DNA of 64,000 nt from a bacterium (GCA_023249225.1 JAHFDA010000005.1:7995-71994), one strand, 5' to 3'. Numbered from the stretch's first letter, positions 1 to 64,000 are shown. Notes: a model not told the origin generated them from the sequence alone. Translations and numbers: made by a program.

Positions 1-2124
1 GGGACAAAACGCGGACAGGGTAAGGTTGTTGACGTTGGCCTCGACATAATGGAAGGGCATGAACAGCTGCCAGGGCTGTACGGTGGCGGTAATACGCACC
101 TGTACATCGCGCACCTGCCCCCGGTCAGAATAAATATGAATGTGATCCAGCGGCGTAATTTCGTAAAAGGCGGCCGTTTCGGGATTAATTTCCACCCAGG
201 CAATGGGCGCCAGCTTTTCCAGTATCGGCACGTTGCCGGTTTTGGTGCGTGTGTGCCAGTGCTCCACCGTGCGCCCGGTGTTTAGAATCAGCCGCGACGG
301 CGCTTCGGCTGCTTCGGGCATTGGTTCCGAGTGCACGGCCCAAAGTTTGGCCTTGCCGTCTTCGGTCTCAAATTGTCCGTCGTGGTACAGGCTGTCTTTG
401 CCATCGGGATGCTCTGCATTGCAGGGCCACTGGATGCCGCCCTTGCGCTCCATTGCTTCGTAGGACATGCCGCTGTAATCGCACAGGCGTCCGGCGGACA
501 CGGCCTTCATTTCTTCAAAGGCATCAGCAGACGTCTGCCAGTTGGGAAAAATCTTTTCGGTCACATTGAACGCAGCGGCAATGCGCATGAAAATCTCAAA
601 ATCAGTTTTCGCTTCGCCGGGCGCATCCACGGCCTTGCGCACACGGCTGGCGCGGCGTTCGCTGTTGGTAAAGCTGCCGTCTTTTTCGCCCCAGATTGCG
701 GCGGGCAAAACCAAATCGGCCATTTCTGTAGTCGGTGTGGGATGAAAGCCGTCCTGCGCCACCAAAAATTCCAAACCGGTACAAGCCTCGCGCAATTTGC
801 CTTGATTGGGAAAGCTGACCCAGGGGTTGGTGCCAATCACCCACAGGGCTTTGATGTCGCCGCGCTGTATGCCGTCGATGATGTCCGGATAAGCCCAACC
901 GCGCTGCGTCGGTAATGCAGAAGCATCCATCCCCCACAAGGCCGCGAGTTCCTGACGGTCGCCGGCGCTGTCGTACTTGCGGTAACCGGGCATGGAAGCG
1001 GTAAAACCAAACTCGCGCGTGCCCATGGCGTTGCACTGCCCCGTAATCGACATGGGCGCCGATCCAGTGCGTCCGATGTGGCCAGTAATCAGGGCCAGGG
1101 TGTTGATGAGGCTGACCGTATCGGTACCCTGCGTACTTTGGTTGACGCCCATGGTCCAGGCAAAAAAGGCCCGTTTGGCCTGCAAGATCGCATCAGCCGT
1201 GGCCTCAATCGCCTCAATGCTTAAACCAGTGGCTTTGGAAACAAGCTCCGGCGTATAGGCGGCCGCATGCGCCTTGAGCTGATCGAATCCGACGGTATGC
1301 GCATTTACAAAATTCTGATCCACCCCGTTTTTTTTGATGATCAGGTGAATCAGCCCGTTGAGCAAATCGACGTCTCCGCGCGGACGGATGGGCAGATAAA
1401 GATCGGCGAACATGGCGGTTTTGGTTTTACGCGGGTCGCACACGATCAGCTTTTTGTGTTGGTTTTTAAGCAGCCGATACCACAAAATCGGATGGTTGTC
1501 GGCGATATTTGCTCCAATCAAAAAAACGAGATCCGCGGTTTCGAGGCCTTGATACGAGCCCGGGGGTCCGTCCGAACCAAAACTTTGCTTGTAACCGGAT
1601 GCCGCCGAGCTCATGCATAACGTGGTGTTGCCATCAAAATGTTTTACCCCCATGCCAAGGCGCGCCAGCTTGCCGAGCGTATAAAATTCTTCCGTGACCA
1701 GTTGACCCGTGGAAAGTATCGCCACGCTTTCAGGCCCGTGTTGTGCCCGAATACGCTGCCAGCGTTCCGCCATGGTTTTGAGGGCCTCGTTCCAGTCCAC
1801 GCGTTCCAAAACCCCGGCGGAATTTTTAAGCAGCGGGTAAAGCGCGCGGTTTTCGCTTTTGAGCATGTAATGTTCGCTTAAACCCTTGGGACACAGTTTG
1901 CCTTCGTTGACCGGATGCTCCGCGTCGCCATGCACTGCAATCACTTCGTTGTCTTTAACTCCCAAAACCATGCCGCAACCCACGGAACAATAGCCGCAGG
2001 TGCTTTTAATCCAACGCTGCGGAATTTTTCGCGCCTGGGTATAGCCGTAAACCGAGTCGTAATCGTAGCGGTAATGCTCCCGCCGATTATCCACTCCCAA
2101 CCAGCGTTTGAGCTTTGCGAGCAT
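1..2124 (-). CDS. nasA: Assimilatory-type molybdopterin (Mo-bisPGD) nitrate reductase catalytic subunit, N-terminal ~700 aa; 3' end lies beyond window start
   Basis: Minus-strand translation from ATG at 2124 gives MLAKLKRWLGV...RWIKSTCGYCSVGCGMVLGVKDNEVIAVHGDAEHP. This is the N-terminal CxxCxxxC 4Fe-4S motif of Mo-bisPGD enzymes. Further in frame: YQGLETADLVFLIGANIADNHPILWYRLLKNQHKKLIV. There is no twin-arginine signal, so the protein is cytoplasmic and assimilatory-type. The ATG overlaps the TGA of the upstream gene (ATGA). It is absent from the ORF track only because its stop is outside the window. Confidence 0.8.
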   Translation of the reverse strand, partial: MLAKLKRWLGVDNRREHYRYDYDSVYGYTQARKIPQRWIKSTCGYCSVGCGMVLGVKDNEVIAVHGDAEHPVNEGKLCPKGLSEHYMLKSENRALYPLLKNSAGVLERVDWNEALKTMAERWQRIRAQHGPESVAILSTGQLVTEEFYTLGKLARLGMGVKHFDGNTTLCMSSAASGYKQSFGSDGPPGSYQGLETADLVFLIGANIADNHPILWYRLLKNQHKKLIVCDPRKTKTAMFADLYLPIRPRGDVDLLNGLIHLIIKKNGVDQNFVNAHTVGFDQLKAHAAAYTPELVSKATGLSIEAIEATADAILQAKRAFFAWTMGVNQSTQGTDTVSLINTLALITGHIGRTGSAPMSITGQCNAMGTREFGFTASMPGYRKYDSAGDRQELAALWGMDASALPTQRGWAYPDIIDGIQRGDIKALWVIGTNPWVSFPNQGKLREACTGLEFLVAQDGFHPTPTTEMADLVLPAAIWGEKDGSFTNSERRASRVRKAVDAPGEAKTDFEIFMRIAAAFNVTEKIFPNWQTSADAFEEMKAVSAGRLCDYSGMSYEAMERKGGIQWPCNAEHPDGKDSLYHDGQFETEDGKAKLWAVHSEPMPEAAEAPSRLILNTGRTVEHWHTRTKTGNVPILEKLAPIAWVEINPETAAFYEITPLDHIHIYSDRGQVRDVQVRITATVQPWQLFMPFHYVEANVNNLTLSAFCP

Positions 2125-3773
2125 CAGCGTGGGGCTCCAGCGGCCTGCTGGGCGGCGATCAAAAAGTTGCCCGGAATATTTTTAGGCACGACCGTCACAT
2201 AAAACAGGTAACGCGTGATCAGGCTGTAAGCAACCTGCACGGCCAGCGTCCCAAATAAAAACAGCACGTCGTAGGCCGAAGTCACTGCGCCACGCACGGT
2301 CAGCCAGTAAAACAGCAGTATCAGTGTGCTGCCCGCCAGCACATTGCGCAGTCCGCGCAGGCGGTAAAACCATTGCGTATACAACTGAGCCGTGGCCTTG
2401 AGTTCATCCACTGCGCTGTGGGCGCGTTGTTTCAATGTATAAGCGTTCAGTACAGATTTCAGCGCAAGGACAATTCCGCAACTGGCCAGGGAAAAACAAA
2501 GATAAACACGGTAGGACTCGGCCGGACGCTGCGTTAAAAATCCGGACAGCGCCAGCGCACAGGCCACCGTCAACGGACCCAAAATCAAGGCGGTCGAATA
2601 AAAATTCCATGTGGTTTTAACGCTGTTCCACGCGGGCCGGGCGGGTACGCGGTAAATGCGCGAACTGGCGTAGATCCCTATTAAGCCGCTGACACAGGTG
2701 GATGCTCCGAGTAGCCAGCGTAGGGGCGAAGCGCCCCAAACAGCGCTATTCAGCCAGCCAAGGCCATCGGTCAGGAGCAAAAATACGACATATAACGAGG
2801 CCATTTGGGCGAACAAGCCCAGGGCCAGCACTTCCCGCGAAAGCCATGATGTCCGCCAACACTTGATGGCCCGGTAAGCGTAAATGGGTCGCCCCAAATG
2901 CAGCGTCGAGGCCAGCAGTGACACTAACGTTACCGCCAGCATGGAGGCCGAAAAATAAACCGTGGTCTTGCCCCACGGATTGGCTGCGGAGAGCGTGAGG
3001 TGTTGCAACACGTCAAAAAGAAAGGCAAAGATAAAGCCCCCCACGGCCATTTGGGTAAAGATGGTCATGGCAATCAGCGGAGAATGTGGCTGTTCGGGAT
3101 GCACCAGCGCCTGGTCTACTTTTTTAAAGTCAGCGATGTTCATTCCGACTGGCAGGGTGATTTTGGTGGACGGAATGGTAATGGCCGGATCCGGCATGGC
3201 GGGACCCTGCCCCACTTCCATATATGTAGCTAAAACCTCCCCCACGGTAACCTTTTCGATTTTGATGGCTTCGGCTGGACAGGCTTGAACACAAGCGGGA
3301 TCCTGTCCGGCTTCCAAGCGGTTGTGGCACATGTCACATTTGGTCACAATGCCCCGGTCGGCTTGATACACCGGCACCCCGTAAGGGCAGGCCCAGGTGC
3401 AGTACTGGCAACCAATGCAGCTCTCGTCATCGTGTATCACCACGCCTTTATCGGTGACGTGATACGAATCTGTAGGACAAGCCGACATGCAGGCAGCATC
3501 CAGACAGTGGTTGCAGCCGCTGGAGACAAACAACTTTTGCGTATGCGGAAAAGAGCCCGCTTCCACCTCACCCACCCGCCGCCACACGTGTTCGGGTGAA
3601 AGACCGTTTTGTTCGGCACAAGCTACCTCGCAGGAATGGCAGCCAATACATTGATCCATATGGAAATGGAAGCGCCACTGTTCTTGAGCCGGGTTACGCA
3701 AACCGGGTATATGGGGAACTGAAACGGGTTTACCACTAGGCGTTGTTGCGACCACTGTTTTTAAGACTCGCAC
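2124..3773 (-). CDS. Fusion protein: four-cluster [4Fe-4S] ferredoxin subunit (DmsB/NrfC/PsrB/HybA-like) N-terminal half plus NrfD/PsrC-like polytopic membrane (quinol dehydrogenase-type) C-terminal half
   Basis: Four Cys motifs are present: CIGCHSCEVAC, CNHCLDAACMSACP, CIGCQYCTWACP and CDMCHN...CVQACP. They are followed by about 320 aa with about 8 hydrophobic helices. There is no signal peptide. The stop overlaps the nasA start. Confidence 0.7.
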   Translation of the reverse strand: MRVLKTVVATTPSGKPVSVPHIPGLRNPAQEQWRFHFHMDQCIGCHSCEVACAEQNGLSPEHVWRRVGEVEAGSFPHTQKLFVSSGCNHCLDAACMSACPTDSYHVTDKGVVIHDDESCIGCQYCTWACPYGVPVYQADRGIVTKCDMCHNRLEAGQDPACVQACPAEAIKIEKVTVGEVLATYMEVGQGPAMPDPAITIPSTKITLPVGMNIADFKKVDQALVHPEQPHSPLIAMTIFTQMAVGGFIFAFLFDVLQHLTLSAANPWGKTTVYFSASMLAVTLVSLLASTLHLGRPIYAYRAIKCWRTSWLSREVLALGLFAQMASLYVVFLLLTDGLGWLNSAVWGASPLRWLLGASTCVSGLIGIYASSRIYRVPARPAWNSVKTTWNFYSTALILGPLTVACALALSGFLTQRPAESYRVYLCFSLASCGIVLALKSVLNAYTLKQRAHSAVDELKATAQLYTQWFYRLRGLRNVLAGSTLILLFYWLTVRGAVTSAYDVLFLFGTLAVQVAYSLITRYLFYVTVVPKNIPGNFLIAAQQAAGAPR

Positions 3774-3898
3774 TTTTTATACCAATAGATACACATAAAA
3801 ACCCAATGTAATTAATACAAAAATGTAGAAAGATACTAAATTGTAGTATTTTATTGGTTTTTTAAGTGGCATAAAGTCTGCATCCTTACTTTGGACAA
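3774..3898. promoter_or_regulatory. AT-rich divergent intergenic region between the FeS-membrane/nasA operon (-) and nirBD-narK-mobA operon (+); probable divergent promoters and regulator sites
   Basis: 125 bp at about 25% GC between two divergent start codons. Contains TGTA-N5-TACA and other GTA...TAC dyads. No sigma factor consensus could be assigned confidently. Confidence 0.4.
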
Positions 3899-6829
3899 AT
3901 GGGTATGCACAGCCAGGCTTCCGCACTTCCTTCAATCATCGTTGTTGGCAATGGCATGGTGGGCCATAAGTTTGTTGAAAAAATGGTGGCCAAAGGTGGG
4001 CATGAACGTTACCGCATCACGGTCATTGGCGAAGAAACCATGCATGCCTATGACCGTGTGCACCTCACCAGTTATTTTTCCGGAAAATCAGCCGACGACT
4101 TGCAACTGACGCCACGCACCTGGTACGAACAAAACGGCATCACGCACGTGACTGGTGAAAAAGTGGTGCTGATCGACCGGGAGCAACGGTGCGTGCGTAC
4201 CTCCCAGGATCGAGTATTGTTTTACGACCACCTGGTGATGGCTACCGGATCGGCGCCGCTTGTGCCCGCCATTGCCGGTGTCGATAAAAACGGTGTTTTT
4301 GTTTATCGCACCATCGACGATTTGAAAGCGATCGAAGCCTTTAGCAAGCAAGCCCGTTGCGCCGCCGTCATTGGCGGAGGTTTGCTGGGGCTCGAAGCCG
4401 CGAAAGCCCTTGTTGATCTCGGCTTGCAAACGCACGTCATCGAATTTGCCGATCGTCTGATGCCCCGGCAGATTGATAACGCCGGGTCACGCTTTTTAGA
4501 AAACGAAATCAAAAAGCTGGGTGTGCAGATCCATTTATCCAAAAGCACCCAGGCCATTTTGGGCAATGGTCACGTGCAGGGCATGGCGTTTAACGACGCC
4601 AGCACTCTGGAAGTAGACATGGTGGTCGTCTCGGCCGGCATACGCCCGCGTGACGAGCTGGCGCGGGCATGTGGCCTGGAGGTCGGGCAACGTGGAGGCA
4701 TTGCGGTCAACGACCGTCTGCAAAGTTCTGACCCCGGCATCTACGCCATTGGCGAGGTAGCCCTGCACCAGAACATGATCTACGGCCTCGTGGCACCGGG
4801 CTATGCCATGGCGGAAGTACTCGCCCGCAATTTTATGGGCGAGGAACAATCGTTCCGTGGCGCTGATCTGTCGACCAAACTCAAACTGCTTGGCGTAGAA
4901 GTGGCCAACATTGGCAGCACCGCCAGTGACGATGCCTCCTGTCTTCCGATCATTTATCAGGACCACCAAAAAGGCGTTTATCAAAAACTGTTCATCAGTT
5001 CCGACGGACGCCAGCTTAAGGGTGCCATCCTGGTAGGCGATGCTTCGCCTTATCATCAGCTCTATCAGATTTATGCCGGACAAACGCCCATGCCGGCCGC
5101 TGTGGACAGCCTCTTGTGGGGCGGTAAAACCGCAAGCACTACTCAAAGCGGTTCCCAAAATATGGCTGACCACGCGCAAGTCTGCGTTTGCGAAAACGTG
5201 TCCAAAGGCGTCATTTGCTCGGCGATACGTGAGCAAAAGCTCGACAAGATCTCCCAGATCAAATCAAGCACCAAGGCGGGCACGGGTTGCGGGGGTTGTG
5301 TGCCGCTGCTGAATGAGCTTTTGCAGGCCGAATTAAAAGCCCAGGGACAGGCCGTTAAAAAAACCATCTGCGAGCACTTTTTGTTTTCGCGCCACGAGTT
5401 GTTTGAGATCGTCAAAGTCAAAAAAATAAAAAGTTTCGAAGCGCTGTTGCAGAGTCACGGCCGTGGCCAGGGTTGCGAAGTGTGCAAACCGGCGGTCGCC
5501 TCCATTCTGGCCGGGATATGGAACGAGTGGATCATTGATCATCAAAATATCCAGGATACCAACGACCGCTACCTGGCCAACATCCAGCGCGGAGGCACCT
5601 ACTCCATCATTCCGCGCGTGCCGGGCGGCGAAATTACGCCGGACAAGCTTATCGCTCTGGGTGCCATTGCTAAACAATACGACCTCTACTGCAAAATCAC
5701 GGGCGGGCAGCGCATAGATTTACTCGGTGCGCGCGTGGAGCAACTTCCTTCTATATGGGAAGCTTTGGTAGAGGCCGGTTTTGAAAGTGGTCATGCCTAC
5801 GGCAAGGCCATGCGCACCGTTAAAAGCTGCATTGGCACAACGTGGTGCCGTTACGGCGTGCAAGATTCCACGTCCTTTGCCATCCGCATCGAAGAACGTT
5901 ACCGTGGCATCCGCGCCCCGCACAAACTCAAGGCCGCCGCATCGGGCTGCATGCGCGAGTGCGCCGAAGCCCAGTGCAAGGACTTTGGCGTGGTGGCTAC
6001 CGAAAAAGGCTGGAACCTGTTTGTGTGCGGCAACGGCGGGGCCAAGCCCCAGCACGCCCAGCTTTTGGCCACGGATATTGATGAAGACACCTGCATCAAG
6101 TACCTCGACCGATTTCTGATGTACTACATCCAAACCGCCGACCCGCTGACGCGCACCGCCCCCTGGCTAAACAAACTCGAAGGCGGCATGGATCACATCA
6201 AGGCCGTGGTGATTGCGGACGAGTTGGGTATTTGCGCGCAACTCGAAAAAGACATGGCGTACCTGGTAGACGGCTACCAGTGCGAGTGGAAGATGGTGGT
6301 CGAAGATCCTGAAAAGCGCCGTCTGTTTACGCACTTTATCAACAGCTCCGAAGCGGATCCAGCGTTGCAGTTTGTGGAAGAACGTGGACAAAAGCGCCCC
6401 GCCGACTGGGCCGACCACTCCGAGAGTCAGACCCAGCTTTCCGTCGGCCCGCTGGCCTGGTACGCCGTGGCACCTGTGATTGCCTTTCCGGAAAATGCCG
6501 GCGTGGCGGTCAAATACGGTAATACTCAAATCGCCGTATTCAACTTTAACCATCGTCAAAATTGGTACGCCAGCCAGAACATGTGTCCGCACCGAAAGGA
6601 TATGACGCTGGCGCGCGGGCTGCTCGGATCCCACGGCGAGGATCCCAAGGTGGCCTGCCCGCTGCACAAAAAAACCTTTAGCCTTACGCATGGCGGCTGT
6701 TTAAGCGGCGAGGACTATCGTATTCAAACCTTTCCGGTGAAAGTTGAAAACCAGCATGTATATGTGCAACTACCCAGCGTTGAAGTTTTGGAGGAGAAAA
6801 CTTGCGAAAAGAGTCTGGCATGTCCGTAG
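3899..6829 (+). CDS. nirB: NAD(P)H-dependent assimilatory nitrite reductase, NirB large subunit fused to NirD Rieske-type small subunit (976 aa)
   Basis: N-terminal FAD/NAD Rossmann motif (IIVVGNGMVGHKF). BFD-like 2Fe-2S region (CVCENVSKGVICSAI; GTGCGGCVP). Sirohaem/4Fe-4S nitrite/sulfite reductase domain (SCIGTTWCRYG; SGCMRECAEAQCKDFG). C-terminal Rieske-like CPH...CPLH motif (CPHRKDMTLARGLL...ACPLHKKTF). Confidence 0.9.
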   Translation: MGMHSQASALPSIIVVGNGMVGHKFVEKMVAKGGHERYRITVIGEETMHAYDRVHLTSYFSGKSADDLQLTPRTWYEQNGITHVTGEKVVLIDREQRCVRTSQDRVLFYDHLVMATGSAPLVPAIAGVDKNGVFVYRTIDDLKAIEAFSKQARCAAVIGGGLLGLEAAKALVDLGLQTHVIEFADRLMPRQIDNAGSRFLENEIKKLGVQIHLSKSTQAILGNGHVQGMAFNDASTLEVDMVVVSAGIRPRDELARACGLEVGQRGGIAVNDRLQSSDPGIYAIGEVALHQNMIYGLVAPGYAMAEVLARNFMGEEQSFRGADLSTKLKLLGVEVANIGSTASDDASCLPIIYQDHQKGVYQKLFISSDGRQLKGAILVGDASPYHQLYQIYAGQTPMPAAVDSLLWGGKTASTTQSGSQNMADHAQVCVCENVSKGVICSAIREQKLDKISQIKSSTKAGTGCGGCVPLLNELLQAELKAQGQAVKKTICEHFLFSRHELFEIVKVKKIKSFEALLQSHGRGQGCEVCKPAVASILAGIWNEWIIDHQNIQDTNDRYLANIQRGGTYSIIPRVPGGEITPDKLIALGAIAKQYDLYCKITGGQRIDLLGARVEQLPSIWEALVEAGFESGHAYGKAMRTVKSCIGTTWCRYGVQDSTSFAIRIEERYRGIRAPHKLKAAASGCMRECAEAQCKDFGVVATEKGWNLFVCGNGGAKPQHAQLLATDIDEDTCIKYLDRFLMYYIQTADPLTRTAPWLNKLEGGMDHIKAVVIADELGICAQLEKDMAYLVDGYQCEWKMVVEDPEKRRLFTHFINSSEADPALQFVEERGQKRPADWADHSESQTQLSVGPLAWYAVAPVIAFPENAGVAVKYGNTQIAVFNFNHRQNWYASQNMCPHRKDMTLARGLLGSHGEDPKVACPLHKKTFSLTHGGCLSGEDYRIQTFPVKVENQHVYVQLPSVEVLEEKTCEKSLACP

Positions 6830-8247
6830 AAATCGCCACCTTGCCACCCATCGACCACACATGCACAGCATCTGCCGCAGGATCAGCCATCGAACTTTGG
6901 AATCCGGAGGATCACGAATTTTGGCGCATCCGGGGCCAATACGTGGCGAGGCGCAATCTGGTATTTTCTATTTTTGCGGAATTTTTGGCCTTTTCGGTGT
7001 GGCAGCTATGGAGCATTTTGGTGGTCAAATTTCCTGCCCTGGGATTTCCGTTTGATACAAATCAATTATTCTGGCTGGCGGCGGTACCTGGGCTGACCGG
7101 CGCAACGCTGCGCATTCCATACGCGCTGGCCGTCTCGCGCCTGGGCGGACGCAACTGGACGCTGATCAGCACAGCGCTCCTGCTTCTCCCGGCCATTGGA
7201 ATCGGTTATTGCGTTCAAGATCCGCATACGTCTTATGGCGTCTTTTTAACGCTGGCGCTGCTGTGCGGTTTTGGCGGCGGCAGCTTTGCCTCCAGCATGG
7301 CCAACATCAATCACTTTTTTCCCAAACGACTCAAAGGAGTAGCCCTTGGATTAAACGCGGCCGGAGGAAACATTGGCGTCAGCGTGGTGCAGTGGCTGGC
7401 ACCGCTTGCCATGGTGGTTCCCTTGTTTGGCGCATGGGGTGGAGCGCCGCAGATACTTTCAGGAACACAATCGGTCTGGTTGCAAAACGTGGCGTGGATC
7501 TGGGTTCCGCTGATTGCCATGGCGCTGCTGACCACCTGGTTTTTTATGGATAACCTGCCGGTGGCAAAAGCCTCGTTTAAGGAGCAGATTCCGGTGTTCA
7601 AACAAAAGCACAGCTGGATACTCTCGTGGATGTATCTTGGAACTTTCGGTTCGTTTATCGGCTACTCTGCCGGCTTTCCGCTGCTGATCAAGTCGCAGTT
7701 TGCGGGCGTTAATCCGCTGCAGTTTGCTTTTCTGGGCCCACTGGTCGGCGCGATGATCCGTCCCGTGGGCGGTTGGCTTGCCGATAAATTTGGCGGCGCG
7801 CGGGTTACGTTTTGGAATTTTATTTTGATGACCGTGGCCACGTTAGGCGTGGTTTACTTTTTGAATATCAAGGATCAGCCGGGTGCTTTTGCGGGGTTCT
7901 TTGTGATGTTCATGATTTTGTTTTTTGCGGCGGGCATCGGCAACGGCTCCATTTACCGCATGGTGCCGGTTATATTTCTCACGTTGCGGCAGCGCAAGCA
8001 GGCCACCCATTCCGTCAGCGGCAGTGACTTGGCGCAGTTGGCCAACAAAGAAGCCGGAGTGGCCATTGGACTGACCTCGGCCATTGCTGCGTATGGCGCT
8101 TTTTTTGTTCCGAAAAGTTACGGCAGCGCCATTGCCCTTACCGGTACGCCGCAAATGGCCCTGCTGGGTTTTGTCGGATTCTATGTCACCTGCCTGGTCA
8201 TTAACTGGTGGTTTTATTTTCGGAGGCGCGCGGAGATTCAGTGTTGA
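6802..8247 (+). CDS. narK: Nitrate/nitrite transporter, MFS nitrate-nitrite porter family (NarK/NasA-type); start may be the ATG at 6820
   Basis: 12-TM MFS protein with NNP signature-like segments (GFGGGSFASSMANINHFFPKRLKGVALGLNAAGGNIGVSVVQ). Overlaps the nirBD stop. Confidence 0.85.
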   Translation: MRKESGMSVEIATLPPIDHTCTASAAGSAIELWNPEDHEFWRIRGQYVARRNLVFSIFAEFLAFSVWQLWSILVVKFPALGFPFDTNQLFWLAAVPGLTGATLRIPYALAVSRLGGRNWTLISTALLLLPAIGIGYCVQDPHTSYGVFLTLALLCGFGGGSFASSMANINHFFPKRLKGVALGLNAAGGNIGVSVVQWLAPLAMVVPLFGAWGGAPQILSGTQSVWLQNVAWIWVPLIAMALLTTWFFMDNLPVAKASFKEQIPVFKQKHSWILSWMYLGTFGSFIGYSAGFPLLIKSQFAGVNPLQFAFLGPLVGAMIRPVGGWLADKFGGARVTFWNFILMTVATLGVVYFLNIKDQPGAFAGFFVMFMILFFAAGIGNGSIYRMVPVIFLTLRQRKQATHSVSGSDLAQLANKEAGVAIGLTSAIAAYGAFFVPKSYGSAIALTGTPQMALLGFVGFYVTCLVINWWFYFRRRAEIQC

Positions 8248-8891
8248 CCGTTTTCATTCTGCTGGGAGGCCAAAGCCGTCGCATGGGCCAGCCCAAGCAG
8301 CTTGTTTCGCTGGGTTCCGAGCCTGCGTGGTTGCGGATGGTGCAGCTTGTAAGGTCCTTGCGACACGTGGATTCTCGTATCGTTTTAGTAGGCAAGCAAG
8401 CCCCGGATCATTTACCCGCAGACGTCACTTTTCTTCCGGACATATTGGACGCTCAAAATCCACTCATCGGAATTGCCACCGCTCTCGCCTGGACGCAAAG
8501 CGACTGGAATCTTATTTTGGCGGTCGACTATCCTTTACTTATTCCGGCTGTGATTGAAGCGCTCGAAGCTGCCAGAGCTTCCAATGATGACGTTTGTATT
8601 CCGTCCGAAGGCGATACATGGCATCCGCTGGTGGGTTTCTATCACCGCCGGGTGGCAAAAGTGGTCGAGCAGGCAGCGCAAAATCCGTCCGGGCGTGTGC
8701 GCGATTTTTTGCAGGGACTGCGCGTGCGTGTGGTTTCGCTGGATACTCTACTTCCGGAAAAATCCTTTCACGAGGCTTTGCTCAATATGAATTGTCCGGA
8801 GGATTTGCGTAAAGTCCAGCGTTTAGTCAGCCAGGATGATCAGCAAAGACCTTGTTCAAAATACAATGACATTCGTTTACATAATATGTAA
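8241..8891 (+). CDS. mobA: Molybdenum cofactor guanylyltransferase MobA; last ~20 codons lie in AT-rich inserted DNA
   Basis: LTVFILLGGQSRRMG matches the MobA GTP-binding motif LAGGxSxRMG. A GTG at 8241 is preceded by GGAG and overlaps the narK stop. The ORF track gives 8208 as an alternative upstream start. Confidence 0.75.
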   Translation: MLTVFILLGGQSRRMGQPKQLVSLGSEPAWLRMVQLVRSLRHVDSRIVLVGKQAPDHLPADVTFLPDILDAQNPLIGIATALAWTQSDWNLILAVDYPLLIPAVIEALEAARASNDDVCIPSEGDTWHPLVGFYHRRVAKVVEQAAQNPSGRVRDFLQGLRVRVVSLDTLLPEKSFHEALLNMNCPEDLRKVQRLVSQDDQQRPCSKYNDIRLHNM

Positions 8892-8901
8892 AATCTGTAA
8901 A

Positions 8902-9789
8902 ATGTCCGACCCCCATAATCAGCAACCTTTAGCAGAAGTATTTGGGTATCCCATAACAAACGAAAGCGAAAATGCAACGCGTTGTCGCCGACTGCGATTA
9001 TGTCCTTTTGGAAACAGGGTGCCTAATTGCACAAAAGATAAAGCCAATGACCCATTAGGGGTATGCAGTATTTTTGACGACAAAAATGTTGTAATTACCT
9101 GTCCGATAAGATTTAGAGAAAATTGGATTATCGCCGAAGATGCCGCGCAGTTCTTTTTTCCATCAAAAACCACCTGGACAACCTTGACAGAAGTACGTTT
9201 AAAAGACGCCCATGGTAAATCGGCGGGGAACATTGATGTGGTCATATGCGCGTACGATCATTTCGGTAAAGTGACTGACTTTGGAGCTTTAGAAGTTCAA
9301 GCGGTATATATTTCAGGCAATGTTAGAAATCCCTTTGAATTCTATATAAAAAATCCGAAAAAAAACAAAACCATGGTTTGGCAGGGTCACCCCAATTACC
9401 CCAACCCGGACTATCTGTCGTCTTCTCGAAAACGTCTGGCCCCTCAACTCATATACAAAGGCGGAATATTAAAAACCTGGAATAAAAAGGTTGCGGTTGC
9501 GCTGAACCGTGGTTTTTTTGAAACACTTCCGGTTTTAAATGAAGTTGCCCCCGAAAAGGCAGATATCGCCTGGTTTGTATACGATCTGGCTTTGGATAAA
9601 CGTTCCAATACCTTTAAATTAAAGCGTTACAAAAGCGTTTACACTAAGTTTGGCGATAGTCTGGAAAAAATAACCCGATCTGATCCCGGCGATATATCTG
9701 ACTTTATGGGATTGCTGCAGGAAAGAGTCGACGAAAAACTCGAGGGCAACAACCCCCCGGATACCCAAACCATCGATGTTACCTTCTAG
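8902..9789 (+). CDS. Type II restriction endonuclease, NotI family (N-terminal Fe-Cys4 motif plus PD-(D/E)xK-like core with ExQ)
   Basis: VFGYPI...CRRLRLCPFGNRVPNCTKDKANDPLGVCSIF...VVITCPIRF aligns with the NotI N-terminus FGHRVYPE...TCPFL...CVKAETSRGVCVV...LVCPNR. NIDVVICAYDHFGKVTDFGALEVQAVY aligns with the NotI catalytic segment ...YGVLEIQTM. Low GC, about 38%. Start taken at internal Met 23 of ORF 8836..9789. Confidence 0.7.
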   Translation: MSDPHNQQPLAEVFGYPITNESENATRCRRLRLCPFGNRVPNCTKDKANDPLGVCSIFDDKNVVITCPIRFRENWIIAEDAAQFFFPSKTTWTTLTEVRLKDAHGKSAGNIDVVICAYDHFGKVTDFGALEVQAVYISGNVRNPFEFYIKNPKKNKTMVWQGHPNYPNPDYLSSSRKRLAPQLIYKGGILKTWNKKVAVALNRGFFETLPVLNEVAPEKADIAWFVYDLALDKRSNTFKLKRYKSVYTKFGDSLEKITRSDPGDISDFMGLLQERVDEKLEGNNPPDTQTIDVTF

Positions 9790-10669
9790 TCACGGCCTCC
9801 AGATGAAATTGTTTGATATCAAGACCCTCAATGAGGTCGTGAATATATCCACCATTCCCCACCGTAGCCCATTCCGTTATCCGGGGGGGAAAACCTGGTT
9901 AGTGCCAAGAATACGAGAGTGGTTATTTGGCATTGAAAAACCAGCCTTATTTATTGAGCCCTTTGCCGGAGGAGCAATTGTGGGACTTTCGGTAGCATTT
10001 GAAAATCTTGCCAGCCAGGTTCTGCTAGTCGAAAAAGACGAGGAAGTGTCGGCGGTATGGAAAACCATTCTTAGCGAAGATGCCGAATGGTTGGCAAACC
10101 AGATCCTGTCATTTGATTTGTCGCATGACTCTGTCAAAAAAGAACTTGAAGCATCGGACAGTTCCACAAAACAGGTGGCCTTTAAAACGATTTTAAAAAA
10201 CCGGATTTACCACGGAGGCATTTTAGCGCCTGGAAGCGGCCTTATGAAAAATGGCGAAAACGGCAAAGGCCTGCTTTCCCGCTGGTATCCAGCCACATTG
10301 GCTGGCCGGATTCGGAATATTTTTAAAATAAAAAGCCGTATAAAATTCATTCAGGGTGACGGGATCGCCGTCATTCGATCTTTTTTAGACAATAAATCCG
10401 CTACTTTTTTTATTGATCCCCCCTACACTGCTTCTCGCAATAACCCTGGCAAAAGACTCTATACGCACCATGAGCTAAACCATGAAGATTTATTTAAAGT
10501 TTCTTCAGACATTGTCGGTCATTTTCTTATGACGTATGACAATGATCCAGAGATCGTCCGATTATCTGAAAAGCATCGCTTTGTGTTTCAATCCATTACC
10601 ATGAAAAATACCCATCATTCAAAAAAATCAGAGTTGTTAATTAGTAATGATCTTGCGTGGATCCATTGA
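9776..10669 (+). CDS. DNA N6-adenine methyltransferase, Dam/D12 class (alpha group)
   Basis: Motif I FRYPGGKTWLV resembles Dam KWAGGK. Motif IV is FFIDPPYTAS (DPPY). The order motif I then motif IV is the alpha-class arrangement. The gene overlaps the REase stop and sits in the same AT-rich block. Confidence 0.8.
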   Translation: MLPSSHGLQMKLFDIKTLNEVVNISTIPHRSPFRYPGGKTWLVPRIREWLFGIEKPALFIEPFAGGAIVGLSVAFENLASQVLLVEKDEEVSAVWKTILSEDAEWLANQILSFDLSHDSVKKELEASDSSTKQVAFKTILKNRIYHGGILAPGSGLMKNGENGKGLLSRWYPATLAGRIRNIFKIKSRIKFIQGDGIAVIRSFLDNKSATFFIDPPYTASRNNPGKRLYTHHELNHEDLFKVSSDIVGHFLMTYDNDPEIVRLSEKHRFVFQSITMKNTHHSKKSELLISNDLAWIH

Positions 10670-10700
10670 TAGCAATACGACAAGCCATTAGAGCAGGCGC

Positions 10701-11921
10701 ATGATTTCCCTCGCCGCAGCGCAAGCAATTTTAAAGCAGTGCCTCGACGCACATCGTCCGGTGATCCGAACTCTTTCCATCGAAGAAGCCGTCGGATACG
10801 TTTGCGCACGCGATATTCATGCCCAGCGCGAGCATCCGGCTTTTGACTACTCCGCCATGGACGGTTTTGCGCTGGACGTGCGCGACGTGCTTCCGAACGT
10901 CAGCGCGGAACGACCATCCGTACTCACGGTCGTCGGCGAAGTTGCCGCCGGGCGCAGCCACGAACGTCCGTGGGCACCCGCCACCTGCGTGCGCATCATG
11001 ACGGGTGCGCCTTTACCCGCGGGAGCCAATGCCGTGGTGCCATGGGAACAAGCCAGCGTTGCCGACTCCCGGATAACACTCCAGCGCCCTGTAGATCAGG
11101 GACAACACATACGCCGCGCCGGAGAGGATTTTAAGTTGCGTGAACGTCTGGTGACGCAGGGCAGTGTTTTTAATCCCCTGCATGCCGGGGTGCTGGCAAC
11201 GGCGGGTGTTCATGAAGTGGAGATCTACGTCAAACCGACGGTAGGTTTTCTAACCGTCGGCGATGAACTCCAAGACCGGAATGCCCAAGGTCCCATGATC
11301 ATCAACAGTAACCGCCACTTTATCGCCCAAAGCCTTGCGTATGCCGGGTATGCCTCCGATTGCGTGCCCGCCCCGGCCGATCATCCCGACCGCATCCGTA
11401 CGGCGCTTGTAGCCATGTTGGAACAATCGGACATGGTGATCACCACCGGCGGCTTGTCCGAAGGCACATACGATTACCTCCCCAAAGTCTTAAACGAAAT
11501 TTCTGCCGACGTACTCATTCGCAAAGTTTCCATCAAGCCTGGAAAACCGTTTACGTTTTCAAAATGGAAGGGCAAGTATATTTTTTCGCTACCCGGAAAT
11601 CCTGGCGCAGTGGTGGCGCTGCTCTATACGCTGGTGATTCCGTTTTTAAATGGCATGGCGCGTCGAAACGGAAACTTGCGGCAGGTATCCGTTCACTTGG
11701 AAACCGCTTACGCCAACCGCCATGACCGCGATGAAATTCTGTTTGTCTTGCCCGAACGGCGCAGAGAGGAATGGTTTCTTGCGCAGCTTCCGCAGCTTAA
11801 TTCTGGGTCGGTGGGTTTGCTGGCTTCGGCGCGTGGGTGGTGGCAGGTTCCGGCGCAAACGATTTTTGCCTGTGGAGATCAGGTTACGGTTACATTGTTT
11901 CCGTGGAATATTCATTCATAA
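10701..11921 (+). CDS. moeA: Molybdopterin molybdenumtransferase MoeA
   Basis: 406 aa with MoeA N-terminal, MoCF-binding and C-terminal regions (FDYSAMDGFAL; SLPGNPGAVVALLYTLVIPFL). Confidence 0.85.
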   Translation: MISLAAAQAILKQCLDAHRPVIRTLSIEEAVGYVCARDIHAQREHPAFDYSAMDGFALDVRDVLPNVSAERPSVLTVVGEVAAGRSHERPWAPATCVRIMTGAPLPAGANAVVPWEQASVADSRITLQRPVDQGQHIRRAGEDFKLRERLVTQGSVFNPLHAGVLATAGVHEVEIYVKPTVGFLTVGDELQDRNAQGPMIINSNRHFIAQSLAYAGYASDCVPAPADHPDRIRTALVAMLEQSDMVITTGGLSEGTYDYLPKVLNEISADVLIRKVSIKPGKPFTFSKWKGKYIFSLPGNPGAVVALLYTLVIPFLNGMARRNGNLRQVSVHLETAYANRHDRDEILFVLPERRREEWFLAQLPQLNSGSVGLLASARGWWQVPAQTIFACGDQVTVTLFPWNIHS

Positions 11922-11961
11922 CTTTCCTAAAAATAAAAATAACTTGTGATTTCAGCGCCGA

Positions 11962-12783
11962 TTGAACCTCTTATGGCTGGCATTGATTTTGCTTATATCT
12001 TGTCGAAGAGATTCCAATATGGCTGTAACCAAATCTTTATCTGGCGCTCCATCAGTTCTAAAAAATGCAGACAAAGCCTTGCCGGACTGCCCTTTTTGCA
12101 CAGTGCTCCCCCTGACGCGCCCAAAGGAGATTTCGGTCACATTGCCTTACGCAGAGTTTCGCCTTACGCCTGTTTCACAACAAAGACTTAAACTGGCGGC
12201 CAGGCACAATCTTTTCTACGAAGGGCAGCCAGCCTATCAAGCCTTCTACCTGCATCGCGGCTTTATAAAACGTTACCTTACCTTGCCGAGCGGTGAAGTC
12301 TATCTGATTAAATTGCACCAGGCCGGGGACACACTGGGTTTGGCCGATCTGATCCAGGGCTATCACGGCAGTACCGCCCAAACCCTTGAACCCTGTACTG
12401 TGTGTGTCATTGAAAAAACATCAATCAATGGATTTTTACAAGCGCATTCCGAAAAATCAGCATGGCTTTTTAGACAACTTGCCCGGGAGATCGAGGAACT
12501 GACCCGCAAGGCCGCCTCGCTGGCCTACAAATCTGTCCCAGCCCGTATCGCTGAAACGCTGCTTATGCTTAAAGATGCTTGTGGCGTTAAAGATCCCTCT
12601 GGACATACCGCTTTACAACTTCAATTTACCCGTGAAATGCTGGCCCAACTGGCGGGCACCGTGGTAGAAACCACCGTGCGTTGCTTAAGCCGGTTTAAGA
12701 CCCAAAAGTACATTGAGATTCAGCAAAGAAGAATTTATATCCTAAACGAAAATGTCTTAAGGGAGCTTGCGGAGCAAGGTTAG
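11962..12783 (+). CDS. Crp/Fnr-family transcriptional regulator, Fnr-like (Cys-containing N-terminus, cNMP-like sensor, C-terminal HTH); true start probably internal (M20 or later)
   Basis: The HTH VVETTVRCLSRFKTQKYI resembles Fnr TVETISRLLGRFQKSGML. TLEPCTVCVIEK aligns with Fnr ALETSMVCEIPF (Cys122 region). N-terminal DCPFC. Confidence 0.75.
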   Translation: MNLLWLALILLISCRRDSNMAVTKSLSGAPSVLKNADKALPDCPFCTVLPLTRPKEISVTLPYAEFRLTPVSQQRLKLAARHNLFYEGQPAYQAFYLHRGFIKRYLTLPSGEVYLIKLHQAGDTLGLADLIQGYHGSTAQTLEPCTVCVIEKTSINGFLQAHSEKSAWLFRQLAREIEELTRKAASLAYKSVPARIAETLLMLKDACGVKDPSGHTALQLQFTREMLAQLAGTVVETTVRCLSRFKTQKYIEIQQRRIYILNENVLRELAEQG

Positions 12784-12785
12784 GG

Positions 12786-14159
12786 CTAATCAATCACAAT
12801 TCCCAGTTCCTTGCACTTGCGATATAGCGAAGAAAGACTTAAGCCCGATTGCTTAGCCGCCTGACCCATGTTGCCTTGGGCACTGTTTAAGCAATGTTCG
12901 ATCCAGTCTTTTTGAAAACGGTCAGTGGCTTGTTTAAGATCTTCAGCCGAGTGATAGATCTCTGCCAATGCTGCGTCTGGCACCGTAGAAACATGCGCCT
13001 GCCACTCAAAATCATGGTGGCTTAACGTAGGCTCCTCCGAAAAAATGATGGCCCGCTCAATCATGTTTTCAAGTTCGCGCACGTTGCCTTTAAGGGGTAA
13101 GCCCATGAGAGCTTTAAGCGCAGATTTTTCGACACCCTTCATTTTTTTACCCATGCGCTTGCCATGCTTTTCAATAAAGTGCTGCACCAGTAGCGGGATA
13201 TCTTCACGCCGTTCCCGCAGGGGTGGCAAGTGAATGTTCACCACATTTAAACGGTAATACAGGTCTTCGCGGAAAGTTTTTTGCTCTACAGCCCGTTTCA
13301 GGTCTTGGTTGGTGGCTGCCACCACACGCAGGTCAATCGTGACTTCGTGATTGGTTCCCACCGGTCTAAAACAGCGTTCTTCGAGCACGCGTAGCAACTT
13401 TACTTGCAATGCAAGGGGCAGGTCTCCGATTTCGTCTAGCAAGATCGTGCCCCCATCGGCCTCGGCAAACAAACCCTGGCGCGCCTGTTCAGCGCCGGTA
13501 AAAGATCCTTTGGCGTGGCCAAACAATTCGCTTTCAATCAGATCTTTTGGAATTGCTCCGCAGTTAATCGACACAAAGGGTTTGTCTTTGTTGATCCCGC
13601 TATAGTGAATGGCGCGGGCCACCATCTCCTTGCCTGTGCCGCTTTCGCCGCCAATCAGCACCGTACTCTTATGTCGGCTGATTTTTTGCAGGATGCCAAA
13701 AAGGCGGCGCATGACGGCGGTTTGTCCCACAATGTTTTGAAAAGAACTTTGTCCAAGCAGTTCTTCGCGCAAGCGCCGGTTTTCGGCCTGCAACTGTTTT
13801 TGCTTCAGCGCCCGCCTGATGCGCAGAAGTAAATCGTCAAACTCAAGCGGCTTAACAATATAATCGCTGGCCCCAATTTTCATGGCCTCTACGGCCGTTT
13901 GAATGCTGCCAAAGGCCGTCATCAGAATAAACGGCAGTTCTGTCTCGCGGGTTTGTATCTTCTGCATGAGTTCCATGCCTGACAAACCCGGCATCATCAG
14001 ATCCGCCAGCACCAGATCGGGCAGGTCGCTGTCAAAACTTTTTAGCGCTGACGGGCCATCGTAGCAAGCGCTGACCCGATAGCCTTCGGTTTTTAAAAAC
14101 TCGGCGATGTTGTCGCAGTTGCTCCGTTCGTCTTCGGCGAGGAGTATATGGGCTGTCAT
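12786..14159 (-). CDS. Sigma-54-dependent response regulator, NtrC family (receiver, AAA+ sigma-54 activator, Fis-type HTH)
   Basis: HILLAEDE receiver. GESGTGKE Walker A. GAFTGA-like loop (GSFTGA). C-terminal HTH. Start taken at Met 34 (MTAHILL), whose ATG overlaps the kinase stop (ATGA). Confidence 0.85.
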   Translation of the reverse strand: MTAHILLAEDERSNCDNIAEFLKTEGYRVSACYDGPSALKSFDSDLPDLVLADLMMPGLSGMELMQKIQTRETELPFILMTAFGSIQTAVEAMKIGASDYIVKPLEFDDLLLRIRRALKQKQLQAENRRLREELLGQSSFQNIVGQTAVMRRLFGILQKISRHKSTVLIGGESGTGKEMVARAIHYSGINKDKPFVSINCGAIPKDLIESELFGHAKGSFTGAEQARQGLFAEADGGTILLDEIGDLPLALQVKLLRVLEERCFRPVGTNHEVTIDLRVVAATNQDLKRAVEQKTFREDLYYRLNVVNIHLPPLRERREDIPLLVQHFIEKHGKRMGKKMKGVEKSALKALMGLPLKGNVRELENMIERAIIFSEEPTLSHHDFEWQAHVSTVPDAALAEIYHSAEDLKQATDRFQKDWIEHCLNSAQGNMGQAAKQSGLSLSSLYRKCKELGIVID

Positions 14160-15232
14160 GTTTTTATCGGCAGCCATACCGAAACCTGTGCCCCCTTGCC
14201 GTCGGGCCGGTTCGAAACGTGAATTGCCCCGCTTTGCGCACGCACAATATTCTGGCAAATATATAGCCCTAAACCGGTGCCTTTGCCAGGGGACTTGGTG
14301 GTAAATAAGGGATCAAAGGCATGTTCCAAACTCTTAGCCGTAAACCCCGAACCCTCGTCCAAAAAATCCACCTGATAGAATCCGTTCTGGGTTTTAAAAC
14401 GGATCAGCACTTGTCCTTTGCCGTCCATGGCATCACCGGCATTGATCAGGATGTTGGTAAACACCTGCTGAAGTCGCGTTGCCGATCCCACGACCAGATA
14501 AGAGTCTTTGTCGGAAACGTCCATGACAACAGACAGATAACGTACCTGCGGATGGAACCTCACCAGCTCGAGCGCGCGCGTCAAGCAGTCGCGCACACTG
14601 ACTGTTTCTGTGACATCGCTGTTTACGTGCGCCGATTCCATCAGGTCGCGGATCACATGCGTGATGCGGTCGATATGTTCCCTGATTAAAGCTAGTTTTT
14701 CGCCCACAAAGGGTTCTTCCACCTTGCGCTGGAGCATCTGCACAATGGATGAGATTGATGTCAGGGGATTGCCAATTTCATGTGCTACGCCCGCGAGCAT
14801 CAGGCCCAAACTAACCATTTTCTCATGCTGAATCAGGCGCTCGTGCAATTCTTTTTGTGCCTCAATACACACTGAAATACCCATATAACCTGCAATCTTA
14901 CCTTCGTGTTTGTAAGGCGTAATCGTAAGCAGCGCTGGTATCTCGGTGCCGTCCTTGCAGCGGTTATAAATTTCACCCTTCCAAAAACCAATTTGCGGAT
15001 TTCTAATATCAGCCCACATGCGTTTATAAAACGCATCCGTGGTATGGCTCGAACGCACAATGGCATTGGTTTTTCCCCGTGCTTCCGCCTGCGTGTATCC
15101 GTAGATTCTGGTAAAAGATGGGTTTACATCCACAATGATGCCTTGGGTATTGGTAATGACCATGGCATCGGTCGAGTGTAAAAAAGATAAATGGAGAGCG
15201 TCCCTTAATTCAAAGTCTGTGACCGTGCTCAT
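14156..15232 (-). CDS. Cytoplasmic PAS-domain sensor histidine kinase
   Basis: N-terminal PAS. HisKA H-box HEIGNPLTSI. HATPase_c G-boxes (GTGLGL). No TM segments. Confidence 0.85.
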   Translation of the reverse strand: MSTVTDFELRDALHLSFLHSTDAMVITNTQGIIVDVNPSFTRIYGYTQAEARGKTNAIVRSSHTTDAFYKRMWADIRNPQIGFWKGEIYNRCKDGTEIPALLTITPYKHEGKIAGYMGISVCIEAQKELHERLIQHEKMVSLGLMLAGVAHEIGNPLTSISSIVQMLQRKVEEPFVGEKLALIREHIDRITHVIRDLMESAHVNSDVTETVSVRDCLTRALELVRFHPQVRYLSVVMDVSDKDSYLVVGSATRLQQVFTNILINAGDAMDGKGQVLIRFKTQNGFYQVDFLDEGSGFTAKSLEHAFDPLFTTKSPGKGTGLGLYICQNIVRAQSGAIHVSNRPDGKGAQVSVWLPIKT

Positions 15233-15310
15233 GTGTTGATCCCAAGGTATAAATAGTACCGGCTTAATTTTCGCATATCCAGGAAAATGCGCGGGGGTTG
15301 ATCAATCTTA

Positions 15311-15385
15311 CCCGGAGTATTCACGCATATGAAGCGGACTATTACACACGGGAACCCGCTACGAGTAAAGTATGAATAGTGCGGG
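15311..15385. repeat. REP-like intergenic repeat element, family 1, copy A (~75 bp)
   Basis: cccggagtATTCACGCATATGAAGCGGACTATTACACACGGGAACCCGC...TATGAATAGTGCGGG. Near-identical copies lie at 26016-26155 (longer, inverted) and 51178-51241. A fragment lies at 27688-27706. Confidence 0.65.
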
Positions 15386-15403
15386 TTAATCATGTCCGAT
15401 TAT

Positions 15404-15784
15404 TCAACCCGTGGTGGCGTGCAATTTCAAGGCCCGTTCAATCACCACCAGCAATTCATCAAAGTCAAAAGGTTTCGAAATGATATCGAAAAATCCATAA
15501 TCCACACTTTTGCCCCAGGTCTGATAATTGCCAAAAGCCGTAACCATGATGGCTGGCAAATGCGTTTGCTGTTTCAACAATTTTTCGTACACGTCAAAAC
15601 CATTCATCTGGGGCAGATTCATGTCGATGATCGCCAGGTCAACGGGCGGCTTAAAGCATTTCAAGACTTCCTGGCCGCTGGCAAAGGCCACACACCCATA
15701 GCCCATAGCCCTTAAAAATTCGGTAATGGCCTGGCGTGTGTCGGTCTCGTCTTCGATCAGCAAGATATGTTTTTTCTTTTTCAT
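15404..15784 (-). CDS. Single-domain CheY-like response regulator receiver
   Basis: 126 aa: HILLIEDE...DLAIIDMNLP...KP receiver signature, with no output domain. Confidence 0.85.
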   Translation of the reverse strand: MKKKKHILLIEDETDTRQAITEFLRAMGYGCVAFASGQEVLKCFKPPVDLAIIDMNLPQMNGFDVYEKLLKQQTHLPAIMVTAFGNYQTWGKSVDYGFFDIISKPFDFDELLVVIERALKLHATTG

Positions 15785-15788
15785 AAAA

Positions 15789-16989
15789 TCAAAGTAGCTG
15801 CAGTGGTACGGACACTTCCATGATCAGACCTGAAAAGTTGGGGTTATCCGTATAATCGCTGCGCGTATCCTTGGAATTGACGTACTGCCCGGCAGTCGAC
15901 ACAAATCCGCTGTACTGCTGAAAGACATACTCGGTTTTCAATAACATCTCTGGTGTCATCCAAAATCCGATACCGGCCTGTGCACGGCGGATCTTGGCGT
16001 TCATGGCCACATCCTTATAGGTATCGGCATCGGCTTCGCTGTAACGCGCCGCAAGATACAAGCCAGGGCAAAAGGTCCATTTGGATTCAGCCACAAAGTA
16101 GGTCCAACGTTCAACGGGCTCGCCTGCACTGGAGCCGTTTAAATCGGCATCTACCAATTTTCCGAAAATGCCTTTGACTTCTAGTGTATCCAGCAGGCGG
16201 GTAGCCGCATCAAGCTGCCAAGCCTCGATATTAACGCCCCGGCCCATCTTGGCCTGGCCGGCATTGCCATCGCTGGGGCCGTCAATGACGGTGGCATAAC
16301 GGCTGTTGCTGCGGTTGGCTGCAAAAAGCTCGGTGGTGTTGGCGCTGGTATCCGATTGGTCTACACGGTAGTAAGAAAACGCCAGCACATAGGTTTTATC
16401 AGCCGGTTCGTAGCTTAATTTTCCGTGCGCGGCAAAATGCCGGTTGGTCATAAAACCTTCGGTCGTGAGGCCGTTGCTTAAGCCGGCTACCCAACCAAGC
16501 GGGCCAAGGTTGCCTATCAGTTCCATGCCACCCTCGACGGTGTTGGGATCCACGATGGCATTACCCACCAAAGAATTAGCCTGCACTTCACCGTTGTCTG
16601 ATCGGCTGCTGCGGGCATTACCAAAATCAATTTCAAAATGACCGGCCTTGATCTTAAAATAATTGAGGATCTGGTTTAGACCCAGAACGTTGTCCGGAAA
16701 GCGCGTCAACATGACATAGCCTTCACGGTCCATCAGGTAGCCCAAATGGTTTCGACTACCCAGGTAGAATTCCGAATAGACGTCCATGCCATCATAAATA
16801 GTCGTATAAAGATGTAAGTTTGCCACTGCGGCCTGCCACCCAGGCTCAAGCATAAGGCCTGACTGCCCTAAGAATTGAAAGGTCTGTTGCGTGCTCATCC
16901 AAACGTGCGTGTTTTGCAAACCGGCGGCACCGGCCAGCGATGGAAACAAAAGCAGCAGGCCAAGCACCCACGACCACTTACTTTTCATA
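15789..16989 (-). CDS. Uncharacterised outer-membrane beta-barrel (porin-like) protein with signal peptide
   Basis: Signal peptide MKSKWSWVLGLLLLFPSLAGAAG, then about 380 aa of alternating amphipathic beta-strand-like sequence rich in G/Y/N/S. Start taken at internal Met 13. Confidence 0.5.
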
Positions 16990-17625
16990 TAGACCTCCCT
17001 GTGATTTTTCAATCTGCATGTCAAAACGGACTCGAATCTGGTTTTCTACATTGAAAATAAAAAAGAACGAGGGGGGCTCAACGCCGTAATCCCGCATCAG
17101 AATTTCATAATCCCCGGTCACTCGAAACCCGTTTGATACAGGTAGTATCGCCGCATCTACTGCCACTGCGCGGTCAACGCCGGCTACACGTAGTACGCCC
17201 TTGGTGTATACGCGGTGTGGGTCTTTTCCATCAGCATCCCGCAGCAATTCGTAGGATTTCACCGTGTATTGGATGGCATCAAAATGTTCGGCCTTAAGCG
17301 CCGTGCGCATGTTCAGATCCATGGCCGGATCAAAGGACTTAAGTTCGGCTACCGGAATCGAAATCATAAAATCCCCGACCAGCTTTTTTTCGACCCAATC
17401 CATGGGTGACAATGCCGTTGAAATTTGTCCGGTAGTTACTTTGACAAAAAGCTCAACGCGGTTGGCGGTGATGCTGAACGGATGCAGTGTGGAATTGCCT
17501 TCCAGCCAAAGCTTGCTTTGGGGGTTTAATATTTCTTGCGCCAGGACGGACGTGTTAAGACACAAAACCAATCCCCACACGAGTCCTGCCGCCTGTGCCC
17601 ATTTAAGAATTTTTAGCGTTCTCAT
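16978..17625 (-). CDS. Periplasmic YceI-like domain protein (putative polyisoprenoid-binding)
   Basis: Signal peptide, then about 180 aa of length and composition matching the YceI family. This is a weak call. Confidence 0.45.
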   Translation of the reverse strand: MRTLKILKWAQAAGLVWGLVLCLNTSVLAQEILNPQSKLWLEGNSTLHPFSITANRVELFVKVTTGQISTALSPMDWVEKKLVGDFMISIPVAELKSFDPAMDLNMRTALKAEHFDAIQYTVKSYELLRDADGKDPHRVYTKGVLRVAGVDRAVAVDAAILPVSNGFRVTGDYEILMRDYGVEPPSFFFIFNVENQIRVRFDMQIEKSQGGLYEK

Positions 17626-17778
17626 GGCTATCTGTTCCCATGGAGGATCATTTTTGCTGCCAGCGATGGAACAGTTTTAAATAAAAATACGTATCAGAAA
17701 TAGGAGAGTTTTACTTATTTTGAGAAAAAATCAGATGGTCTACAAAAGTATGAATAATGCAGGTTATAATAACCCCGT

Positions 17779-17852
17779 TCCCCCCTGGTGTAAGGGTAGC
17801 ACAACAGATTTTGGTTCTGTTTGTCGTGGTTCGAATCCATGGGGGGGAGCCA
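17779..17852 (+). tRNA. tRNA-Gln (anticodon UUG), CCA encoded
   Basis: Cloverleaf read directly from the sequence. Acceptor TCCCCCC pairs with GGGGGGA. D-arm GTG-TAAGGGTAG-CAC. Anticodon stem ACAGA/TCTGT with loop TTTTGGT gives anticodon TTG. T-arm CGTGG-TTCGAAT-CCATG. Discriminator G, then CCA. A TATAAT box lies about 9 nt upstream, at 17765-17770. Confidence 0.75.
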
Positions 17853-17941
17853 TTCGACTTGCCCCCGGCGCGTTCAGGGCAGGCCAAACTCTAAAAATCC
17901 CACTCCACCAACCGGGGTCAAGCACCGATATAAACCATTCC

Positions 17942-20900
17942 ATGCCCACCGCCTGGTTGTTACGCCGTATAAGTTCTACTGACACGATTGAGGGCATCAG
18001 TATCCACAGCACGGCCGGTATAGATCTGATGTTTATCAAACGGGCGGGGCTGGAAAAATACCTGGCTCACTTTTTAAACGACCCGCCCAATTTACAGATC
18101 GAAGCCATCAATGCCTGGGAGAGCGCTCGCGATGAACACTCCACCCTTCTGCAGGGCCAGTTTCAGGATCTTGTGCAAAACAAAGCCGCCGTCATGCGCT
18201 TACAGCAGGCCCTGCACGAAAAACCGGTCAGCACGCAAGTCGTTTTTTTAAACCTGTTGGCTTTATTTGAAGCCCGGGCCTTATTGCGCCAGTGCTTCCA
18301 TTTTGAAAACTTTTTCAAGCAGCTTTGCGAACAGCCGCTTGAGGAACTGGTTCAGGTCAACGCTTGTCTTGATCTGCTACATATAGACGAAATGACCTGT
18401 ATCCAGCGAGTGGTTAAAAGACAACTCCAAAGTCCCGAAGTCCGCAACCGCATTAAGACCGTGCTGCTTAAACGGAATTTTCCGCGTGACTCCAAAATGC
18501 AACTGACGGTTTGGACCTATTATTTTTCGGTACTCCTGCATTTAAGCCCAGAGGACTTTGTGGATGAATGCTGGCAGCGTTATCAGGTTCAGATCGATCT
18601 TAGGCAGGGTGAACGGGCGACGCTGCACAGCTTTCATTTATTGAATTATTTTCATGACGTGCATCCCACCCTTTATCAGGATCTTGTAGCCACGTTGGAC
18701 GTAGATAAGTTGGGGCGGGTGATCTCGGCGGCATATAAGCATTGGCTGGGTGGCCTGAAACTTACAAAAGATCAAGTCACCCCGCCTATACATGAAGACC
18801 CCACTGTTAACCAGATCTATTCTGCCTTACGCGGGGCACTTTCTGCTAAGGATCTAAGTGATTGCTATGAAAAGATGATGGCCGTTGCTCAAACACCCAG
18901 ACCGGCTGCAAAAGGAGGCCGTCCCTTTGTAGCGCTCGATCAACTGCACGCGGACACGCACGTACCAACGGGAGATACCCGGCTGAATGTTTTAGAACGT
19001 TTAAGCGAACAATGGGGGCCTAAAAATGGCATTTTGCTTGTCAGTCACCGCTCTGGTGTTGGCAAGGAGCGGCTCATTTGCGGACAACTGGCCCGTGATC
19101 TGCGCCAGCAGCAGCAGCGCACGCGTCTGTTAAACGACTACTATTTTGAAAGTCTGCCTGCCGATGCGTTTATTGAAGACAACTACAGCCTGCATAAATT
19201 TTTCTACAGTTACCTGGGCTACCAAAAAGCGCACGGTTGCATTGCGCTGTACCTGCGTCACATCGAAGATGTGCTGGCTTGGACTTCGAGCCGTTCTCTT
19301 TTTAACCAGCTTGCCAAGGCCATGCACAAGGGCGAATTTCGCTTGATCGCGGGGGTGACATACGCTGATCTTGAACGGCTGCCCGAAGCGTTTAAGGAAG
19401 CCTGCCATATCATCGAAGTACCCGAACCAGCGCCGGAGGAGCTTGAAAAAATCCTCACTGACCGGCTTCCACAGATTGCCCAGGAATATCAGGTTGAAAT
19501 GGATCCCCTGCTGCTCAACGTTATTTTGCAGCACCCCCAGCGCCCAGGCTTAACACCCAACGGTGAACCGCAAAACAGCCTGACCGTGTTAGAAGGCGTG
19601 GCTGCCTTTGTAAGACACCGCGCGGGTGGCGCGGGGGTGACGGCCGAGGATGTAGATGCTTTTATGCAGGCGCGTTCAAGCAGCCTGAATCTGGGGGGTA
19701 GCCTGCGTCGGCGCATCGAAGCGGCCAACCTGCCGCCGCATGTATTGCACGACGCCCAGCAAAAATTAAGCACCATAGAAGAGAACCATTCGTCCGAAGG
19801 CATCAAATACCGCGAATGGATCAACCTGTTGCTTAATCTGCCCTGGCACCACTGCCATTACCCGCAGCAAGGCAGCCGACAAGAAATTTATGAACGCGTA
19901 TGCGCCACCATCAGAACCAGCTATTTTGGCAACGACACCTTGATTAAAAAACTAGCCTTAAAAGTAGCTGCCGGATACAAAAGCGGCAAAGGCATGTATA
20001 TCCTGCTGGATGGACCGCCGGGCACGGGTAAAACTTTGCTGGCTAAAACTCTGGCCGGGGCTCTGGGTGTGCATTTTGAGCATGTGGCTCTTGGCGGTGT
20101 GCGCGACGAGGCCGAAATTCGTGGCCACCGCATCACCTATATCGGTTCCACGCCCGGACGGATTCTAAAAGCCATGGCCAAGGCCCGTAACCAACACTTT
20201 GTGATGTGCCTTGATGAAATTGAAAAAGTAGAAACCCGTGGCAGCCAGGGCGACCCGCAGGCAGCCTTGATGGAACTGCTCGACCCCGAGCAAAACCACG
20301 CTTTTACAGACACCTACCTGGGTCATGGTTTTGACTTTTCAAAAGTGATTTTTGTCGCCACCGCCAATGGCACCAGCAGCATTCACAAGCCGCTGCTCAA
20401 CCGCTTTGAAGTCTTTGAAATGCCTGGCTATACCGACGAAGACAAAATTCAAATCGCCCGGCAGTTTATGATCCCGATCAAGTTGCGCGAACAGGGTCTT
20501 AAGGCGGAGCAAGTACGTTTTGGCCAGGATTCCGTTGCTGAAGAAGCCCTGCTGCGGCATATTATCGAAGGCTACACTTGGGAGGTAGGTACGCGCGATC
20601 TTAAACGGGTCATCGAAAATCTACTCATCCCGATACGGGTGATGCATGAACAAACCATCGAAACCGGACAGACATTTGAAATGGATCAGACTTACATAAA
20701 GGAACAACTCGGAAAACCTGCCAAAGCACCGCAGCTTGCGGGCACACCGATGGTAGGCCAGGTCAATGGCTTGGCCTGGACTGCCCAACGTGGCAGCGTG
20801 CTCACCATTCAAGTACGGATGTTTGCGGCCAAACATCAGGTGCAGTTTACGGGCAACCTTGAAAAAGTCATTGGCGAAAGCTGTCAGGTGGCTCTAACCG

Positions 20901-21364
20901 TGGTACGAGGAATTCTAGCCGCGCATCCCGAGTGGCTACAGGGCGCAAAAGACACCGAAGCAGTCAAAGATCCTTTCGAAAACCAGGCCTTGCATGTGCA
21001 TCTGCCTGCCGGGGCCATTGCCAAGGACGGTCCTTCGGCGGGCATGGCTATTACCCTGGCCATACTTTCGGCGCTAATCCAGAATCCGGTTAAGGGAAAC
21101 GTGTTCATGACGGGTGAAATTAGCCTGGACGGAAGTATTTTGCCGATTGGCGGCCTGCTTAAAAAACTGAATGCTGTGCGCCGTACCCAGTTTACGGATG
21201 CCAGCATGACCGGCGCCAAAAAAATAATCATCCTCCCCGAGGCCAATCAAACCGAATGGAATGACCTGCCCCAAGCGTTACGGGAACATCCGGAATTTGA
21301 AGTACATTTTGTCAGCAACATTGGCGAGGTTCTGCCCCTGGTGTTTGCTAAGGACCTTGGTTAA
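17942..21364 (+). CDS. Giant Lon-family ATP-dependent protease homologue (paralogue 1, ~1140 aa): N-terminal helical region plus degenerate ClpA/ClpB D1-like pseudo-ATPase module plus complete Lon AAA+ and S16 protease domains
   Basis: Lon linker ...KYREWINLLLNLPW (Lon: YIDWMVQVPW). Lon AAA+ GPPGTGKTLLAKTLAGALGVHFEHVALGGVRDEAEIRGHRITYIGSTPGRI; DEIEKV; LLDPEQNHAFTDTYL; ATAN...LLNRFEV; sensor-2 GTRDLKR. S16 domain KDGPSAGMAITLAILSAL (catalytic Ser) and GGLLKK (catalytic Lys). Upstream, GVGKERL...KGEFRLIAGVT...HIIEVPEPAPEELEKIL resembles Clp D1 (GVGKT...RGELRCIGATT...[20 protein letters not shown]) with a non-canonical Walker A/B. Start placed at the first ATG after the tRNA. The ORF-track start 17720 is a TTG overlapping the tRNA. 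Confidence 0.8.
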   Translation: MPTAWLLRRISSTDTIEGISIHSTAGIDLMFIKRAGLEKYLAHFLNDPPNLQIEAINAWESARDEHSTLLQGQFQDLVQNKAAVMRLQQALHEKPVSTQVVFLNLLALFEARALLRQCFHFENFFKQLCEQPLEELVQVNACLDLLHIDEMTCIQRVVKRQLQSPEVRNRIKTVLLKRNFPRDSKMQLTVWTYYFSVLLHLSPEDFVDECWQRYQVQIDLRQGERATLHSFHLLNYFHDVHPTLYQDLVATLDVDKLGRVISAAYKHWLGGLKLTKDQVTPPIHEDPTVNQIYSALRGALSAKDLSDCYEKMMAVAQTPRPAAKGGRPFVALDQLHADTHVPTGDTRLNVLERLSEQWGPKNGILLVSHRSGVGKERLICGQLARDLRQQQQRTRLLNDYYFESLPADAFIEDNYSLHKFFYSYLGYQKAHGCIALYLRHIEDVLAWTSSRSLFNQLAKAMHKGEFRLIAGVTYADLERLPEAFKEACHIIEVPEPAPEELEKILTDRLPQIAQEYQVEMDPLLLNVILQHPQRPGLTPNGEPQNSLTVLEGVAAFVRHRAGGAGVTAEDVDAFMQARSSSLNLGGSLRRRIEAANLPPHVLHDAQQKLSTIEENHSSEGIKYREWINLLLNLPWHHCHYPQQGSRQEIYERVCATIRTSYFGNDTLIKKLALKVAAGYKSGKGMYILLDGPPGTGKTLLAKTLAGALGVHFEHVALGGVRDEAEIRGHRITYIGSTPGRILKAMAKARNQHFVMCLDEIEKVETRGSQGDPQAALMELLDPEQNHAFTDTYLGHGFDFSKVIFVATANGTSSIHKPLLNRFEVFEMPGYTDEDKIQIARQFMIPIKLREQGLKAEQVRFGQDSVAEEALLRHIIEGYTWEVGTRDLKRVIENLLIPIRVMHEQTIETGQTFEMDQTYIKEQLGKPAKAPQLAGTPMVGQVNGLAWTAQRGSVLTIQVRMFAAKHQVQFTGNLEKVIGESCQVALTVVRGILAAHPEWLQGAKDTEAVKDPFENQALHVHLPAGAIAKDGPSAGMAITLAILSALIQNPVKGNVFMTGEISLDGSILPIGGLLKKLNAVRRTQFTDASMTGAKKIIILPEANQTEWNDLPQALREHPEFEVHFVSNIGEVLPLVFAKDLG

Positions 21365-21376
21365 TCCAAGAAAATT

Positions 21377-21583
21377 GTAACTATTCAGCCCTACCGTTGT
21401 TCGTAAGCCCAGTGGCAGGGCCACTGGGAGCTGGACAGAGGGCATTCCACTTCTAAGCCCAGGCAAGGCCTGGGGGCTTCGAACACGCAGGCCCTGCCTG
21501 CATGCCTGGAAAAAAAGTGCACATGTCCAGCTCGCATGCGGCCCTGCCGCTGTGCCTGCTATGTGGCAAAGCTGAATAGTTAC
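21377..21583. mobile_element. MITE-like element (~207 bp) with perfect 13-bp terminal inverted repeats GTAACTATTCAGC / GCTGAATAGTTAC; copy 1
   Basis: Perfect TIRs, internal GC-rich hairpins (CCCAGTGGCAGGGCCACTGGG; GCCCAGGCAAGGCCTGGGGGC), and no coding capacity. A second copy of about 95% identity lies at 27707-27915. Flanks are AT-rich (AGAAAATT / ATAAAATC). Confidence 0.7.
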
Positions 21584-21658
21584 ATAAAATCGCCCCGTTT
21601 AGAAAATCTAAAAAATCCGTTCAATTTTTATCAGGCCGCCTGCGATATTGCATTACTC

Positions 21659-24600
21659 ATGACTTGTCACCCTTTTTTATGGCACCGTGTTGCCGAGACC
21701 CAGCAGGTTACCCTGACCATTGAAAAAGAAGACCTCGACCGTGAAGCAGCGCTGCTTAAAGAGCACGGTTTGGCAGTTTACTTACAAGATTATTTTTTAA
21801 ATCAAGCGGATCTCCCGCGCTTAAAAAAATTAATGACCTTTCTTTTTGGACGTCAGGCTTTTCCGATGCTGCTTGAAACCGAACTTCAGAAATATGCGTC
21901 AAGCCGCAAGGCTTGCGCGCCCATTAAGGCTTTGTTCGATGCGCAAGATCTAAAAAACAAACTGGAGCTGTTGTGCCTGCTGGCAGCCCTGGGGCAGACC
22001 CGGCTGGTTGGCAGGCTGGTGACATTGCAGCAGTTGCTCGAAGGGGTTGCCCAACTTACGCCTAAACAGCGCGTTGGCGATGTGGCCCTGTTCGAAGCAT
22101 TGCTACCGCCGCTGCGAACAGCGTTGGCCCAGGCTTTTGAAATCCAGCTTTCAAGTCCGCTTGTTCGTAACCAAATTAAAACCCTGCTCTGTCGGCCCCC
22201 CGCGCACCCGCGACGGATCGGCGGCCGACGGGTTATGATCCGCGAGGATATTCCGCGTTTTAGATTGGATTACCTAAAAACGCTGCTGCTCTTTGGACAG
22301 GAACAGCTGGTGGCAGAGTCGTGGCAACGCTATCAATCGCATTTCGATGCAGACTCTGAACCGTCTGACTTTGACAGCTACGAATTGTTTATGGCGTTTG
22401 CCCAAAAAAGCCCAGAATTACTCCCTGATCTGGTGACCGCGCTAAAATCTGACCAACTGGCGCGCGTGGTACAACGCGAGTTTTGGCGCAACATGGCCAA
22501 GGCCGAAGCTGCTGCTCAAACAGAGACTACGCCCCCGGCTCAAAATCCTGAAACAGAAGAAACCCCTCAAACTTCTGCTCCCGCTTGTGATTTTGAATCC
22601 GGCCAAGAAGAAAGCGGAATGGTAGAAGAGCCTGTAAATACAGGAGCTACTTTAGACATAACCAATGACGAAGGCGCTGTTCTTGATCAAGAGGTACTCA
22701 ACCTGATGATGAACGCCTTAAGCGTGCGTTTGTCCGAGCACGAACGCTTGCGGCGCTTTTTTGAAATCTCAACCTTTGCCACAGTTGCCAAACCCGAGGA
22801 AATGGCGCTGGCGGGTTTTATGCCGCTGGGTGCGCCAGGCGAATATTTGCGCGACAAGGTTTATGTGGATACTCCCGCCCGCAGCGAAGCCCTGGACAAG
22901 CTCACGGAACAATGGGGGGCCAAACCGGGCATTATTCTGGTAAGCGATAAACCGGGCGTAGGCCAGGAGCTTATGCTACTGCGCCAACTTTGGCATGACC
23001 TCTTTACCATGAGTGCCCGCACGCGCTTGCTTAATGATGATGCGTTTTATACCGCCAATGGCGCCCGCCTGGCAGAATCCGATACGGGTCACGCGGCAGT
23101 GCATGCTTATACCAAATACCAGGGCTTGCACCGCAACGAAGTACTGTACCTGCGCAACGCGGGTGCAATGTTACAAAGCGACATGGGCGACCACTTGCTG
23201 GTGACCCTGGGTGAAGCCATGGAAGATCTGCGTTTTAAGATGATCCTGGGCGTGACACGCGAAGAACTACCTCTGCTGCCTGATGATGTGATCAAAAATT
23301 CACACATTATTGAACTGCCCGAAACCACCCTGCAAGAAACACGGCAAATCCTGCTTACCGAAATGACAAACCTTTCAAAAAAATACAACCTGAAAGTGAC
23401 AGAAGATTTTATAGATGCCTTGCTGGCACATCCAGCCCGGCGGAGTTTTACAGAATCGGGTGAACCCGAAAATTCCTTAACCCTGCTCGACCGTGTGTTG
23501 TCTTATGCTCGCCACCGTTACGACCAGAACCCACGTGTGGGCAATCAAGTTACGCCACAGGACTTGCAGCTTTTTGCCAACGAACATTTGCGTGTCGACA
23601 ATTTACTAAACGAAAAAAACCTGCGTAAGCGCGCCGAAAAACTTAATCTGCCTCCGCAGGTGCGGCGCGAGGTGCTGGACAAATTATCCAAGACAGAGGC
23701 ATCCATGTTTGGAGGTTCCGAAGGCGGTAAAGACATTGAATGGGTCGAACAGGTGCTGCGCCTGCCTTGGGGGCAAATGACGCCAGAATCCACTGCCGCA
23801 GCAGATGTTAGCTTTGAACACATCATGCAGACGGTGGATCAAGAATATTTCATCGACGAACTAAACCGTGAGGTGGTCGAAGACATTGCCGAAAATATCG
23901 CCAGCCGCCGTGCCGATGGAAAAGCCAACATGGTGCTTTTGGTGGGTGATCCCGGGGTGGGTAAAACCGGCCTGGCCAAGGCTCTGGCCAAGGCGCTGAA
24001 CCGCAAGCTGGCCGTGGTCAGTTTAGGTGGCGTACATGCCGAAGGGGAAATCCGGGGACACAGTCTTACCTATATTGGTGCCCAGGCGGGTCGCATCATG
24101 AAATCACTGATGGAAGTTGGCGTAGACAATCCGGTCATGGTGCTGGATGAAATGGATAAAATGACGGTAAGTTTAAATGGCGATCCGGCCGCCGCCCTGC
24201 TTGAGGTTCTGGACCCCGAACAAAACCAGAACTTTCGTGATCATTATTTTGATTTTCCGTACGATCTTTCAAAAGTCATCTTTATCGCCACCGCCAATGA
24301 GCTTGATCCCATCCGCCCCGCCTTGCTTGACCGTATCCAGGTGCATGAACTTAAAGGCTACAGCGTAGGCGACAAAGTAAAAATGGCCTATAAGTTTATT
24401 CTGCCCCGCATTTTCAAGAGCCTGGGCATCAGTGCGGAACAAGTTCGTCTGGGTCATGATGACGCCGAAGGCGAGCGCCTGCTGCAGTTGATTATTGCCG
24501 AGTACACGCGTGAGATGGGTGTGCGTAAGTACGAACAGAATTTTGCCAGGGTGTTGCGCCGGGCCTATGTGCGTGAGCTTTCATCGCATCAGGGACCAGG

Positions 24601-25339
24601 GCCCTTGATCATAACCGAGGCGCTCATTAGACAAACACTGCGTGCACCACGCGTGATGCCTCATATTTCGGGCGTGCCCACTGTGGGCCGCGTCAACGGT
24701 TTGGCCTTTGACAGTCTGCGGGGCTCGGTATTGCCGTATGAAACTCATGTGGAGCAGGGTTCGGGCCAGTTTCGGCATACCGGCAGGCACGGCGACATGT
24801 CTAAAGATGCTTTTGTGGTGGCCAAATCGGTTGTGCAGCAAATGTTTCATCGTTACCCCGCTTTGCGGGAAGCATTCTCAAAGAAGTTTCTGGACCCAAG
24901 AAAACCGTTGAGACCCAATGAAGACCCCTTTAGAAGGGTGGATATCCATGTGCATGTCCCTGATATTTACGATGGCATTGACGGCCCTTCGGCGGGCAAC
25001 ACCAAGGCCCTGTCATTGGTGTCGGCCATGACCGGCATTCCGGTACACGGGCATGTTTTTATGACCGGAGCTTTAAAGCTCACTGATCGCGAGGCGGGGA
25101 TCATTGGAGGCTTGCTCAAAAAATTTACTGCGGCCATCAGCATTGTATTTACCGATCCTGCTGCGCCCAAAAACCGTATCATCATTGTGCCCGAGGACAA
25201 CCGCTCGGAATACAATGAACTCCCCCGTGAAATCCGGGAGCATCCGGGCCTCGAGGTTATCTTTTGCAAGCACTTTGATGAGTACGCAAAAATTGCCTTG
25301 GTGGAGGGGGACAAGTTTCTTACTCCAGCATCTTCTTAA
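21659..25339 (+). CDS. Giant Lon-family protease homologue (paralogue 2, ~1227 aa) with the same architecture (helical N-region, degenerate Clp D1-like module, Lon AAA+, Lon S16 protease)
   Basis: VGDPGVGKTGLAKALAKALNRKLAVVSLGGVHAEGEIRGHSLTYIGAQAGRI; LDEMDKM; VLDPEQNQNFRDHYF; IATAN...LLDRIQV; GVRKYEQ. Protease DGPSAGNTKALSLVSAM and GGLLKK. Degenerate D1-like Walker A GVGQE; KMILGVT; HIIELPETTLQETRQIL. Lon linker DIEWVEQVLRLPW. The ORF-track start 21536 lies inside the MITE. The first ATG outside it is 21659 (start uncertain). Confidence 0.8.
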   Translation: MTCHPFLWHRVAETQQVTLTIEKEDLDREAALLKEHGLAVYLQDYFLNQADLPRLKKLMTFLFGRQAFPMLLETELQKYASSRKACAPIKALFDAQDLKNKLELLCLLAALGQTRLVGRLVTLQQLLEGVAQLTPKQRVGDVALFEALLPPLRTALAQAFEIQLSSPLVRNQIKTLLCRPPAHPRRIGGRRVMIREDIPRFRLDYLKTLLLFGQEQLVAESWQRYQSHFDADSEPSDFDSYELFMAFAQKSPELLPDLVTALKSDQLARVVQREFWRNMAKAEAAAQTETTPPAQNPETEETPQTSAPACDFESGQEESGMVEEPVNTGATLDITNDEGAVLDQEVLNLMMNALSVRLSEHERLRRFFEISTFATVAKPEEMALAGFMPLGAPGEYLRDKVYVDTPARSEALDKLTEQWGAKPGIILVSDKPGVGQELMLLRQLWHDLFTMSARTRLLNDDAFYTANGARLAESDTGHAAVHAYTKYQGLHRNEVLYLRNAGAMLQSDMGDHLLVTLGEAMEDLRFKMILGVTREELPLLPDDVIKNSHIIELPETTLQETRQILLTEMTNLSKKYNLKVTEDFIDALLAHPARRSFTESGEPENSLTLLDRVLSYARHRYDQNPRVGNQVTPQDLQLFANEHLRVDNLLNEKNLRKRAEKLNLPPQVRREVLDKLSKTEASMFGGSEGGKDIEWVEQVLRLPWGQMTPESTAAADVSFEHIMQTVDQEYFIDELNREVVEDIAENIASRRADGKANMVLLVGDPGVGKTGLAKALAKALNRKLAVVSLGGVHAEGEIRGHSLTYIGAQAGRIMKSLMEVGVDNPVMVLDEMDKMTVSLNGDPAAALLEVLDPEQNQNFRDHYFDFPYDLSKVIFIATANELDPIRPALLDRIQVHELKGYSVGDKVKMAYKFILPRIFKSLGISAEQVRLGHDDAEGERLLQLIIAEYTREMGVRKYEQNFARVLRRAYVRELSSHQGPGPLIITEALIRQTLRAPRVMPHISGVPTVGRVNGLAFDSLRGSVLPYETHVEQGSGQFRHTGRHGDMSKDAFVVAKSVVQQMFHRYPALREAFSKKFLDPRKPLRPNEDPFRRVDIHVHVPDIYDGIDGPSAGNTKALSLVSAMTGIPVHGHVFMTGALKLTDREAGIIGGLLKKFTAAISIVFTDPAAPKNRIIIVPEDNRSEYNELPREIREHPGLEVIFCKHFDEYAKIALVEGDKFLTPASS

Positions 25340-25625
25340 GTACCCCTGACGAAATGCGGGCAAGACCGTACGCGATGGCCAGATTAATAACCGAAATCAC
25401 CGCATAAAACTTGCCGCTGTAATAAAAAAAAGCCAGTTCAATCAGGGCAAAGTATGCACCAGCAAAGTAGAGGATAAGTTGCCAGTCTCCGGGAACATGT
25501 GACCAGTACCTGGTAATTAGCCCCCCTATTTTTTTAGCATAGAACGCTCCCCTCTCCCGCAAAATGGTTTTTTTGTGGGAGAGGGGTTGGGGGTTTGCCT
25601 TAATGGGACTACTCATGCGTCCCAT
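25320..25625 (-). CDS. Small hypothetical membrane protein (2 predicted TM helices)
   Basis: 101 aa ORF with hydrophobic segments LILYFAGAYFALIELAFFYY and AVISVINLAIAYGLA. No recognisable family. Confidence 0.35.
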   Translation of the reverse strand: MGRMSSPIKANPQPLSHKKTILRERGAFYAKKIGGLITRYWSHVPGDWQLILYFAGAYFALIELAFFYYSGKFYAVISVINLAIAYGLARISSGVLKKMLE

Positions 25626-25968
25626 GTCCTGCCATCAAAAGTCTGTGATCTGCTCCCAACTCCCACGCGCTGCCCTGGTTGCAATACAACGGCTTGGCGG
25701 CATCGGACTGGCTGATCTCTGGAAAGTACTTTTCGTATTCCAACCACTCTGCTGGAATCATAGACTTGGGATAAACCCCATCGTTGTCCATACTGTAAAG
25801 CTCGATTTGCGTATTTAACTGTAAGCGCTCCTGCTGGTGGGCTTGTTTGACCAGCACGTCTTCTGGTTTCTTAAAGATGGGTACCAGCGCTGTCAAACCC
25901 AACAGCAGTACCAAACCTACAATCACGAGATCCAGTTTAGAAACTTTAGCGGACTTTTTTTCGGCCAT
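25609..25968 (-). CDS. Small hypothetical N-terminally membrane-anchored protein
   Basis: 119 aa with N-terminal TM LDLVIVGLVLLLGLTALVPIF, then a soluble domain. No recognisable family. Confidence 0.4.
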   Translation of the reverse strand: MAEKKSAKVSKLDLVIVGLVLLLGLTALVPIFKKPEDVLVKQAHQQERLQLNTQIELYSMDNDGVYPKSMIPAEWLEYEKYFPEISQSDAAKPLYCNQGSAWELGADHRLLMAGHGTHE

Positions 25969-26015
25969 CCAAGGTTATTGTAGCGGCAAGGCAGGCCTTG
26001 CCGCTACCGGGCTAG

Positions 26016-26155
26016 CCCGCACTATTCATACTTTACTCGTAGCCCGCTAAATGCGCGGGCTGCGTGAAGTAAAGGATGCTTCGAAAGTATGCATTATTCA
26101 CGATATGCGGGTTCCCGTGTGTAATAGTCCGCTTCATATGCGTGAATAATCCAGG
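26016..26155. repeat. REP-like intergenic repeat element, family 1, long variant (copy B, inverted orientation, ~140 bp)
   Basis: Contains the family core CTTCATATGCGTGAAT...GCGGGTTCCCGTGTGTAATAGTCCGC plus a 55 bp internal insertion with a CCCGCGCATTTAGCGGG hairpin. Preceded by an 11 bp perfect stem TAGCGGCAAGG-ca-CCTTGCCGCTA at 25981-26006. Confidence 0.6.
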
Positions 26156-26548
26156 CTAGGTCGACAACTCGTGTTTATCACCCACAGCCGTATGATCACC
26201 TAAAATATTAACCAAGGTAATACGGTTTGTGGCCGCAATGACCCAAGCCGTAGGAGCGGCGGCGTTACAATTGGCGGGCACAGTTGCAGTCCCTTGGGCA
26301 TTTGGCCAATATTTAGCCGCCACGGCCGCGCCACCCCAACCAGCGGTGGTCATGGCCGTAGGATAACTGCCGATGTTCGTATAATAACTTTCAATCTGCT
26401 TGTCGATATTGTTACGATCATATTTATGTGAATTGGCTTTGGAATTGGCGCTACTAGAACTGAACCGGGGCAATACCACGGCCGCCAAAATTCCCAGGAT
26501 CGAGATCACAATTAACATTTCGATTAACGTAAAACCTTTGTTTTTCAT
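26156..26548 (-). CDS. Type IV pilin (major pilin-like, class III signal peptide), paralogue 1
   Basis: MKNKG|FTLIEMLIVISILGILAAVV carries the prepilin peptidase site (G-1, F+1, E+5). 130 aa. About 85% identical to the 27045-27437 copy. Confidence 0.85.
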   Translation of the reverse strand: MKNKGFTLIEMLIVISILGILAAVVLPRFSSSSANSKANSHKYDRNNIDKQIESYYTNIGSYPTAMTTAGWGGAAVAAKYWPNAQGTATVPANCNAAAPTAWVIAATNRITLVNILGDHTAVGDKHELST

Positions 26549-26571
26549 TGCACGCTACCTTTCGGTGATGC

Positions 26572-26958
26572 CTAGGTCGTGTTTTCATGCTTGTCGCCAG
26601 CTGCATGGTGCCCGTTGATCATGTCGGCCATAATGACGCGGCCATTGGCATCCAGCACCCAATTGGTTTTTTGGTTGCACTGCCAGGTAGCCCCGCCACT
26701 TAAAGTTGTATCCGGAAAATACGTCTGAAACGTAACCTGCCCACCCCAGCCAACATAGGTCATGGCACTAGGTATCGAGCCAATATCGGTCTGATATAGC
26801 TCGGACTGGGTGTTAATCAGACTGCGTTCAGTCATGTGGGCATTTTTTTTGGCATCGTCGGAACTACCCGTAAAACGCGGCAAAACAATGGCCGCCAGCA
26901 CCCCTAAAATGGTGACCACAATTAATATCTCGACCAGCGAAAAACCCTTATTTTTCAT
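26572..26958 (-). CDS. Type IV pilin, divergent paralogue 2
   Basis: MKNKG|FSLVEILIVVTILGVLAAIV. 128 aa. C-terminal GDKHE motif shared with the flanking copies. Confidence 0.85.
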   Translation of the reverse strand: MKNKGFSLVEILIVVTILGVLAAIVLPRFTGSSDDAKKNAHMTERSLINTQSELYQTDIGSIPSAMTYVGWGGQVTFQTYFPDTTLSGGATWQCNQKTNWVLDANGRVIMADMINGHHAAGDKHENTT

Positions 26959-26987
26959 ATGACAACCCCCAATCAGATAGACCTCTC

Positions 26988-27017
26988 TAAAAAAAGACCC
27001 TGGTGTTACCCAGGGTC
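26988..27017 (-). terminator. Rho-independent terminator downstream of pilin paralogue 3
   Basis: On the minus strand: GACCCTGG-taaca-CCAGGGTC hairpin, followed by a run of seven T. It sits 30-55 nt after the stop of the 27045-27437 gene. Confidence 0.55.
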
Positions 27018-27044
27018 TTTCAGCACTTCAGCAAGTCACTGTCA

Positions 27045-27437
27045 TTAAGAGGTGAGCTCGTGTTTATCGCCCACAGCTGTATGATCACCTGCGGTATTAA
27101 CCAAGGTAATACGGTTTGTGGCTGAAATCGTCCAAGCCGTAGCCGCTGTAGCATTACACACAGCAGGCACAGAGGTAGCACCCTGTGAATTTGGCCAGTA
27201 TTTAACCGCCACGGCCGCGCCACCCCAACCAGCGGTGGTCATGGCCGTAGGATAACTTCCATTGTCGGCATAAAAGTTTTCAATTTGTTTGTCGATATTA
27301 TTGCGATCATACTTATGTGAATTAGCCTTGGAATTGGCTGTGCTGGCGGTAAACCTGGGCAATACCACCGCCGCCAAAATACCCAGGATGGTCACCACGA
27401 TTAACATTTCAATCAGCGTAAACCCTTTTTTATTCAT
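27045..27437 (-). CDS. Type IV pilin, paralogue 3 (first gene of the tandem array)
   Basis: MNKKG|FTLIEMLIVVTILGILAAVV. 130 aa. AAGGAG RBS upstream. Confidence 0.85.
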   Translation of the reverse strand: MNKKGFTLIEMLIVVTILGILAAVVLPRFTASTANSKANSHKYDRNNIDKQIENFYADNGSYPTAMTTAGWGGAAVAVKYWPNSQGATSVPAVCNATAATAWTISATNRITLVNTAGDHTAVGDKHELTS

Positions 27438-27706
27438 AACTCTTCTCCTTTATTTTTTTTATTTCCTTTAAGCCCTTTATCGGATCTATGGTTTTAAAAC
27501 TTGCATTCAGAATTTTTCTTTTTTAATAATACCCAATATTTAAGCGGTTTAAACATGAAAATTTATGGGCTTTGTAAATTTTATGGCGTGCGTAATTATG
27601 CTTAAAAACTACCACTCCGCCTTTCAGGCACCCTTAAGCCAGCTCCCTCTCTCCGTAATCCAACAAACCGCAGAGTTGTAACACCTTTTCATATGCGTGA
27701 ATAATC

Positions 27707-27915
27707 GTAACTATTCAGCCTTACCGTTGTTCGTAATCCCAGTGGCAGGGCCACTGGGCGCTGGACAGAGGGCATTCCACTTTTAAGCCCAGGCAAGGCC
27801 TGGGGGTTTCAGAACACGCAGGCCCTGCCTGCATGCCTGGAAAAAAAGTGCACATGTCCAGCTCGCATGCGGCCCCTGCCGCTGTGCCTGGTATGTGGCA
27901 AAGCTGAATAGTTAC
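27707..27915. mobile_element. MITE-like element copy 2 (~209 bp), inserted into a family-1 REP-like repeat with 8-bp target-site duplication
   Basis: Same 13 bp TIRs as copy 1. Flanked by GAATAATC (27699-27706) and GAATAATC (27916-23). The flanks reconstitute the REP-like terminus ...CATATGCGTGAATAATCCAGG. Confidence 0.7.
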
Positions 27916-27927
27916 GAATAATCCAGG

Positions 27928-28737
27928 TCAAGTAATGTCTTTTTTCGCCAAAATCATTAAAAATACCATCAAAACCACCAAAACATAGCTTACCCCATAC
28001 AGACAAACCAGAGCCATTTCAGAAGATGAGGCCGACACCTGATAGGCGGTGTCACTTAAAAAATTAAGCGTGCTGAAGTCTGGCAAAAGGTGGTAAACAC
28101 CAATTAACACGGGCTGTATCCATGTCTGCGCATCCTCTGCGAGCTGTCTAAAATCATGGCTCAAGGCACCCAGGCCCCACAAACCAAAGGAACTGAATAA
28201 GATTAAAAACTCCGATTCCATCACAAAACATAAAATCATCACCCCCACGGCCTGCATGCAGGCGGCCAGGGCAAAGGCCAGGCTGGCCCACACCACCAGG
28301 GGTATCCAGGCTTGCAAATTTCCGTGGGCGTGCTCAAGTTGGTGATGTATAAAAAAACCAAGTGTCACAAGCAAAATTCCGCAAAACAATATGGCCGATT
28401 CAAAAATAGTGGCCGCAATACCTAGAAACTTTCCAAGTACGTAGCTATGCCTTGGCAAGGGCATTGAAAGCAAGACTGGCAGGGTCTTTTGTTTTTTGTC
28501 GTTGATAATGGTCTGAAAAGTAAAAAAGATGGCAATGATAAATAAACCCATGCTAAGCGTACTTAAGCCGCCATCGATCAGTAGCTTGTAATAAGTGGCA
28601 ATATCGCTGCTGTGGATGTATTCAGACAGCGCATACGTTAAGGTCACCATCACAAAGGCAAAAAATGCAGTCAGCCACAGGACTTTTCCGCGCCAGGCTT
28701 CTAGCAGGGTCATGCGGGCAATAGATAAAATATTCAT
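27928..28737 (-). CDS. ABC-2 type transporter permease
   Basis: Polytopic membrane protein of 6 TM helices. Its ATG overlaps the stop of the ABC ATPase gene (ATGA). Start taken at internal Met 20. Confidence 0.7.
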   Translation of the reverse strand: MNILSIARMTLLEAWRGKVLWLTAFFAFVMVTLTYALSEYIHSSDIATYYKLLIDGGLSTLSMGLFIIAIFFTFQTIINDKKQKTLPVLLSMPLPRHSYVLGKFLGIAATIFESAILFCGILLVTLGFFIHHQLEHAHGNLQAWIPLVVWASLAFALAACMQAVGVMILCFVMESEFLILFSSFGLWGLGALSHDFRQLAEDAQTWIQPVLIGVYHLLPDFSTLNFLSDTAYQVSASSSEMALVCLYGVSYVLVVLMVFLMILAKKDIT

Positions 28738-29474
28738 GTTCTTAACTTGCCAATATACCAGTCTTCGAGACTGCCGCCTTGCGTGGGATTCCAATAATCT
28801 ACAGTCTTGCCAAGATTAAGCAGATGCACGGCATGGGCTAGTTGCTGCACGTCTGACAGTATGTGTGAGCAGATAAACATGCTGGTGCCGCCACCCTGAA
28901 GCTCTTTAAGCACATCAATAATGTCACGTCGGCTTAGCGGGTCGAGGCCCGAAAAAGGTTCGTCCAAAATCAATAGACCCGGATTTTGAATTAAGGCAAT
29001 GGTCAGGGCCAGTTTCTGACGCATGCCCTTGCTATAGGTCGAGACGGCATTCTTCTGCCGGGGTTCATCCAGGTGCATTCTCCGTAACCAGTGATTACTG
29101 CGTTCGCGAATTGCCTCTGCAGCAAGACCTTTAAGTCGGCCAAAATACAAAATATTTTCGTCGCCGCTGGCCCAGGGATACAAGGCGGGAGTCTCGGGCA
29201 CGTAGGCCACTCTCTGACGCGCCTTGGGAATACCCGGGTTTTCTCCGTATAAAGTAATTTTTCCCTTATCTGGACGCATTAAGCCGAGCAAGAGCCTGAT
29301 CAGCGAGGTTTTACCGGCACCATTTGGACCGACCAAAACATAAGTTTGTCCATCCGAAACGGTAAAACTAATATTGTCCACCGCCCGCACAGTTTGGCGG
29401 GCGTTTAATCCGGTGACGTATGTCTTGCAGAGTTGTTCAACGCTAATGGGTGTCATGGCTGTTTTCAAAAGCAA
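28734..29474 (-). CDS. ABC transporter ATP-binding protein
   Basis: Walker A GPNGAGKTSL. ABC signature and Walker B LILDEPFSGLD. H-loop. Confidence 0.85.
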   Translation of the reverse strand: MLLKTAMTPISVEQLCKTYVTGLNARQTVRAVDNISFTVSDGQTYVLVGPNGAGKTSLIRLLLGLMRPDKGKITLYGENPGIPKARQRVAYVPETPALYPWASGDENILYFGRLKGLAAEAIRERSNHWLRRMHLDEPRQKNAVSTYSKGMRQKLALTIALIQNPGLLILDEPFSGLDPLSRRDIIDVLKELQGGGTSMFICSHILSDVQQLAHAVHLLNLGKTVDYWNPTQGGSLEDWYIGKLRT

Positions 29475-30285
29475 ATTTATTTTTATTATAGCGGTAAGGA
29501 TAGCCCCATGGGTCTTCGGGAAGCTGATTCAGCAGTTGCGCTTTAATCAACTCATCAACCGACTCGGGTATCTGTTTGTGGATATCATAAAATAGATGCA
29601 ATTTTGAGTTGAGCGCAAGTAAAAATATCTGGTTCATGTAGTGCTTTAGGCCTTTTTGAAGCTGCTCTTTTAAGGCTTTATCCTGGGTTTGTTCGGCAAA
29701 TTCAAATAGCAGCTTCCAGGCTTCTTCGGGCTTGCCCTGGGCCGCTGTAAAACGAATGGCCATGCTTTTAAGCATGGTCTTGGTGGCCGGATAGGGGCAC
29801 AGTTCCCAGGCACGATTATAGTAATCGCTGGCACTGGCATAATCTGCCAAAAAATAATAAGCGTTAAAGGCCCGCCACAAAGGAAACAGGTAGTTTTCAG
29901 GCAAATTTTGCATCCCTTTTTCAAGCAGGGCATTGCTTAGGTCGTAACGGTGGGCCTCCCAGGCCAGCAATATTCCGCCAGTTTCGTAGGGATACGTAAA
30001 CCGGGGGTCAATGGTGGTGCTTTGCTGGCAAGCCTGATAAAAGTATTCCCAGTCTTTTTCGTTACGCAGCTGGCGGGCAAAGCCCTTTAAAAAGGCCACA
30101 TCCGCCAGGATATTGCGGTATCCCATAGACAACTTGTTTAAAAACTCTCCCGGCCATACGGCGGGATAAAGTTTGGGCTTTAAGAGCTGCTGCTGGTAAA
30201 GCTGCCCATGGAATGATCCGCACCCCAGCGCCAGCAAACCAATCAGCAGTCCACCTTTAATTTGACGCAGAAAATACTTTTCCAT
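29443..30285 (-). CDS. Hypothetical lipoprotein (lipobox LALGC), helical/TPR-like
   Basis: N-terminal MEKYFLRQIKGGLLIGLLALGC|GSF. No recognisable family. Overlaps the ABC ATPase gene. Confidence 0.45.
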   Translation of the reverse strand: MEKYFLRQIKGGLLIGLLALGCGSFHGQLYQQQLLKPKLYPAVWPGEFLNKLSMGYRNILADVAFLKGFARQLRNEKDWEYFYQACQQSTTIDPRFTYPYETGGILLAWEAHRYDLSNALLEKGMQNLPENYLFPLWRAFNAYYFLADYASASDYYNRAWELCPYPATKTMLKSMAIRFTAAQGKPEEAWKLLFEFAEQTQDKALKEQLQKGLKHYMNQIFLLALNSKLHLFYDIHKQIPESVDELIKAQLLNQLPEDPWGYPYRYNKNKFAFENSHDTH

Positions 30286-30438
30286 CTGCCCATTTTATTT
30301 TAGAGGATCTTCGCGTATTTGTGTGGGTAAATTAAGCCGTTCCATGTTGTTTAGACTCTGGAAATTCCCGAGTAGCATCCTGATTTGATCTTTCTAAAAA
30401 CTGGGGTTAGGGGGTTCGGGTAAATAACCTAACCCATT

Positions 30439-32292
30439 CTAGATGTTAATAATCTGCGGCGTAATGGTAATAATCAACTCGCGCTCGTCTTTGTCTTCAA
30501 CCGTGCTGGCAAAAAAACTGCCGATGACCGGCAATTGCCCAAGTAAGGGCAGCCCTGTTTTAGTGACCGTATCGGTGGAACTTAACAGACCGCCGATGAC
30601 CGCTGTTTCACCGTCGTTGATCCGTAACGTGGTTGAGGCCTCGCGGGTCTGTACTTGTGGAATGTTGCTGATATAACCCGAAATAAAACTGACTTCGGTC
30701 GAGATTTGCACGGTGATACTGCTGTCAACCGGATTGATCAGCGGTGTCATCTTAAGGCGTACGCCCACCTCGACGGTTTCTACCTCACTGGTGGTGCCGC
30801 CTGAAGCCGAAGTGCTGGTGTTGACATAGGGCACCTCATCGCCAATAAAGATACTGGCTTCTTTGTTGTTTAAGGCCGACAGGCGTGGGGTGGCCAGCAC
30901 ATGGGCGTTGGCTTGTTCAAAAGTTGCATCTAAATTGGCTGCCAAACCAATGTTGCTTAAGGTAGCCTCGTGAATGGGTGCCTGCAAAGGCACGGTGTAG
31001 GTGGTTTTAAGGCCCGAGGTGTCAATTTTAAGACCCAGTTTGTCTAGTTTGCTACGGCTGATTTCGGCCACTTTGACTTCGATAATCACTTGTTGGGGCT
31101 TGCTGCGGTCAATTTGTTCCAGAATACTTTCGAGGCGCTCAAAGGTGCTTTGCATGGCTTTGATAATCAGCATGTTTTCATCGGCCGATTCCTGGATGGA
31201 TTCGCCCTGGTCGGAGGAAATAAAATTTTTAAGGATGTTCATGGCATCGGCAGATTTGACGTTTTTAAGCTGATAGACCTGAATGAGCAGCGTTTTAAAA
31301 GATGCTAAGTTGGCCCGTGGGGCAATAAAAATGGTGTTTCCAATGCGCTCATAATCATATCCGTTGGCTTTTAGAATAAGATCCAGGGCCTTGTCGAGCT
31401 CAACATCTTTTAAATGGATGGTGATATGCCCCACCATGCTTTTGTCGCCAATAAAATTTAACCCGGTTTTTTCGGTCATAATGGGGATAATGTCTTGAAT
31501 GTCAGTGTCGATCACATTCAGCGAAATATATTTTTTTCCAAGATCTTCCTGACCGGGAGCAATGGTGCTGTAGGTAAGTGTGCGCAGCGCCTCGGTAAAG
31601 GTTCCATCGGCTTTGTATGCCGTGACATGCACAGTATTTTCACCAAGCACCAGCGGTACCTTGGTCGAAAAACGCCCACCATCTCCAATTTCGACGGGAT
31701 TGTTATTGACCTCAACCCGTGTGGCTCCCTTGGCCAGACCTTTGACCAAGACCTTGCTTTTTGACGTGGTAAACGCATGCGGAGGTTCTAAAATGGTCAG
31801 CTCGGGGTTCTGGACCTCGTTGTCTCCTGCTTCTTTGGTCAATCGCTTAACACTGCGGATCACGCTATCCTTTTCACCATTTTTACGCAGGGCATCGATC
31901 TGGATCATAAAGAGTCCGGGTTTAGGTAATGGCACCCTGGTCTCAAACTCACCTGCGTTGCCAATGGGTACTTCTTGCCCATTCACTTGGAGCCGTTCCG
32001 CGCTGCGCACGATTCCTCGCACCATCACGAATGATTCATACGTGGTGGTGGAATCACCTGGCGTCATCAGTTCGATGGACGGACTTTGTCCGGGTACAGA
32101 CGGTTGATCAAGTTGAACATTAATTTCCTTGGCCAGGATTGTCACAGGCATTGTGATCAAGCCAGCAATAACCATCCCTGCCAGTGCCCGCTGCCCAAGT
32201 TTTTTCACAATAAGAGTACTTAACCTCTTAACCACGCTTGTTCCACCCTTCGCCCCGCGCCTTACCATGATTATTCCACACCCACCCCACAA
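30439..32292 (-). CDS. Secretin (PilQ/GspD family outer-membrane channel)
   Basis: C-terminal secretin domain VLATPRLSALNNKEASIFIGDEVPY...GVRLKMTPLI...GETAVIGGL...LPLLGQLPVIGSFF...ITITPQII. Confidence 0.85.
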   Translation of the reverse strand: MWGGCGIIMVRRGAKGGTSVVKRLSTLIVKKLGQRALAGMVIAGLITMPVTILAKEINVQLDQPSVPGQSPSIELMTPGDSTTTYESFVMVRGIVRSAERLQVNGQEVPIGNAGEFETRVPLPKPGLFMIQIDALRKNGEKDSVIRSVKRLTKEAGDNEVQNPELTILEPPHAFTTSKSKVLVKGLAKGATRVEVNNNPVEIGDGGRFSTKVPLVLGENTVHVTAYKADGTFTEALRTLTYSTIAPGQEDLGKKYISLNVIDTDIQDIIPIMTEKTGLNFIGDKSMVGHITIHLKDVELDKALDLILKANGYDYERIGNTIFIAPRANLASFKTLLIQVYQLKNVKSADAMNILKNFISSDQGESIQESADENMLIIKAMQSTFERLESILEQIDRSKPQQVIIEVKVAEISRSKLDKLGLKIDTSGLKTTYTVPLQAPIHEATLSNIGLAANLDATFEQANAHVLATPRLSALNNKEASIFIGDEVPYVNTSTSASGGTTSEVETVEVGVRLKMTPLINPVDSSITVQISTEVSFISGYISNIPQVQTREASTTLRINDGETAVIGGLLSSTDTVTKTGLPLLGQLPVIGSFFASTVEDKDERELIITITPQIINI

Positions 32293-32294
32293 AG

Positions 32295-32780
32295 TTATAT
32301 CTCCTTCATCTCCCCTACCTTAATAAACACCTTCTTGTAACTGCGCCTAACCTCGACTCCTAACGGATTGATATCCACCACTTCCATGTCAAAAATCTGC
32401 TGGCCTTTAGACACTCGAAATATGGTTTCTTCAACAGCAATAATGGCTTTAGGCAGATCGACAATCACCACGCCTTTCACTGTCAGATGGTAGGTCTGCT
32501 GAAATACATTAGCTGTAGACATGTCAGACGCCTCAAAAGGTTTAAACAGTTCGCGGTCGCTGGGCGTGAATAAATTTTTCCAATCCTCAACGATATCTTT
32601 AGAAGGCAACGCTGCAACCGGTGGCGACACCTTGCTTAGGTTAATATTCTGCTGTAGTTCATTTAATTTTTGTTTAATCTGGCTGGACACATCCTTTTGG
32701 GTCTTTTTTTTAAGCAAATCGCATCCCGACAGGGCCAGGGCCACTGCCATAAGTAAAATGCCATAGCGTTTAAATGGCAT
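32295..32780 (-). CDS. PilP-like pilus assembly lipoprotein (lipobox ALSGC)
   Basis: 161 aa lipoprotein immediately upstream of the secretin, as PilP is in pilMNOPQ operons. Confidence 0.45.
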   Translation of the reverse strand: MPFKRYGILLMAVALALSGCDLLKKKTQKDVSSQIKQKLNELQQNINLSKVSPPVAALPSKDIVEDWKNLFTPSDRELFKPFEASDMSTANVFQQTYHLTVKGVVIVDLPKAIIAVEETIFRVSKGQQIFDMEVVDINPLGVEVRRSYKKVFIKVGEMKEI

Positions 32781-33405
32781 AAAATAACACCAGTGTCACC
32801 ATCAGCATTTGCTTGCTGTCTTTGGCAGGATCAATGCTAAGGTCTTTGTAACTTACCCGTTGTGGCAGCGCCTTTATTTTTGCAAATAAAGTGGCAATTT
32901 GTTTTGTGCTTCCCAGCAGACGCACGTCTAAGAACATTTGGTACAAGGCGTCATTGACCTGCTGCTGTGGCTTGCGCTGGATGGTATCTACCCGGCAGCC
33001 GCTATCCTGAATAAGTTGTGGAAGCACCTGATTGCTGAATTTTAAAGCCTCGGCTGGCGAAAATAACAGGGTTTGTACTTGAACCAGGCGCTCGGAGAGT
33101 TCCTTTCGTTTTTTTTCGGCTGCCCGCTTGCGTCGCTGCAAAATCTCCAGTTCCTGTTCCTGTGCGTGATACTGCGCCTTGGCCTGTTGCAGCTTTTGAT
33201 ACTGGTTGTAAAAGTTAAATTGAAACGTTAAAAAACAGAGCAATAAAGCCACACCCGCATACACCACACTCTGGTTCTTTTGAAACCATAAAGCACCCGG
33301 ATGGTCCAGGACAGGCAAAGTCATTAGTTTTTTTTCAAATTGATTCCATAATCTAAAAAAGAGTTTTTGAAATTTATGCATTTTACAGGGTCGCCTGTAG
33401 CACAA
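32770..33405 (-). CDS. PilO-like bitopic inner-membrane pilus assembly protein (start possibly internal)
   Basis: Single TM VVYAGVALLLCFLTF followed by a coiled-coil and periplasmic domain. Position between the PilM/N fusion and PilP-like gene. Confidence 0.45.
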   Translation of the reverse strand: MCYRRPCKMHKFQKLFFRLWNQFEKKLMTLPVLDHPGALWFQKNQSVVYAGVALLLCFLTFQFNFYNQYQKLQQAKAQYHAQEQELEILQRRKRAAEKKRKELSERLVQVQTLLFSPAEALKFSNQVLPQLIQDSGCRVDTIQRKPQQQVNDALYQMFLDVRLLGSTKQIATLFAKIKALPQRVSYKDLSIDPAKDSKQMLMVTLVLFYAI

Positions 33406-34843
33406 ACTTGGTTTGATAACTGGTCTCGGTGATAATATTTTCCACTGACCTGATTTCCACCCGCGAAAGGTAATGGTTTACCTGATCCACCAGCATGTTG
33501 ACAGACGATTCTAGAATGCATCGTCCGTGTAGCTCCAGGGTATCGGGCGGGATATATTTAATCTGGGTCAGCCAACTGTCCTCGGGCATCACAGACTGCA
33601 GCATGGCGATGATCACGTCCAGATCGGGAACCTTGGTTTCGACTTCCTGGTAGAGTTTTAGCTTGGTTTCAATATCAGCATAGTTGACTTCCATTTCTTG
33701 AGACAGGGCAATCAAACGGCGATAACGGCCCTCCCATTCCAAAATATGCCATTTAAAGAAACTGAAAGAAGCCACATTAAGCGCAATGATGGCTAGCACG
33801 GCAGCCGCCAAGATACCCACGGATTGTGGATTAAAAAAATATTTGCGGCGCAGCAGGCTGTCGAAGATGGTAGGGTGCGACAGCTCTTTATTAAGCCGTG
33901 CCCCTTCAACCAGGGCCGCTAACGCGGCCATCCACACCTGTGGATGGGGCACCGGACCTTCTGGGATGGAGGTAAAAAGGTGCAGCGGCTCGAGCGAATT
34001 GACCTGGCTGGCCTTGCATACCTCGGCCATACGCTCGGCCAAGGGTTTAAAATGGCCGTTCCAGGCAAACACAGAAACCTGTCCAATCGACACCCCGCCC
34101 GCATACTTGGCCTGCAAAGCTAAAAAAAGGCTTTTAAGGCGTTTAAGCACTTCGGCCTGTTCGTCATCCCATTGGCGCAACGCGGCTTCGGTCTGCTGTA
34201 CCCGATGCAGTTCAATTAAACGGTGGCCGCAGAAAATTGAGAATTCGCTGTATTTTTCACCCACATACAGCCCCATCTGATAGACATCGGGCGAAGCATC
34301 GGCATCAATTAAAAACGCCATGCAGCCGATTTGATCTACGCTGCTTAGGCCGCCGATGCGCAGCGCCGTATATTCCAGCGTAGACTGCCAGGCCTGAAAG
34401 GTTGCCTCGGGCACGTTTAGGTAATACACCGGGATTTTTTGAAATAAATCTCCGCTGCCACCAGGGGGCGGTTGAAAATAAACGATCTGTGGAAGGGCGG
34501 TTTCGGGCGATGCGCTGCTGGAATCCTGCTCACCCACCTTATTCACCAGGATTTCGTGAATCTCGGCGTTGTTTAGCCCATGCAGATCCATTACATTGTG
34601 TCCGATGATGCCCTCGGCAATCGTCACATGCACCGAACGTGCTTGTGGGTACTCTGACAGGATGTTGTTTAAAAAGGGGCCCAACACCCCAGCATTGGGA
34701 AAGCCTTCGGCGGCAAAACTGTCCGATGGCAAGGCCTGGTGGGCCCAGGAAATGACCTTACGTTCGAGATAATCTATCAGTACCAGTGCCACCCCATCCG
34801 CATGGAGGGTAATTCCCAAACACAGATCCCCCCGGCTGGCCAT
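33383..34843 (-). CDS. PilM-PilN fusion (actin-like ATPase-fold PilM domain plus C-terminal bitopic PilN-like region)
   Basis: 486 aa. The N-terminal about 330 aa are cytoplasmic PilM-like. TM ILAAAVLAIIALNVASFSFF near residue 345. A coiled-coil tail follows. Confidence 0.55.
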   Translation of the reverse strand: MASRGDLCLGITLHADGVALVLIDYLERKVISWAHQALPSDSFAAEGFPNAGVLGPFLNNILSEYPQARSVHVTIAEGIIGHNVMDLHGLNNAEIHEILVNKVGEQDSSSASPETALPQIVYFQPPPGGSGDLFQKIPVYYLNVPEATFQAWQSTLEYTALRIGGLSSVDQIGCMAFLIDADASPDVYQMGLYVGEKYSEFSIFCGHRLIELHRVQQTEAALRQWDDEQAEVLKRLKSLFLALQAKYAGGVSIGQVSVFAWNGHFKPLAERMAEVCKASQVNSLEPLHLFTSIPEGPVPHPQVWMAALAALVEGARLNKELSHPTIFDSLLRRKYFFNPQSVGILAAAVLAIIALNVASFSFFKWHILEWEGRYRRLIALSQEMEVNYADIETKLKLYQEVETKVPDLDVIIAMLQSVMPEDSWLTQIKYIPPDTLELHGRCILESSVNMLVDQVNHYLSRVEIRSVENIITETSYQTKFVLQATL

Positions 34844-34867
34844 AGCTATATCGTATAACGGAAAGTC

Positions 34868-35440
34868 TTAGATGTGTTTAATCTTGAGAAAACGTTTCAG
34901 CTCGCTGGATTCCACAAAAAAAGAAATCTTTCCGTCGGAGTTAGACTTTAAAAACCGTTTGTATTTTTGCACCACGACAGTCTGGGTGCCCTTGGTCACG
35001 AGGCCGAAACCACGGATATCGTATTTAGAAACGTCATAAGGATAAATGTTAACCCCATAGATAGATTCATCTGCTTGATAATAATTGGCATTGACCTTGC
35101 GGTAGAAAATATAAACCGCAGCGGGATCCACTTGAGTCAAGTCTATGGAAAGTTCTACATTGGTCAAAGCAATCGGTGGATCGCCATTGGCGTACACATT
35201 CCAGGTGGTGGTCTTGCTGGGCCCTATCGGATCCGGAATGTTGTCGGTCAGCTGCAGGTGAGCCACCATTTCCTCTATAGCCGAATCGGCCAGAATATCG
35301 GCCTGCAACGTCAGGCGGTCGTTGCGTGCGGCACGTAGGCTCATCTGCATGGAATACAAGAGCCCCCCCGCCCCCAAGGCAGCAATCATGGCCCCAATCA
35401 GCACCGCCAGAAACACGCTCCCGCGCTTATTTTTGATCAC
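34868..35440 (-). CDS. PilX-like minor pilin (PilX_N-type N-terminal helix)
   Basis: MIKNKRGSVFLAVLIGAMIAALGAGGLLYSMQ resembles the PilX N-terminal domain. 190 aa. Confidence 0.5.
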   Translation of the reverse strand: MIKNKRGSVFLAVLIGAMIAALGAGGLLYSMQMSLRAARNDRLTLQADILADSAIEEMVAHLQLTDNIPDPIGPSKTTTWNVYANGDPPIALTNVELSIDLTQVDPAAVYIFYRKVNANYYQADESIYGVNIYPYDVSKYDIRGFGLVTKGTQTVVVQKYKRFLKSNSDGKISFFVESSELKRFLKIKHI

Positions 35441-35449
35441 ATTTATATC

Positions 35450-38400
35450 TTAGAACAGGCCGTAGCCAACACGCAGTTTATCCACATCGGGTCGGTTATA
35501 CGTGCGGCCCGCCCCGTTGTTGGCCAGTTTGCCCACCATGTGTAGGCAGTACCAAAAGCTTTTAGATGCCACCCCCGCCAGCGAAATATTGATGTTTGCT
35601 TTAACATTGGAACGTGAATCTTCAAACACTTCGAGCTGCAGGTTCCAGGTTATGCCATCTGGTGACAGATATAGCGCATAACCGGTTCCCTTAAGGGAAC
35701 TTGTCCCATAAACCTGCACATTTTTTAAACTGGTGTAACGTCGGTCTGCCACCGCTAACTGCGCGTCTACGGGCACAACTTCGTATGAATTCAAATTACC
35801 GGCAAAACCCGGATATTCAAAATATCCGATATCGGGATTAAAACCGGTATAATCACTGCCTAATTTTGTGCCCCGGGTACCCTTGTCAATGGCCAGCGAA
35901 CTGGCGCTGACCATGGTGATTTCAAAAATAGTGCCCATGTCAGTTAAAAAAACAGGATCCTTTCTAGAATTTCCCAGCGTTGCGTCCAACGTAAAATTAG
36001 CACTGTCAACAATCGACTGCTCTAAATTCAACACGCTGCCAACACCCTTGAATAGGCCGTATTTGGCATGATTCCAAAGGATATTGTTTCTGGCCGTTAA
36101 CGTGGTTCCGTTGCCATAAACGCATACGCCATCACTGCCATCGGTGGCATCATTGGCGCGAAATGTGCAATTTTCTAAGTAGCCTATCGCACCGCCCAGC
36201 ATCTCGATCGCACCGCCGCTCCCGGGCGTACCTGAATTCACCACATTTTCAGAAAAGATGCAGCGGTTAATGCCAAACAAACCTCCGTAAATGGCCAGAG
36301 CACCGCCATAATTAGGCGCCACATTGCCGTCAAACTCACATTCCTTAAAATAGATCAGGCTGTTGCTATCTAGAACAGCCGACACGGCACCTCCACCCAG
36401 GGTGCTGGTGTTGTTTGAAAATGTATTTTCAAGAATATTAATATTCATTCCGAGTGCTATAGACGAATTGGTCTGGTTAATGCGGATAGAGCTTTTAACG
36501 TTGGTGGCATCTTGAAACCAACTATCCCGGATCGTCAGATTAACGACTTTAGGATTTTCAAAGGCAGTCCCGGCATTGCTAAAATTGATAGGCGATTTGC
36601 CGCCACCCGTGCGATTAAAGGCACATTCGGCAATGATGACGTTAGACTCTTTGGTTTGACTGGAATTGTAATAAACGTTTACTGCATCCTGAACCAAATC
36701 ATTGAATTGAATTTGCCTGATATCCAATGTGACCGGGTTGACCATGGTCAGGGGCACTCCACCACCAGGCGGTGTCCACTTGATCTTTGAGCGTGCATCC
36801 CAGCCATAGATCGTTAAACCACTCACCACCGGGGCCAGAGACTCGGTATAGGCACCGCTGCAGTAGTCTTCCAACAGAATTTTATCGTTATCCCGCGCAA
36901 AATTAAGTGCGCTAACCAGACTTACAAAAGGTTTGCTGACCAGGCCTTCTTGAAAGGCTGGATCAAGGTCGCCCAGCTGCGGATCCCAGCAACCCGCAAA
37001 AATAGCGCGGTTAGGCGTGCTGGCCACACCCACGGTGCCTAAAAACTCTTGCGTGCCGCCATAGGCTCCCATGTCAGTTGCCACCACTCCCTGGGCGGGC
37101 GGAATAGCCGAGTCTGTGCCCGCCCAAGCACTGGAACCTGTGTCAATGGCTATGCTGGCAAGCGCCACGGTGGTTGTATCAGGTTTGCGAAAGGTGGTAG
37201 CGTTGATGGCCTTTAACTTAAAGCTGTTGGTCTGATACGTTTCGGAGAGCCACTTGCGACTAGCCGTACCTGGTCCGCCAGGACAAAAATTTGTATTCCA
37301 GTTCCAATTATAGGGAATATTGTCGTTGTGCCCCGGGCTGCCAGCATAAATCATGCCATTTTGCATACCATTGCTGGTTTCAATCATAATATAATTGACA
37401 CTGGCACCGCCTCCAAGCGGAATTTTGGTAGAAATGTCCATATCGGCAATGTCTGCGTTATAAAAGTAGTTGCTTTTAATTTTTGTTTCAGGCCTTTGGC
37501 CGCCATAGGCTTCGGGAACATCGGTATAGGTAGAGTAAATGGCCGTGCCCCCCGCCGGAAAATCAGCAAAAATATTGTTTTCAATCACCGGGTTGGCGTC
37601 ATCCATGTTGATGCAATAACCTTTCATGCCAGAGAACACATTGTTATAACACTTCCAGTTGTCAGCCACGCTGGCCAGGATATTGCCATTGTCAAACACG
37701 ACGCCACTGCTTTTGTAATTACGAAAGATGTTCCCAAAAATATGGGTCTGCGACATCCAGGCTGCAGGAGCGCTCGGATACATTTTGGCAATCCGAATCG
37801 CTTCATAAGAGGAGTCGGCGGCTTTCACGTAAGCATCAAAATAATTGTTATCAATCCATAAAGTGGCCGGCCCACCATCATAAAATACGGCCTGTATTCC
37901 GTAATTACCATCACCAAGCTGCTGGTCTAAGAACGAATTCTTTTGGATGCGCAGACCTTGGTCAGTCGATCCCGCAAACATAATGTGCATGTCATATTTG
38001 TTGTAGCGAAAAACATTATTGCGTACATAATGAAGCACTCCGTTAACCACGCTAGAATAGAACACTAGGCCATAGCTATTGTTGATAAAGTAGTTGTCTT
38101 CTATAAAACACGAAGCCCCTGGATCAGAAATGCTGACATTGCCGTATGGGTCAGAAGCCACATAAAGGTTAGGCGTGCTACGCCCCGCTATGGCCGAAGT
38201 TTTTGACTCAAAGTGGTTACCGTTAACATAGGCAGGCCCCACATTGCCCTGAATATAAACATGGTAGCGGTTGCCGCCTACAAATACATTATTGCGTACG
38301 GTTAAAGTGGCTCCAGAACCAAACCCACTTTCTTGAAACTCCATGCCGGTCATTCCGGCGCCCGCATAAGCCGCGTCTTTGTAATAACAATTTTCAACCG

Positions 38401-39496
38401 TGATACCGTTATCACGGTATGAATGCAGGTAAAAACCCAGGCCCCCGCTGGCATTGTCAAAAAAACAGTCCTGCACAATTACGCTGTCGTTGTTGTGTAA
38501 ATAGATTTTATTGGTTCCGCCTTGAAACGTAAGGTTTTCGATGACGAGCCCGGTTTTGTTGGAAATTTCGGGCTGTGTACTGGTTAAAATAATACAGTTG
38601 CGCTGGTCGATCCCATGCAGAACCACATTGCTTTGCGCCAGCGTCCATGGGCTCATGGTATAGGTACCGGCCTTAAGATTGATGGTAACGCCATTGCCCA
38701 CACAGTTGGCGATGGCAAAATCCAAGGTCTGAAAGGGGTCGTGATGGGTGCCCGAAACATCTGGGGCATTGTTGCCATTGACAGCATCCACCCAAATTTC
38801 AGGATTTTTGGTGGGGGTCAGTGGCCGCACCTTGGTGCTGGTATCAGTAAAATATTCTAGGTATTCATCGATCCTCGCTCCGGTTTCACAACTCACTGCC
38901 TGAACATTGAATTCGTCTCCATTCAGATTGGCATCGCCGTCATAGTAATTTCCGGATACATCCTGATAACTGGCAAACTTTAGGTACATCTCCTCGTGAA
39001 TCCCTGACTCGTGATCCAGCTTAACCAGCACGGATCCTACTTTTTCAGCATCAGTGCCCGAAAGCACGCCCCCAGAATTAAGCGGTGTTCCATTAGGTTC
39101 CTGAAAGCGATAAGCGACAAACTTAAGAGACGTGACGCCATCGAGCACATCGACCACGTCGGGTGGAATACCGGCTTGTACTGTATTGCCATTCAACTTA
39201 ATCCGAAACAAGGTGCTGCCATCTTCCATGTAGTAATCTAGGCGTCCAGAGCTGTCAGTACTTTGTGACACATACGAGACTGCGGTTCCATTTTGAAACT
39301 GGGTGGCCAGATAACTGAAAACCCCTTGAACCGACTCGCGATATGCTGCTTTTTGGCGTTGCGCCACCCAATTTTTGATGCTTTGGCGTGCCGCCGGTAA
39401 AGAAGCGGCAGTCACAACGCCCGCCACTAGGGTAGCGATCAGCACTTCGGCGAGAGAAAATCCCCGCTCGTTTTTAGTAAATTTTATGTTAAACAC
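35450..39496 (-). CDS. Giant pilin-like protein (1348 aa): prepilin-type N-terminal cleavage/methylation helix followed by right-handed parallel beta-helix repeats with Pmp-like GGAI/FxxN motifs; C-terminal Phe
   Basis: GTG start MFNIKFTKNERG|FSLAEVLIATLVAGVV (G-1, F+1, E+5). Repeats NNVFVGGNRYHVYIQGN, DNYFINNSYGLVFYSS, NNIFADFPAGGTAIYST. Pmp-like motifs YGGALAIYGG, GSGGAIEMLGGAIGYLENCTFRAN, FSEN, FDGN. Ends ...LRVGYGLF. First gene of the minus-strand pilus operon. Confidence 0.75.
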   Translation of the reverse strand: MFNIKFTKNERGFSLAEVLIATLVAGVVTAASLPAARQSIKNWVAQRQKAAYRESVQGVFSYLATQFQNGTAVSYVSQSTDSSGRLDYYMEDGSTLFRIKLNGNTVQAGIPPDVVDVLDGVTSLKFVAYRFQEPNGTPLNSGGVLSGTDAEKVGSVLVKLDHESGIHEEMYLKFASYQDVSGNYYDGDANLNGDEFNVQAVSCETGARIDEYLEYFTDTSTKVRPLTPTKNPEIWVDAVNGNNAPDVSGTHHDPFQTLDFAIANCVGNGVTINLKAGTYTMSPWTLAQSNVVLHGIDQRNCIILTSTQPEISNKTGLVIENLTFQGGTNKIYLHNNDSVIVQDCFFDNASGGLGFYLHSYRDNGITVENCYYKDAAYAGAGMTGMEFQESGFGSGATLTVRNNVFVGGNRYHVYIQGNVGPAYVNGNHFESKTSAIAGRSTPNLYVASDPYGNVSISDPGASCFIEDNYFINNSYGLVFYSSVVNGVLHYVRNNVFRYNKYDMHIMFAGSTDQGLRIQKNSFLDQQLGDGNYGIQAVFYDGGPATLWIDNNYFDAYVKAADSSYEAIRIAKMYPSAPAAWMSQTHIFGNIFRNYKSSGVVFDNGNILASVADNWKCYNNVFSGMKGYCINMDDANPVIENNIFADFPAGGTAIYSTYTDVPEAYGGQRPETKIKSNYFYNADIADMDISTKIPLGGGASVNYIMIETSNGMQNGMIYAGSPGHNDNIPYNWNWNTNFCPGGPGTASRKWLSETYQTNSFKLKAINATTFRKPDTTTVALASIAIDTGSSAWAGTDSAIPPAQGVVATDMGAYGGTQEFLGTVGVASTPNRAIFAGCWDPQLGDLDPAFQEGLVSKPFVSLVSALNFARDNDKILLEDYCSGAYTESLAPVVSGLTIYGWDARSKIKWTPPGGGVPLTMVNPVTLDIRQIQFNDLVQDAVNVYYNSSQTKESNVIIAECAFNRTGGGKSPINFSNAGTAFENPKVVNLTIRDSWFQDATNVKSSIRINQTNSSIALGMNINILENTFSNNTSTLGGGAVSAVLDSNSLIYFKECEFDGNVAPNYGGALAIYGGLFGINRCIFSENVVNSGTPGSGGAIEMLGGAIGYLENCTFRANDATDGSDGVCVYGNGTTLTARNNILWNHAKYGLFKGVGSVLNLEQSIVDSANFTLDATLGNSRKDPVFLTDMGTIFEITMVSASSLAIDKGTRGTKLGSDYTGFNPDIGYFEYPGFAGNLNSYEVVPVDAQLAVADRRYTSLKNVQVYGTSSLKGTGYALYLSPDGITWNLQLEVFEDSRSNVKANINISLAGVASKSFWYCLHMVGKLANNGAGRTYNRPDVDKLRVGYGLF

Positions 39497-39705
39497 AAGC
39501 TTTACCTTTTAATTGTTCCTTCAATAAGTCGTTTTTAAACCTAAGCACCTGTCTTTTATCCTATCGAAAAATTTGATTGGAAACTTGTGTGAATTGTGGG
39601 AATACCCAGGTTTTGTTAGAATTTGAGGCCATTCTACACAATTGCCAAATTCTGGTCCCGGAAACGGGCAAGGCAATTGGAGGTTAAACCAGAAAGGATT
39701 CATAT

Positions 39706-40689
39706 ATGTCAGAACAAAAACAAGTAGTAACCATGCGTCAGTTGCTGGAGGCTGGCGTGCATTTTGGGCACCAAACCAAACGTTGGCACCCTAAAATGAA
39801 AAAATATATTTTTACTTCGCGCAACGATATCCATATTATCGATTTGCAGCAAACCTTAAAACTTATTCACGAGGCATACTCCATCGTACGTCAAAAGGTC
39901 GAGCGTGGCGGCAAGTGCTTGTTTGTAGGCACCAAAAAACAAGCCCAGGAGGCCATTGAAGAAGAAGCCAAGCGTTGCGGGATGTATTTTGTAAACCAAC
40001 GTTGGCTGGGTGGCACGTTGACCAACTTTGAAACCATTCGCAAAAGCATCCGTAAGCTGAAATCACTTGAACAGATGAAAACCGAAGGCATTTTTGATCT
40101 TTTAAGTTCTAAGGAAGTCAGCAAAAAAACCAAGGAGCTGATGCGTTTGCATCATTACATCGGCGGCATCACCGAGATGAAAAAGCTTCCGGACATCATT
40201 TTTATCATTGACCTTAAAAAAGAAGCTATTGCGGTTACCGAGGCCAATCGTCTGGGTATACCGATTGTGGCCGTGGTCGATACCAATTGCGATCCGGGAC
40301 CGATTCAACACCCCATTCCGGGTAACGACGATGCCATTCGCGCCATCAAACTGGTGTCTTCGGTGATTGCCAATGCGGTCATGGAAGGCCGGGCCAACCA
40401 GGTTGAAGGGGTTGATGACGGTGATGAATCTTCAGATGAATTTACCATGGATGTCGACGCCGAGCGGATTATGGAAGACTATCTTATGGAAGAAGAAGCC
40501 CGTATGCGTCATGCCAAAATCCGTCGCAAGCCTACAGGCACTGAAGCAAGTCCTGCCGTGCCAGGCGATGGCACAACCCTTACGGTCGTTACTCCCGATA
40601 AGGACAGCCGATCGAAAGAAATTGAAACCGTAACCGAGCTTGAAAAAAATATCCACGAGGCCATGGCCGAAACCCCGGTTAAAGCATAA
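39706..40689 (+). CDS. rpsB: 30S ribosomal protein S2 with ~85-aa acidic C-terminal extension
   Basis: [36 protein letters not shown]... is canonical S2. 327 aa against about 240 typical. AAAGGA RBS. Confidence 0.95.
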
Positions 40690-40714
40690 TTTTTTTGACA
40701 GAGAGGAACCCCTT

Positions 40715-41569
40715 ATGACTGTTGCTATTACCCCGCAATTGGTGCAGTCTCTGCGCCAAAAAACAAGTTCCGGCATGATGGACTGTAAAAAAGCTTTGGC
40801 CGAAGCAGGTGGCGACCTAGAAAAAGCCGTCGAAATTTTGCGTGTTAAAGGCCAGTTGAGTGCTGCCAAGCGTTCTGACCGTGTGACCAAAGAAGGTTAC
40901 GTGGTCTCGTGCGTGTCTGAAAACCGCAAGCAAGCCGCACTGGTGCACCTGGGTTGTGAGACAGACTTTGTTGCACGCAATCAGTCATTTCAGGCTTTTG
41001 CCGAAACTTTGGCTCGCCATGTGGTTCGCAGTGGGGCCATATCGGTGAACGAACTGCTTATGTCAGCTGTTCCGGGCATGAACGTTGCATCCGTCGCAGA
41101 CGGATTGAATGCGCTGGTTGCCTCTATCGGTGAAAAACTAGAACTTGGACGCGTGGCTTATCTTTTCTGTGACACCTGATTTATTCAGTCCTATATTCAT
41201 CCGGGTGCCAAAATTGGCGTTCTGGTGGCGCTTGAACAGGCCGACATCAACAAACAGGGCGACCTTGCCAAAGATTTGGCCATGCAAATTGCCGCTGCAG
41301 CTCCAGAATATCTGACCCCGGGGGATGTACCCGCTGAAAAACTGCAAAAAGAACTGTCCTTGATCAAAGAAGAGCTGCGTACGGCCGGAAAGCCAGAAGC
41401 CATGCTAGATAAAATTGCTCAGGGAAAAATAGGTAAGTTTTATACCGATGTTTGTTTGCTGAAGCAAGCCTTCATTAAAAATACTGACCTGACGGTAGAA
41501 GCTCACATGATTCAGCAGGCACCGGGAGTTAAAGTAAAAAGCTTTGTGCGTTTTGCGGTGGCAAGCTAA
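40715..41569 (+). CDS. tsf: Elongation factor Ts, interrupted by a single in-frame TGA at 41177-41179 (possible pseudogene, sequencing error, or readthrough)
   Basis: MTVAITPQLVQSLRQKTSSGMMDCKKALAEAGGDLEKAVEILR (UBA-like N-terminus) ...GEKLELGRVAYLFCDT*FIQSYIHPGAKIGVLVAL... Both halves are in the same reading frame per the ORF track (40640..41179 and 41225..41569). The combined length of 284 codons equals EF-Ts. Confidence 0.85.
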
Positions 41570-41998
41570 TCAGCCTTGCTGGGGCTCGCTAGCGCCTTGG
41601 CTTAGCTCTTCTAAAAATTCCTCGTATTCAGCCGAAGTCATCAACTCATCAAGTTCACGCGGATCAGACATGCGTAACTTGATCAACCAGCCACCATCGT
41701 AAGGATCGTCGTTGACGAGTTCCGGTGTCTCAACCACAGCTTTGTTAATTTCGATTACTTCGCCACTGCAAGGCGAATACAGGTTACTGACAGTCTTTAC
41801 AGATTCCACCACGCCAAACTCGGCAAATTGAATGACTGGCTTTTTGGCTTCTGGCAACTCAACGTACACGATATCGCCAAGCTCTTCCTGGGCATAATAC
41901 GTAATGCCAACGGTGGCCACGTTGCCTTCGACACTCACCCATTCGTGTTCCTGGGTGTATTTTAAATCACGTGGAAAAGTAACAGCCGTTCCGGTCAT
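41570..41998 (-). CDS. gcvH: Glycine cleavage system H protein
   Basis: Lipoyl-lysine motif FGVVESVKTVSNLYSPCSGEV. Confidence 0.9.
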   Translation of the reverse strand: MTGTAVTFPRDLKYTQEHEWVSVEGNVATVGITYYAQEELGDIVYVELPEAKKPVIQFAEFGVVESVKTVSNLYSPCSGEVIEINKAVVETPELVNDDPYDGGWLIKLRMSDPRELDELMTSAEYEEFLEELSQGASEPQQG

Positions 41999-42038
41999 GG
42001 CGAAATTCTATCAAACCCTATAAAAAAGCTACAATCGC

Positions 42039-43133
42039 TCATATTTTTTGCCGCCGATAAAAAGGCAATGTGCATACACGCGCAGGTTGCCATTTTCCAC
42101 GGATATCGACATTCAGCAGCTGGCCCAGCGTTGCATAACCTGGGTCCACGTAAGCCATGGCAATGGGTCGTTCAAGCGTGGGGGAGAACGTGCCACTGGT
42201 GACTGTTCCGCCTTCTTGAAGCATATAACCCTCGCGTGCAATGGCCCGGCCTTCCATCATCAGTCCGACCAAGGTGAGCTGGATGCCAGGCGTTTTTTGG
42301 GCCGCCAAAAGTGCGGACTTTCCGATAAAATCAGGTTTTTGCCATTTCAATACCCAGGCGTGTGCCGTCTGAATCGGCAGAGTTTCTTCATTGAGCTCGT
42401 GGCCGTAGAGCGGTAAAGCCGCTTCTAGTCGCAGCGTGTCGCGGGCCGCCAGCCCACAGGCAGGCACGCCTTGGGACAACAGCATGTTCCAAAGCACCGG
42501 CAGGATATCCGGTGCCACAAAAAATTCAACTCCATCTTCGCCGGTGTAACCGGTACGTGATACCAGCGTGCGTTGCCCGAGCAAGGTCATCCACTCAAAA
42601 TGGAAGGGCTTGAGCTGGGCCGGGAAGTCTGGAAACAGTGTTTGCAACAGCGCCAGCGTCTTGGGTCCCTGCACCGCAAAAGGCACGCGTTCGTGCAGCA
42701 AATAACGGTAAAACGCCTGCTTGGGCAAAGTGGCCTGAAACCAGTTAAGGATTTTATCTACGTTACCGGCATTTACAATGACCCAATAGTGGTTTTCCTC
42801 TAAAAGATAAATCAAAATATCGTCCCGTATTCCTCCGCGTTCATTCAGCAGCATGTTGTATTGTGTTTGGCCGGGTTTAAGTGCGGCCACATTGTTGCAG
42901 CTTAACTTTTGTAAACCTGCCAGCGCTTCGGGGCCGCGCACTTCGACCACGCCCATATGCGCTATATCAAACATCCCCACGCCAGTGCGCACAGATTGGT
43001 GCTCTTTAATCGTTCCTTCGAACACGAGTGGCATCTGCCAGCCGGCAAAGGGTCCCATCCTGGCCTTGAGCTTGAGGTGTTCTTGATAAAGCGGAGTCTG
43101 TCTGACCTGTGTGTCAGCACTTACGGTGGTCAT
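42039..43133 (-). CDS. gcvT: Glycine cleavage system T protein (aminomethyltransferase)
   Basis: 364 aa: GWQMPLVFEG...GMFDIAHMGVVEVRG, the typical GcvT N-terminus. Confidence 0.85.
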   Translation of the reverse strand: MTTVSADTQVRQTPLYQEHLKLKARMGPFAGWQMPLVFEGTIKEHQSVRTGVGMFDIAHMGVVEVRGPEALAGLQKLSCNNVAALKPGQTQYNMLLNERGGIRDDILIYLLEENHYWVIVNAGNVDKILNWFQATLPKQAFYRYLLHERVPFAVQGPKTLALLQTLFPDFPAQLKPFHFEWMTLLGQRTLVSRTGYTGEDGVEFFVAPDILPVLWNMLLSQGVPACGLAARDTLRLEAALPLYGHELNEETLPIQTAHAWVLKWQKPDFIGKSALLAAQKTPGIQLTLVGLMMEGRAIAREGYMLQEGGTVTSGTFSPTLERPIAMAYVDPGYATLGQLLNVDIRGKWQPARVCTLPFYRRQKI

Positions 43134-44221
43134 CAGGATTTTCCAAAAATAGCCGGCAGCAAGCCCAGTAAGCGGCCCAGTTCAATGAGGCTGCTAATCG
43201 TCACGCGGATGGCTTTGGGTTCACCAAAACCATCCATGGGCCTAATGATGACCCCATGGCGCAAAAGTTGCTGAAACACAAAGCGGCCAGCCACCGGCGT
43301 GCTGGCAAAAATAAAATTGGCCTGCGAGGGAACCGTCTGGCAACCCACCTGACGCAGACCATTGTCTAAAAGCGGCATTTGATCGCTGATGCAACGCCGC
43401 GTGCGGCTGACATGTTCCTGATCCTGCAAGGCCGCCCGCGCCGCAATCTGCGCCAGGCTGTTGACGTTAAAAGGCTGGCGCACCTTGTGCAAAATGCGAA
43501 TCAGTTCTTCATGGCCCATACCGTACCCAACCCGCAGACCCGCCAGGCCATAGATTTTTGAAAAGGTGCGTAACACCAAAAGATTGGGATGTTGCTGCAG
43601 CAGTTGTAACGAGCGGGGATAATCTGACGCGCGCACAAATTCGGCATAGGCTTCGTCGAGCACCACCAATATGTGCTGCGGTACTTGCGCCAAAAACCGC
43701 TTAAGATCGTCGTGGCTCACGTAAGTACCGGTGGGATTATTGGGATTACTGATAAAAATAACCTTGGTGCTTGATTTGATAGCGTGGAACATGGCATCAA
43801 GGTCATAGGTCCATTGTTTAAGCGGCACCGTATCACAGGGAGCATTGAGCAAACGGCTGCAAAAATCATATTCGCTAAAGGTGCAACGCGCGGTCAGGGT
43901 GCGGTCACCCGCTTCCAAATAGGCCAGGGCCACCAACTGCAAAATTTCGTCGGATCCGTTGCCGACAAGTATCTGTCCGGGGGCAAGTTTATGGAATGCT
44001 GCCAGATCATGCCGAAGCAAGGTGGCGCTGCCGTCAGGATAGCGGTGCAGGTCGGGCAAAGCCAGGCGAATAGCCTCGAGCGCCTTGGGGCTGGGGCCCA
44101 GCGGATTTTCATTAGAGGCCAGTTTAAAGACCTCGGTCAGTCCAAATTCACGCTGCACTTCTTCGATGGGCTTTCCGGGTTCGTAGGGAGTCATGTCGGC
44201 TACCAAGGAACGCGGTTGCAT
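43133..44221 (-). CDS. hisC: Histidinol-phosphate aminotransferase
   Basis: KLASNENPLGPSP motif. Class II aminotransferase length. ATGA overlap with gcvT. Confidence 0.85.
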   Translation of the reverse strand: MQPRSLVADMTPYEPGKPIEEVQREFGLTEVFKLASNENPLGPSPKALEAIRLALPDLHRYPDGSATLLRHDLAAFHKLAPGQILVGNGSDEILQLVALAYLEAGDRTLTARCTFSEYDFCSRLLNAPCDTVPLKQWTYDLDAMFHAIKSSTKVIFISNPNNPTGTYVSHDDLKRFLAQVPQHILVVLDEAYAEFVRASDYPRSLQLLQQHPNLLVLRTFSKIYGLAGLRVGYGMGHEELIRILHKVRQPFNVNSLAQIAARAALQDQEHVSRTRRCISDQMPLLDNGLRQVGCQTVPSQANFIFASTPVAGRFVFQQLLRHGVIIRPMDGFGEPKAIRVTISSLIELGRLLGLLPAIFGKS

Positions 44222-44284
44222 GATGGGTTAGTGTACAGCGTTTTTGCCAAGCTGTCCGTCCGCGACGGATATACTGATTGCAGG

Positions 44285-44953
44285 ATGAAAGCGCCCTTCA
44301 AGTTAGTGTTGTGTCTGTTCTACCTGGTGGCCATTAGCTCACGCGCACAAGCTGCTTTTGTGATGAACCACCCGCTCAACCTGGCACATACCACGCAGTG
44401 GTTGTCGCTGGGCGCTGGCGCGGGCGTGGTGCTTCCGTACCAGAGTGTTGTATACGGTTTTGTTCAGAATACTTACTTTGATCACATACATCTGGCCTAT
44501 GCACAGGGTGTTGGATATCACCTGGCCTCGGGATCCTTGAACGGGCAGCTTGCGCTGATTCAAGGCCTGGGCTTGGGCTATCATTTAATGTTTAACGCCT
44601 TTGGCCTATATATAGGCTGGCACAGTGAGCAGACCTCGCCGGGCAGTCCTGCGATCTACCATTACGCCAATCAAAGCGTGCATGCCTATGGACTGGCAAA
44701 GATTGGCGAGGCCAGCAGCCCCAATCCCAGCATCGTGTACGTGGGTTTTCGATCCACACAGTTTACGCAGTTTACGTTTAAAACCGGTGATCGTGGTCTG
44801 CTTCAGTTGGTTGCCGGCACGCACTTTTGCGGCAGCGAAACGCCCTTATGGCTCAATAATGTGTTTACTGAAATCACAGTGGAAATGTCTGATTACGGCA
44901 CCGGCAGCGGCGGCGAAAATATTTTTGGATTTCAGGCGGGGATCTTTATCTAG
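44285..44953 (+). CDS. Small outer-membrane beta-barrel-like hypothetical protein with signal peptide
   Basis: MKAPFKLVLCLFYLVAISSRAQA signal peptide. G/Y-rich alternating strands. C-terminal FQAGIFI (terminal aromatic/hydrophobic). Only the 3' third of ORF 43784..44953 is used. The rest is antisense to hisC. Confidence 0.5.
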   Translation: MKAPFKLVLCLFYLVAISSRAQAAFVMNHPLNLAHTTQWLSLGAGAGVVLPYQSVVYGFVQNTYFDHIHLAYAQGVGYHLASGSLNGQLALIQGLGLGYHLMFNAFGLYIGWHSEQTSPGSPAIYHYANQSVHAYGLAKIGEASSPNPSIVYVGFRSTQFTQFTFKTGDRGLLQLVAGTHFCGSETPLWLNNVFTEITVEMSDYGTGSGGENIFGFQAGIFI

Positions 44954-44959
44954 CCCCGA

Positions 44960-46408
44960 CTAGGAACGATCCAATACTTCGCGTACCAGGCGATTGACCA
45001 CATCGGGTTTGGCCTGGCCTTGAGTGGCTTTCATCACTTGCCCCACAAAAAATCCGGCCACCGATGTTTTACCGTTTTTGTATTGCTCGAGCGGGCCCGG
45101 GTTACTTTGAATGGCTTGTTCGATAAAGGGAATCAGATCTGCATCGTTGCCGATTTGCTTGACCCCCTTTAAAGCAATCACCTCATGGGGAGATTTGCCT
45201 TGCAATAAGTCTGGAAGAATCTCTTTGGCCAGTTTGCCCGAAAACGTGCCTGCTTCAACCAAGGCCACCAGATCGGCCATATGCGCGGGGCTTACGGATG
45301 GCTGCGTAAAGGAAAACTTGCCTTCGTTTGCCAGGGCCGACAAGTCTCCCAGCACCCAGTTGGCCACCTTTTTAACGGGCAATGTGCGACCGGCACAAAC
45401 CGCTTCAAAATAATGAAGACGTTGCGGATCATTCAGCAACTGCACAATGTCACTTTCTGGAAGCTGCGCCACCTGCAACTCGTGACGGATCTGGTCGGGC
45501 AGTTTAGGCTGCGAACTTTTGATCTGCGCCAGCCACGGGGCGTCTACGCCAAGCGGCAACAGATCGGGTTCCGGAAAATAACGATAGTCATGCGCTTCTT
45601 CTTTGCTACGCATAGATGTGGTCTGGCCGCTTTCGTCGTCGTAGTTTCGGGTTTCGAGCACAATGGCGCCACCGGAAAGGAGCACCTCTTTCTGGCGTGC
45701 AATTTCCGAAATTGCCGCCTGTTCTACCGCGCGAAAAGAGTTCATATTTTTGACTTCGGTGCGGGTGCCAAATTGAGAGCTGCCTAAGGGACGGATAGAA
45801 ATATTGGCGTCACAGCGTAGCGAGCCTTCTTCCATATTTCCATCACAGATTCCCAGAAAAACCAGTATGGAGCGAATTTTTTCTACATACAGGCGGGCTT
45901 CTTCGGCGCTGCGGATATCCGGCTGCGACACAATTTCGATCAGCGGCGTGCAAGCGCGGTTAAGATCCACAAGTGAATGCGTGGCGCCCTTAATAGAGGC
46001 GGCCCCTTGGTGCAGCAGTTTGCCGGCGTCTTCCTCAAGATGAATACGCGTGACACCAATACGCTTGGTTCCGGATGCAAGTGCAATATCGATACGCCCG
46101 TTTTCACAGAGTGGTTTATCGAACTGCGAAATTTGATAGCCCTTGGGCAGGTCGGGATAAAAATAGTTTTTGCGTGCAAAAATGCTTTGGACGTTAATGG
46201 TGCAGTTAAGCGCCAAACCCATGCGGATGGCAAACTCGACTGCTACTTGATTGAGTACGGGCAAGGCGCCTGGCTGACCGGTGCATACCGGACAGATGTT
46301 TGTATTAGGTGCGGCTCCAAATTGAGTGGAACAGCCACAAAATAATTTGGTCTTGGTTTTAAGCTGGGCATGAACTTCCATGCCGATCACGGGCTCGAAT
46401 TCGGTCAC
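44960..46408 (-). CDS. gatB: Asp-tRNA(Asn)/Glu-tRNA(Gln) amidotransferase subunit B
   Basis: MTEFEPVIGMEVHAQLKTKTKLFCGCS...CPVCTGQPGALP is the canonical GatB N-terminus. Confidence 0.9.
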   Translation of the reverse strand: MTEFEPVIGMEVHAQLKTKTKLFCGCSTQFGAAPNTNICPVCTGQPGALPVLNQVAVEFAIRMGLALNCTINVQSIFARKNYFYPDLPKGYQISQFDKPLCENGRIDIALASGTKRIGVTRIHLEEDAGKLLHQGAASIKGATHSLVDLNRACTPLIEIVSQPDIRSAEEARLYVEKIRSILVFLGICDGNMEEGSLRCDANISIRPLGSSQFGTRTEVKNMNSFRAVEQAAISEIARQKEVLLSGGAIVLETRNYDDESGQTTSMRSKEEAHDYRYFPEPDLLPLGVDAPWLAQIKSSQPKLPDQIRHELQVAQLPESDIVQLLNDPQRLHYFEAVCAGRTLPVKKVANWVLGDLSALANEGKFSFTQPSVSPAHMADLVALVEAGTFSGKLAKEILPDLLQGKSPHEVIALKGVKQIGNDADLIPFIEQAIQSNPGPLEQYKNGKTSVAGFFVGQVMKATQGQAKPDVVNRLVREVLDRS

Positions 46409-46418
46409 ACGTTATATG

Positions 46419-47324
46419 TTATTGGATAAACCGAATCTCCGGAAGCGCCGGAATTAACTGCCGTTTAAAGGCTTCTTCAAGAAAGAGTTTAATCGACTGC
46501 TGCCCCTGGGGTCCCATGTTGACCGTACGTCGGTTGACATACCAACGCACAAAACGGTCGACCAGCGCACGATCCATGCCACGCGCATATTGCATGGCAT
46601 AGGTTAAAGCATCTTCGTGGTGTTGCACGGCATACTCTACGCTAGCCTTGAGGTGCGTAGACAAGGTGGACTGCAGGGATGCACCTAAATCAAGGCGTAC
46701 TCCGTTGACCCCAAGCGGCAATGGCAGGCCGCCAGAATAAGTGTGCCACCAGTTTCCAAGATTCAAGATCGATCGAAGCCCGAGACGTGTGTGGGTTAGC
46801 TGCCCCTCATGAATCAGCAGCCCTGCCGCTACCTCGCCTTGCAGGACGGCCTGTTCAACCTCTTTAAATGGCATGCAGACAGCTTCAAAATCAGAAACAC
46901 ACAAGCGTAACGCCAGATAGGCCGAAGTCATTTTTCCGGGCACAGCCACCCGTTTTCCAGTGAGATACCGTACCGCATCTTCAACCGATTCAAGCGCTGC
47001 TGCGGGAGCACCCAGCTTTTGAGATGAGCGGCCTTTTTTCCAGGGAATGACGACCAGAGGTCCGTATTCGCGTTCACCCATCGAGGCCCCATGGCTCAAG
47101 ATCCCGTAGCGATCGGCAACATAGGCGTAGGCATGCACGGATAACGCGGTGGTCTCGAGCCGACCCTCCAGGGCCCACTCGTTCAGCGTTTGGATATCCT
47201 GCAGCACGTGTTCATACGCAAGCTCTCCGGTCTCTATTTTTCCGGTTGCCAAGGCATAAAACATAAAGGCGTCATCGGCATCGGGACTATGACCCAGGTG
47301 AATCGTCTGGGTGGCGGTGATCAT
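46419..47324 (-). CDS. MqnA/MqnD-family protein (futalosine-pathway menaquinone biosynthesis; MqnD-like 1,4-dihydroxy-6-naphthoate synthase most likely)
   Basis: LGHSPDADDAFMFYAL resembles the MqnD lGySPCPNDtfxFyAl motif. About 300 aa. Confidence 0.55.
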   Translation of the reverse strand: MITATQTIHLGHSPDADDAFMFYALATGKIETGELAYEHVLQDIQTLNEWALEGRLETTALSVHAYAYVADRYGILSHGASMGEREYGPLVVIPWKKGRSSQKLGAPAAALESVEDAVRYLTGKRVAVPGKMTSAYLALRLCVSDFEAVCMPFKEVEQAVLQGEVAAGLLIHEGQLTHTRLGLRSILNLGNWWHTYSGGLPLPLGVNGVRLDLGASLQSTLSTHLKASVEYAVQHHEDALTYAMQYARGMDRALVDRFVRWYVNRRTVNMGPQGQQSIKLFLEEAFKRQLIPALPEIRFIQ

Positions 47325-47370
47325 GAAAGTAAGTATAACAACCCGTTACCATGCTAGTAATATATGAGTA

Positions 47371-49659
47371 GTGCGCGCTAAAACGTTGGCCATTGTAGGG
47401 GGAAGCCTGGCGCTTGCCGTTTTGCTTGTGTGGACCGGAGCCTGGGTATGGGCGCGTACTTTTTTTACGCCCGTAGAGTTGGGTTGGACGCTGGCAGACT
47501 ATCTATCAAACCGTTGCGGTCTGCCTGCAAAACTTACGCAAGCAAATCTGCACATGTCCTTGCAGCATGGCTTGGCGATCGATACTGAACCGATCACCAT
47601 TGGAGATCCCTTGGCCGGCTCGGCTTATGTGACCATTAGAAAAGCCTCTCTGGGCATAGACCTTTTGTCGATTTTTCATAAAAAATTGCATGTCAGCGCG
47701 ATCACCCTTAAAGACGTGTCTGTCATGGTAACCCGCGCTTCTGAAAATATCTGGCTCACGCCTTTTAAAGCAGGTTATCGCGAACGGGCTGCCCAACAAA
47801 GTTTTCCGGTCGAGATCGCGATTTCGCAACTTGATGTTACAAACTTGCAACTTGTGCTTGACGATCAAATCCGCCAAAGAAAATGGATCTATAACGATGG
47901 CGTCTTACGAACCCGCTTGAACGACGAAAAAAGCGGCGGGATTAACTTTCCGCTGGAATTACAGTTTAAAGAAGCGCACTATCAGCCGCAGGCGCAAGCT
48001 TTACAGCCCCTGCCGCCGGTGGATATCCGTGGCCAGTTTTTTTATGACCCCGAAGCGGACGAACTTGATATCCATCAATCGCAGTGGCAGTTACCGGGTG
48101 TTAAAGCGTCTGTGCTAGGTCATGTCAGCGGCTTTCGCTCGGTATGGGACATACACTTAAACATTTCTGCAGAAAAGATACAGCTAGAAAAACTTTTTCT
48201 AGCTTTGCCTTATGATTTTACCCGCCGCGACAAGTTTCATTACACATTGAAAGGTGACGGCAAATTAGAGGCCAGCATCAATGGTCTCTTTAATCCCATG
48301 CCATCCATAAAAGGGTCGCTCAAACTCAACCCTTTTTTGTTAGAAGCCCCCCGACATCTGCAGACCCAGGCCCGTTATGGCAAGGCCGATTTGTACTTTA
48401 CCGAAGATGGCTTTGAGCTAACCAATGGAGAACTGGTGGTCGCCAACAGCCGTTTTCAATACTGGGTGACGATGCCAAGTTTTTACGAAAATCATTTTAT
48501 ATTTTTTGTAGAATCACCGCAGATGGTTGTTTCTGATTTTAAAAAACCGGAACAGGGCAAAATGCCGTCAGGACTTTCTGCATCCATACCGGGATCCATT
48601 GCTTCAGAAGGTTGGAGAATTCCAGAAGACCTAAAATTAGAAGGCAATGTCACTATAAAAAAGATCAACTACCAGGATGCTGAATTTAACGATTTTAAGG
48701 CACGCGTCAACATGTTCAATCAGCTCATGCAAATCGATAACATCGAGGCCAAGGCCTTTGACGGCGATATGGATCTCATCGTGCAAATTAATGCTGCCAA
48801 TCCCGAGCTTTTGCTGTGGCAGGGCAAGGGCGGATTACATGCTTTTAACGTGGCGCCGCTGGGCGCTTGGTTGTACAAACGCAGCGCATTGTTTGGTTTA
48901 CTCAATGCCGATCTTACATTTTCCGGAAGCGGCTACAGTGCCTCACACAGCCTGCAAAGCCTGAACGGAAAGGGAAACCTGGAAATTATCCGGCCCGTGC
49001 TGGATCACATGCCCGTGCAGGCGCACATTGCCAATGAACTTAAGTGGGATCGCCTTCAGCGCCTGTATCCCAGCCAGAATATCAGCACGCCCATTTCGGT
49101 TGCTGACGGCAAGGTCTATCTTCCGCAAATCGAGGTAGGGGTTGATAACTTTATTTCGCGGTCAAGCGGCTGGGTGGGTTTCGATCACACTTTCGCGTTT
49201 AAAGTGGCCACCGTGGTAGGCTCCGAAGCCACCGATGAATTCATCGAGCAGCTTGGCCCCATTGTTCAGCCCCTCAAAACTCGGCTGGGGGATCTTAAAG
49301 CTAACTTTCAAGTGATATGCCTTAAACCCGGCGATGTTTCGGTAAACTGGGAAAAACAAAAAAAAGCTTTTCCAGATAACACCTATCTTTCGGCCATCAA
49401 ACTTCAAAAAGCATCCTTGTTTGACAATCCTTTCTTTAAGGATGAGGGCGACGACGACAAAGCCTCGGCTTTATTTGGTGATTCGGGTGAATCGGCTGCC
49501 GATAAATTTATGAATATGCAAAAAAAAGATGAGCCTAAAACAAAGGCCGAAGAAAACGTGGAACAACGCATCCAACGCGAAAAACGCGAGGCTGAAATAC
49601 GACGTAAAGAAGAAGAAGAACGCCGCTTGCGGGAGTTACGGGAAAAACTTCCTTTCTAG
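47371..49659 (+). CDS. AsmA-family protein (N-terminal TM anchor, large beta-rich periplasmic region, charged K/E/R-rich C-terminal tail)
   Basis: GTG start. TM LAIVGGSLALAVLLVWTGAWVWA. 762 aa. Tail EQRIQREKREAEIRRKEEEERRLRELREKLPF. Confidence 0.5.
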   Translation: MRAKTLAIVGGSLALAVLLVWTGAWVWARTFFTPVELGWTLADYLSNRCGLPAKLTQANLHMSLQHGLAIDTEPITIGDPLAGSAYVTIRKASLGIDLLSIFHKKLHVSAITLKDVSVMVTRASENIWLTPFKAGYRERAAQQSFPVEIAISQLDVTNLQLVLDDQIRQRKWIYNDGVLRTRLNDEKSGGINFPLELQFKEAHYQPQAQALQPLPPVDIRGQFFYDPEADELDIHQSQWQLPGVKASVLGHVSGFRSVWDIHLNISAEKIQLEKLFLALPYDFTRRDKFHYTLKGDGKLEASINGLFNPMPSIKGSLKLNPFLLEAPRHLQTQARYGKADLYFTEDGFELTNGELVVANSRFQYWVTMPSFYENHFIFFVESPQMVVSDFKKPEQGKMPSGLSASIPGSIASEGWRIPEDLKLEGNVTIKKINYQDAEFNDFKARVNMFNQLMQIDNIEAKAFDGDMDLIVQINAANPELLLWQGKGGLHAFNVAPLGAWLYKRSALFGLLNADLTFSGSGYSASHSLQSLNGKGNLEIIRPVLDHMPVQAHIANELKWDRLQRLYPSQNISTPISVADGKVYLPQIEVGVDNFISRSSGWVGFDHTFAFKVATVVGSEATDEFIEQLGPIVQPLKTRLGDLKANFQVICLKPGDVSVNWEKQKKAFPDNTYLSAIKLQKASLFDNPFFKDEGDDDKASALFGDSGESAADKFMNMQKKDEPKTKAEENVEQRIQREKREAEIRRKEEEERRLRELREKLPF

Positions 49660-49661
49660 CA

Positions 49662-50579
49662 ATGGCACAGCATTTCTATCCATTAAAGCACTGGAGCGCT
49701 TATGCGGTGGCAGGCTTCGATGCCCAGGATTTTTTGCAGCGCCTCACCAGCCAAAACTACAAGACCCATCGTGTCGGCCAGGCCAAAGACATGGCGGTGC
49801 TCACGGCCACTGGAGACGTGATTGGGTACAGCGTGGGTTGGAATGTTGAACCCGGAGTTTTTGGGTTTATGGCCGATGCGCAGGAGATTCCGGTGCTGCT
49901 TGAAAAACTGGAGATGTTTCATTTTGCTGAAAGACTAGAAATCAAGGCGCTACCAGACCTGACAACCATGATCTTATTTAATAAACATCCCGAACAAGTC
50001 GCCGATGGAGCAGTGCTTGGTCAATCTGCGCTGGAACCAGGTCTGTGTGGGCAGACAAATTTAAACGGTCTTCGGGTCACCTGGCTTACGCGCAAGGGTC
50101 TGTGTGCGAGTGACCTGTGGTTTATCCTGCCTCAAGCGCAGCAGCCGCACGTTGCCGAAATGCTGAAATCCCAAAAGATTGTGCCCGCGTCCGAAGCTCA
50201 ATTTGAGTTCTACCGCATCCGCGCCGGTTGGCCCAAGCGTGGCGTCGATTACGATGAGGAGTCGATGATTCTTTCGGTGGGCCTGCGTTTAGGCGCTGCC
50301 TTTGGCAAGGGTTGTTATCCAGGGCAGGAAGTGGTTGAGCGTGCCACGGCGATTGGTTCAAGTCCGCAGACACTGGCCACTGTAAAACTTTCAAAAATGC
50401 CCGACGCCGTCCCCCCGATGCTTTTATCGGTAGAAGGCCGTGAAGCCGGCCGGGTGACATCCATTGCCGAACTGGATGGAACCATTCTGGGCTTGGGACA
50501 GATTAGAACCAAACAAGCCGGGTTAAATAAAGCCGTGCAAGTGGCGGATAGTCCGGCTGAAATTGTGGCGTTGTATTAA
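49662..50579 (+). CDS. ygfZ: YgfZ-family folate-binding protein (GcvT-like; Fe-S cluster repair / tRNA modification)
   Basis: KGCYPGQEVVERA signature motif near the C-terminal third. About 300 aa. Confidence 0.7.
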   Translation: MAQHFYPLKHWSAYAVAGFDAQDFLQRLTSQNYKTHRVGQAKDMAVLTATGDVIGYSVGWNVEPGVFGFMADAQEIPVLLEKLEMFHFAERLEIKALPDLTTMILFNKHPEQVADGAVLGQSALEPGLCGQTNLNGLRVTWLTRKGLCASDLWFILPQAQQPHVAEMLKSQKIVPASEAQFEFYRIRAGWPKRGVDYDEESMILSVGLRLGAAFGKGCYPGQEVVERATAIGSSPQTLATVKLSKMPDAVPPMLLSVEGREAGRVTSIAELDGTILGLGQIRTKQAGLNKAVQVADSPAEIVALY

Positions 50580-50851
50580 TCCAAACCCCGATAAACGTCG
50601 CTGCGATGTCCTACACGGATCACCAACACCAGTAGTACAGCTGACTGAACGTCATAGACCAGACGGTAATCGCCTAATCGTATGCGATAAAGGGATTCAT
50701 GACCTTTGATTTTTTTGATTTTCAAGATTTCAGAGAACGGATCGGTTGCCAAAGCCAGCAGCGCGGTTTTAATACGTTGCTGAATGTGCGGCGGAAGCTG
50801 CTTGAGCTCCTTGGCTGCGGACTTGGTAAAGTCGATGCGGTGTTTAGCCAT
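50576..50851 (-). CDS. Type II toxin, RelE/ParE superfamily
   Basis: 91 aa. ...YRIRLGDYRLVYDVQSAVLLVLVIRVGHRSDVY is a RelE/ParE-like C-terminus. Overlaps the upstream antitoxin gene by 8 nt. Confidence 0.7.
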   Translation of the reverse strand: MAKHRIDFTKSAAKELKQLPPHIQQRIKTALLALATDPFSEILKIKKIKGHESLYRIRLGDYRLVYDVQSAVLLVLVIRVGHRSDVYRGLD

Positions 50852-51074
50852 GCAGATGTTTAAATGCTTCGGCCATACTTACATGGGGTTCATGTTTGCG
50901 GGCATGGTAAATTTGCAAGTCGTATTCATCTTCCAGCTTCTCCACAATGGCATCTTCTACAAACGAACTTACCTTTAAGCCACGCTGTTTGCACAGCGAC
51001 TTCATGGCGTCAGAAACTTTCTTGTCGAGCGTGGTGGAAAATGGGCCAGGTTTGCGCATAAGGGTCTCCTTCAT
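50844..51074 (-). CDS. Type II antitoxin (RelB/DinJ/ParD-like) partner of the 50576-50851 toxin
   Basis: 76 aa acidic protein directly upstream of the toxin and overlapping it. A perfect 16-bp palindrome lies immediately upstream. Confidence 0.6.
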   Translation of the reverse strand: MKETLMRKPGPFSTTLDKKVSDAMKSLCKQRGLKVSSFVEDAIVEKLEDEYDLQIYHARKHEPHVSMAEAFKHLHG

Positions 51075-51075
51075 T

Positions 51076-51097
51076 AAAAATAATTATTTTTAATTAT
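51076..51097 (-). promoter_or_regulatory. Perfect palindrome AAAAATAATTATTTTT upstream of the antitoxin start: candidate TA operator/promoter
   Basis: 16 bp self-complementary sequence within 25 bp of the antitoxin start codon. Coordinates are approximate to +/-2 bp. Confidence 0.35.
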
Positions 51098-51177
51098 TAT
51101 AGATTAAGATGCTTTGGGACAATCAAAAGGCGCAATGCGTGTCTATGTTATGGGTGACTTATCCTATCCCGGATTAT

Positions 51178-51241
51178 TCACGCATATGAAGCAGATACCT
51201 ACACACGGGAGCCCGCTACAAGAGAGTATGAATAGTGCGGG
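51178..51241. repeat. REP-like intergenic repeat element, family 1, copy C
   Basis: cccggattATTCACGCATATGAAGCAGATACCTACACACGGGAGCCCGC...TATGAATAGTGCGGG, between the two TA operons. Confidence 0.6.
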
Positions 51242-51452
51242 CTATTTTAATAAGCGACTGGCATACTGCCCGGACGGACAATGACTTTAAAACCCTGAAA
51301 AGTAGGATAGGCCTTTTCAAGCTCGTCTTTGATTGACGGATCACACATGACAGAAATGGCCAAGGGGCTTTGGGGATCCTGTAAGTTTTCTCGAGTAATG
51401 CCTACGCCAAAAATTTTATTGAAAAGATAACAAAGTTTGTTAAAATTCAGAC

Positions 51453-51755
51453 ATGCGGGTTTTAAATATCAATCTTACAGATGACCAGTACAAGTTTATA
51501 CAAACCCGCGTCAAAAGTGAGGGTTTTGCCAATGTAAGCGAATACATGCGCGCGATTGTCCGTTTTCTGCAAAATGTTAAGGCCTCCCCTAAAGTGCACC
51601 TGGAAATTAAAGACACGCCTGGTAGCCTGACACCTGCAGAAATCGAAACCAGTCTTTCACAATATGGGTACAGCAAAGATTTTATTAAAAGCGTTGCTCA
51701 AGGCTTTAAGGGATCTGCATTTTACAAAAAGCACAAACGTGGTAATGGACATTGA
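51453..51755 (+). CDS. ParD-like ribbon-helix-helix antitoxin
   Basis: MRVLNINLTDDQYKFIQTRVKSEGFANVSEYMRAIVR is a ParD/CopG-like RHH. An AACAAAgTTTGTT inverted repeat lies about 20 bp upstream. Confidence 0.65.
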   Translation: MRVLNINLTDDQYKFIQTRVKSEGFANVSEYMRAIVRFLQNVKASPKVHLEIKDTPGSLTPAEIETSLSQYGYSKDFIKSVAQGFKGSAFYKKHKRGNGH

Positions 51756-51990
51756 GCCTTTAAATTCTAGACTGCAGCGTTACGTTGTTTCCCACGGGCT
51801 TGAAAAAAAACTCAAAAAACAGTTGGCACTATTGAAGCAAGATGTTTTTAACAAGGGCTTGAATTTTGAAAAGTTAGTACCTCACCCACTGGGACTGTAT
51901 AGTTTTCGACTAGACCGTCAGTATCGGGCCATCTGTGTGGTAGAAGGCAATGGACTGGAAATCGTGGATATTAACAACCATTACCGGTGA
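51745..51990 (+). CDS. RelE/ParE-family toxin partner (start at internal Met overlapping antitoxin end)
   Basis: ...LYSFRLDRQYRAICVVEGNGLEIVDINNHY is a RelE/ParE-like C-terminus. Overlaps the antitoxin ORF. Confidence 0.6.
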   Translation: MDIEPLNSRLQRYVVSHGLEKKLKKQLALLKQDVFNKGLNFEKLVPHPLGLYSFRLDRQYRAICVVEGNGLEIVDINNHYR

Positions 51991-51992
51991 CA

Positions 51993-52442
51993 TCAAAACT
52001 GTTTCTGCGAATCCAGCAATATCGTATAGGGCCCCCAGTTGTGAATGTGCACGTCCATCATGGCGCGAAAGCGGCCGGTTTCGACTGTCAGGCCGCTTAA
52101 ACGAAGTTTGGCCGTGAGGTCTTCATAGAGTTTTTCTGCAGCCTCGGGCGGGGCGGAGTCAGAAAAAGAGGGGCGCGTGCCTTTGCGGACGTCTCCCAAA
52201 AGTGTGAACTGGCTTACGACGAGCAACGCACCTTTTATGTCTACGACCGAAAGATTCGACTTGCCCTCGGTGTCTTCAAACATACGCAGTGCCAGAATTT
52301 TTCCGGCCATCCAGTCTACATCGTCTGGAGCATCCTCTTTATGGACACCCACAAAAATCAGCAGGCCGCTTTGAATGGCACCCACGGTTTCAGCGCCAAC
52401 CAGCACGGAGGCAGACTTAACGCGTTGCAAGACAGCACGCAT
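51993..52442 (-). CDS. dtd: D-aminoacyl-tRNA deacylase
   Basis: [13 protein letters not shown]...SQFTL...[10 protein letters not shown] is the canonical Dtd. Confidence 0.9.
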
Positions 52443-52450
52443 CTAGGATG

Positions 52451-55252
52451 CTAGGCCAGGGTCACCCAAAGCTCGACAAAGTTCTGCCCCAGCGCCAGAA
52501 GTTCAGCTTTGGAAATTTGTACACCGCCTGTAGGTTGCGACTGAAAGCGCAGGGGCTTCGACCCGCATTGCACCGCGTTGACTTGATAATCTTCTGGTGT
52601 CTTGCGCGCGACATTGTGGTACGTCACATGAATGCGCAAACCCGCAAACCAGGTTTCGATACTGGCTTGGTTCTGGACATTGAACTGCTCTGGCACAAGT
52701 TGCGGGTCAAGCACCAGGTCTCCCAACTCGCCGCGCACGCCAAACATGCGCGTCACAATGGTTACAAGCGACCAGGAGGCTGATCCCGTAAGGTAGTGAT
52801 ACCGTCCGCGACCTTCGGCGTTAAAGTACTCTGGAAGTCCCGGTAGTATTTTTGACTGTGCGGAATGAAAGGCCAGTTGATACAGGCTTGAAAAAGCGTT
52901 AAAGGCCTCGCTGCCAAAATGCCGCTGATACAAGGCATTGGCCCACATCACGGCCATGTGACTAAAGATTGCACCGTTTTCTTTTTCGCCGTAACTAAAT
53001 GAAAAAGCCCGACCCATTTCAAATTGCGGAGCGCCATAGTTGGTGTTTAAGCGTATGCCGCCCACACGGGCATCCCACAAATGCTGTCTGACGGCCTGCA
53101 CGCAAGATTGAATTTGGGCTGTGCTGGCCACGCCGGACATCACCGGAAAAACCTGGCCCGTCAGCGACATCTGAAACACCCCCAGCGCATTTTTACCCTC
53201 GGTACGCTCGCCACGGTTGTTGTAATACCCGTTGAAATATCCAAAGTCGCTTTCATGCGCCAGCCATTCTTGATGGGCCACGCGCTGCGTCAGAAATTCC
53301 GATTTGGCCCGCAAGTCTTTTACCAGCTCTGCCACGGGAATGTTAATGGTTTTTCCGGTGAGTTGGTGGCGCACCGACTTAAAGTAATCCTGCAATCTGT
53401 TTTGTTTTTGTACCAGCTGATCATAGTCCAGTGCAACCCCGGTGGCCCGATCCAAAAGCTGGGTCAGTTCTTCAAAAAGGGTGCAGTGCTCAAGTTTTTT
53501 TTGGCTGGCAAGTTGTTCTAAAAGGTCGGCGATGCGTTTAAGGTTTCCGGCATACATGGCGGTAAACGCTACCGACTCACCGCGCTCGTGCGCCATATCG
53601 AGGCCATCGTTCCAGTCGGCATCTTCAAGGCGGCAAATGTGGTGCTCACCCACGTTAAAAAAAGCCACCAGATGCGGCACCAGCACGTGCTCAAGAATAC
53701 TGCCCTGGTAGGCTTGATGGTCCTGCGAAAGTTGACGCGTACCTTGCGAAATTTGCCACTCGGCATCGACTTGTTTTGCGCGGAAAATCAGTGCGTCCTT
53801 AAAGTAACTTTGTTTGCGCAGCAAAAACCCGACATCCCCGGTTTGATGCAGGTAAAGCTCCAGCGTCAGCCAGGGCCACACGCCATGATCCATCCAGGTG
53901 CGTGAAATTTTGTTACGGTCGGCCACAAATTCTCCGGGCTTTTTACCGATGATGGTGGCGTTGCTGCCATCAACGCGCACGCCGCCAAAATTATCTTCGA
54001 GCAATTTCGGAGTTTCCTGGGGCTGCGAGAGCAGCAGCGCCAGACAATCCTGCCACAAATCGCGCCAACCCCGACCTCCGCGGCCATAACCAAAGTCTGG
54101 TAAGAAACTACAACCATAAATTTTGCGCAGCATGGGCTGGAAACTGATCCAATGAAACCAAGTGTCAAAGTTTGCATCGGCGCTATGGATGCGGTGTCTG
54201 CTCGTGCGGCGGCGCCATTCCGCACGGGTTTGCTCAAAGGATTGTTTGAGCTTTGTCAGGTCAAGCAAACGGGTTTTAAGTTCTGATAACTGCTGATCGT
54301 TCTCACCCATGCCAAGCACCAAAGCAATTTCAACGCTTTCGCCTGGTTTGAGCGTAAGCTGCTTAAATTGTGCTGCCCCCAATGCTTGTTTGCCATCCGT
54401 ACGGTACGAACCCATTTGCGGCGGATCCTGACCCTCTAAAAGAGCCAACGGTTGTTCGAGACTGCCACCCTCGCCGATAAATTCTTCCTGTGTCAGCCAC
54501 AAGGCATCGGGTTTCGATTTAAGCGCGCTTGTGGCCCATACCGCATAACGCCATTCGTTTTTAGTGTGCCCACGCTCGTCGAAACTCATCACCGGTTGCA
54601 CGATCACACCGTGGGCATCGCTGCGGATGCGGTTAAGCAGGGTCGTCACTTGTCGGTGGTCGCGCAGATTATCGGCGCTGCGCGCAAAAACAGGCACCGC
54701 GCTGACCAGATTGAAGGTAAGCGCTTCATCGCCAGTGTTCTCTATGTTGATCAAGTGACACTCTGCAAGCAAGGCCTCGCTGGGCACAAACACAGTCCAC
54801 TCGACCTTGAGTTTAAGGCTCTGGTGATCACGGATGATTTTGAGCCAGCCCGGCCCACCCACCATGATTTCTTCGATGTCGAGCGTATGCAGCGGAAAAG
54901 CGCCCGCCGCCACGTTCCAAAGGCGCGGCGCATTTTTGGAAAGCGGGCCAACAACCTGCACCCACAAGGCCCGCCGCCACGAGGACTCCGGCAGATCCTC
55001 TGTGACCACCGGCTTAAGAAAAAAATGATTCTGGTCTATTTTTAAATCGCCGCGCAGATCGGGAGTAACGGCAGACATCATGCCTGCGTCATTGGCCAGC
55101 GGAAAGTACAGGCTGCTTAGCGCCGAAGGATAACGGCACTCGAAACTGCCAAATTCATCGGTAAAACGCCATAAGGGGCCCTTGCCTTCGCGGGCCAGCA
55201 AGCCGTCGGGAACGACGCTGGTGGGGATGGGCGAAACGTCGATTACGGGCAC
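52451..55252 (-). CDS. GH94-like glycoside phosphorylase/hydrolase (cellobiose-phosphorylase-type (alpha/alpha)6 catalytic domain), 933 aa
   Basis: GRGGRGWRDLWQDCLALL, FGGVRVDGSNATII, EDADWNDGLDM (DWND catalytic-region motif of GH94) and NGAIFSHMAVMWANALY. Confidence 0.55.
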   Translation of the reverse strand: MPVIDVSPIPTSVVPDGLLAREGKGPLWRFTDEFGSFECRYPSALSSLYFPLANDAGMMSAVTPDLRGDLKIDQNHFFLKPVVTEDLPESSWRRALWVQVVGPLSKNAPRLWNVAAGAFPLHTLDIEEIMVGGPGWLKIIRDHQSLKLKVEWTVFVPSEALLAECHLINIENTGDEALTFNLVSAVPVFARSADNLRDHRQVTTLLNRIRSDAHGVIVQPVMSFDERGHTKNEWRYAVWATSALKSKPDALWLTQEEFIGEGGSLEQPLALLEGQDPPQMGSYRTDGKQALGAAQFKQLTLKPGESVEIALVLGMGENDQQLSELKTRLLDLTKLKQSFEQTRAEWRRRTSRHRIHSADANFDTWFHWISFQPMLRKIYGCSFLPDFGYGRGGRGWRDLWQDCLALLLSQPQETPKLLEDNFGGVRVDGSNATIIGKKPGEFVADRNKISRTWMDHGVWPWLTLELYLHQTGDVGFLLRKQSYFKDALIFRAKQVDAEWQISQGTRQLSQDHQAYQGSILEHVLVPHLVAFFNVGEHHICRLEDADWNDGLDMAHERGESVAFTAMYAGNLKRIADLLEQLASQKKLEHCTLFEELTQLLDRATGVALDYDQLVQKQNRLQDYFKSVRHQLTGKTINIPVAELVKDLRAKSEFLTQRVAHQEWLAHESDFGYFNGYYNNRGERTEGKNALGVFQMSLTGQVFPVMSGVASTAQIQSCVQAVRQHLWDARVGGIRLNTNYGAPQFEMGRAFSFSYGEKENGAIFSHMAVMWANALYQRHFGSEAFNAFSSLYQLAFHSAQSKILPGLPEYFNAEGRGRYHYLTGSASWSLVTIVTRMFGVRGELGDLVLDPQLVPEQFNVQNQASIETWFAGLRIHVTYHNVARKTPEDYQVNAVQCGSKPLRFQSQPTGGVQISKAELLALGQNFVELWVTLA

Positions 55253-55317
55253 GAGGGTATTATATCGTCTGGACCGGTCTTTATTACGGGTTTAAAAACT
55301 CCAAAATAGGTGCAAAA

Positions 55318-56514
55318 ATGGAGTCAGTGCTTCCAAGATTACTTATTATCGATAAGATACCAGATTACCAGTCCTTCTTTTTATTTGGACCGCGTGGGTC
55401 GGGCAAAAGTACGCTGATTCAGAACTACTTAAAAACACAGCCGGGGCATCTCCAATATGACTTGCTGCGTGGCCAGGATCACCTGCGCTTGTTGCAAAAA
55501 CCGTGGGGCATCCGTACCGAAGTCGAAGAGCAGTTGCGCAAGTCACCGTCCGGAGTACTCCAGGTACACATCGACGAAGTCCAGCGCATTCCAGATTTGC
55601 TCAACGAAGTGCATTCGATGATTGAAAGCTTTCCGAAAAAAGTAAGATTCATCCTTAGCGGATCAAGCGCCCGCAAGTTAAGACGCGCAGGCACCAATTT
55701 ACTTGCAGGACGGGCGTGGCTGAAATATTTGGATCCTTTTACGGTGTATGAGCTGGGCAGCGCATTTAATCTGGCCCAGGCTCTGCGTTTTGGAATGTTG
55801 CCCAAGGCATGGGAAGGATCCAATGAGGAACGCCAGGAATATTTGCTCGCTTACGTGAACACCTATTTGCGCGAGGAAATTCAAATCGAAGCAGCCATTC
55901 GCAAACTGGATGCCTTTTCACGCTTTTTAGAAGCGGCGGCCAAAACCAATGGCCAACTGGTGAACTTTAGCAAGCTGGCCACCGAAGCCAGCGTCGAACG
56001 CAAGTCGGTAACGGATTACTACAAAATTCTGGAAGACACGTTGATGGGTTTTCAACTGCCGTCCTGGGGCAAGCGCCAATCGCGCAAAGACCTGGTTGAA
56101 CACGGCAAATTCTATTTTGCCGATTGCGGCATCGTCAGCGCCCTTACCGGCACTCTGCCTGGCGGCGTCACACCCGCCCACCCCTATTACGGCTTTGTGT
56201 TTGAACATTTTGTCATGGTGGAATTTATGAAGCTCCAGCGCCTGAAATCCGCTCAAACCAAAACCGGATTTTTCCGCACCCGCGCCGGATCCGAAATTGA
56301 CCTGATCATCGAAGGCCCGGACAGTTTACGGGCGATTGAAATCAAAAGCAGTCCGCAACTTGGCCGACATGATTTAAGCGCCTTGAAAAATTTTAAACAG
56401 GAATTTCCGCAGGCCGAATGTCTGGTGGTGTACGCCGCCGAACGGAGTGCAATACTTGACGGCATCCGCTGTGTGCCGTGGAATGAATTTTTGGAGGGGG
56501 AGATTGGCGCTTAG
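55318..56514 (+). CDS. AAA+ superfamily ATPase of the DUF4143/COG1373 type
   Basis: Walker A LFGPRGSGKSTL. About 400 aa, with the conserved C-terminal region typical of this family. Confidence 0.7.
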   Translation: MESVLPRLLIIDKIPDYQSFFLFGPRGSGKSTLIQNYLKTQPGHLQYDLLRGQDHLRLLQKPWGIRTEVEEQLRKSPSGVLQVHIDEVQRIPDLLNEVHSMIESFPKKVRFILSGSSARKLRRAGTNLLAGRAWLKYLDPFTVYELGSAFNLAQALRFGMLPKAWEGSNEERQEYLLAYVNTYLREEIQIEAAIRKLDAFSRFLEAAAKTNGQLVNFSKLATEASVERKSVTDYYKILEDTLMGFQLPSWGKRQSRKDLVEHGKFYFADCGIVSALTGTLPGGVTPAHPYYGFVFEHFVMVEFMKLQRLKSAQTKTGFFRTRAGSEIDLIIEGPDSLRAIEIKSSPQLGRHDLSALKNFKQEFPQAECLVVYAAERSAILDGIRCVPWNEFLEGEIGA

Positions 56515-56639
56515 GGATTTTTTTTGTCAAACAATATTCTCCAAATTTAGATAATTTATTTTGACAAAATAATTTAGCTTTTATGTCAAAAATACATAAA
56601 TTTTACATTGAGCCAATCTTGAGGACGTATAATGCTTTC

Positions 56640-57644
56640 GTGGTAAAACCCATTCTTGCCATCGAAAGCAGTTGCGACGAAACCGCCGTGGCCATTTTAG
56701 AGGACGGACAGCATTTGCGGGCTAACTTGATATCGTCACAGATCGCAAAGCATCGGCCCTTTGGTGGCATTGTGCCGGAACTGGCCTCACGCTGCCACGC
56801 TGAAATCATTAACACCCTGATTGACCAAGCCCTCAAAGATGCCAATATCAAATTGCGTGATATCCATGCCGTGGCTGTCACCCACGGACCCGGCCTGGTG
56901 GGAGCCTTGCTGGTTGGCATGGCAGCGGCCAAAGCGCTCTCGGGGTCACTGGGTATTCCACTTGTGGCGGTGAACCATTTGAAGTCGCATGTGTACTCTA
57001 ATTTTTTGTCTCCAAGTCCTGTTTTTAATTTTCCATATCTGATCCTGCTTGTGAGCGGAGGACATACTCAATTGATCGAATTCAAAAGCCACACTCAACT
57101 CAAAGTCATTGCTGAAACCCAGGACGATGCTGCCGGTGAAGCCTTTGACAAGGTGGCGCGCCTTTTAGAACTGGGATTTCCGGGTGGGCCTGCCATTCAA
57201 AAGGCAGCAGAGCAAGGCAATCCGGAGGCTTATTTTTTTTCGGCCGCAAAGCACAGCGACCGTTTTTCGTTTTCGGGTATTAAAACGGCGGTGGCCTTGT
57301 TCATTAAAAAAAATCCGTCCGCTTCAAAGGCTGATGTGGCCGCCAGCTTTCAAAAGGCAGTGGTAGATGCGCTGGTGCAAAAAACCTTAATGGCTGCAGA
57401 GGCCCAAAAATTTGAGCGCATCATGCTTTGCGGCGGTGTGGCCGCCAACGCCATGCTGCGCAAGACTTTGGCCAGAGCCTGCGCTGAAAATGGTTTTGAA
57501 TTCTCGATGCCTGATCTGGCCTATTGCACCGACAACGCCGCCATGGTGGCCTGCGCCGGATATCATCAGCTTGAGCATGGTGGGCCCAGCGACTTAAACT
57601 TTGCAGCCGATCCAAACCTGGAGCTTCATGAATGGACAGTTTAA
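56640..57644 (+). CDS. tsaD: tRNA N6-adenosine threonylcarbamoyltransferase TsaD
   Basis: GTG start, then VKPILAIESSCDETAVAIL...HRPFGGIVPELASRCH...GGVAAN. The ORF-track start 56583 is upstream of the likely GTG. Confidence 0.9.
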   Translation: MVKPILAIESSCDETAVAILEDGQHLRANLISSQIAKHRPFGGIVPELASRCHAEIINTLIDQALKDANIKLRDIHAVAVTHGPGLVGALLVGMAAAKALSGSLGIPLVAVNHLKSHVYSNFLSPSPVFNFPYLILLVSGGHTQLIEFKSHTQLKVIAETQDDAAGEAFDKVARLLELGFPGGPAIQKAAEQGNPEAYFFSAAKHSDRFSFSGIKTAVALFIKKNPSASKADVAASFQKAVVDALVQKTLMAAEAQKFERIMLCGGVAANAMLRKTLARACAENGFEFSMPDLAYCTDNAAMVACAGYHQLEHGGPSDLNFAADPNLELHEWTV

Positions 57645-59239
57645 GCGCGGATATTGTCATTGTCGGCACCGGCATTGCAGGCTTGCGAGCGGCCCTGGAA
57701 CTGGCGCCGCACTGCAAAGTACTGATCCTGTCTAAAGGAAAAATTCACGACGGTTCCTCGTCTTTGGCGCAAGGAGGCATTGCGGCTGCCATGCATCCCG
57801 GAGATACGCCTGATTATCATTATCAGGATACCCTTGCGGCCGGGGCCGGCCTATGCAACGAAAAGGCGGTGCGTATCCTGGTCGAGGAGGGCCTTGAACG
57901 GGTCAAGGAACTGATGGCCTGGGGGACGCGTTTTGACACCGACATGGGCCATGAAGCAGCGCACCATCACCGGCGCATTCTGCATGCAGGTGACACCACC
58001 GGACGTGAAATTGAAAAAGTGCTTGGTAACCGAGCCTTGGCCGAAAGTAATATTAAATTTTTGGAATTTACCAGCGCCTATGTTTTGCGCGTCGAAGACG
58101 GGCGTGTTCAGGGCCTGTATACCCTTGATCTTAAAAACGGACGTATAGGTTACCTGGCTTGCCGTGCGGTGCTCATTGCCACGGGTGGCTACGGGCAGCT
58201 TTACAGCCACAATACCAACCCCGCTGTTAACACCGGCGATGGCTTGGCGGTGGCCTATCGGGCCGGGGCGGCGCTGACTGATTTGGAATTTGTGCAGTTT
58301 CATCCCACCACCCTTTATCACGGCGACAAAAAACCAGTCAGCATTTTTTTAATTTCAGAAGCCGTACGTGGCGAGGGTGCTTTGTTGCGGAATATCCACG
58401 GTGAAACGTTTATGCAGAGGTATGACTCCCGGCTTGAGCTGGCGCCGCGCGACATTGTGGCCCGCGCGATTTACCGTGAAATCCACGCCACCCAGGCACC
58501 GCATGTTTACCTTGATCTAAGCGGTATTAAAGTCAATCTGGCCGACCGTTTTCCGAACATTTATCAACGTTGCCTTGAAGTGGGCATCGATATCCAAAAA
58601 GACTTTATTCCGGTAGCACCAGCCGCACATTATTGCATGGGCGGGGTTTTAACCAATGTGTATGGAGAAAGCTCGCTTCCCGGACTCTTGGTAGCCGGTG
58701 AAGCAGCTTCGGTGGGCGTGCACGGTGCCAATCGCCTGGCCTCAAACTCGTTACTCGAAGGATTGGTTTTTGGGCAACGCGCGGCACAGCGCTTTCTTGA
58801 ACAACTGCCCCGCCTGCCCTTGCCAGGGTCTAAAGCATCTGCCGCAGATCTTGCCGAACAGGGGGTGTCTTACAATAAAACCAGCGCATTGACGGCCAAG
58901 CAAAGCCTGCGCGAACTCATGTGGCGTTATGTGGGTATAGAACGCCGCGAAGATGACTTGCGTTGGGCACTTTTAAAATTTGACATGTTGCATGAAAAAT
59001 TCCAGGAATCCACCGGTCAACCCGAAACCTTTGAGCTGCAAAATATGATTTTAATCGCGCGCCTCGCAACCCAGGCGGCCTTAAACCGGCGTGAAAGCCG
59101 TGGGGCCCACTACCGGACTGATTTTCCGCAGGCCAGCCCCGAGTTTGAAAAACATATGGTATGTCAAAAAGACTTAAGCGGCGTGTACGGGAGCCTGGCT
59201 CCTACGTTTGATCACGTGGCCTATCGTGTGGGAGCGTAA
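57632..59239 (+). CDS. nadB: L-aspartate oxidase
   Basis: DIVIVGTGIAGLRAALEL FAD motif. Flavoprotein succinate-dehydrogenase-like core. 535 aa. Confidence 0.9.
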   Translation: MDSLSADIVIVGTGIAGLRAALELAPHCKVLILSKGKIHDGSSSLAQGGIAAAMHPGDTPDYHYQDTLAAGAGLCNEKAVRILVEEGLERVKELMAWGTRFDTDMGHEAAHHHRRILHAGDTTGREIEKVLGNRALAESNIKFLEFTSAYVLRVEDGRVQGLYTLDLKNGRIGYLACRAVLIATGGYGQLYSHNTNPAVNTGDGLAVAYRAGAALTDLEFVQFHPTTLYHGDKKPVSIFLISEAVRGEGALLRNIHGETFMQRYDSRLELAPRDIVARAIYREIHATQAPHVYLDLSGIKVNLADRFPNIYQRCLEVGIDIQKDFIPVAPAAHYCMGGVLTNVYGESSLPGLLVAGEAASVGVHGANRLASNSLLEGLVFGQRAAQRFLEQLPRLPLPGSKASAADLAEQGVSYNKTSALTAKQSLRELMWRYVGIERREDDLRWALLKFDMLHEKFQESTGQPETFELQNMILIARLATQAALNRRESRGAHYRTDFPQASPEFEKHMVCQKDLSGVYGSLAPTFDHVAYRVGA

Positions 59240-60264
59240 GAAGGTTTTAATTCAAGTATTTTAAGCTCTGCAGCGCTATCCCCTTGAATGACAATGTAAC
59301 GTACCTTGGATCCGTTGTCCGCAGGCAGAGGTTTGCCGGCCCCAAAGACTGCCAACGCCAGACAATTGGCTGTAAATGCCGAATCGCTGACGATGAGCAC
59401 TCCCCGGTATCCGGAATGGATGGGATATCCGGTAAATGGATTCAGAATGTTATGAAAGACCTCTCCCTGCGAATCTTTAAAATAGGTTTGGCGATCATGC
59501 ACAAAGGCCAAGGCCTGGTTTGATTTTAACTTAACCGGCACCGGGGTGACGAACCCAGGTTCCCAGGGATATTTTAATTGAAAAGTCCATTTAAGCTGCA
59601 ATATCGGATGTCCGACCGTGACAATGACATCGCCGGCATTGATCGATGCGTAGGTAATCTTAAAACGCAGTAGCTGCTCGCGGGCCCGGTCAAGCGCATA
59701 ACCGGTGGTGATGGCAGAAAGGTCAATCTCGGTAGCGGGATGCATAAAAGCGATACTTTGTTGTTTGGGATCGGTTGACACATGCTGCATACCTACGGCG
59801 GGCAGAACCCCTTTGATTTTTTGATCGCTCGGAACCTGTTTGCGCTCAAAGTCCCATAATTGCTCCAGCGGCAACAGGGTGATGTCCAGATAGCCTCCGC
59901 TCAAGCGCCAGTAATTCTGCGCAGTGCTGACCATTGTAAAAATGTCCGGATCGGATAATTGAGCGGTCTGCCTGCGGTTGAGTAAGTTTAGGCCATTATA
60001 GTAATTCCAGCGGTAGGCCAGCTGCTCAACCCGCTTAATTTCCTTCCAGGCTGCCCGCGCAGCCGGGCGGGCCTGCGGCCCCTCGATGCTGATGGTGATA
60101 TAGGTGCCCAACACCCACCCTTTTTCCACATGCGGTATGCGTAGTTCACGGACAATATAAAAACCTCCGGCAAAGATCAGCAATACAAGCAGTGCGGCCG
60201 GGCTAAATTCGTTGAGCCGTAAAAAACTGTACGGAAACCTTTGCGTCGAACGCCGGGGCCACAT
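59221..60264 (-). CDS. apbE: FAD:protein FMN transferase (ApbE family), membrane-anchored
   Basis: DLSAITTGYALDRA and ILNPFTGYP ApbE motifs. N-terminal TM. Confidence 0.75.
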   Translation of the reverse strand: MWPRRSTQRFPYSFLRLNEFSPAALLVLLIFAGGFYIVRELRIPHVEKGWVLGTYITISIEGPQARPAARAAWKEIKRVEQLAYRWNYYNGLNLLNRRQTAQLSDPDIFTMVSTAQNYWRLSGGYLDITLLPLEQLWDFERKQVPSDQKIKGVLPAVGMQHVSTDPKQQSIAFMHPATEIDLSAITTGYALDRAREQLLRFKITYASINAGDVIVTVGHPILQLKWTFQLKYPWEPGFVTPVPVKLKSNQALAFVHDRQTYFKDSQGEVFHNILNPFTGYPIHSGYRGVLIVSDSAFTANCLALAVFGAGKPLPADNGSKVRYIVIQGDSAAELKILELKPSYAPTR

Positions 60265-62465
60265 TAGGACAACACCCGGTGCGCATCGAGCACATCGTCT
60301 ACCGAACGTACGGACGCAAGCAGTTGGCCAAGGTGCTGGGCGCTATGGATATCAACCACCAGATTGGCGATGACTGTGCCCGTATCCCGTGCGGTACGCA
60401 CATTGGCCTCGCGGATATTGGTTTTGTTCTGCGAAATTTTCGAAAGAATGTCGTTCAGCAAACCTACCCGGTCAAAACCCTTGATTTCGACTTCTACCGG
60501 ATAAACGCTATCTTTGTTTGGGCTTAGCCAGCGTGCCGATACCATCCGATTGCGAGAAAGCTCGTCGGAAACCTGCGCCACATTGACGCAATCATTACGG
60601 TGTATTGAAACCCCATGCCCCATGGTGATAAAACCTAGGATACTGTCCCCCGGTAGTGGGCGGCAACACTTTGCCAAATGGGCCTCGATATCCTGCAAGC
60701 CCTCGATTTCAATGCCCAGGGCATTCTTGTGCTTTCCGCTACGCAGCTTGGTGATGATCTGATCCACCCATTCGGTGGTTTTTGGGAATAGCTTTTCGTG
60801 GTAGTCCTTTACAATTTGGGCGGCACTGCGGGCCGAAATTTCTCCGTGAGCGATAAAGGTATAAAGCGTTTCTTCATCGGCCAGTTTAAACCGATCCAGC
60901 AAGACCTTGAAGTATTTTTCGGTCATGACTTCTTCGGGCTTCAGCTCACAAGCCAGCAGGGCCTTAACAAGTTCGGTTTTACCAGTGTGTAAATGTTCGT
61001 CGCGCTGCATTTTGCGGTAAAAAGATTTAATACGCGCCTTGGCGTTGGTGGTTTTAACAAAGTTTAGCCAGTCGATGTTGGGATGCGCATTTTTTTGGGT
61101 AATGATTTCTACGATGTCGCCATTTTTTAAAGCATGCGAGAGTGAGACGATCACCCCGTTGACCTTGGCACCGGTGCAGGTGTTTCCGATTTCGCTGTGA
61201 ATGGCATAGGCAAAATCCACCGGGGTTGAGTTCATGGGCAGCGGACGCACAGCGCCTTTGGGCGTAAAAACAAACACCTCGTCTTCAAACAAATCAATGC
61301 GCAGGTTATCCAAAAACGTTTTGGCGTCTTTGGTGTCTTTCTGCCAGTCCACCAATTGCCGGATCCATGCCAACTTGTTTTCGTATTCGCTGTCTTTGAC
61401 GTTTCCGGACTTATATTTCCAGTGGGCGGCAATGCCATATTCAGCCACTTTGTGCATTTCATGGGTGCGAATCTGTACCTCCACAGGCTTACCGTAAGGT
61501 CCAATGATGGCGGTATGCAGCGACTGGTACATGTTGGTTTTGGGCATGGCAATATAATCTTTAAACCGTCCTGACAAAGGTTTCCAGGCCGAATGAATGA
61601 CCCCCAGCGCCGCATAACAATCACGCAAGCTTTTGACGATAATCCGCACAGCCAGAAGGTCATACATTTGATCAAAGGTCAGTTCCTGATTGAGCATTTT
61701 TTGGTAGATACTGAAAAAATGCTTGGGACGTCCGGTAATTTCTGCTTCAAGTTTGTTGTCTTTAAGGGTTTGTTTTATTTTTTCGACCAGTTCATCGACA
61801 TAATGTTCACGGTTCTGACGGGAATCATTCACGTAGGTGCGTATTTTTTGGTAATCCACGGGCTGAAGATACATAAATGCCAGGTCATCCAGCTCCCATT
61901 TAACGGTCCACATGCCCATGCGATGCGCCAGCGGCGCATAAATTTCACGGGTTTCCTTTGCGATATCTCCCTGCTTTTGCGGTGACAGATACTTAAGGGT
62001 CTGCATATTATGCAGCCGGTCTGCCAGCTTGATGATGATCACCCGCAGATCTTTGGCCATGGCCAGGAACATCTTGCGAAAAGATTCGGCTTGTTGCTCT
62101 TCGCGGCTGTTATAAGAGAACTGGCCTAGTTTGGTAACGCCGTTTACCAGATGTGCAATGTCATCGCCAAATTTTTTTTGAAGGTCTTCGCATGTCATCT
62201 TGGAATCTTCGATGACATCGTGTAAAAGCCCACCGGCAACAGTGGCCAGATCCTGTTCAAGCTTGGCCAGAATGTACGCCACCGCCAGCGGGTGTGTAAT
62301 GTAAGGATCTCCTGATTTTCGGGTTTGGCCCTTGTGGCATTTATGGGCGGTTTGATACGCCCGATCAAGCAACTCCAGATCCTGGTCGGGGTAATGTTGT
62401 TTGACCAATGCCTTAATGGCCTCAAGATCTGCCACCGGCTGGCCAAACTGGCTAAGGGGGGGCAT
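60264..62465 (-). CDS. spoT: Bifunctional (p)ppGpp synthetase/hydrolase (Rel/SpoT)
   Basis: HD hydrolase motif (HDVIEDS). RelA/SpoT synthetase domain. TGS and ACT C-terminal domains. Start taken at internal Met (MPPLSQFG...). Confidence 0.9.
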   Translation of the reverse strand: MPPLSQFGQPVADLEAIKALVKQHYPDQDLELLDRAYQTAHKCHKGQTRKSGDPYITHPLAVAYILAKLEQDLATVAGGLLHDVIEDSKMTCEDLQKKFGDDIAHLVNGVTKLGQFSYNSREEQQAESFRKMFLAMAKDLRVIIIKLADRLHNMQTLKYLSPQKQGDIAKETREIYAPLAHRMGMWTVKWELDDLAFMYLQPVDYQKIRTYVNDSRQNREHYVDELVEKIKQTLKDNKLEAEITGRPKHFFSIYQKMLNQELTFDQMYDLLAVRIIVKSLRDCYAALGVIHSAWKPLSGRFKDYIAMPKTNMYQSLHTAIIGPYGKPVEVQIRTHEMHKVAEYGIAAHWKYKSGNVKDSEYENKLAWIRQLVDWQKDTKDAKTFLDNLRIDLFEDEVFVFTPKGAVRPLPMNSTPVDFAYAIHSEIGNTCTGAKVNGVIVSLSHALKNGDIVEIITQKNAHPNIDWLNFVKTTNAKARIKSFYRKMQRDEHLHTGKTELVKALLACELKPEEVMTEKYFKVLLDRFKLADEETLYTFIAHGEISARSAAQIVKDYHEKLFPKTTEWVDQIITKLRSGKHKNALGIEIEGLQDIEAHLAKCCRPLPGDSILGFITMGHGVSIHRNDCVNVAQVSDELSRNRMVSARWLSPNKDSVYPVEVEIKGFDRVGLLNDILSKISQNKTNIREANVRTARDTGTVIANLVVDIHSAQHLGQLLASVRSVDDVLDAHRVLS

Positions 62466-62467
62466 CG

Positions 62468-64000
62468 CTATGCTCCAGTGGCAGACGCAGGCCGCAGGTC
62501 TTTCACGACCAGTTGCAAGCTGGTGGCTCCCATATAACGGTTTATGCCCATCGAAAACAGAATATCCACTGGACCTGCCATGCGGCAAGCACGACTCAAA
62601 AGGCCAAAACCAATGCCCTCAAAACCTATGCGGCCTTGAGGGGTCTGGGCTTCTAAACCCAACTTGGCATGTTGCCCGTCGCGGCCTACTGCCCGTACCT
62701 GCTTAAGGGTTATGTTCCCACAAGCAAACAAGGGTTCATTATTTTCTAGCCCATACGGACGCAACTGATCAAGAGCCTGCGCCTCACGCAGGTTCAGGTG
62801 TTCGACTGTTACCCAGGCATCGGCTTTGATCCGTGGGCCGACATGCGCCTTGGCCAGCATCCGGGTGGCTTCATCAAAACGTTTTTGGAACTCGGGTACT
62901 TTTTCGGGCTTAAGCGCAAAACCACCTGCCTGGGCGTGGCCACCAAAAGAATCAAAGCCGGGATTGCTTTGACGCAAGAGCGCAAACATATCCACTTCGG
63001 GAATGCTGCGTCCCGATCCGCGTACCACGCGATCTGCCTGCGACATCAACACCACTGGACAACCAAAAGCGTCCACAAATTTAGAGGCCACAATACCCAC
63101 CACGCCGGCATGCCAGCTGGGATCAAATAGCGCCAGACCATAAGGCTGGGATGCCCCTGCTTGTGCCAGGCCTTGCTGAAAAATGAGTTCGGTCAGTCTG
63201 CGCCTATCCTGGTTAAGTTTTTCAAGCCGTTGAGCGAGCGGCATGGCCGTGGCAACATTGGACGCGAGCAATAGACGTAAGGCATCGGCAGCATGATCCA
63301 TACGTCCTGCGGCGTTCAGGCGTGGCCCAAATACAAAACCGATGTCGTACTCGTTAAAGGGCGCCTCGCGGCCAGCTACCTTGGCCAGTGCGCGTAAACC
63401 CGGGCGACTATTTTCATTGAGTGCCTCAAGACCCAATTTGCAGAGCAGGCGATTTTCTAAAACCATTGGCGATACATCCGCAATCGTTCCCAACGCGACC
63501 AAATCCAACAAGTCGCTAAAATCGTGCTGCGGGTAATGACGCTGCGCCAACAGACATAAAAACTTAAAGGCCGTGCCGGCCCCGGATATTCCCTGAAAGC
63601 TAGCGCCATACACGGCCGGATGAAAAATAGCGCAGGCGGGAGGAAGCTGTTCGGGTAAACGGTGATGATCCGTAATCACCACATCCACGCCGACTTGCTG
63701 GGCGATTTGCACCCGTTCGTAATCAGAAATTCCGCAGTCGGCGGTGATCAACACGGTACAGCCCTCTTGCTGTGCAAGCCGTATGGCTTGTTCGGCCAGG
63801 CCATAGCCGTCTCGAAAACGATGTGGTAAAAACCACTGTACCTTTGCTCCCAGACGCGACAAACCCTGCACCAAGAGGGCTGTACCGGTCATTCCGTCCA
63901 CATCGTAGTCGCCGCAGACCAGGATTTTTTGGCCCTGTACCAGCGCTTGCTGCACACGCCCCAGCGCGGCTTCTACCTGCGGGTGTGTCGGCACAGTGTG
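62468..64000 (-). CDS. recJ: Single-stranded-DNA-specific exonuclease RecJ (N-terminus possibly beyond window end)
   Basis: DHH motifs ILVCGDYDVDGMTGTALL and VITDHH. DHHA1 region. Confidence 0.85.
   Translation of the reverse strand, partial: HTVPTHPQVEAALGRVQQALVQGQKILVCGDYDVDGMTGTALLVQGLSRLGAKVQWFLPHRFRDGYGLAEQAIRLAQQEGCTVLITADCGISDYERVQIAQQVGVDVVITDHHRLPEQLPPACAIFHPAVYGASFQGISGAGTAFKFLCLLAQRHYPQHDFSDLLDLVALGTIADVSPMVLENRLLCKLGLEALNENSRPGLRALAKVAGREAPFNEYDIGFVFGPRLNAAGRMDHAADALRLLLASNVATAMPLAQRLEKLNQDRRRLTELIFQQGLAQAGASQPYGLALFDPSWHAGVVGIVASKFVDAFGCPVVLMSQADRVVRGSGRSIPEVDMFALLRQSNPGFDSFGGHAQAGGFALKPEKVPEFQKRFDEATRMLAKAHVGPRIKADAWVTVEHLNLREAQALDQLRPYGLENNEPLFACGNITLKQVRAVGRDGQHAKLGLEAQTPQGRIGFEGIGFGLLSRACRMAGPVDILFSMGINRYMGATSLQLVVKDLRPASATGA

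Follow-up and report, generated by a model that had tools for sequence, protein, structure and literature searches.

Modular pilins, in which a class III signal peptide and a pilin module precede one or more functional modules that are not pilin-like, were catalogued by Raynaud et al. in 2021, who regard them as "likely tip exposed" and expect them to be adhesins (PMC8179133). That census includes the architecture IPR012902-IPR039448, that is, N_methyl with the Pfam domain Beta_helix, in 3 proteins and in 2 more with a longer architecture, and the most extreme example that it singles out is an 860-aa protein with 12 repeat copies. The solved β-solenoid pilin ComZ of Thermus thermophilus carries a triangular, ice-binding-protein-like solenoid of ∼380 residues, inserted in a GspK-like fold after its penultimate strand and before its last; it binds DNA, and it could not be modeled into the fiber body, a steric argument for the pilus tip (PMC6561018). 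Cyanobacterial PilX and HpsA-like (PilX-EPS) minor pilins also bear bulky, sometimes very extended β-solenoids, the HpsA-like proteins exceeding 1,280 aa; in both, the solenoid sits inside the pilin fold and is linked to hps polysaccharide loci, and these pilins have been proposed to take the place of PilY1 as tip plug and adhesin (bioRxiv 10.64898/2026.02.12.705559). PilY1/PilC proteins themselves are tip adhesins that prime assembly (PMC8179133) and are encoded beside pilX-type genes, in the order pilY1-pilX in myxobacterial T4aP clusters (PMC6060248).

Signal peptide and β-helix modules of the giant protein

We analyzed a 64,000-nt stretch of bacterial DNA (GCA_023249225.1, JAHFDA010000005.1:7995-71994), here called the window. 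A first-pass annotation had placed in it, without naming a strand, a 1,348-aa protein with a canonical type IV prepilin leader. Both descriptions held: the protein is encoded by a single continuous reading frame of 4,047 nt on the minus strand, with the following features.

35450..39496, minus strand: whole gene for a modular prepilin-type protein, 1,348 aa; GTG start, TAA stop
39461..39496, minus strand: leader peptide MFNIKFTKNERG, residues 1-12, identified from sequence; the Gly(-1) cleavage position is last
39386..39460, minus strand: hydrophobic α1N, residues 13-37; F1/E5/G14/P22, N_methyl and TIGR02532 above cutoffs
38942..39496, minus strand: presumed pilin module, residues 1 to ∼185 (approximate bounds); long helix, then β-strands, in a low-confidence AF2 model
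37052..38800, minus strand: β-helix module 1, residues ∼233 to ∼815; N-cap IWVDAVNGNN..DPFQTLDFAIANCVGNGVTINLKAGTY, end motif SIAIDTG...TDMGAYGG
35813..36919, minus strand: β-helix module 2, residues ∼860-1228; Pmp-type GGA[ILV]/FxxN rungs at 1026-1115, choice-of-anchor-Q-like end at 1184-1228
35453..35812, minus strand: C-terminal β-rich domain of ∼120 aa, ending ...LRVGYGLF, with an Asp-box-like SPDGITW; pLDDT below 50

The N-terminus, MFNIKFTKNERG/FSLAEVLIATLVAGVVTAASLP, opens with a basic leader of 12 residues, the last of them Gly, after which come F(+1) and, within a hydrophobic stretch, Glu(+5); with mature F1, E5, G14, and P22 all present, the class III signal is canonical at every hallmark position. 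N_methyl (PF07963, cutoff 21.2) scored 21.7 bits with the full protein and 24.8 bits with its N-terminal 190 aa. TIGR02532 scored 18.9 bits with the N-terminal 190 aa against a cutoff of 16.3 and 16.0 bits, just below it, with the full protein. Residues 12-37 form the sole transmembrane-like hydrophobic segment of the protein, and the leader and α1N align to the solved PilA 9laa and to geopilin, an alignment confined to residues 2-67 (the sequence match covers roughly the first 50). A six-frame motif scan of the window located an N-terminal class III signature only in this gene and in three small pilin genes. The single-sequence AF2 model of the N-terminal part, unreliable at a pLDDT of 33.5, contains a helix at 15-68 and strands at 85-109; a globular pilin fold, with α1C packed on an antiparallel β-sheet, is putative for residues 40-185.

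Two right-handed parallel β-helix modules follow, recognized by PF13229 scores above the cutoff together with three-dimensional matches to solved β-helices. In module 1, PF13229 reached 33.5 bits (cutoff 25.9) for residues 230-430 and 330-530 and NosD reached 26.6 bits for residues 230-530, alongside a sub-cutoff match to DUF4957; its cap aligned to the family profile of module 2 in hhalign with 94% probability (E 1e-7). Module 2 scored 27.8 bits with PF13229 for residues 1018-1167 and 28.6 bits with Chlam_PMP (PF02415, cutoff 20.6). The Pmp-like motifs reported in the first-pass annotation are real (GGA[ILV] occurs four times within 1035-1101, and FxxN at 1026, 1055, 1081, and 1112), but they occupy only ∼100 residues, all in module 2. 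Its claim of a body dominated by β-helix over ∼1,300 aa likewise stands in part: direct support extends over approximately residues 277-530 and 920-1190, so the larger figure is an extrapolation, and profile and sequence searches of Pfam, NCBIfam, and the PDB returned no match for residues ∼530-920, including 530-815 of module 1. Taken together, the data support the conclusion that the prepilin-type N-terminus is genuine and is fused to a large β-helix, Pmp-repeat-containing body. The presence of a separate N-cap and separate end motifs in both helix modules suggests solenoids that were appended after the pilin module and not inserted into it as in ComZ and PilX.

The terminal Phe of the protein was confirmed by translation, but the idea that it marks an outer membrane protein-like C-terminus found no support. 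The β-signal pattern calls for hydrophobic residues at -3, -5, -7, and -9, and the sequence ...DKLRVGYGLF has G, G, R, and K there. A domain of ∼120 aa cannot accommodate a barrel, and a terminal Phe is encoded by 3 of the window's 41 genes, among them one for a cytoplasmic NotI-like enzyme. No autotransporter or outer membrane protein domain was detected in the C-terminal 119-349 aa, even at E values up to 10, and residues 1229-1348 had no match in Pfam, NCBIfam, or the PDB.

With N_methyl, Beta_helix (twice), and Chlam_PMP, the giant pilin is a modular pilin as defined in PMC8179133. It shares with the catalogued proteins a class III signal and pilin module followed by non-pilin modules, but it has two independent β-helix modules, an additional C-terminal domain, and a length of 1,348 aa versus 860 aa; no sequence relationship to them was found, and IPR003368, the entry for the Pmp-type repeats that it contains, is absent from the accessible part of the supplementary listings of that census. 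Like ComZ, it combines a pilin-like protein with a large β-solenoid and is encoded beside at least one other minor pilin. Its helices, however, are of the pectin-lyase fold, with their own N-caps and apparently C-terminal appendages, and are about three times larger than the ComZ solenoid; a PDB sequence search revealed no similarity between the two. The bulky solenoid and the size above 1,280 aa are also shared with the cyanobacterial PilX and HpsA-like pilins, whereas the giant pilin comes from an unrelated deep-branching lineage, and an NCBIfam search of its body gave no HpsA-type or other match. Similarly to PilY1/PilC (∼1,000-1,500 aa), it is large and encoded next to a PilX-type minor pilin, and from the myxobacterial pilY1-pilX order we infer that its gene lies in the PilY1-equivalent position. 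PilY1, in contrast, is a Sec-signal protein with a C-terminal β-propeller and not a pilin, whereas the giant protein has a class III signal; PF05567/IPR008707 (PilY1, Neisseria_PilC) had no Pfam match on the giant pilin or its fragments. The GGA[ILV]/FxxN repeats recall chlamydial Pmp proteins, but unlike these and other autotransporters the giant pilin has no Sec signal, autotransporter β-barrel, or β-signal. The first-pass description of the design as extreme and unusual is not supported, as shown by the N_methyl-Beta_helix entries of the census (PMC8179133), by ComZ (PMC6561018), and by the HpsA-like proteins above 1,280 aa (bioRxiv 10.64898/2026.02.12.705559). The giant pilin is an orphan, an unusually large modular pilin of an already known design, without close relatives.

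The filament gene cluster and its relative

As the first-pass annotation stated, the gene opens a pilus operon. It diverges from rpsB and stands at the head of closely spaced pilM/N/O/P/Q-like genes on the same strand (gaps or overlaps of 9, 24, and 2 nt), which links it genetically to type IV filament machinery. The genes downstream of it are as follows, in order.

34868..35440, minus strand: PilX/GspK-like minor (pseudo)pilin, 190 aa, MIKNKRG/SVFLAVLIG..., without E5; GspK N-terminus E 3e-4, sub-cutoff; start codon ambiguous (182 aa in the ENA call)
33383..34843, minus strand: PilM-PilN-like (GspL/MshI-like) fusion, 486 aa; C-terminal PilN domain match, sub-cutoff
32770..33405, minus strand: PilO/GspM-like protein; PF04350 23.7 bits (cutoff 22), GspM E 4.5e-6
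32295..32780, minus strand: lipoprotein, 161 aa, with a lipobox-like LALSGC N-terminus, in the PilP/MshK position; assigned by position only, no family match in Pfam or NCBIfam
30439..32292, minus strand: secretin (PilQ/GspD-like) with STN/N0, Secretin_N, and two Glucodextran_B-like N-terminal domains; PF00263 148.7 bits
27928..30285, minus strand: 280-aa TPR-like protein, ABC ATPase, and ABC-2 permease in a PilG/H/I-like arrangement, between the secretin and pilin genes
26156..27437, minus strand: three tandem paralogous pilins of ∼130 aa, MKNKG/FTLIEMLIV..., with G14 and P22; N_methyl 37.9 bits, GspG N-terminus E 1.6e-13

The secretin scored 197.6 bits as PilQ (TIGR02515) versus 179.5 bits as GspD, both under the equivalog cutoffs, and the PilG/H/I-like set has its precedent in pilGHI of myxobacterial and deltaproteobacterial T4aP clusters (PMC6060248). 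The three small pilins, of which copies 1 and 3 share 81% DNA identity, each contain a single Cys and are likely the major subunit or subunits. No PilY1 domain was found in the cluster.

The first-pass annotation had proposed a search for homologues, and its outcome was divided. A search of 1.84 billion representative proteins detected no homologue of residues 1-930, but one relative keeps the operon in syntenic order: a large gene (937 aa or more, truncated by the contig edge) lies directly upstream of a 181-aa gene and a PilM-N-like gene whose product (P0152) is 49% identical to that in the window.

Alternatives to a tip-borne adhesin

The order of big pilin, GspK-like protein, GspL-like fusion, and GspM-like protein is that of gspJ-K-L-M. 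This order, the GspK, GspM, and GspD matches in the cluster, the best N-terminal match of the small pilins (GspG, with the disulfide pair absent), and a window without a visible retraction ATPase would all fit a T2SS-like system or endopilus, a short periplasmic pseudopilus in which the giant subunit is a GspJ/K-type cap that remains beneath or inside the secretin as plug, piston head, or periplasm-spanning tether and is never surface exposed. We consider this unlikely, since the secretin scores slightly higher as PilQ than as GspD, the pilM/N/O/P/Q order closes with the secretin, and the cluster resembles T4aP clusters (PMC6060248) in its three tandem pilin paralogues and PilGHI-like ABC set. 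Genes for T2SS substrates, GspC, GspE, and GspF are all absent nearby. A β-helix typically has ∼22-25 residues and 4.8 Å per rung; a rough geometry estimate puts the rod made by the two modules at more than 150 Å, which would be hard to fit in a periplasmic pseudopilus cap.

Alternatively, the filament might display an enzyme like those of phage tailspikes, with one or both β-helix modules acting on polysaccharides as a lyase, hydrolase, or depolymerase. Similarity of fold does not discriminate here, as the adhesins PfbA, Vag8, and SRRP score nearly as high as enzymes, and this reading is made improbable by identities of 8-17% to any enzyme, by the lack of an identified catalytic motif, and by Pmp-type repeats, which are characteristic of adhesins. 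A variant in which a tailspike-like depolymerase or lyase, joined directly to a pilin, sits at the filament tip with the C-terminal domain as a glycan-recognition module appears quite improbable; our literature search found no example of an enzymatic β-helix on a type IV pilin.

In the archaeal bindosome, sugar-binding proteins are cleaved by prepilin peptidase and held in a non-filament surface structure. The class III signal of the giant protein might similarly serve export or anchoring only, the protein being cleaved and then released or placed in such a structure, or staying unprocessed as a periplasmic protein anchored in the inner membrane. PilFind did not predict even the pilin ComZ to be a prepilin peptidase substrate (PMC6561018), and the globular pilin fold of the giant protein is a putative one, modeled at a pLDDT of 33.5. 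We nevertheless judge this reading very improbable, as E5, G14, and P22 are all conserved and the gene shows tight translational packing with genes for assembly proteins and a minor pilin. In pilins, the importance of E5, G14, and P22 lies in assembly of the filament and not in cleavage.

A chimeric assembly or frameshift that joined a small minor-pilin gene to a gene for a Sec-dependent β-helix adhesin is scarcely credible: although 0 of the 149 retrieved matches to module 2 have a pilin N-terminus, most having ordinary signal peptides, and tsf elsewhere in the window has a suspicious in-frame stop, the frame is unbroken over 4,047 nt with even GC content, the identical 1,348-aa product (P0001) is on record in NCBI and ENA assemblies (contigs of 80.9 and 44.5 kb), the relative's large gene (937 aa or more) occupies the corresponding position, and no internal start with a signal peptide, or second hydrophobic segment, exists at the pilin/helix junction.

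Proposed assembly and function

With modest confidence, we favor the reading in which a T4aP- or MSH-like type IV filament system carries the giant protein as a modular minor pilin and tip-borne adhesin. The first-pass annotation had suggested a tip or decorating adhesin, which is still the most economical reading, and the protein is probably a tip adhesin or glycan binder. Counting against this reading, the 64-kb window contains none of the PilD, PilB, PilT, and PilC genes (prepilin peptidase, assembly and retraction ATPases, and platform), and the cluster has only two minor-pilin-like genes versus the usual four.

Under the tip-adhesin model, the class III signal and α1N would anchor the giant pilin in the inner membrane with its body of ∼1,300 aa in the periplasm, and a prepilin peptidase encoded elsewhere would cut after Gly12 and methylate Phe13. 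The giant pilin would join the PilX/GspK-like protein, whose gene lies 9 nt downstream, and probably other minor pilins in a priming complex assembled on a platform of the PilM-N, PilO, and PilP-like proteins. Polymerization of the small pilins beneath it would then push the giant pilin out through the secretin to the filament tip, a placement of bulky pilin modules for which ComZ, the modular pilins, and cyanobacterial PilX provide precedents. Two stacked right-handed β-helix rods and the small C-terminal β domain would point along the fiber axis, and rods and domain are predicted to bind a ligand on a surface, a polysaccharide or the surface of another cell being the likeliest. Were a module enzymatic instead, the cell could cut through EPS, capsule, or a polymeric substrate and then bind that same substrate; a depolymerase or lyase fused to the pilin would give this deep-branching bacterium an extendable, possibly retractable enzymatic "drill" for cutting into and holding EPS, capsule, or another cell.

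Prepilin N-terminus and gene order

The giant gene, divergent from rpsB and tsf, encodes a protein that begins with a basic 12-residue leader ending in Gly (MFNIKFTKNERG, followed by FSLAEVLIATLVAGVVTAASLP). The mature sequence has Phe 1, Glu 5, Gly 14, and Pro 22, the four hallmark positions of the type IVa pilin alpha1N. Pfam N_methyl passed its gathering cutoff of 21.2 both with the whole protein (21.7 bits) and with its first 190 aa (24.8 bits), and TIGR02532 passed its cutoff on the N-terminal fragment (18.9 against 16.3). Leader and alpha1N can be aligned to solved PilA (9laa) and to geopilin, and alpha1N is the only hydrophobic, transmembrane-like segment of the protein. When all six frames of the window were scanned for the motif, the N-terminal prepilin signature turned up elsewhere only in the cluster's three small pilin genes. 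Because these lines of sequence evidence agree, we conclude that the predicted prepilin-type N-terminus is real and no chance match, as the first-pass annotation had proposed. That annotation also placed the gene first in a pilus operon, and a tight run of five genes, secretin included, does follow it with 9-, 24-, and 2-nt gaps or overlaps.

Giant gene, its operon, and the nearby pilin genes
35450..39496, minus: giant gene, single open reading frame of 1348 aa, start GTG, stop TAA
Behind the giant gene: PilX/GspK-like protein, 190 aa, MIKNKRG/SVFLAVLIG (predicted cleavage at the slash), without E5; match to the GspK N-terminus at E 3e-4, below cutoff
Behind the giant gene: PilM-PilN-like fusion of the GspL/MshI kind, 486 aa
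Third gene behind the giant gene: PilO/GspM-like protein
Between the PilO/GspM-like gene and the secretin gene: lipoprotein, 161 aa
30439-32292, minus: secretin
26156-27437, minus: three tandem paralogous pilins, ~130 aa each, with canonical signals

The PilM-N-like protein has a single homologue, 49% identical, on a contig with the same operon order (ENA ERZ27296333, Logan SRR14366772; here called the relative). At the place of the three tandem pilins, whose first and third copies share 81% DNA identity, the relative's contig has only one pilin, so the likely major subunit has expanded locally here. Two Glucodextran_B-like beta-sandwich domains (78 bits) form the N-terminus of the secretin and are also present in the relative's secretin; AMIN domains are usual at this position in T4aP PilQ. 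A 153-nt gap behind the secretin gene leads to genes for a TPR-like protein, an ABC ATPase, and an ABC-2 permease, a set reminiscent of pilGHI in the T4aP clusters of myxobacteria and deltaproteobacteria (PMC6060248). The TPR-like protein (280 aa, 29443-30285, minus, between the secretin and ABC genes) ends with a GspG-like DPWGYPYRY and weakly matches T2SSG/GspG positions ~57-104 (E ~0.05).

No gene for a prepilin peptidase, a PilB/PilT ATPase, or a PilC platform protein was found within the 64-kb window. A PilS/PilR-like pair (PAS histidine kinase and sigma-54-dependent response regulator; 12786-15232, minus) lies ~11 kb from the pilin genes. Matches to a sigma-54 promoter in the vicinity of the giant gene or the pilin genes were at chance level, as were sigma-70 and terminator scans. 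Inside the giant gene, we found no repeats of the diversity-generating retroelement (DGR) or phase-variation type.

The window has several other features. A ~220-nt direct repeat, 92-95% identical between its copies, has one copy between the gene for the ABC-2 permease and the first of the pilin genes (27703-27923) and the other between two giant Lon-like genes (21373-21591); it had no match in Rfam. Three intergenic sites (15302-15378, 26088-26164 [inverted], and 51163-51222) hold copies of a 55-77-nt element that are 81-85% identical. The element could be REP-like or terminator-like, and one copy lies immediately 3' to the last pilin gene. The adjacent Lon-like proteins (17720-25339, plus; 1214 and 1267 aa) have N-terminal extensions of ~750 aa with no Pfam matches. 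The first Lon-like reading frame, as called mechanically, overlaps at its start with a tRNA-Gln gene (17779-17852), and its true start is therefore further downstream. The EF-Ts gene tsf (40715-41569, plus) is split into two reading frames by an in-frame TGA at codon 154 (41177-41179); in ENA's version of this contig, an intact tsf of 284 aa is called. We rejected an alternative genetic code because TGA is a normal stop here, ending 10 of the 41 genes; rather than recoding, the codon suggests an error in the sequence, a difference between strains, or a pseudogene.

The beta-helix body and C-terminus

By sequence, the giant protein can be divided into five parts.

Parts of the giant protein
Residues 1 to ~185: presumed pilin module
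Between the pilin module and module 1: linker
Residues ~233 to ~815: beta-helix module 1, with a classic cap (IWVDAVNGNN...DPFQTLDFAIANCVGNGVTINLKAGTY) and the end ...SIAIDTG...TDMGAYGG
Residues ~860-1228: beta-helix module 2, with its own cap (KPFVSLVSALNFARDNDKILLED..GAYTE) and the end SSLAIDKG...DIGYFEY
Last ~120 aa, after module 2: C-terminal domain

Module 1 scored 33.5 bits with Pfam Beta_helix (cutoff, 25.9) in each of two stretches, residues 230-430 and 330-530, and 26.6 bits with NosD (cutoff, 23.6). At 94% probability, hhalign matched its cap to the profile of module-2-type proteins. Module 2 scored 27.8 bits with Beta_helix and 28.6 bits with Chlam_PMP (cutoff, 20.6), and its end resembles choice-of-anchor-Q (NF041518, E 0.0076, below cutoff). 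The chlamydial Pmp-type motifs noted in the first-pass annotation are present, the four GGA[ILV] motifs and the FxxN motifs all falling within residues 1026-1115. With a 40-sequence alignment, AlphaFold2 modeled module 2 with a pLDDT of 85-96 at residues ~1020-1130 and at least 70 across most of 920-1170, and Foldseek returned the same fold class with weak E-values; AlphaFold2 on residues 1-830 as a single sequence gave a pLDDT of 33.5, too low to be usable for the pilin fold or module 1. The earlier description of the protein as dominated by beta-helix is plausible, with direct support for about 520 residues only, because residues ~530-920 and 1229-1348 match nothing in Pfam, NCBIfam, and PDB searches (E up to 10 for the latter stretch), beyond an insignificant reelin jelly-roll match (E 1.1) around the Asp-box-like SPDGITW of the C-terminal domain. 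A recent internal duplication was rejected as the origin of the two modules, since BLASTP between them detected only rung-level similarity (E 0.006).

An outer membrane protein (OMP)-like C-terminus had also been suggested, and this reading failed. The protein does end in Phe (...DKLRVGYGLF), but the BAM beta-signal requires hydrophobic residues at positions -3, -5, -7, and -9, which here hold G, G, R, and K. Even at E up to 10, searches of the C-terminal region detected neither an autotransporter nor an OMP domain, and the ~120 residues that follow module 2 are too few for a barrel. Terminal Phe is found in 3 of the 41 window genes, one of which encodes a NotI-like restriction enzyme. We therefore rejected the beta-signal and autotransporter interpretation, and the protein provides no link between pili and outer membrane insertion, contrary to the initial suspicion. 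AlphaFold2 confidence over the C-terminal domain was below 50. A discoidin- or CBM-like lectin identity for this domain was our own guess, and the Pfam, NCBIfam, and PDB searches did not support it. A NotI-family restriction endonuclease gene of the window adjoins a D12-class adenine methyltransferase-like gene (8836-10669, plus).

Relatives of the protein and of its source

In word-indexed homologue searches, the full giant protein found no protein but itself, and its first 280 aa found none. When residues 1-1200 were compared exhaustively with 1.84 billion representatives by phmmer, 251 matches reached E<=1e-3. In all of the best 150 of these, the best-scoring stretch fell within residues ~930-1190, and these matches therefore gave no alignment for residues 1-930. 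None of the 149 proteins retrieved had a pilin N-terminus; most had Sec signals, and several were eukaryotic Pmp-like repeat proteins. By these searches the giant protein is effectively an orphan.

Directly upstream of a 181-aa gene, the contig of the relative breaks off inside a gene that codes for 937 aa or more; one relative at least therefore also keeps a very large gene at this place in the operon. The product of that gene was not among the phmmer matches, so it is either missing from the library searched or highly divergent. Scans of genome and metagenome contigs with the PilM-N alignment found nothing, and a metagenome contig scan with the secretin found only one distant, nonsyntenic, high-GC locus (L081).

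GatB (44960-46408) was at best 54% identical to any of 185,579 GTDB species representatives, and its best matches (50-54%; loci L001-L080) were scattered across Margulisbacteria, Desulfobacterota, Ignavibacteria, Acidobacteria, and others, too wide a spread for assignment to a phylum. Judged by this marker, the source organism belongs to a poorly sampled lineage with no close relative, cultured or sequenced, among GTDB representatives.

A candidate modular minor pilin

The most economical explanation, which we favor slightly, is that the giant protein is a modular minor pilin. Following family biology, alpha1N would insert it in the inner membrane, prepilin peptidase would cleave and methylate it, and a priming complex would recruit it together with the PilX/GspK-like neighbor. 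Growth of the small-pilin fiber would then expel it through the secretin; at the tip, both beta-helix rods and the C-terminal domain would be displayed and would serve in adhesion or glycan binding. A rigid appendage of ~1150 aa cannot fit the fiber body, so the steric arguments made for ComZ (PMC6561018) would hold even more strongly here. In myxobacterial clusters the order is pilY1-pilX (PMC6060248); because the giant gene holds the place of pilY1 in this order and no PilY1 domain is present, its product may be a pilin-fused functional analogue of PilY1.

Other explanations fare less well. The same tip could be enzymatic (a depolymerase), which we regard as unlikely, and a pilus-tip polysaccharide depolymerase in particular as a little less likely still. 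A T2SS-like periplasmic pseudopilus cap is also unlikely; in its favor, the neighbors include GspK-, GspL-, and GspM-like proteins, and against it, the PilQ score of the secretin is slightly above its GspD score. That the class III signal serves only export or anchoring is decidedly improbable. Fusion by misassembly or frameshift is very improbable, an identical product being recorded on both an 80.9-kb NCBI contig and a 44.5-kb ENA contig.

The first-pass annotation had called the design extreme and unusual, but neither the combination nor the size is new. Raynaud et al. (2021) distinguished 264 architectures among >1,200 modular pilins, and their Dataset S1 includes IPR012902-IPR039448 (PMC8179133), the second entry being Pfam Beta_helix. 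The solved structure of the pilin ComZ includes a beta-solenoid of ~380 residues (PMC6561018), and cyanobacterial PilX/HpsA-like pilins have extended solenoids and exceed 1,280 aa, with a PilY1-like tip role proposed for PilX there too (bioRxiv 10.64898/2026.02.12.705559). What is particular to the giant protein is the stacking of two pectin-lyase-fold modules, apparently appended rather than inserted, together with Pmp-type rungs, an extra C-terminal domain without a family match, and residues 1-930 without any detectable relatives.

The protein is thus not a new kind of system; it extends the range of modular pilins to two stacked pectin-lyase-fold rods with Pmp-type rungs and an extra C-terminal domain. 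How a rigid rod of ~1300 aa could pass the secretin becomes a testable mechanical question. Estimated from typical fold dimensions, a beta-helix rod lying along the fiber axis is in principle narrow enough to pass. If the modular minor pilin reading is right, this would be among the largest pilin-fused effector modules seen and a natural example of a PilY1-type tip-adhesin function hard-wired into a pilin.
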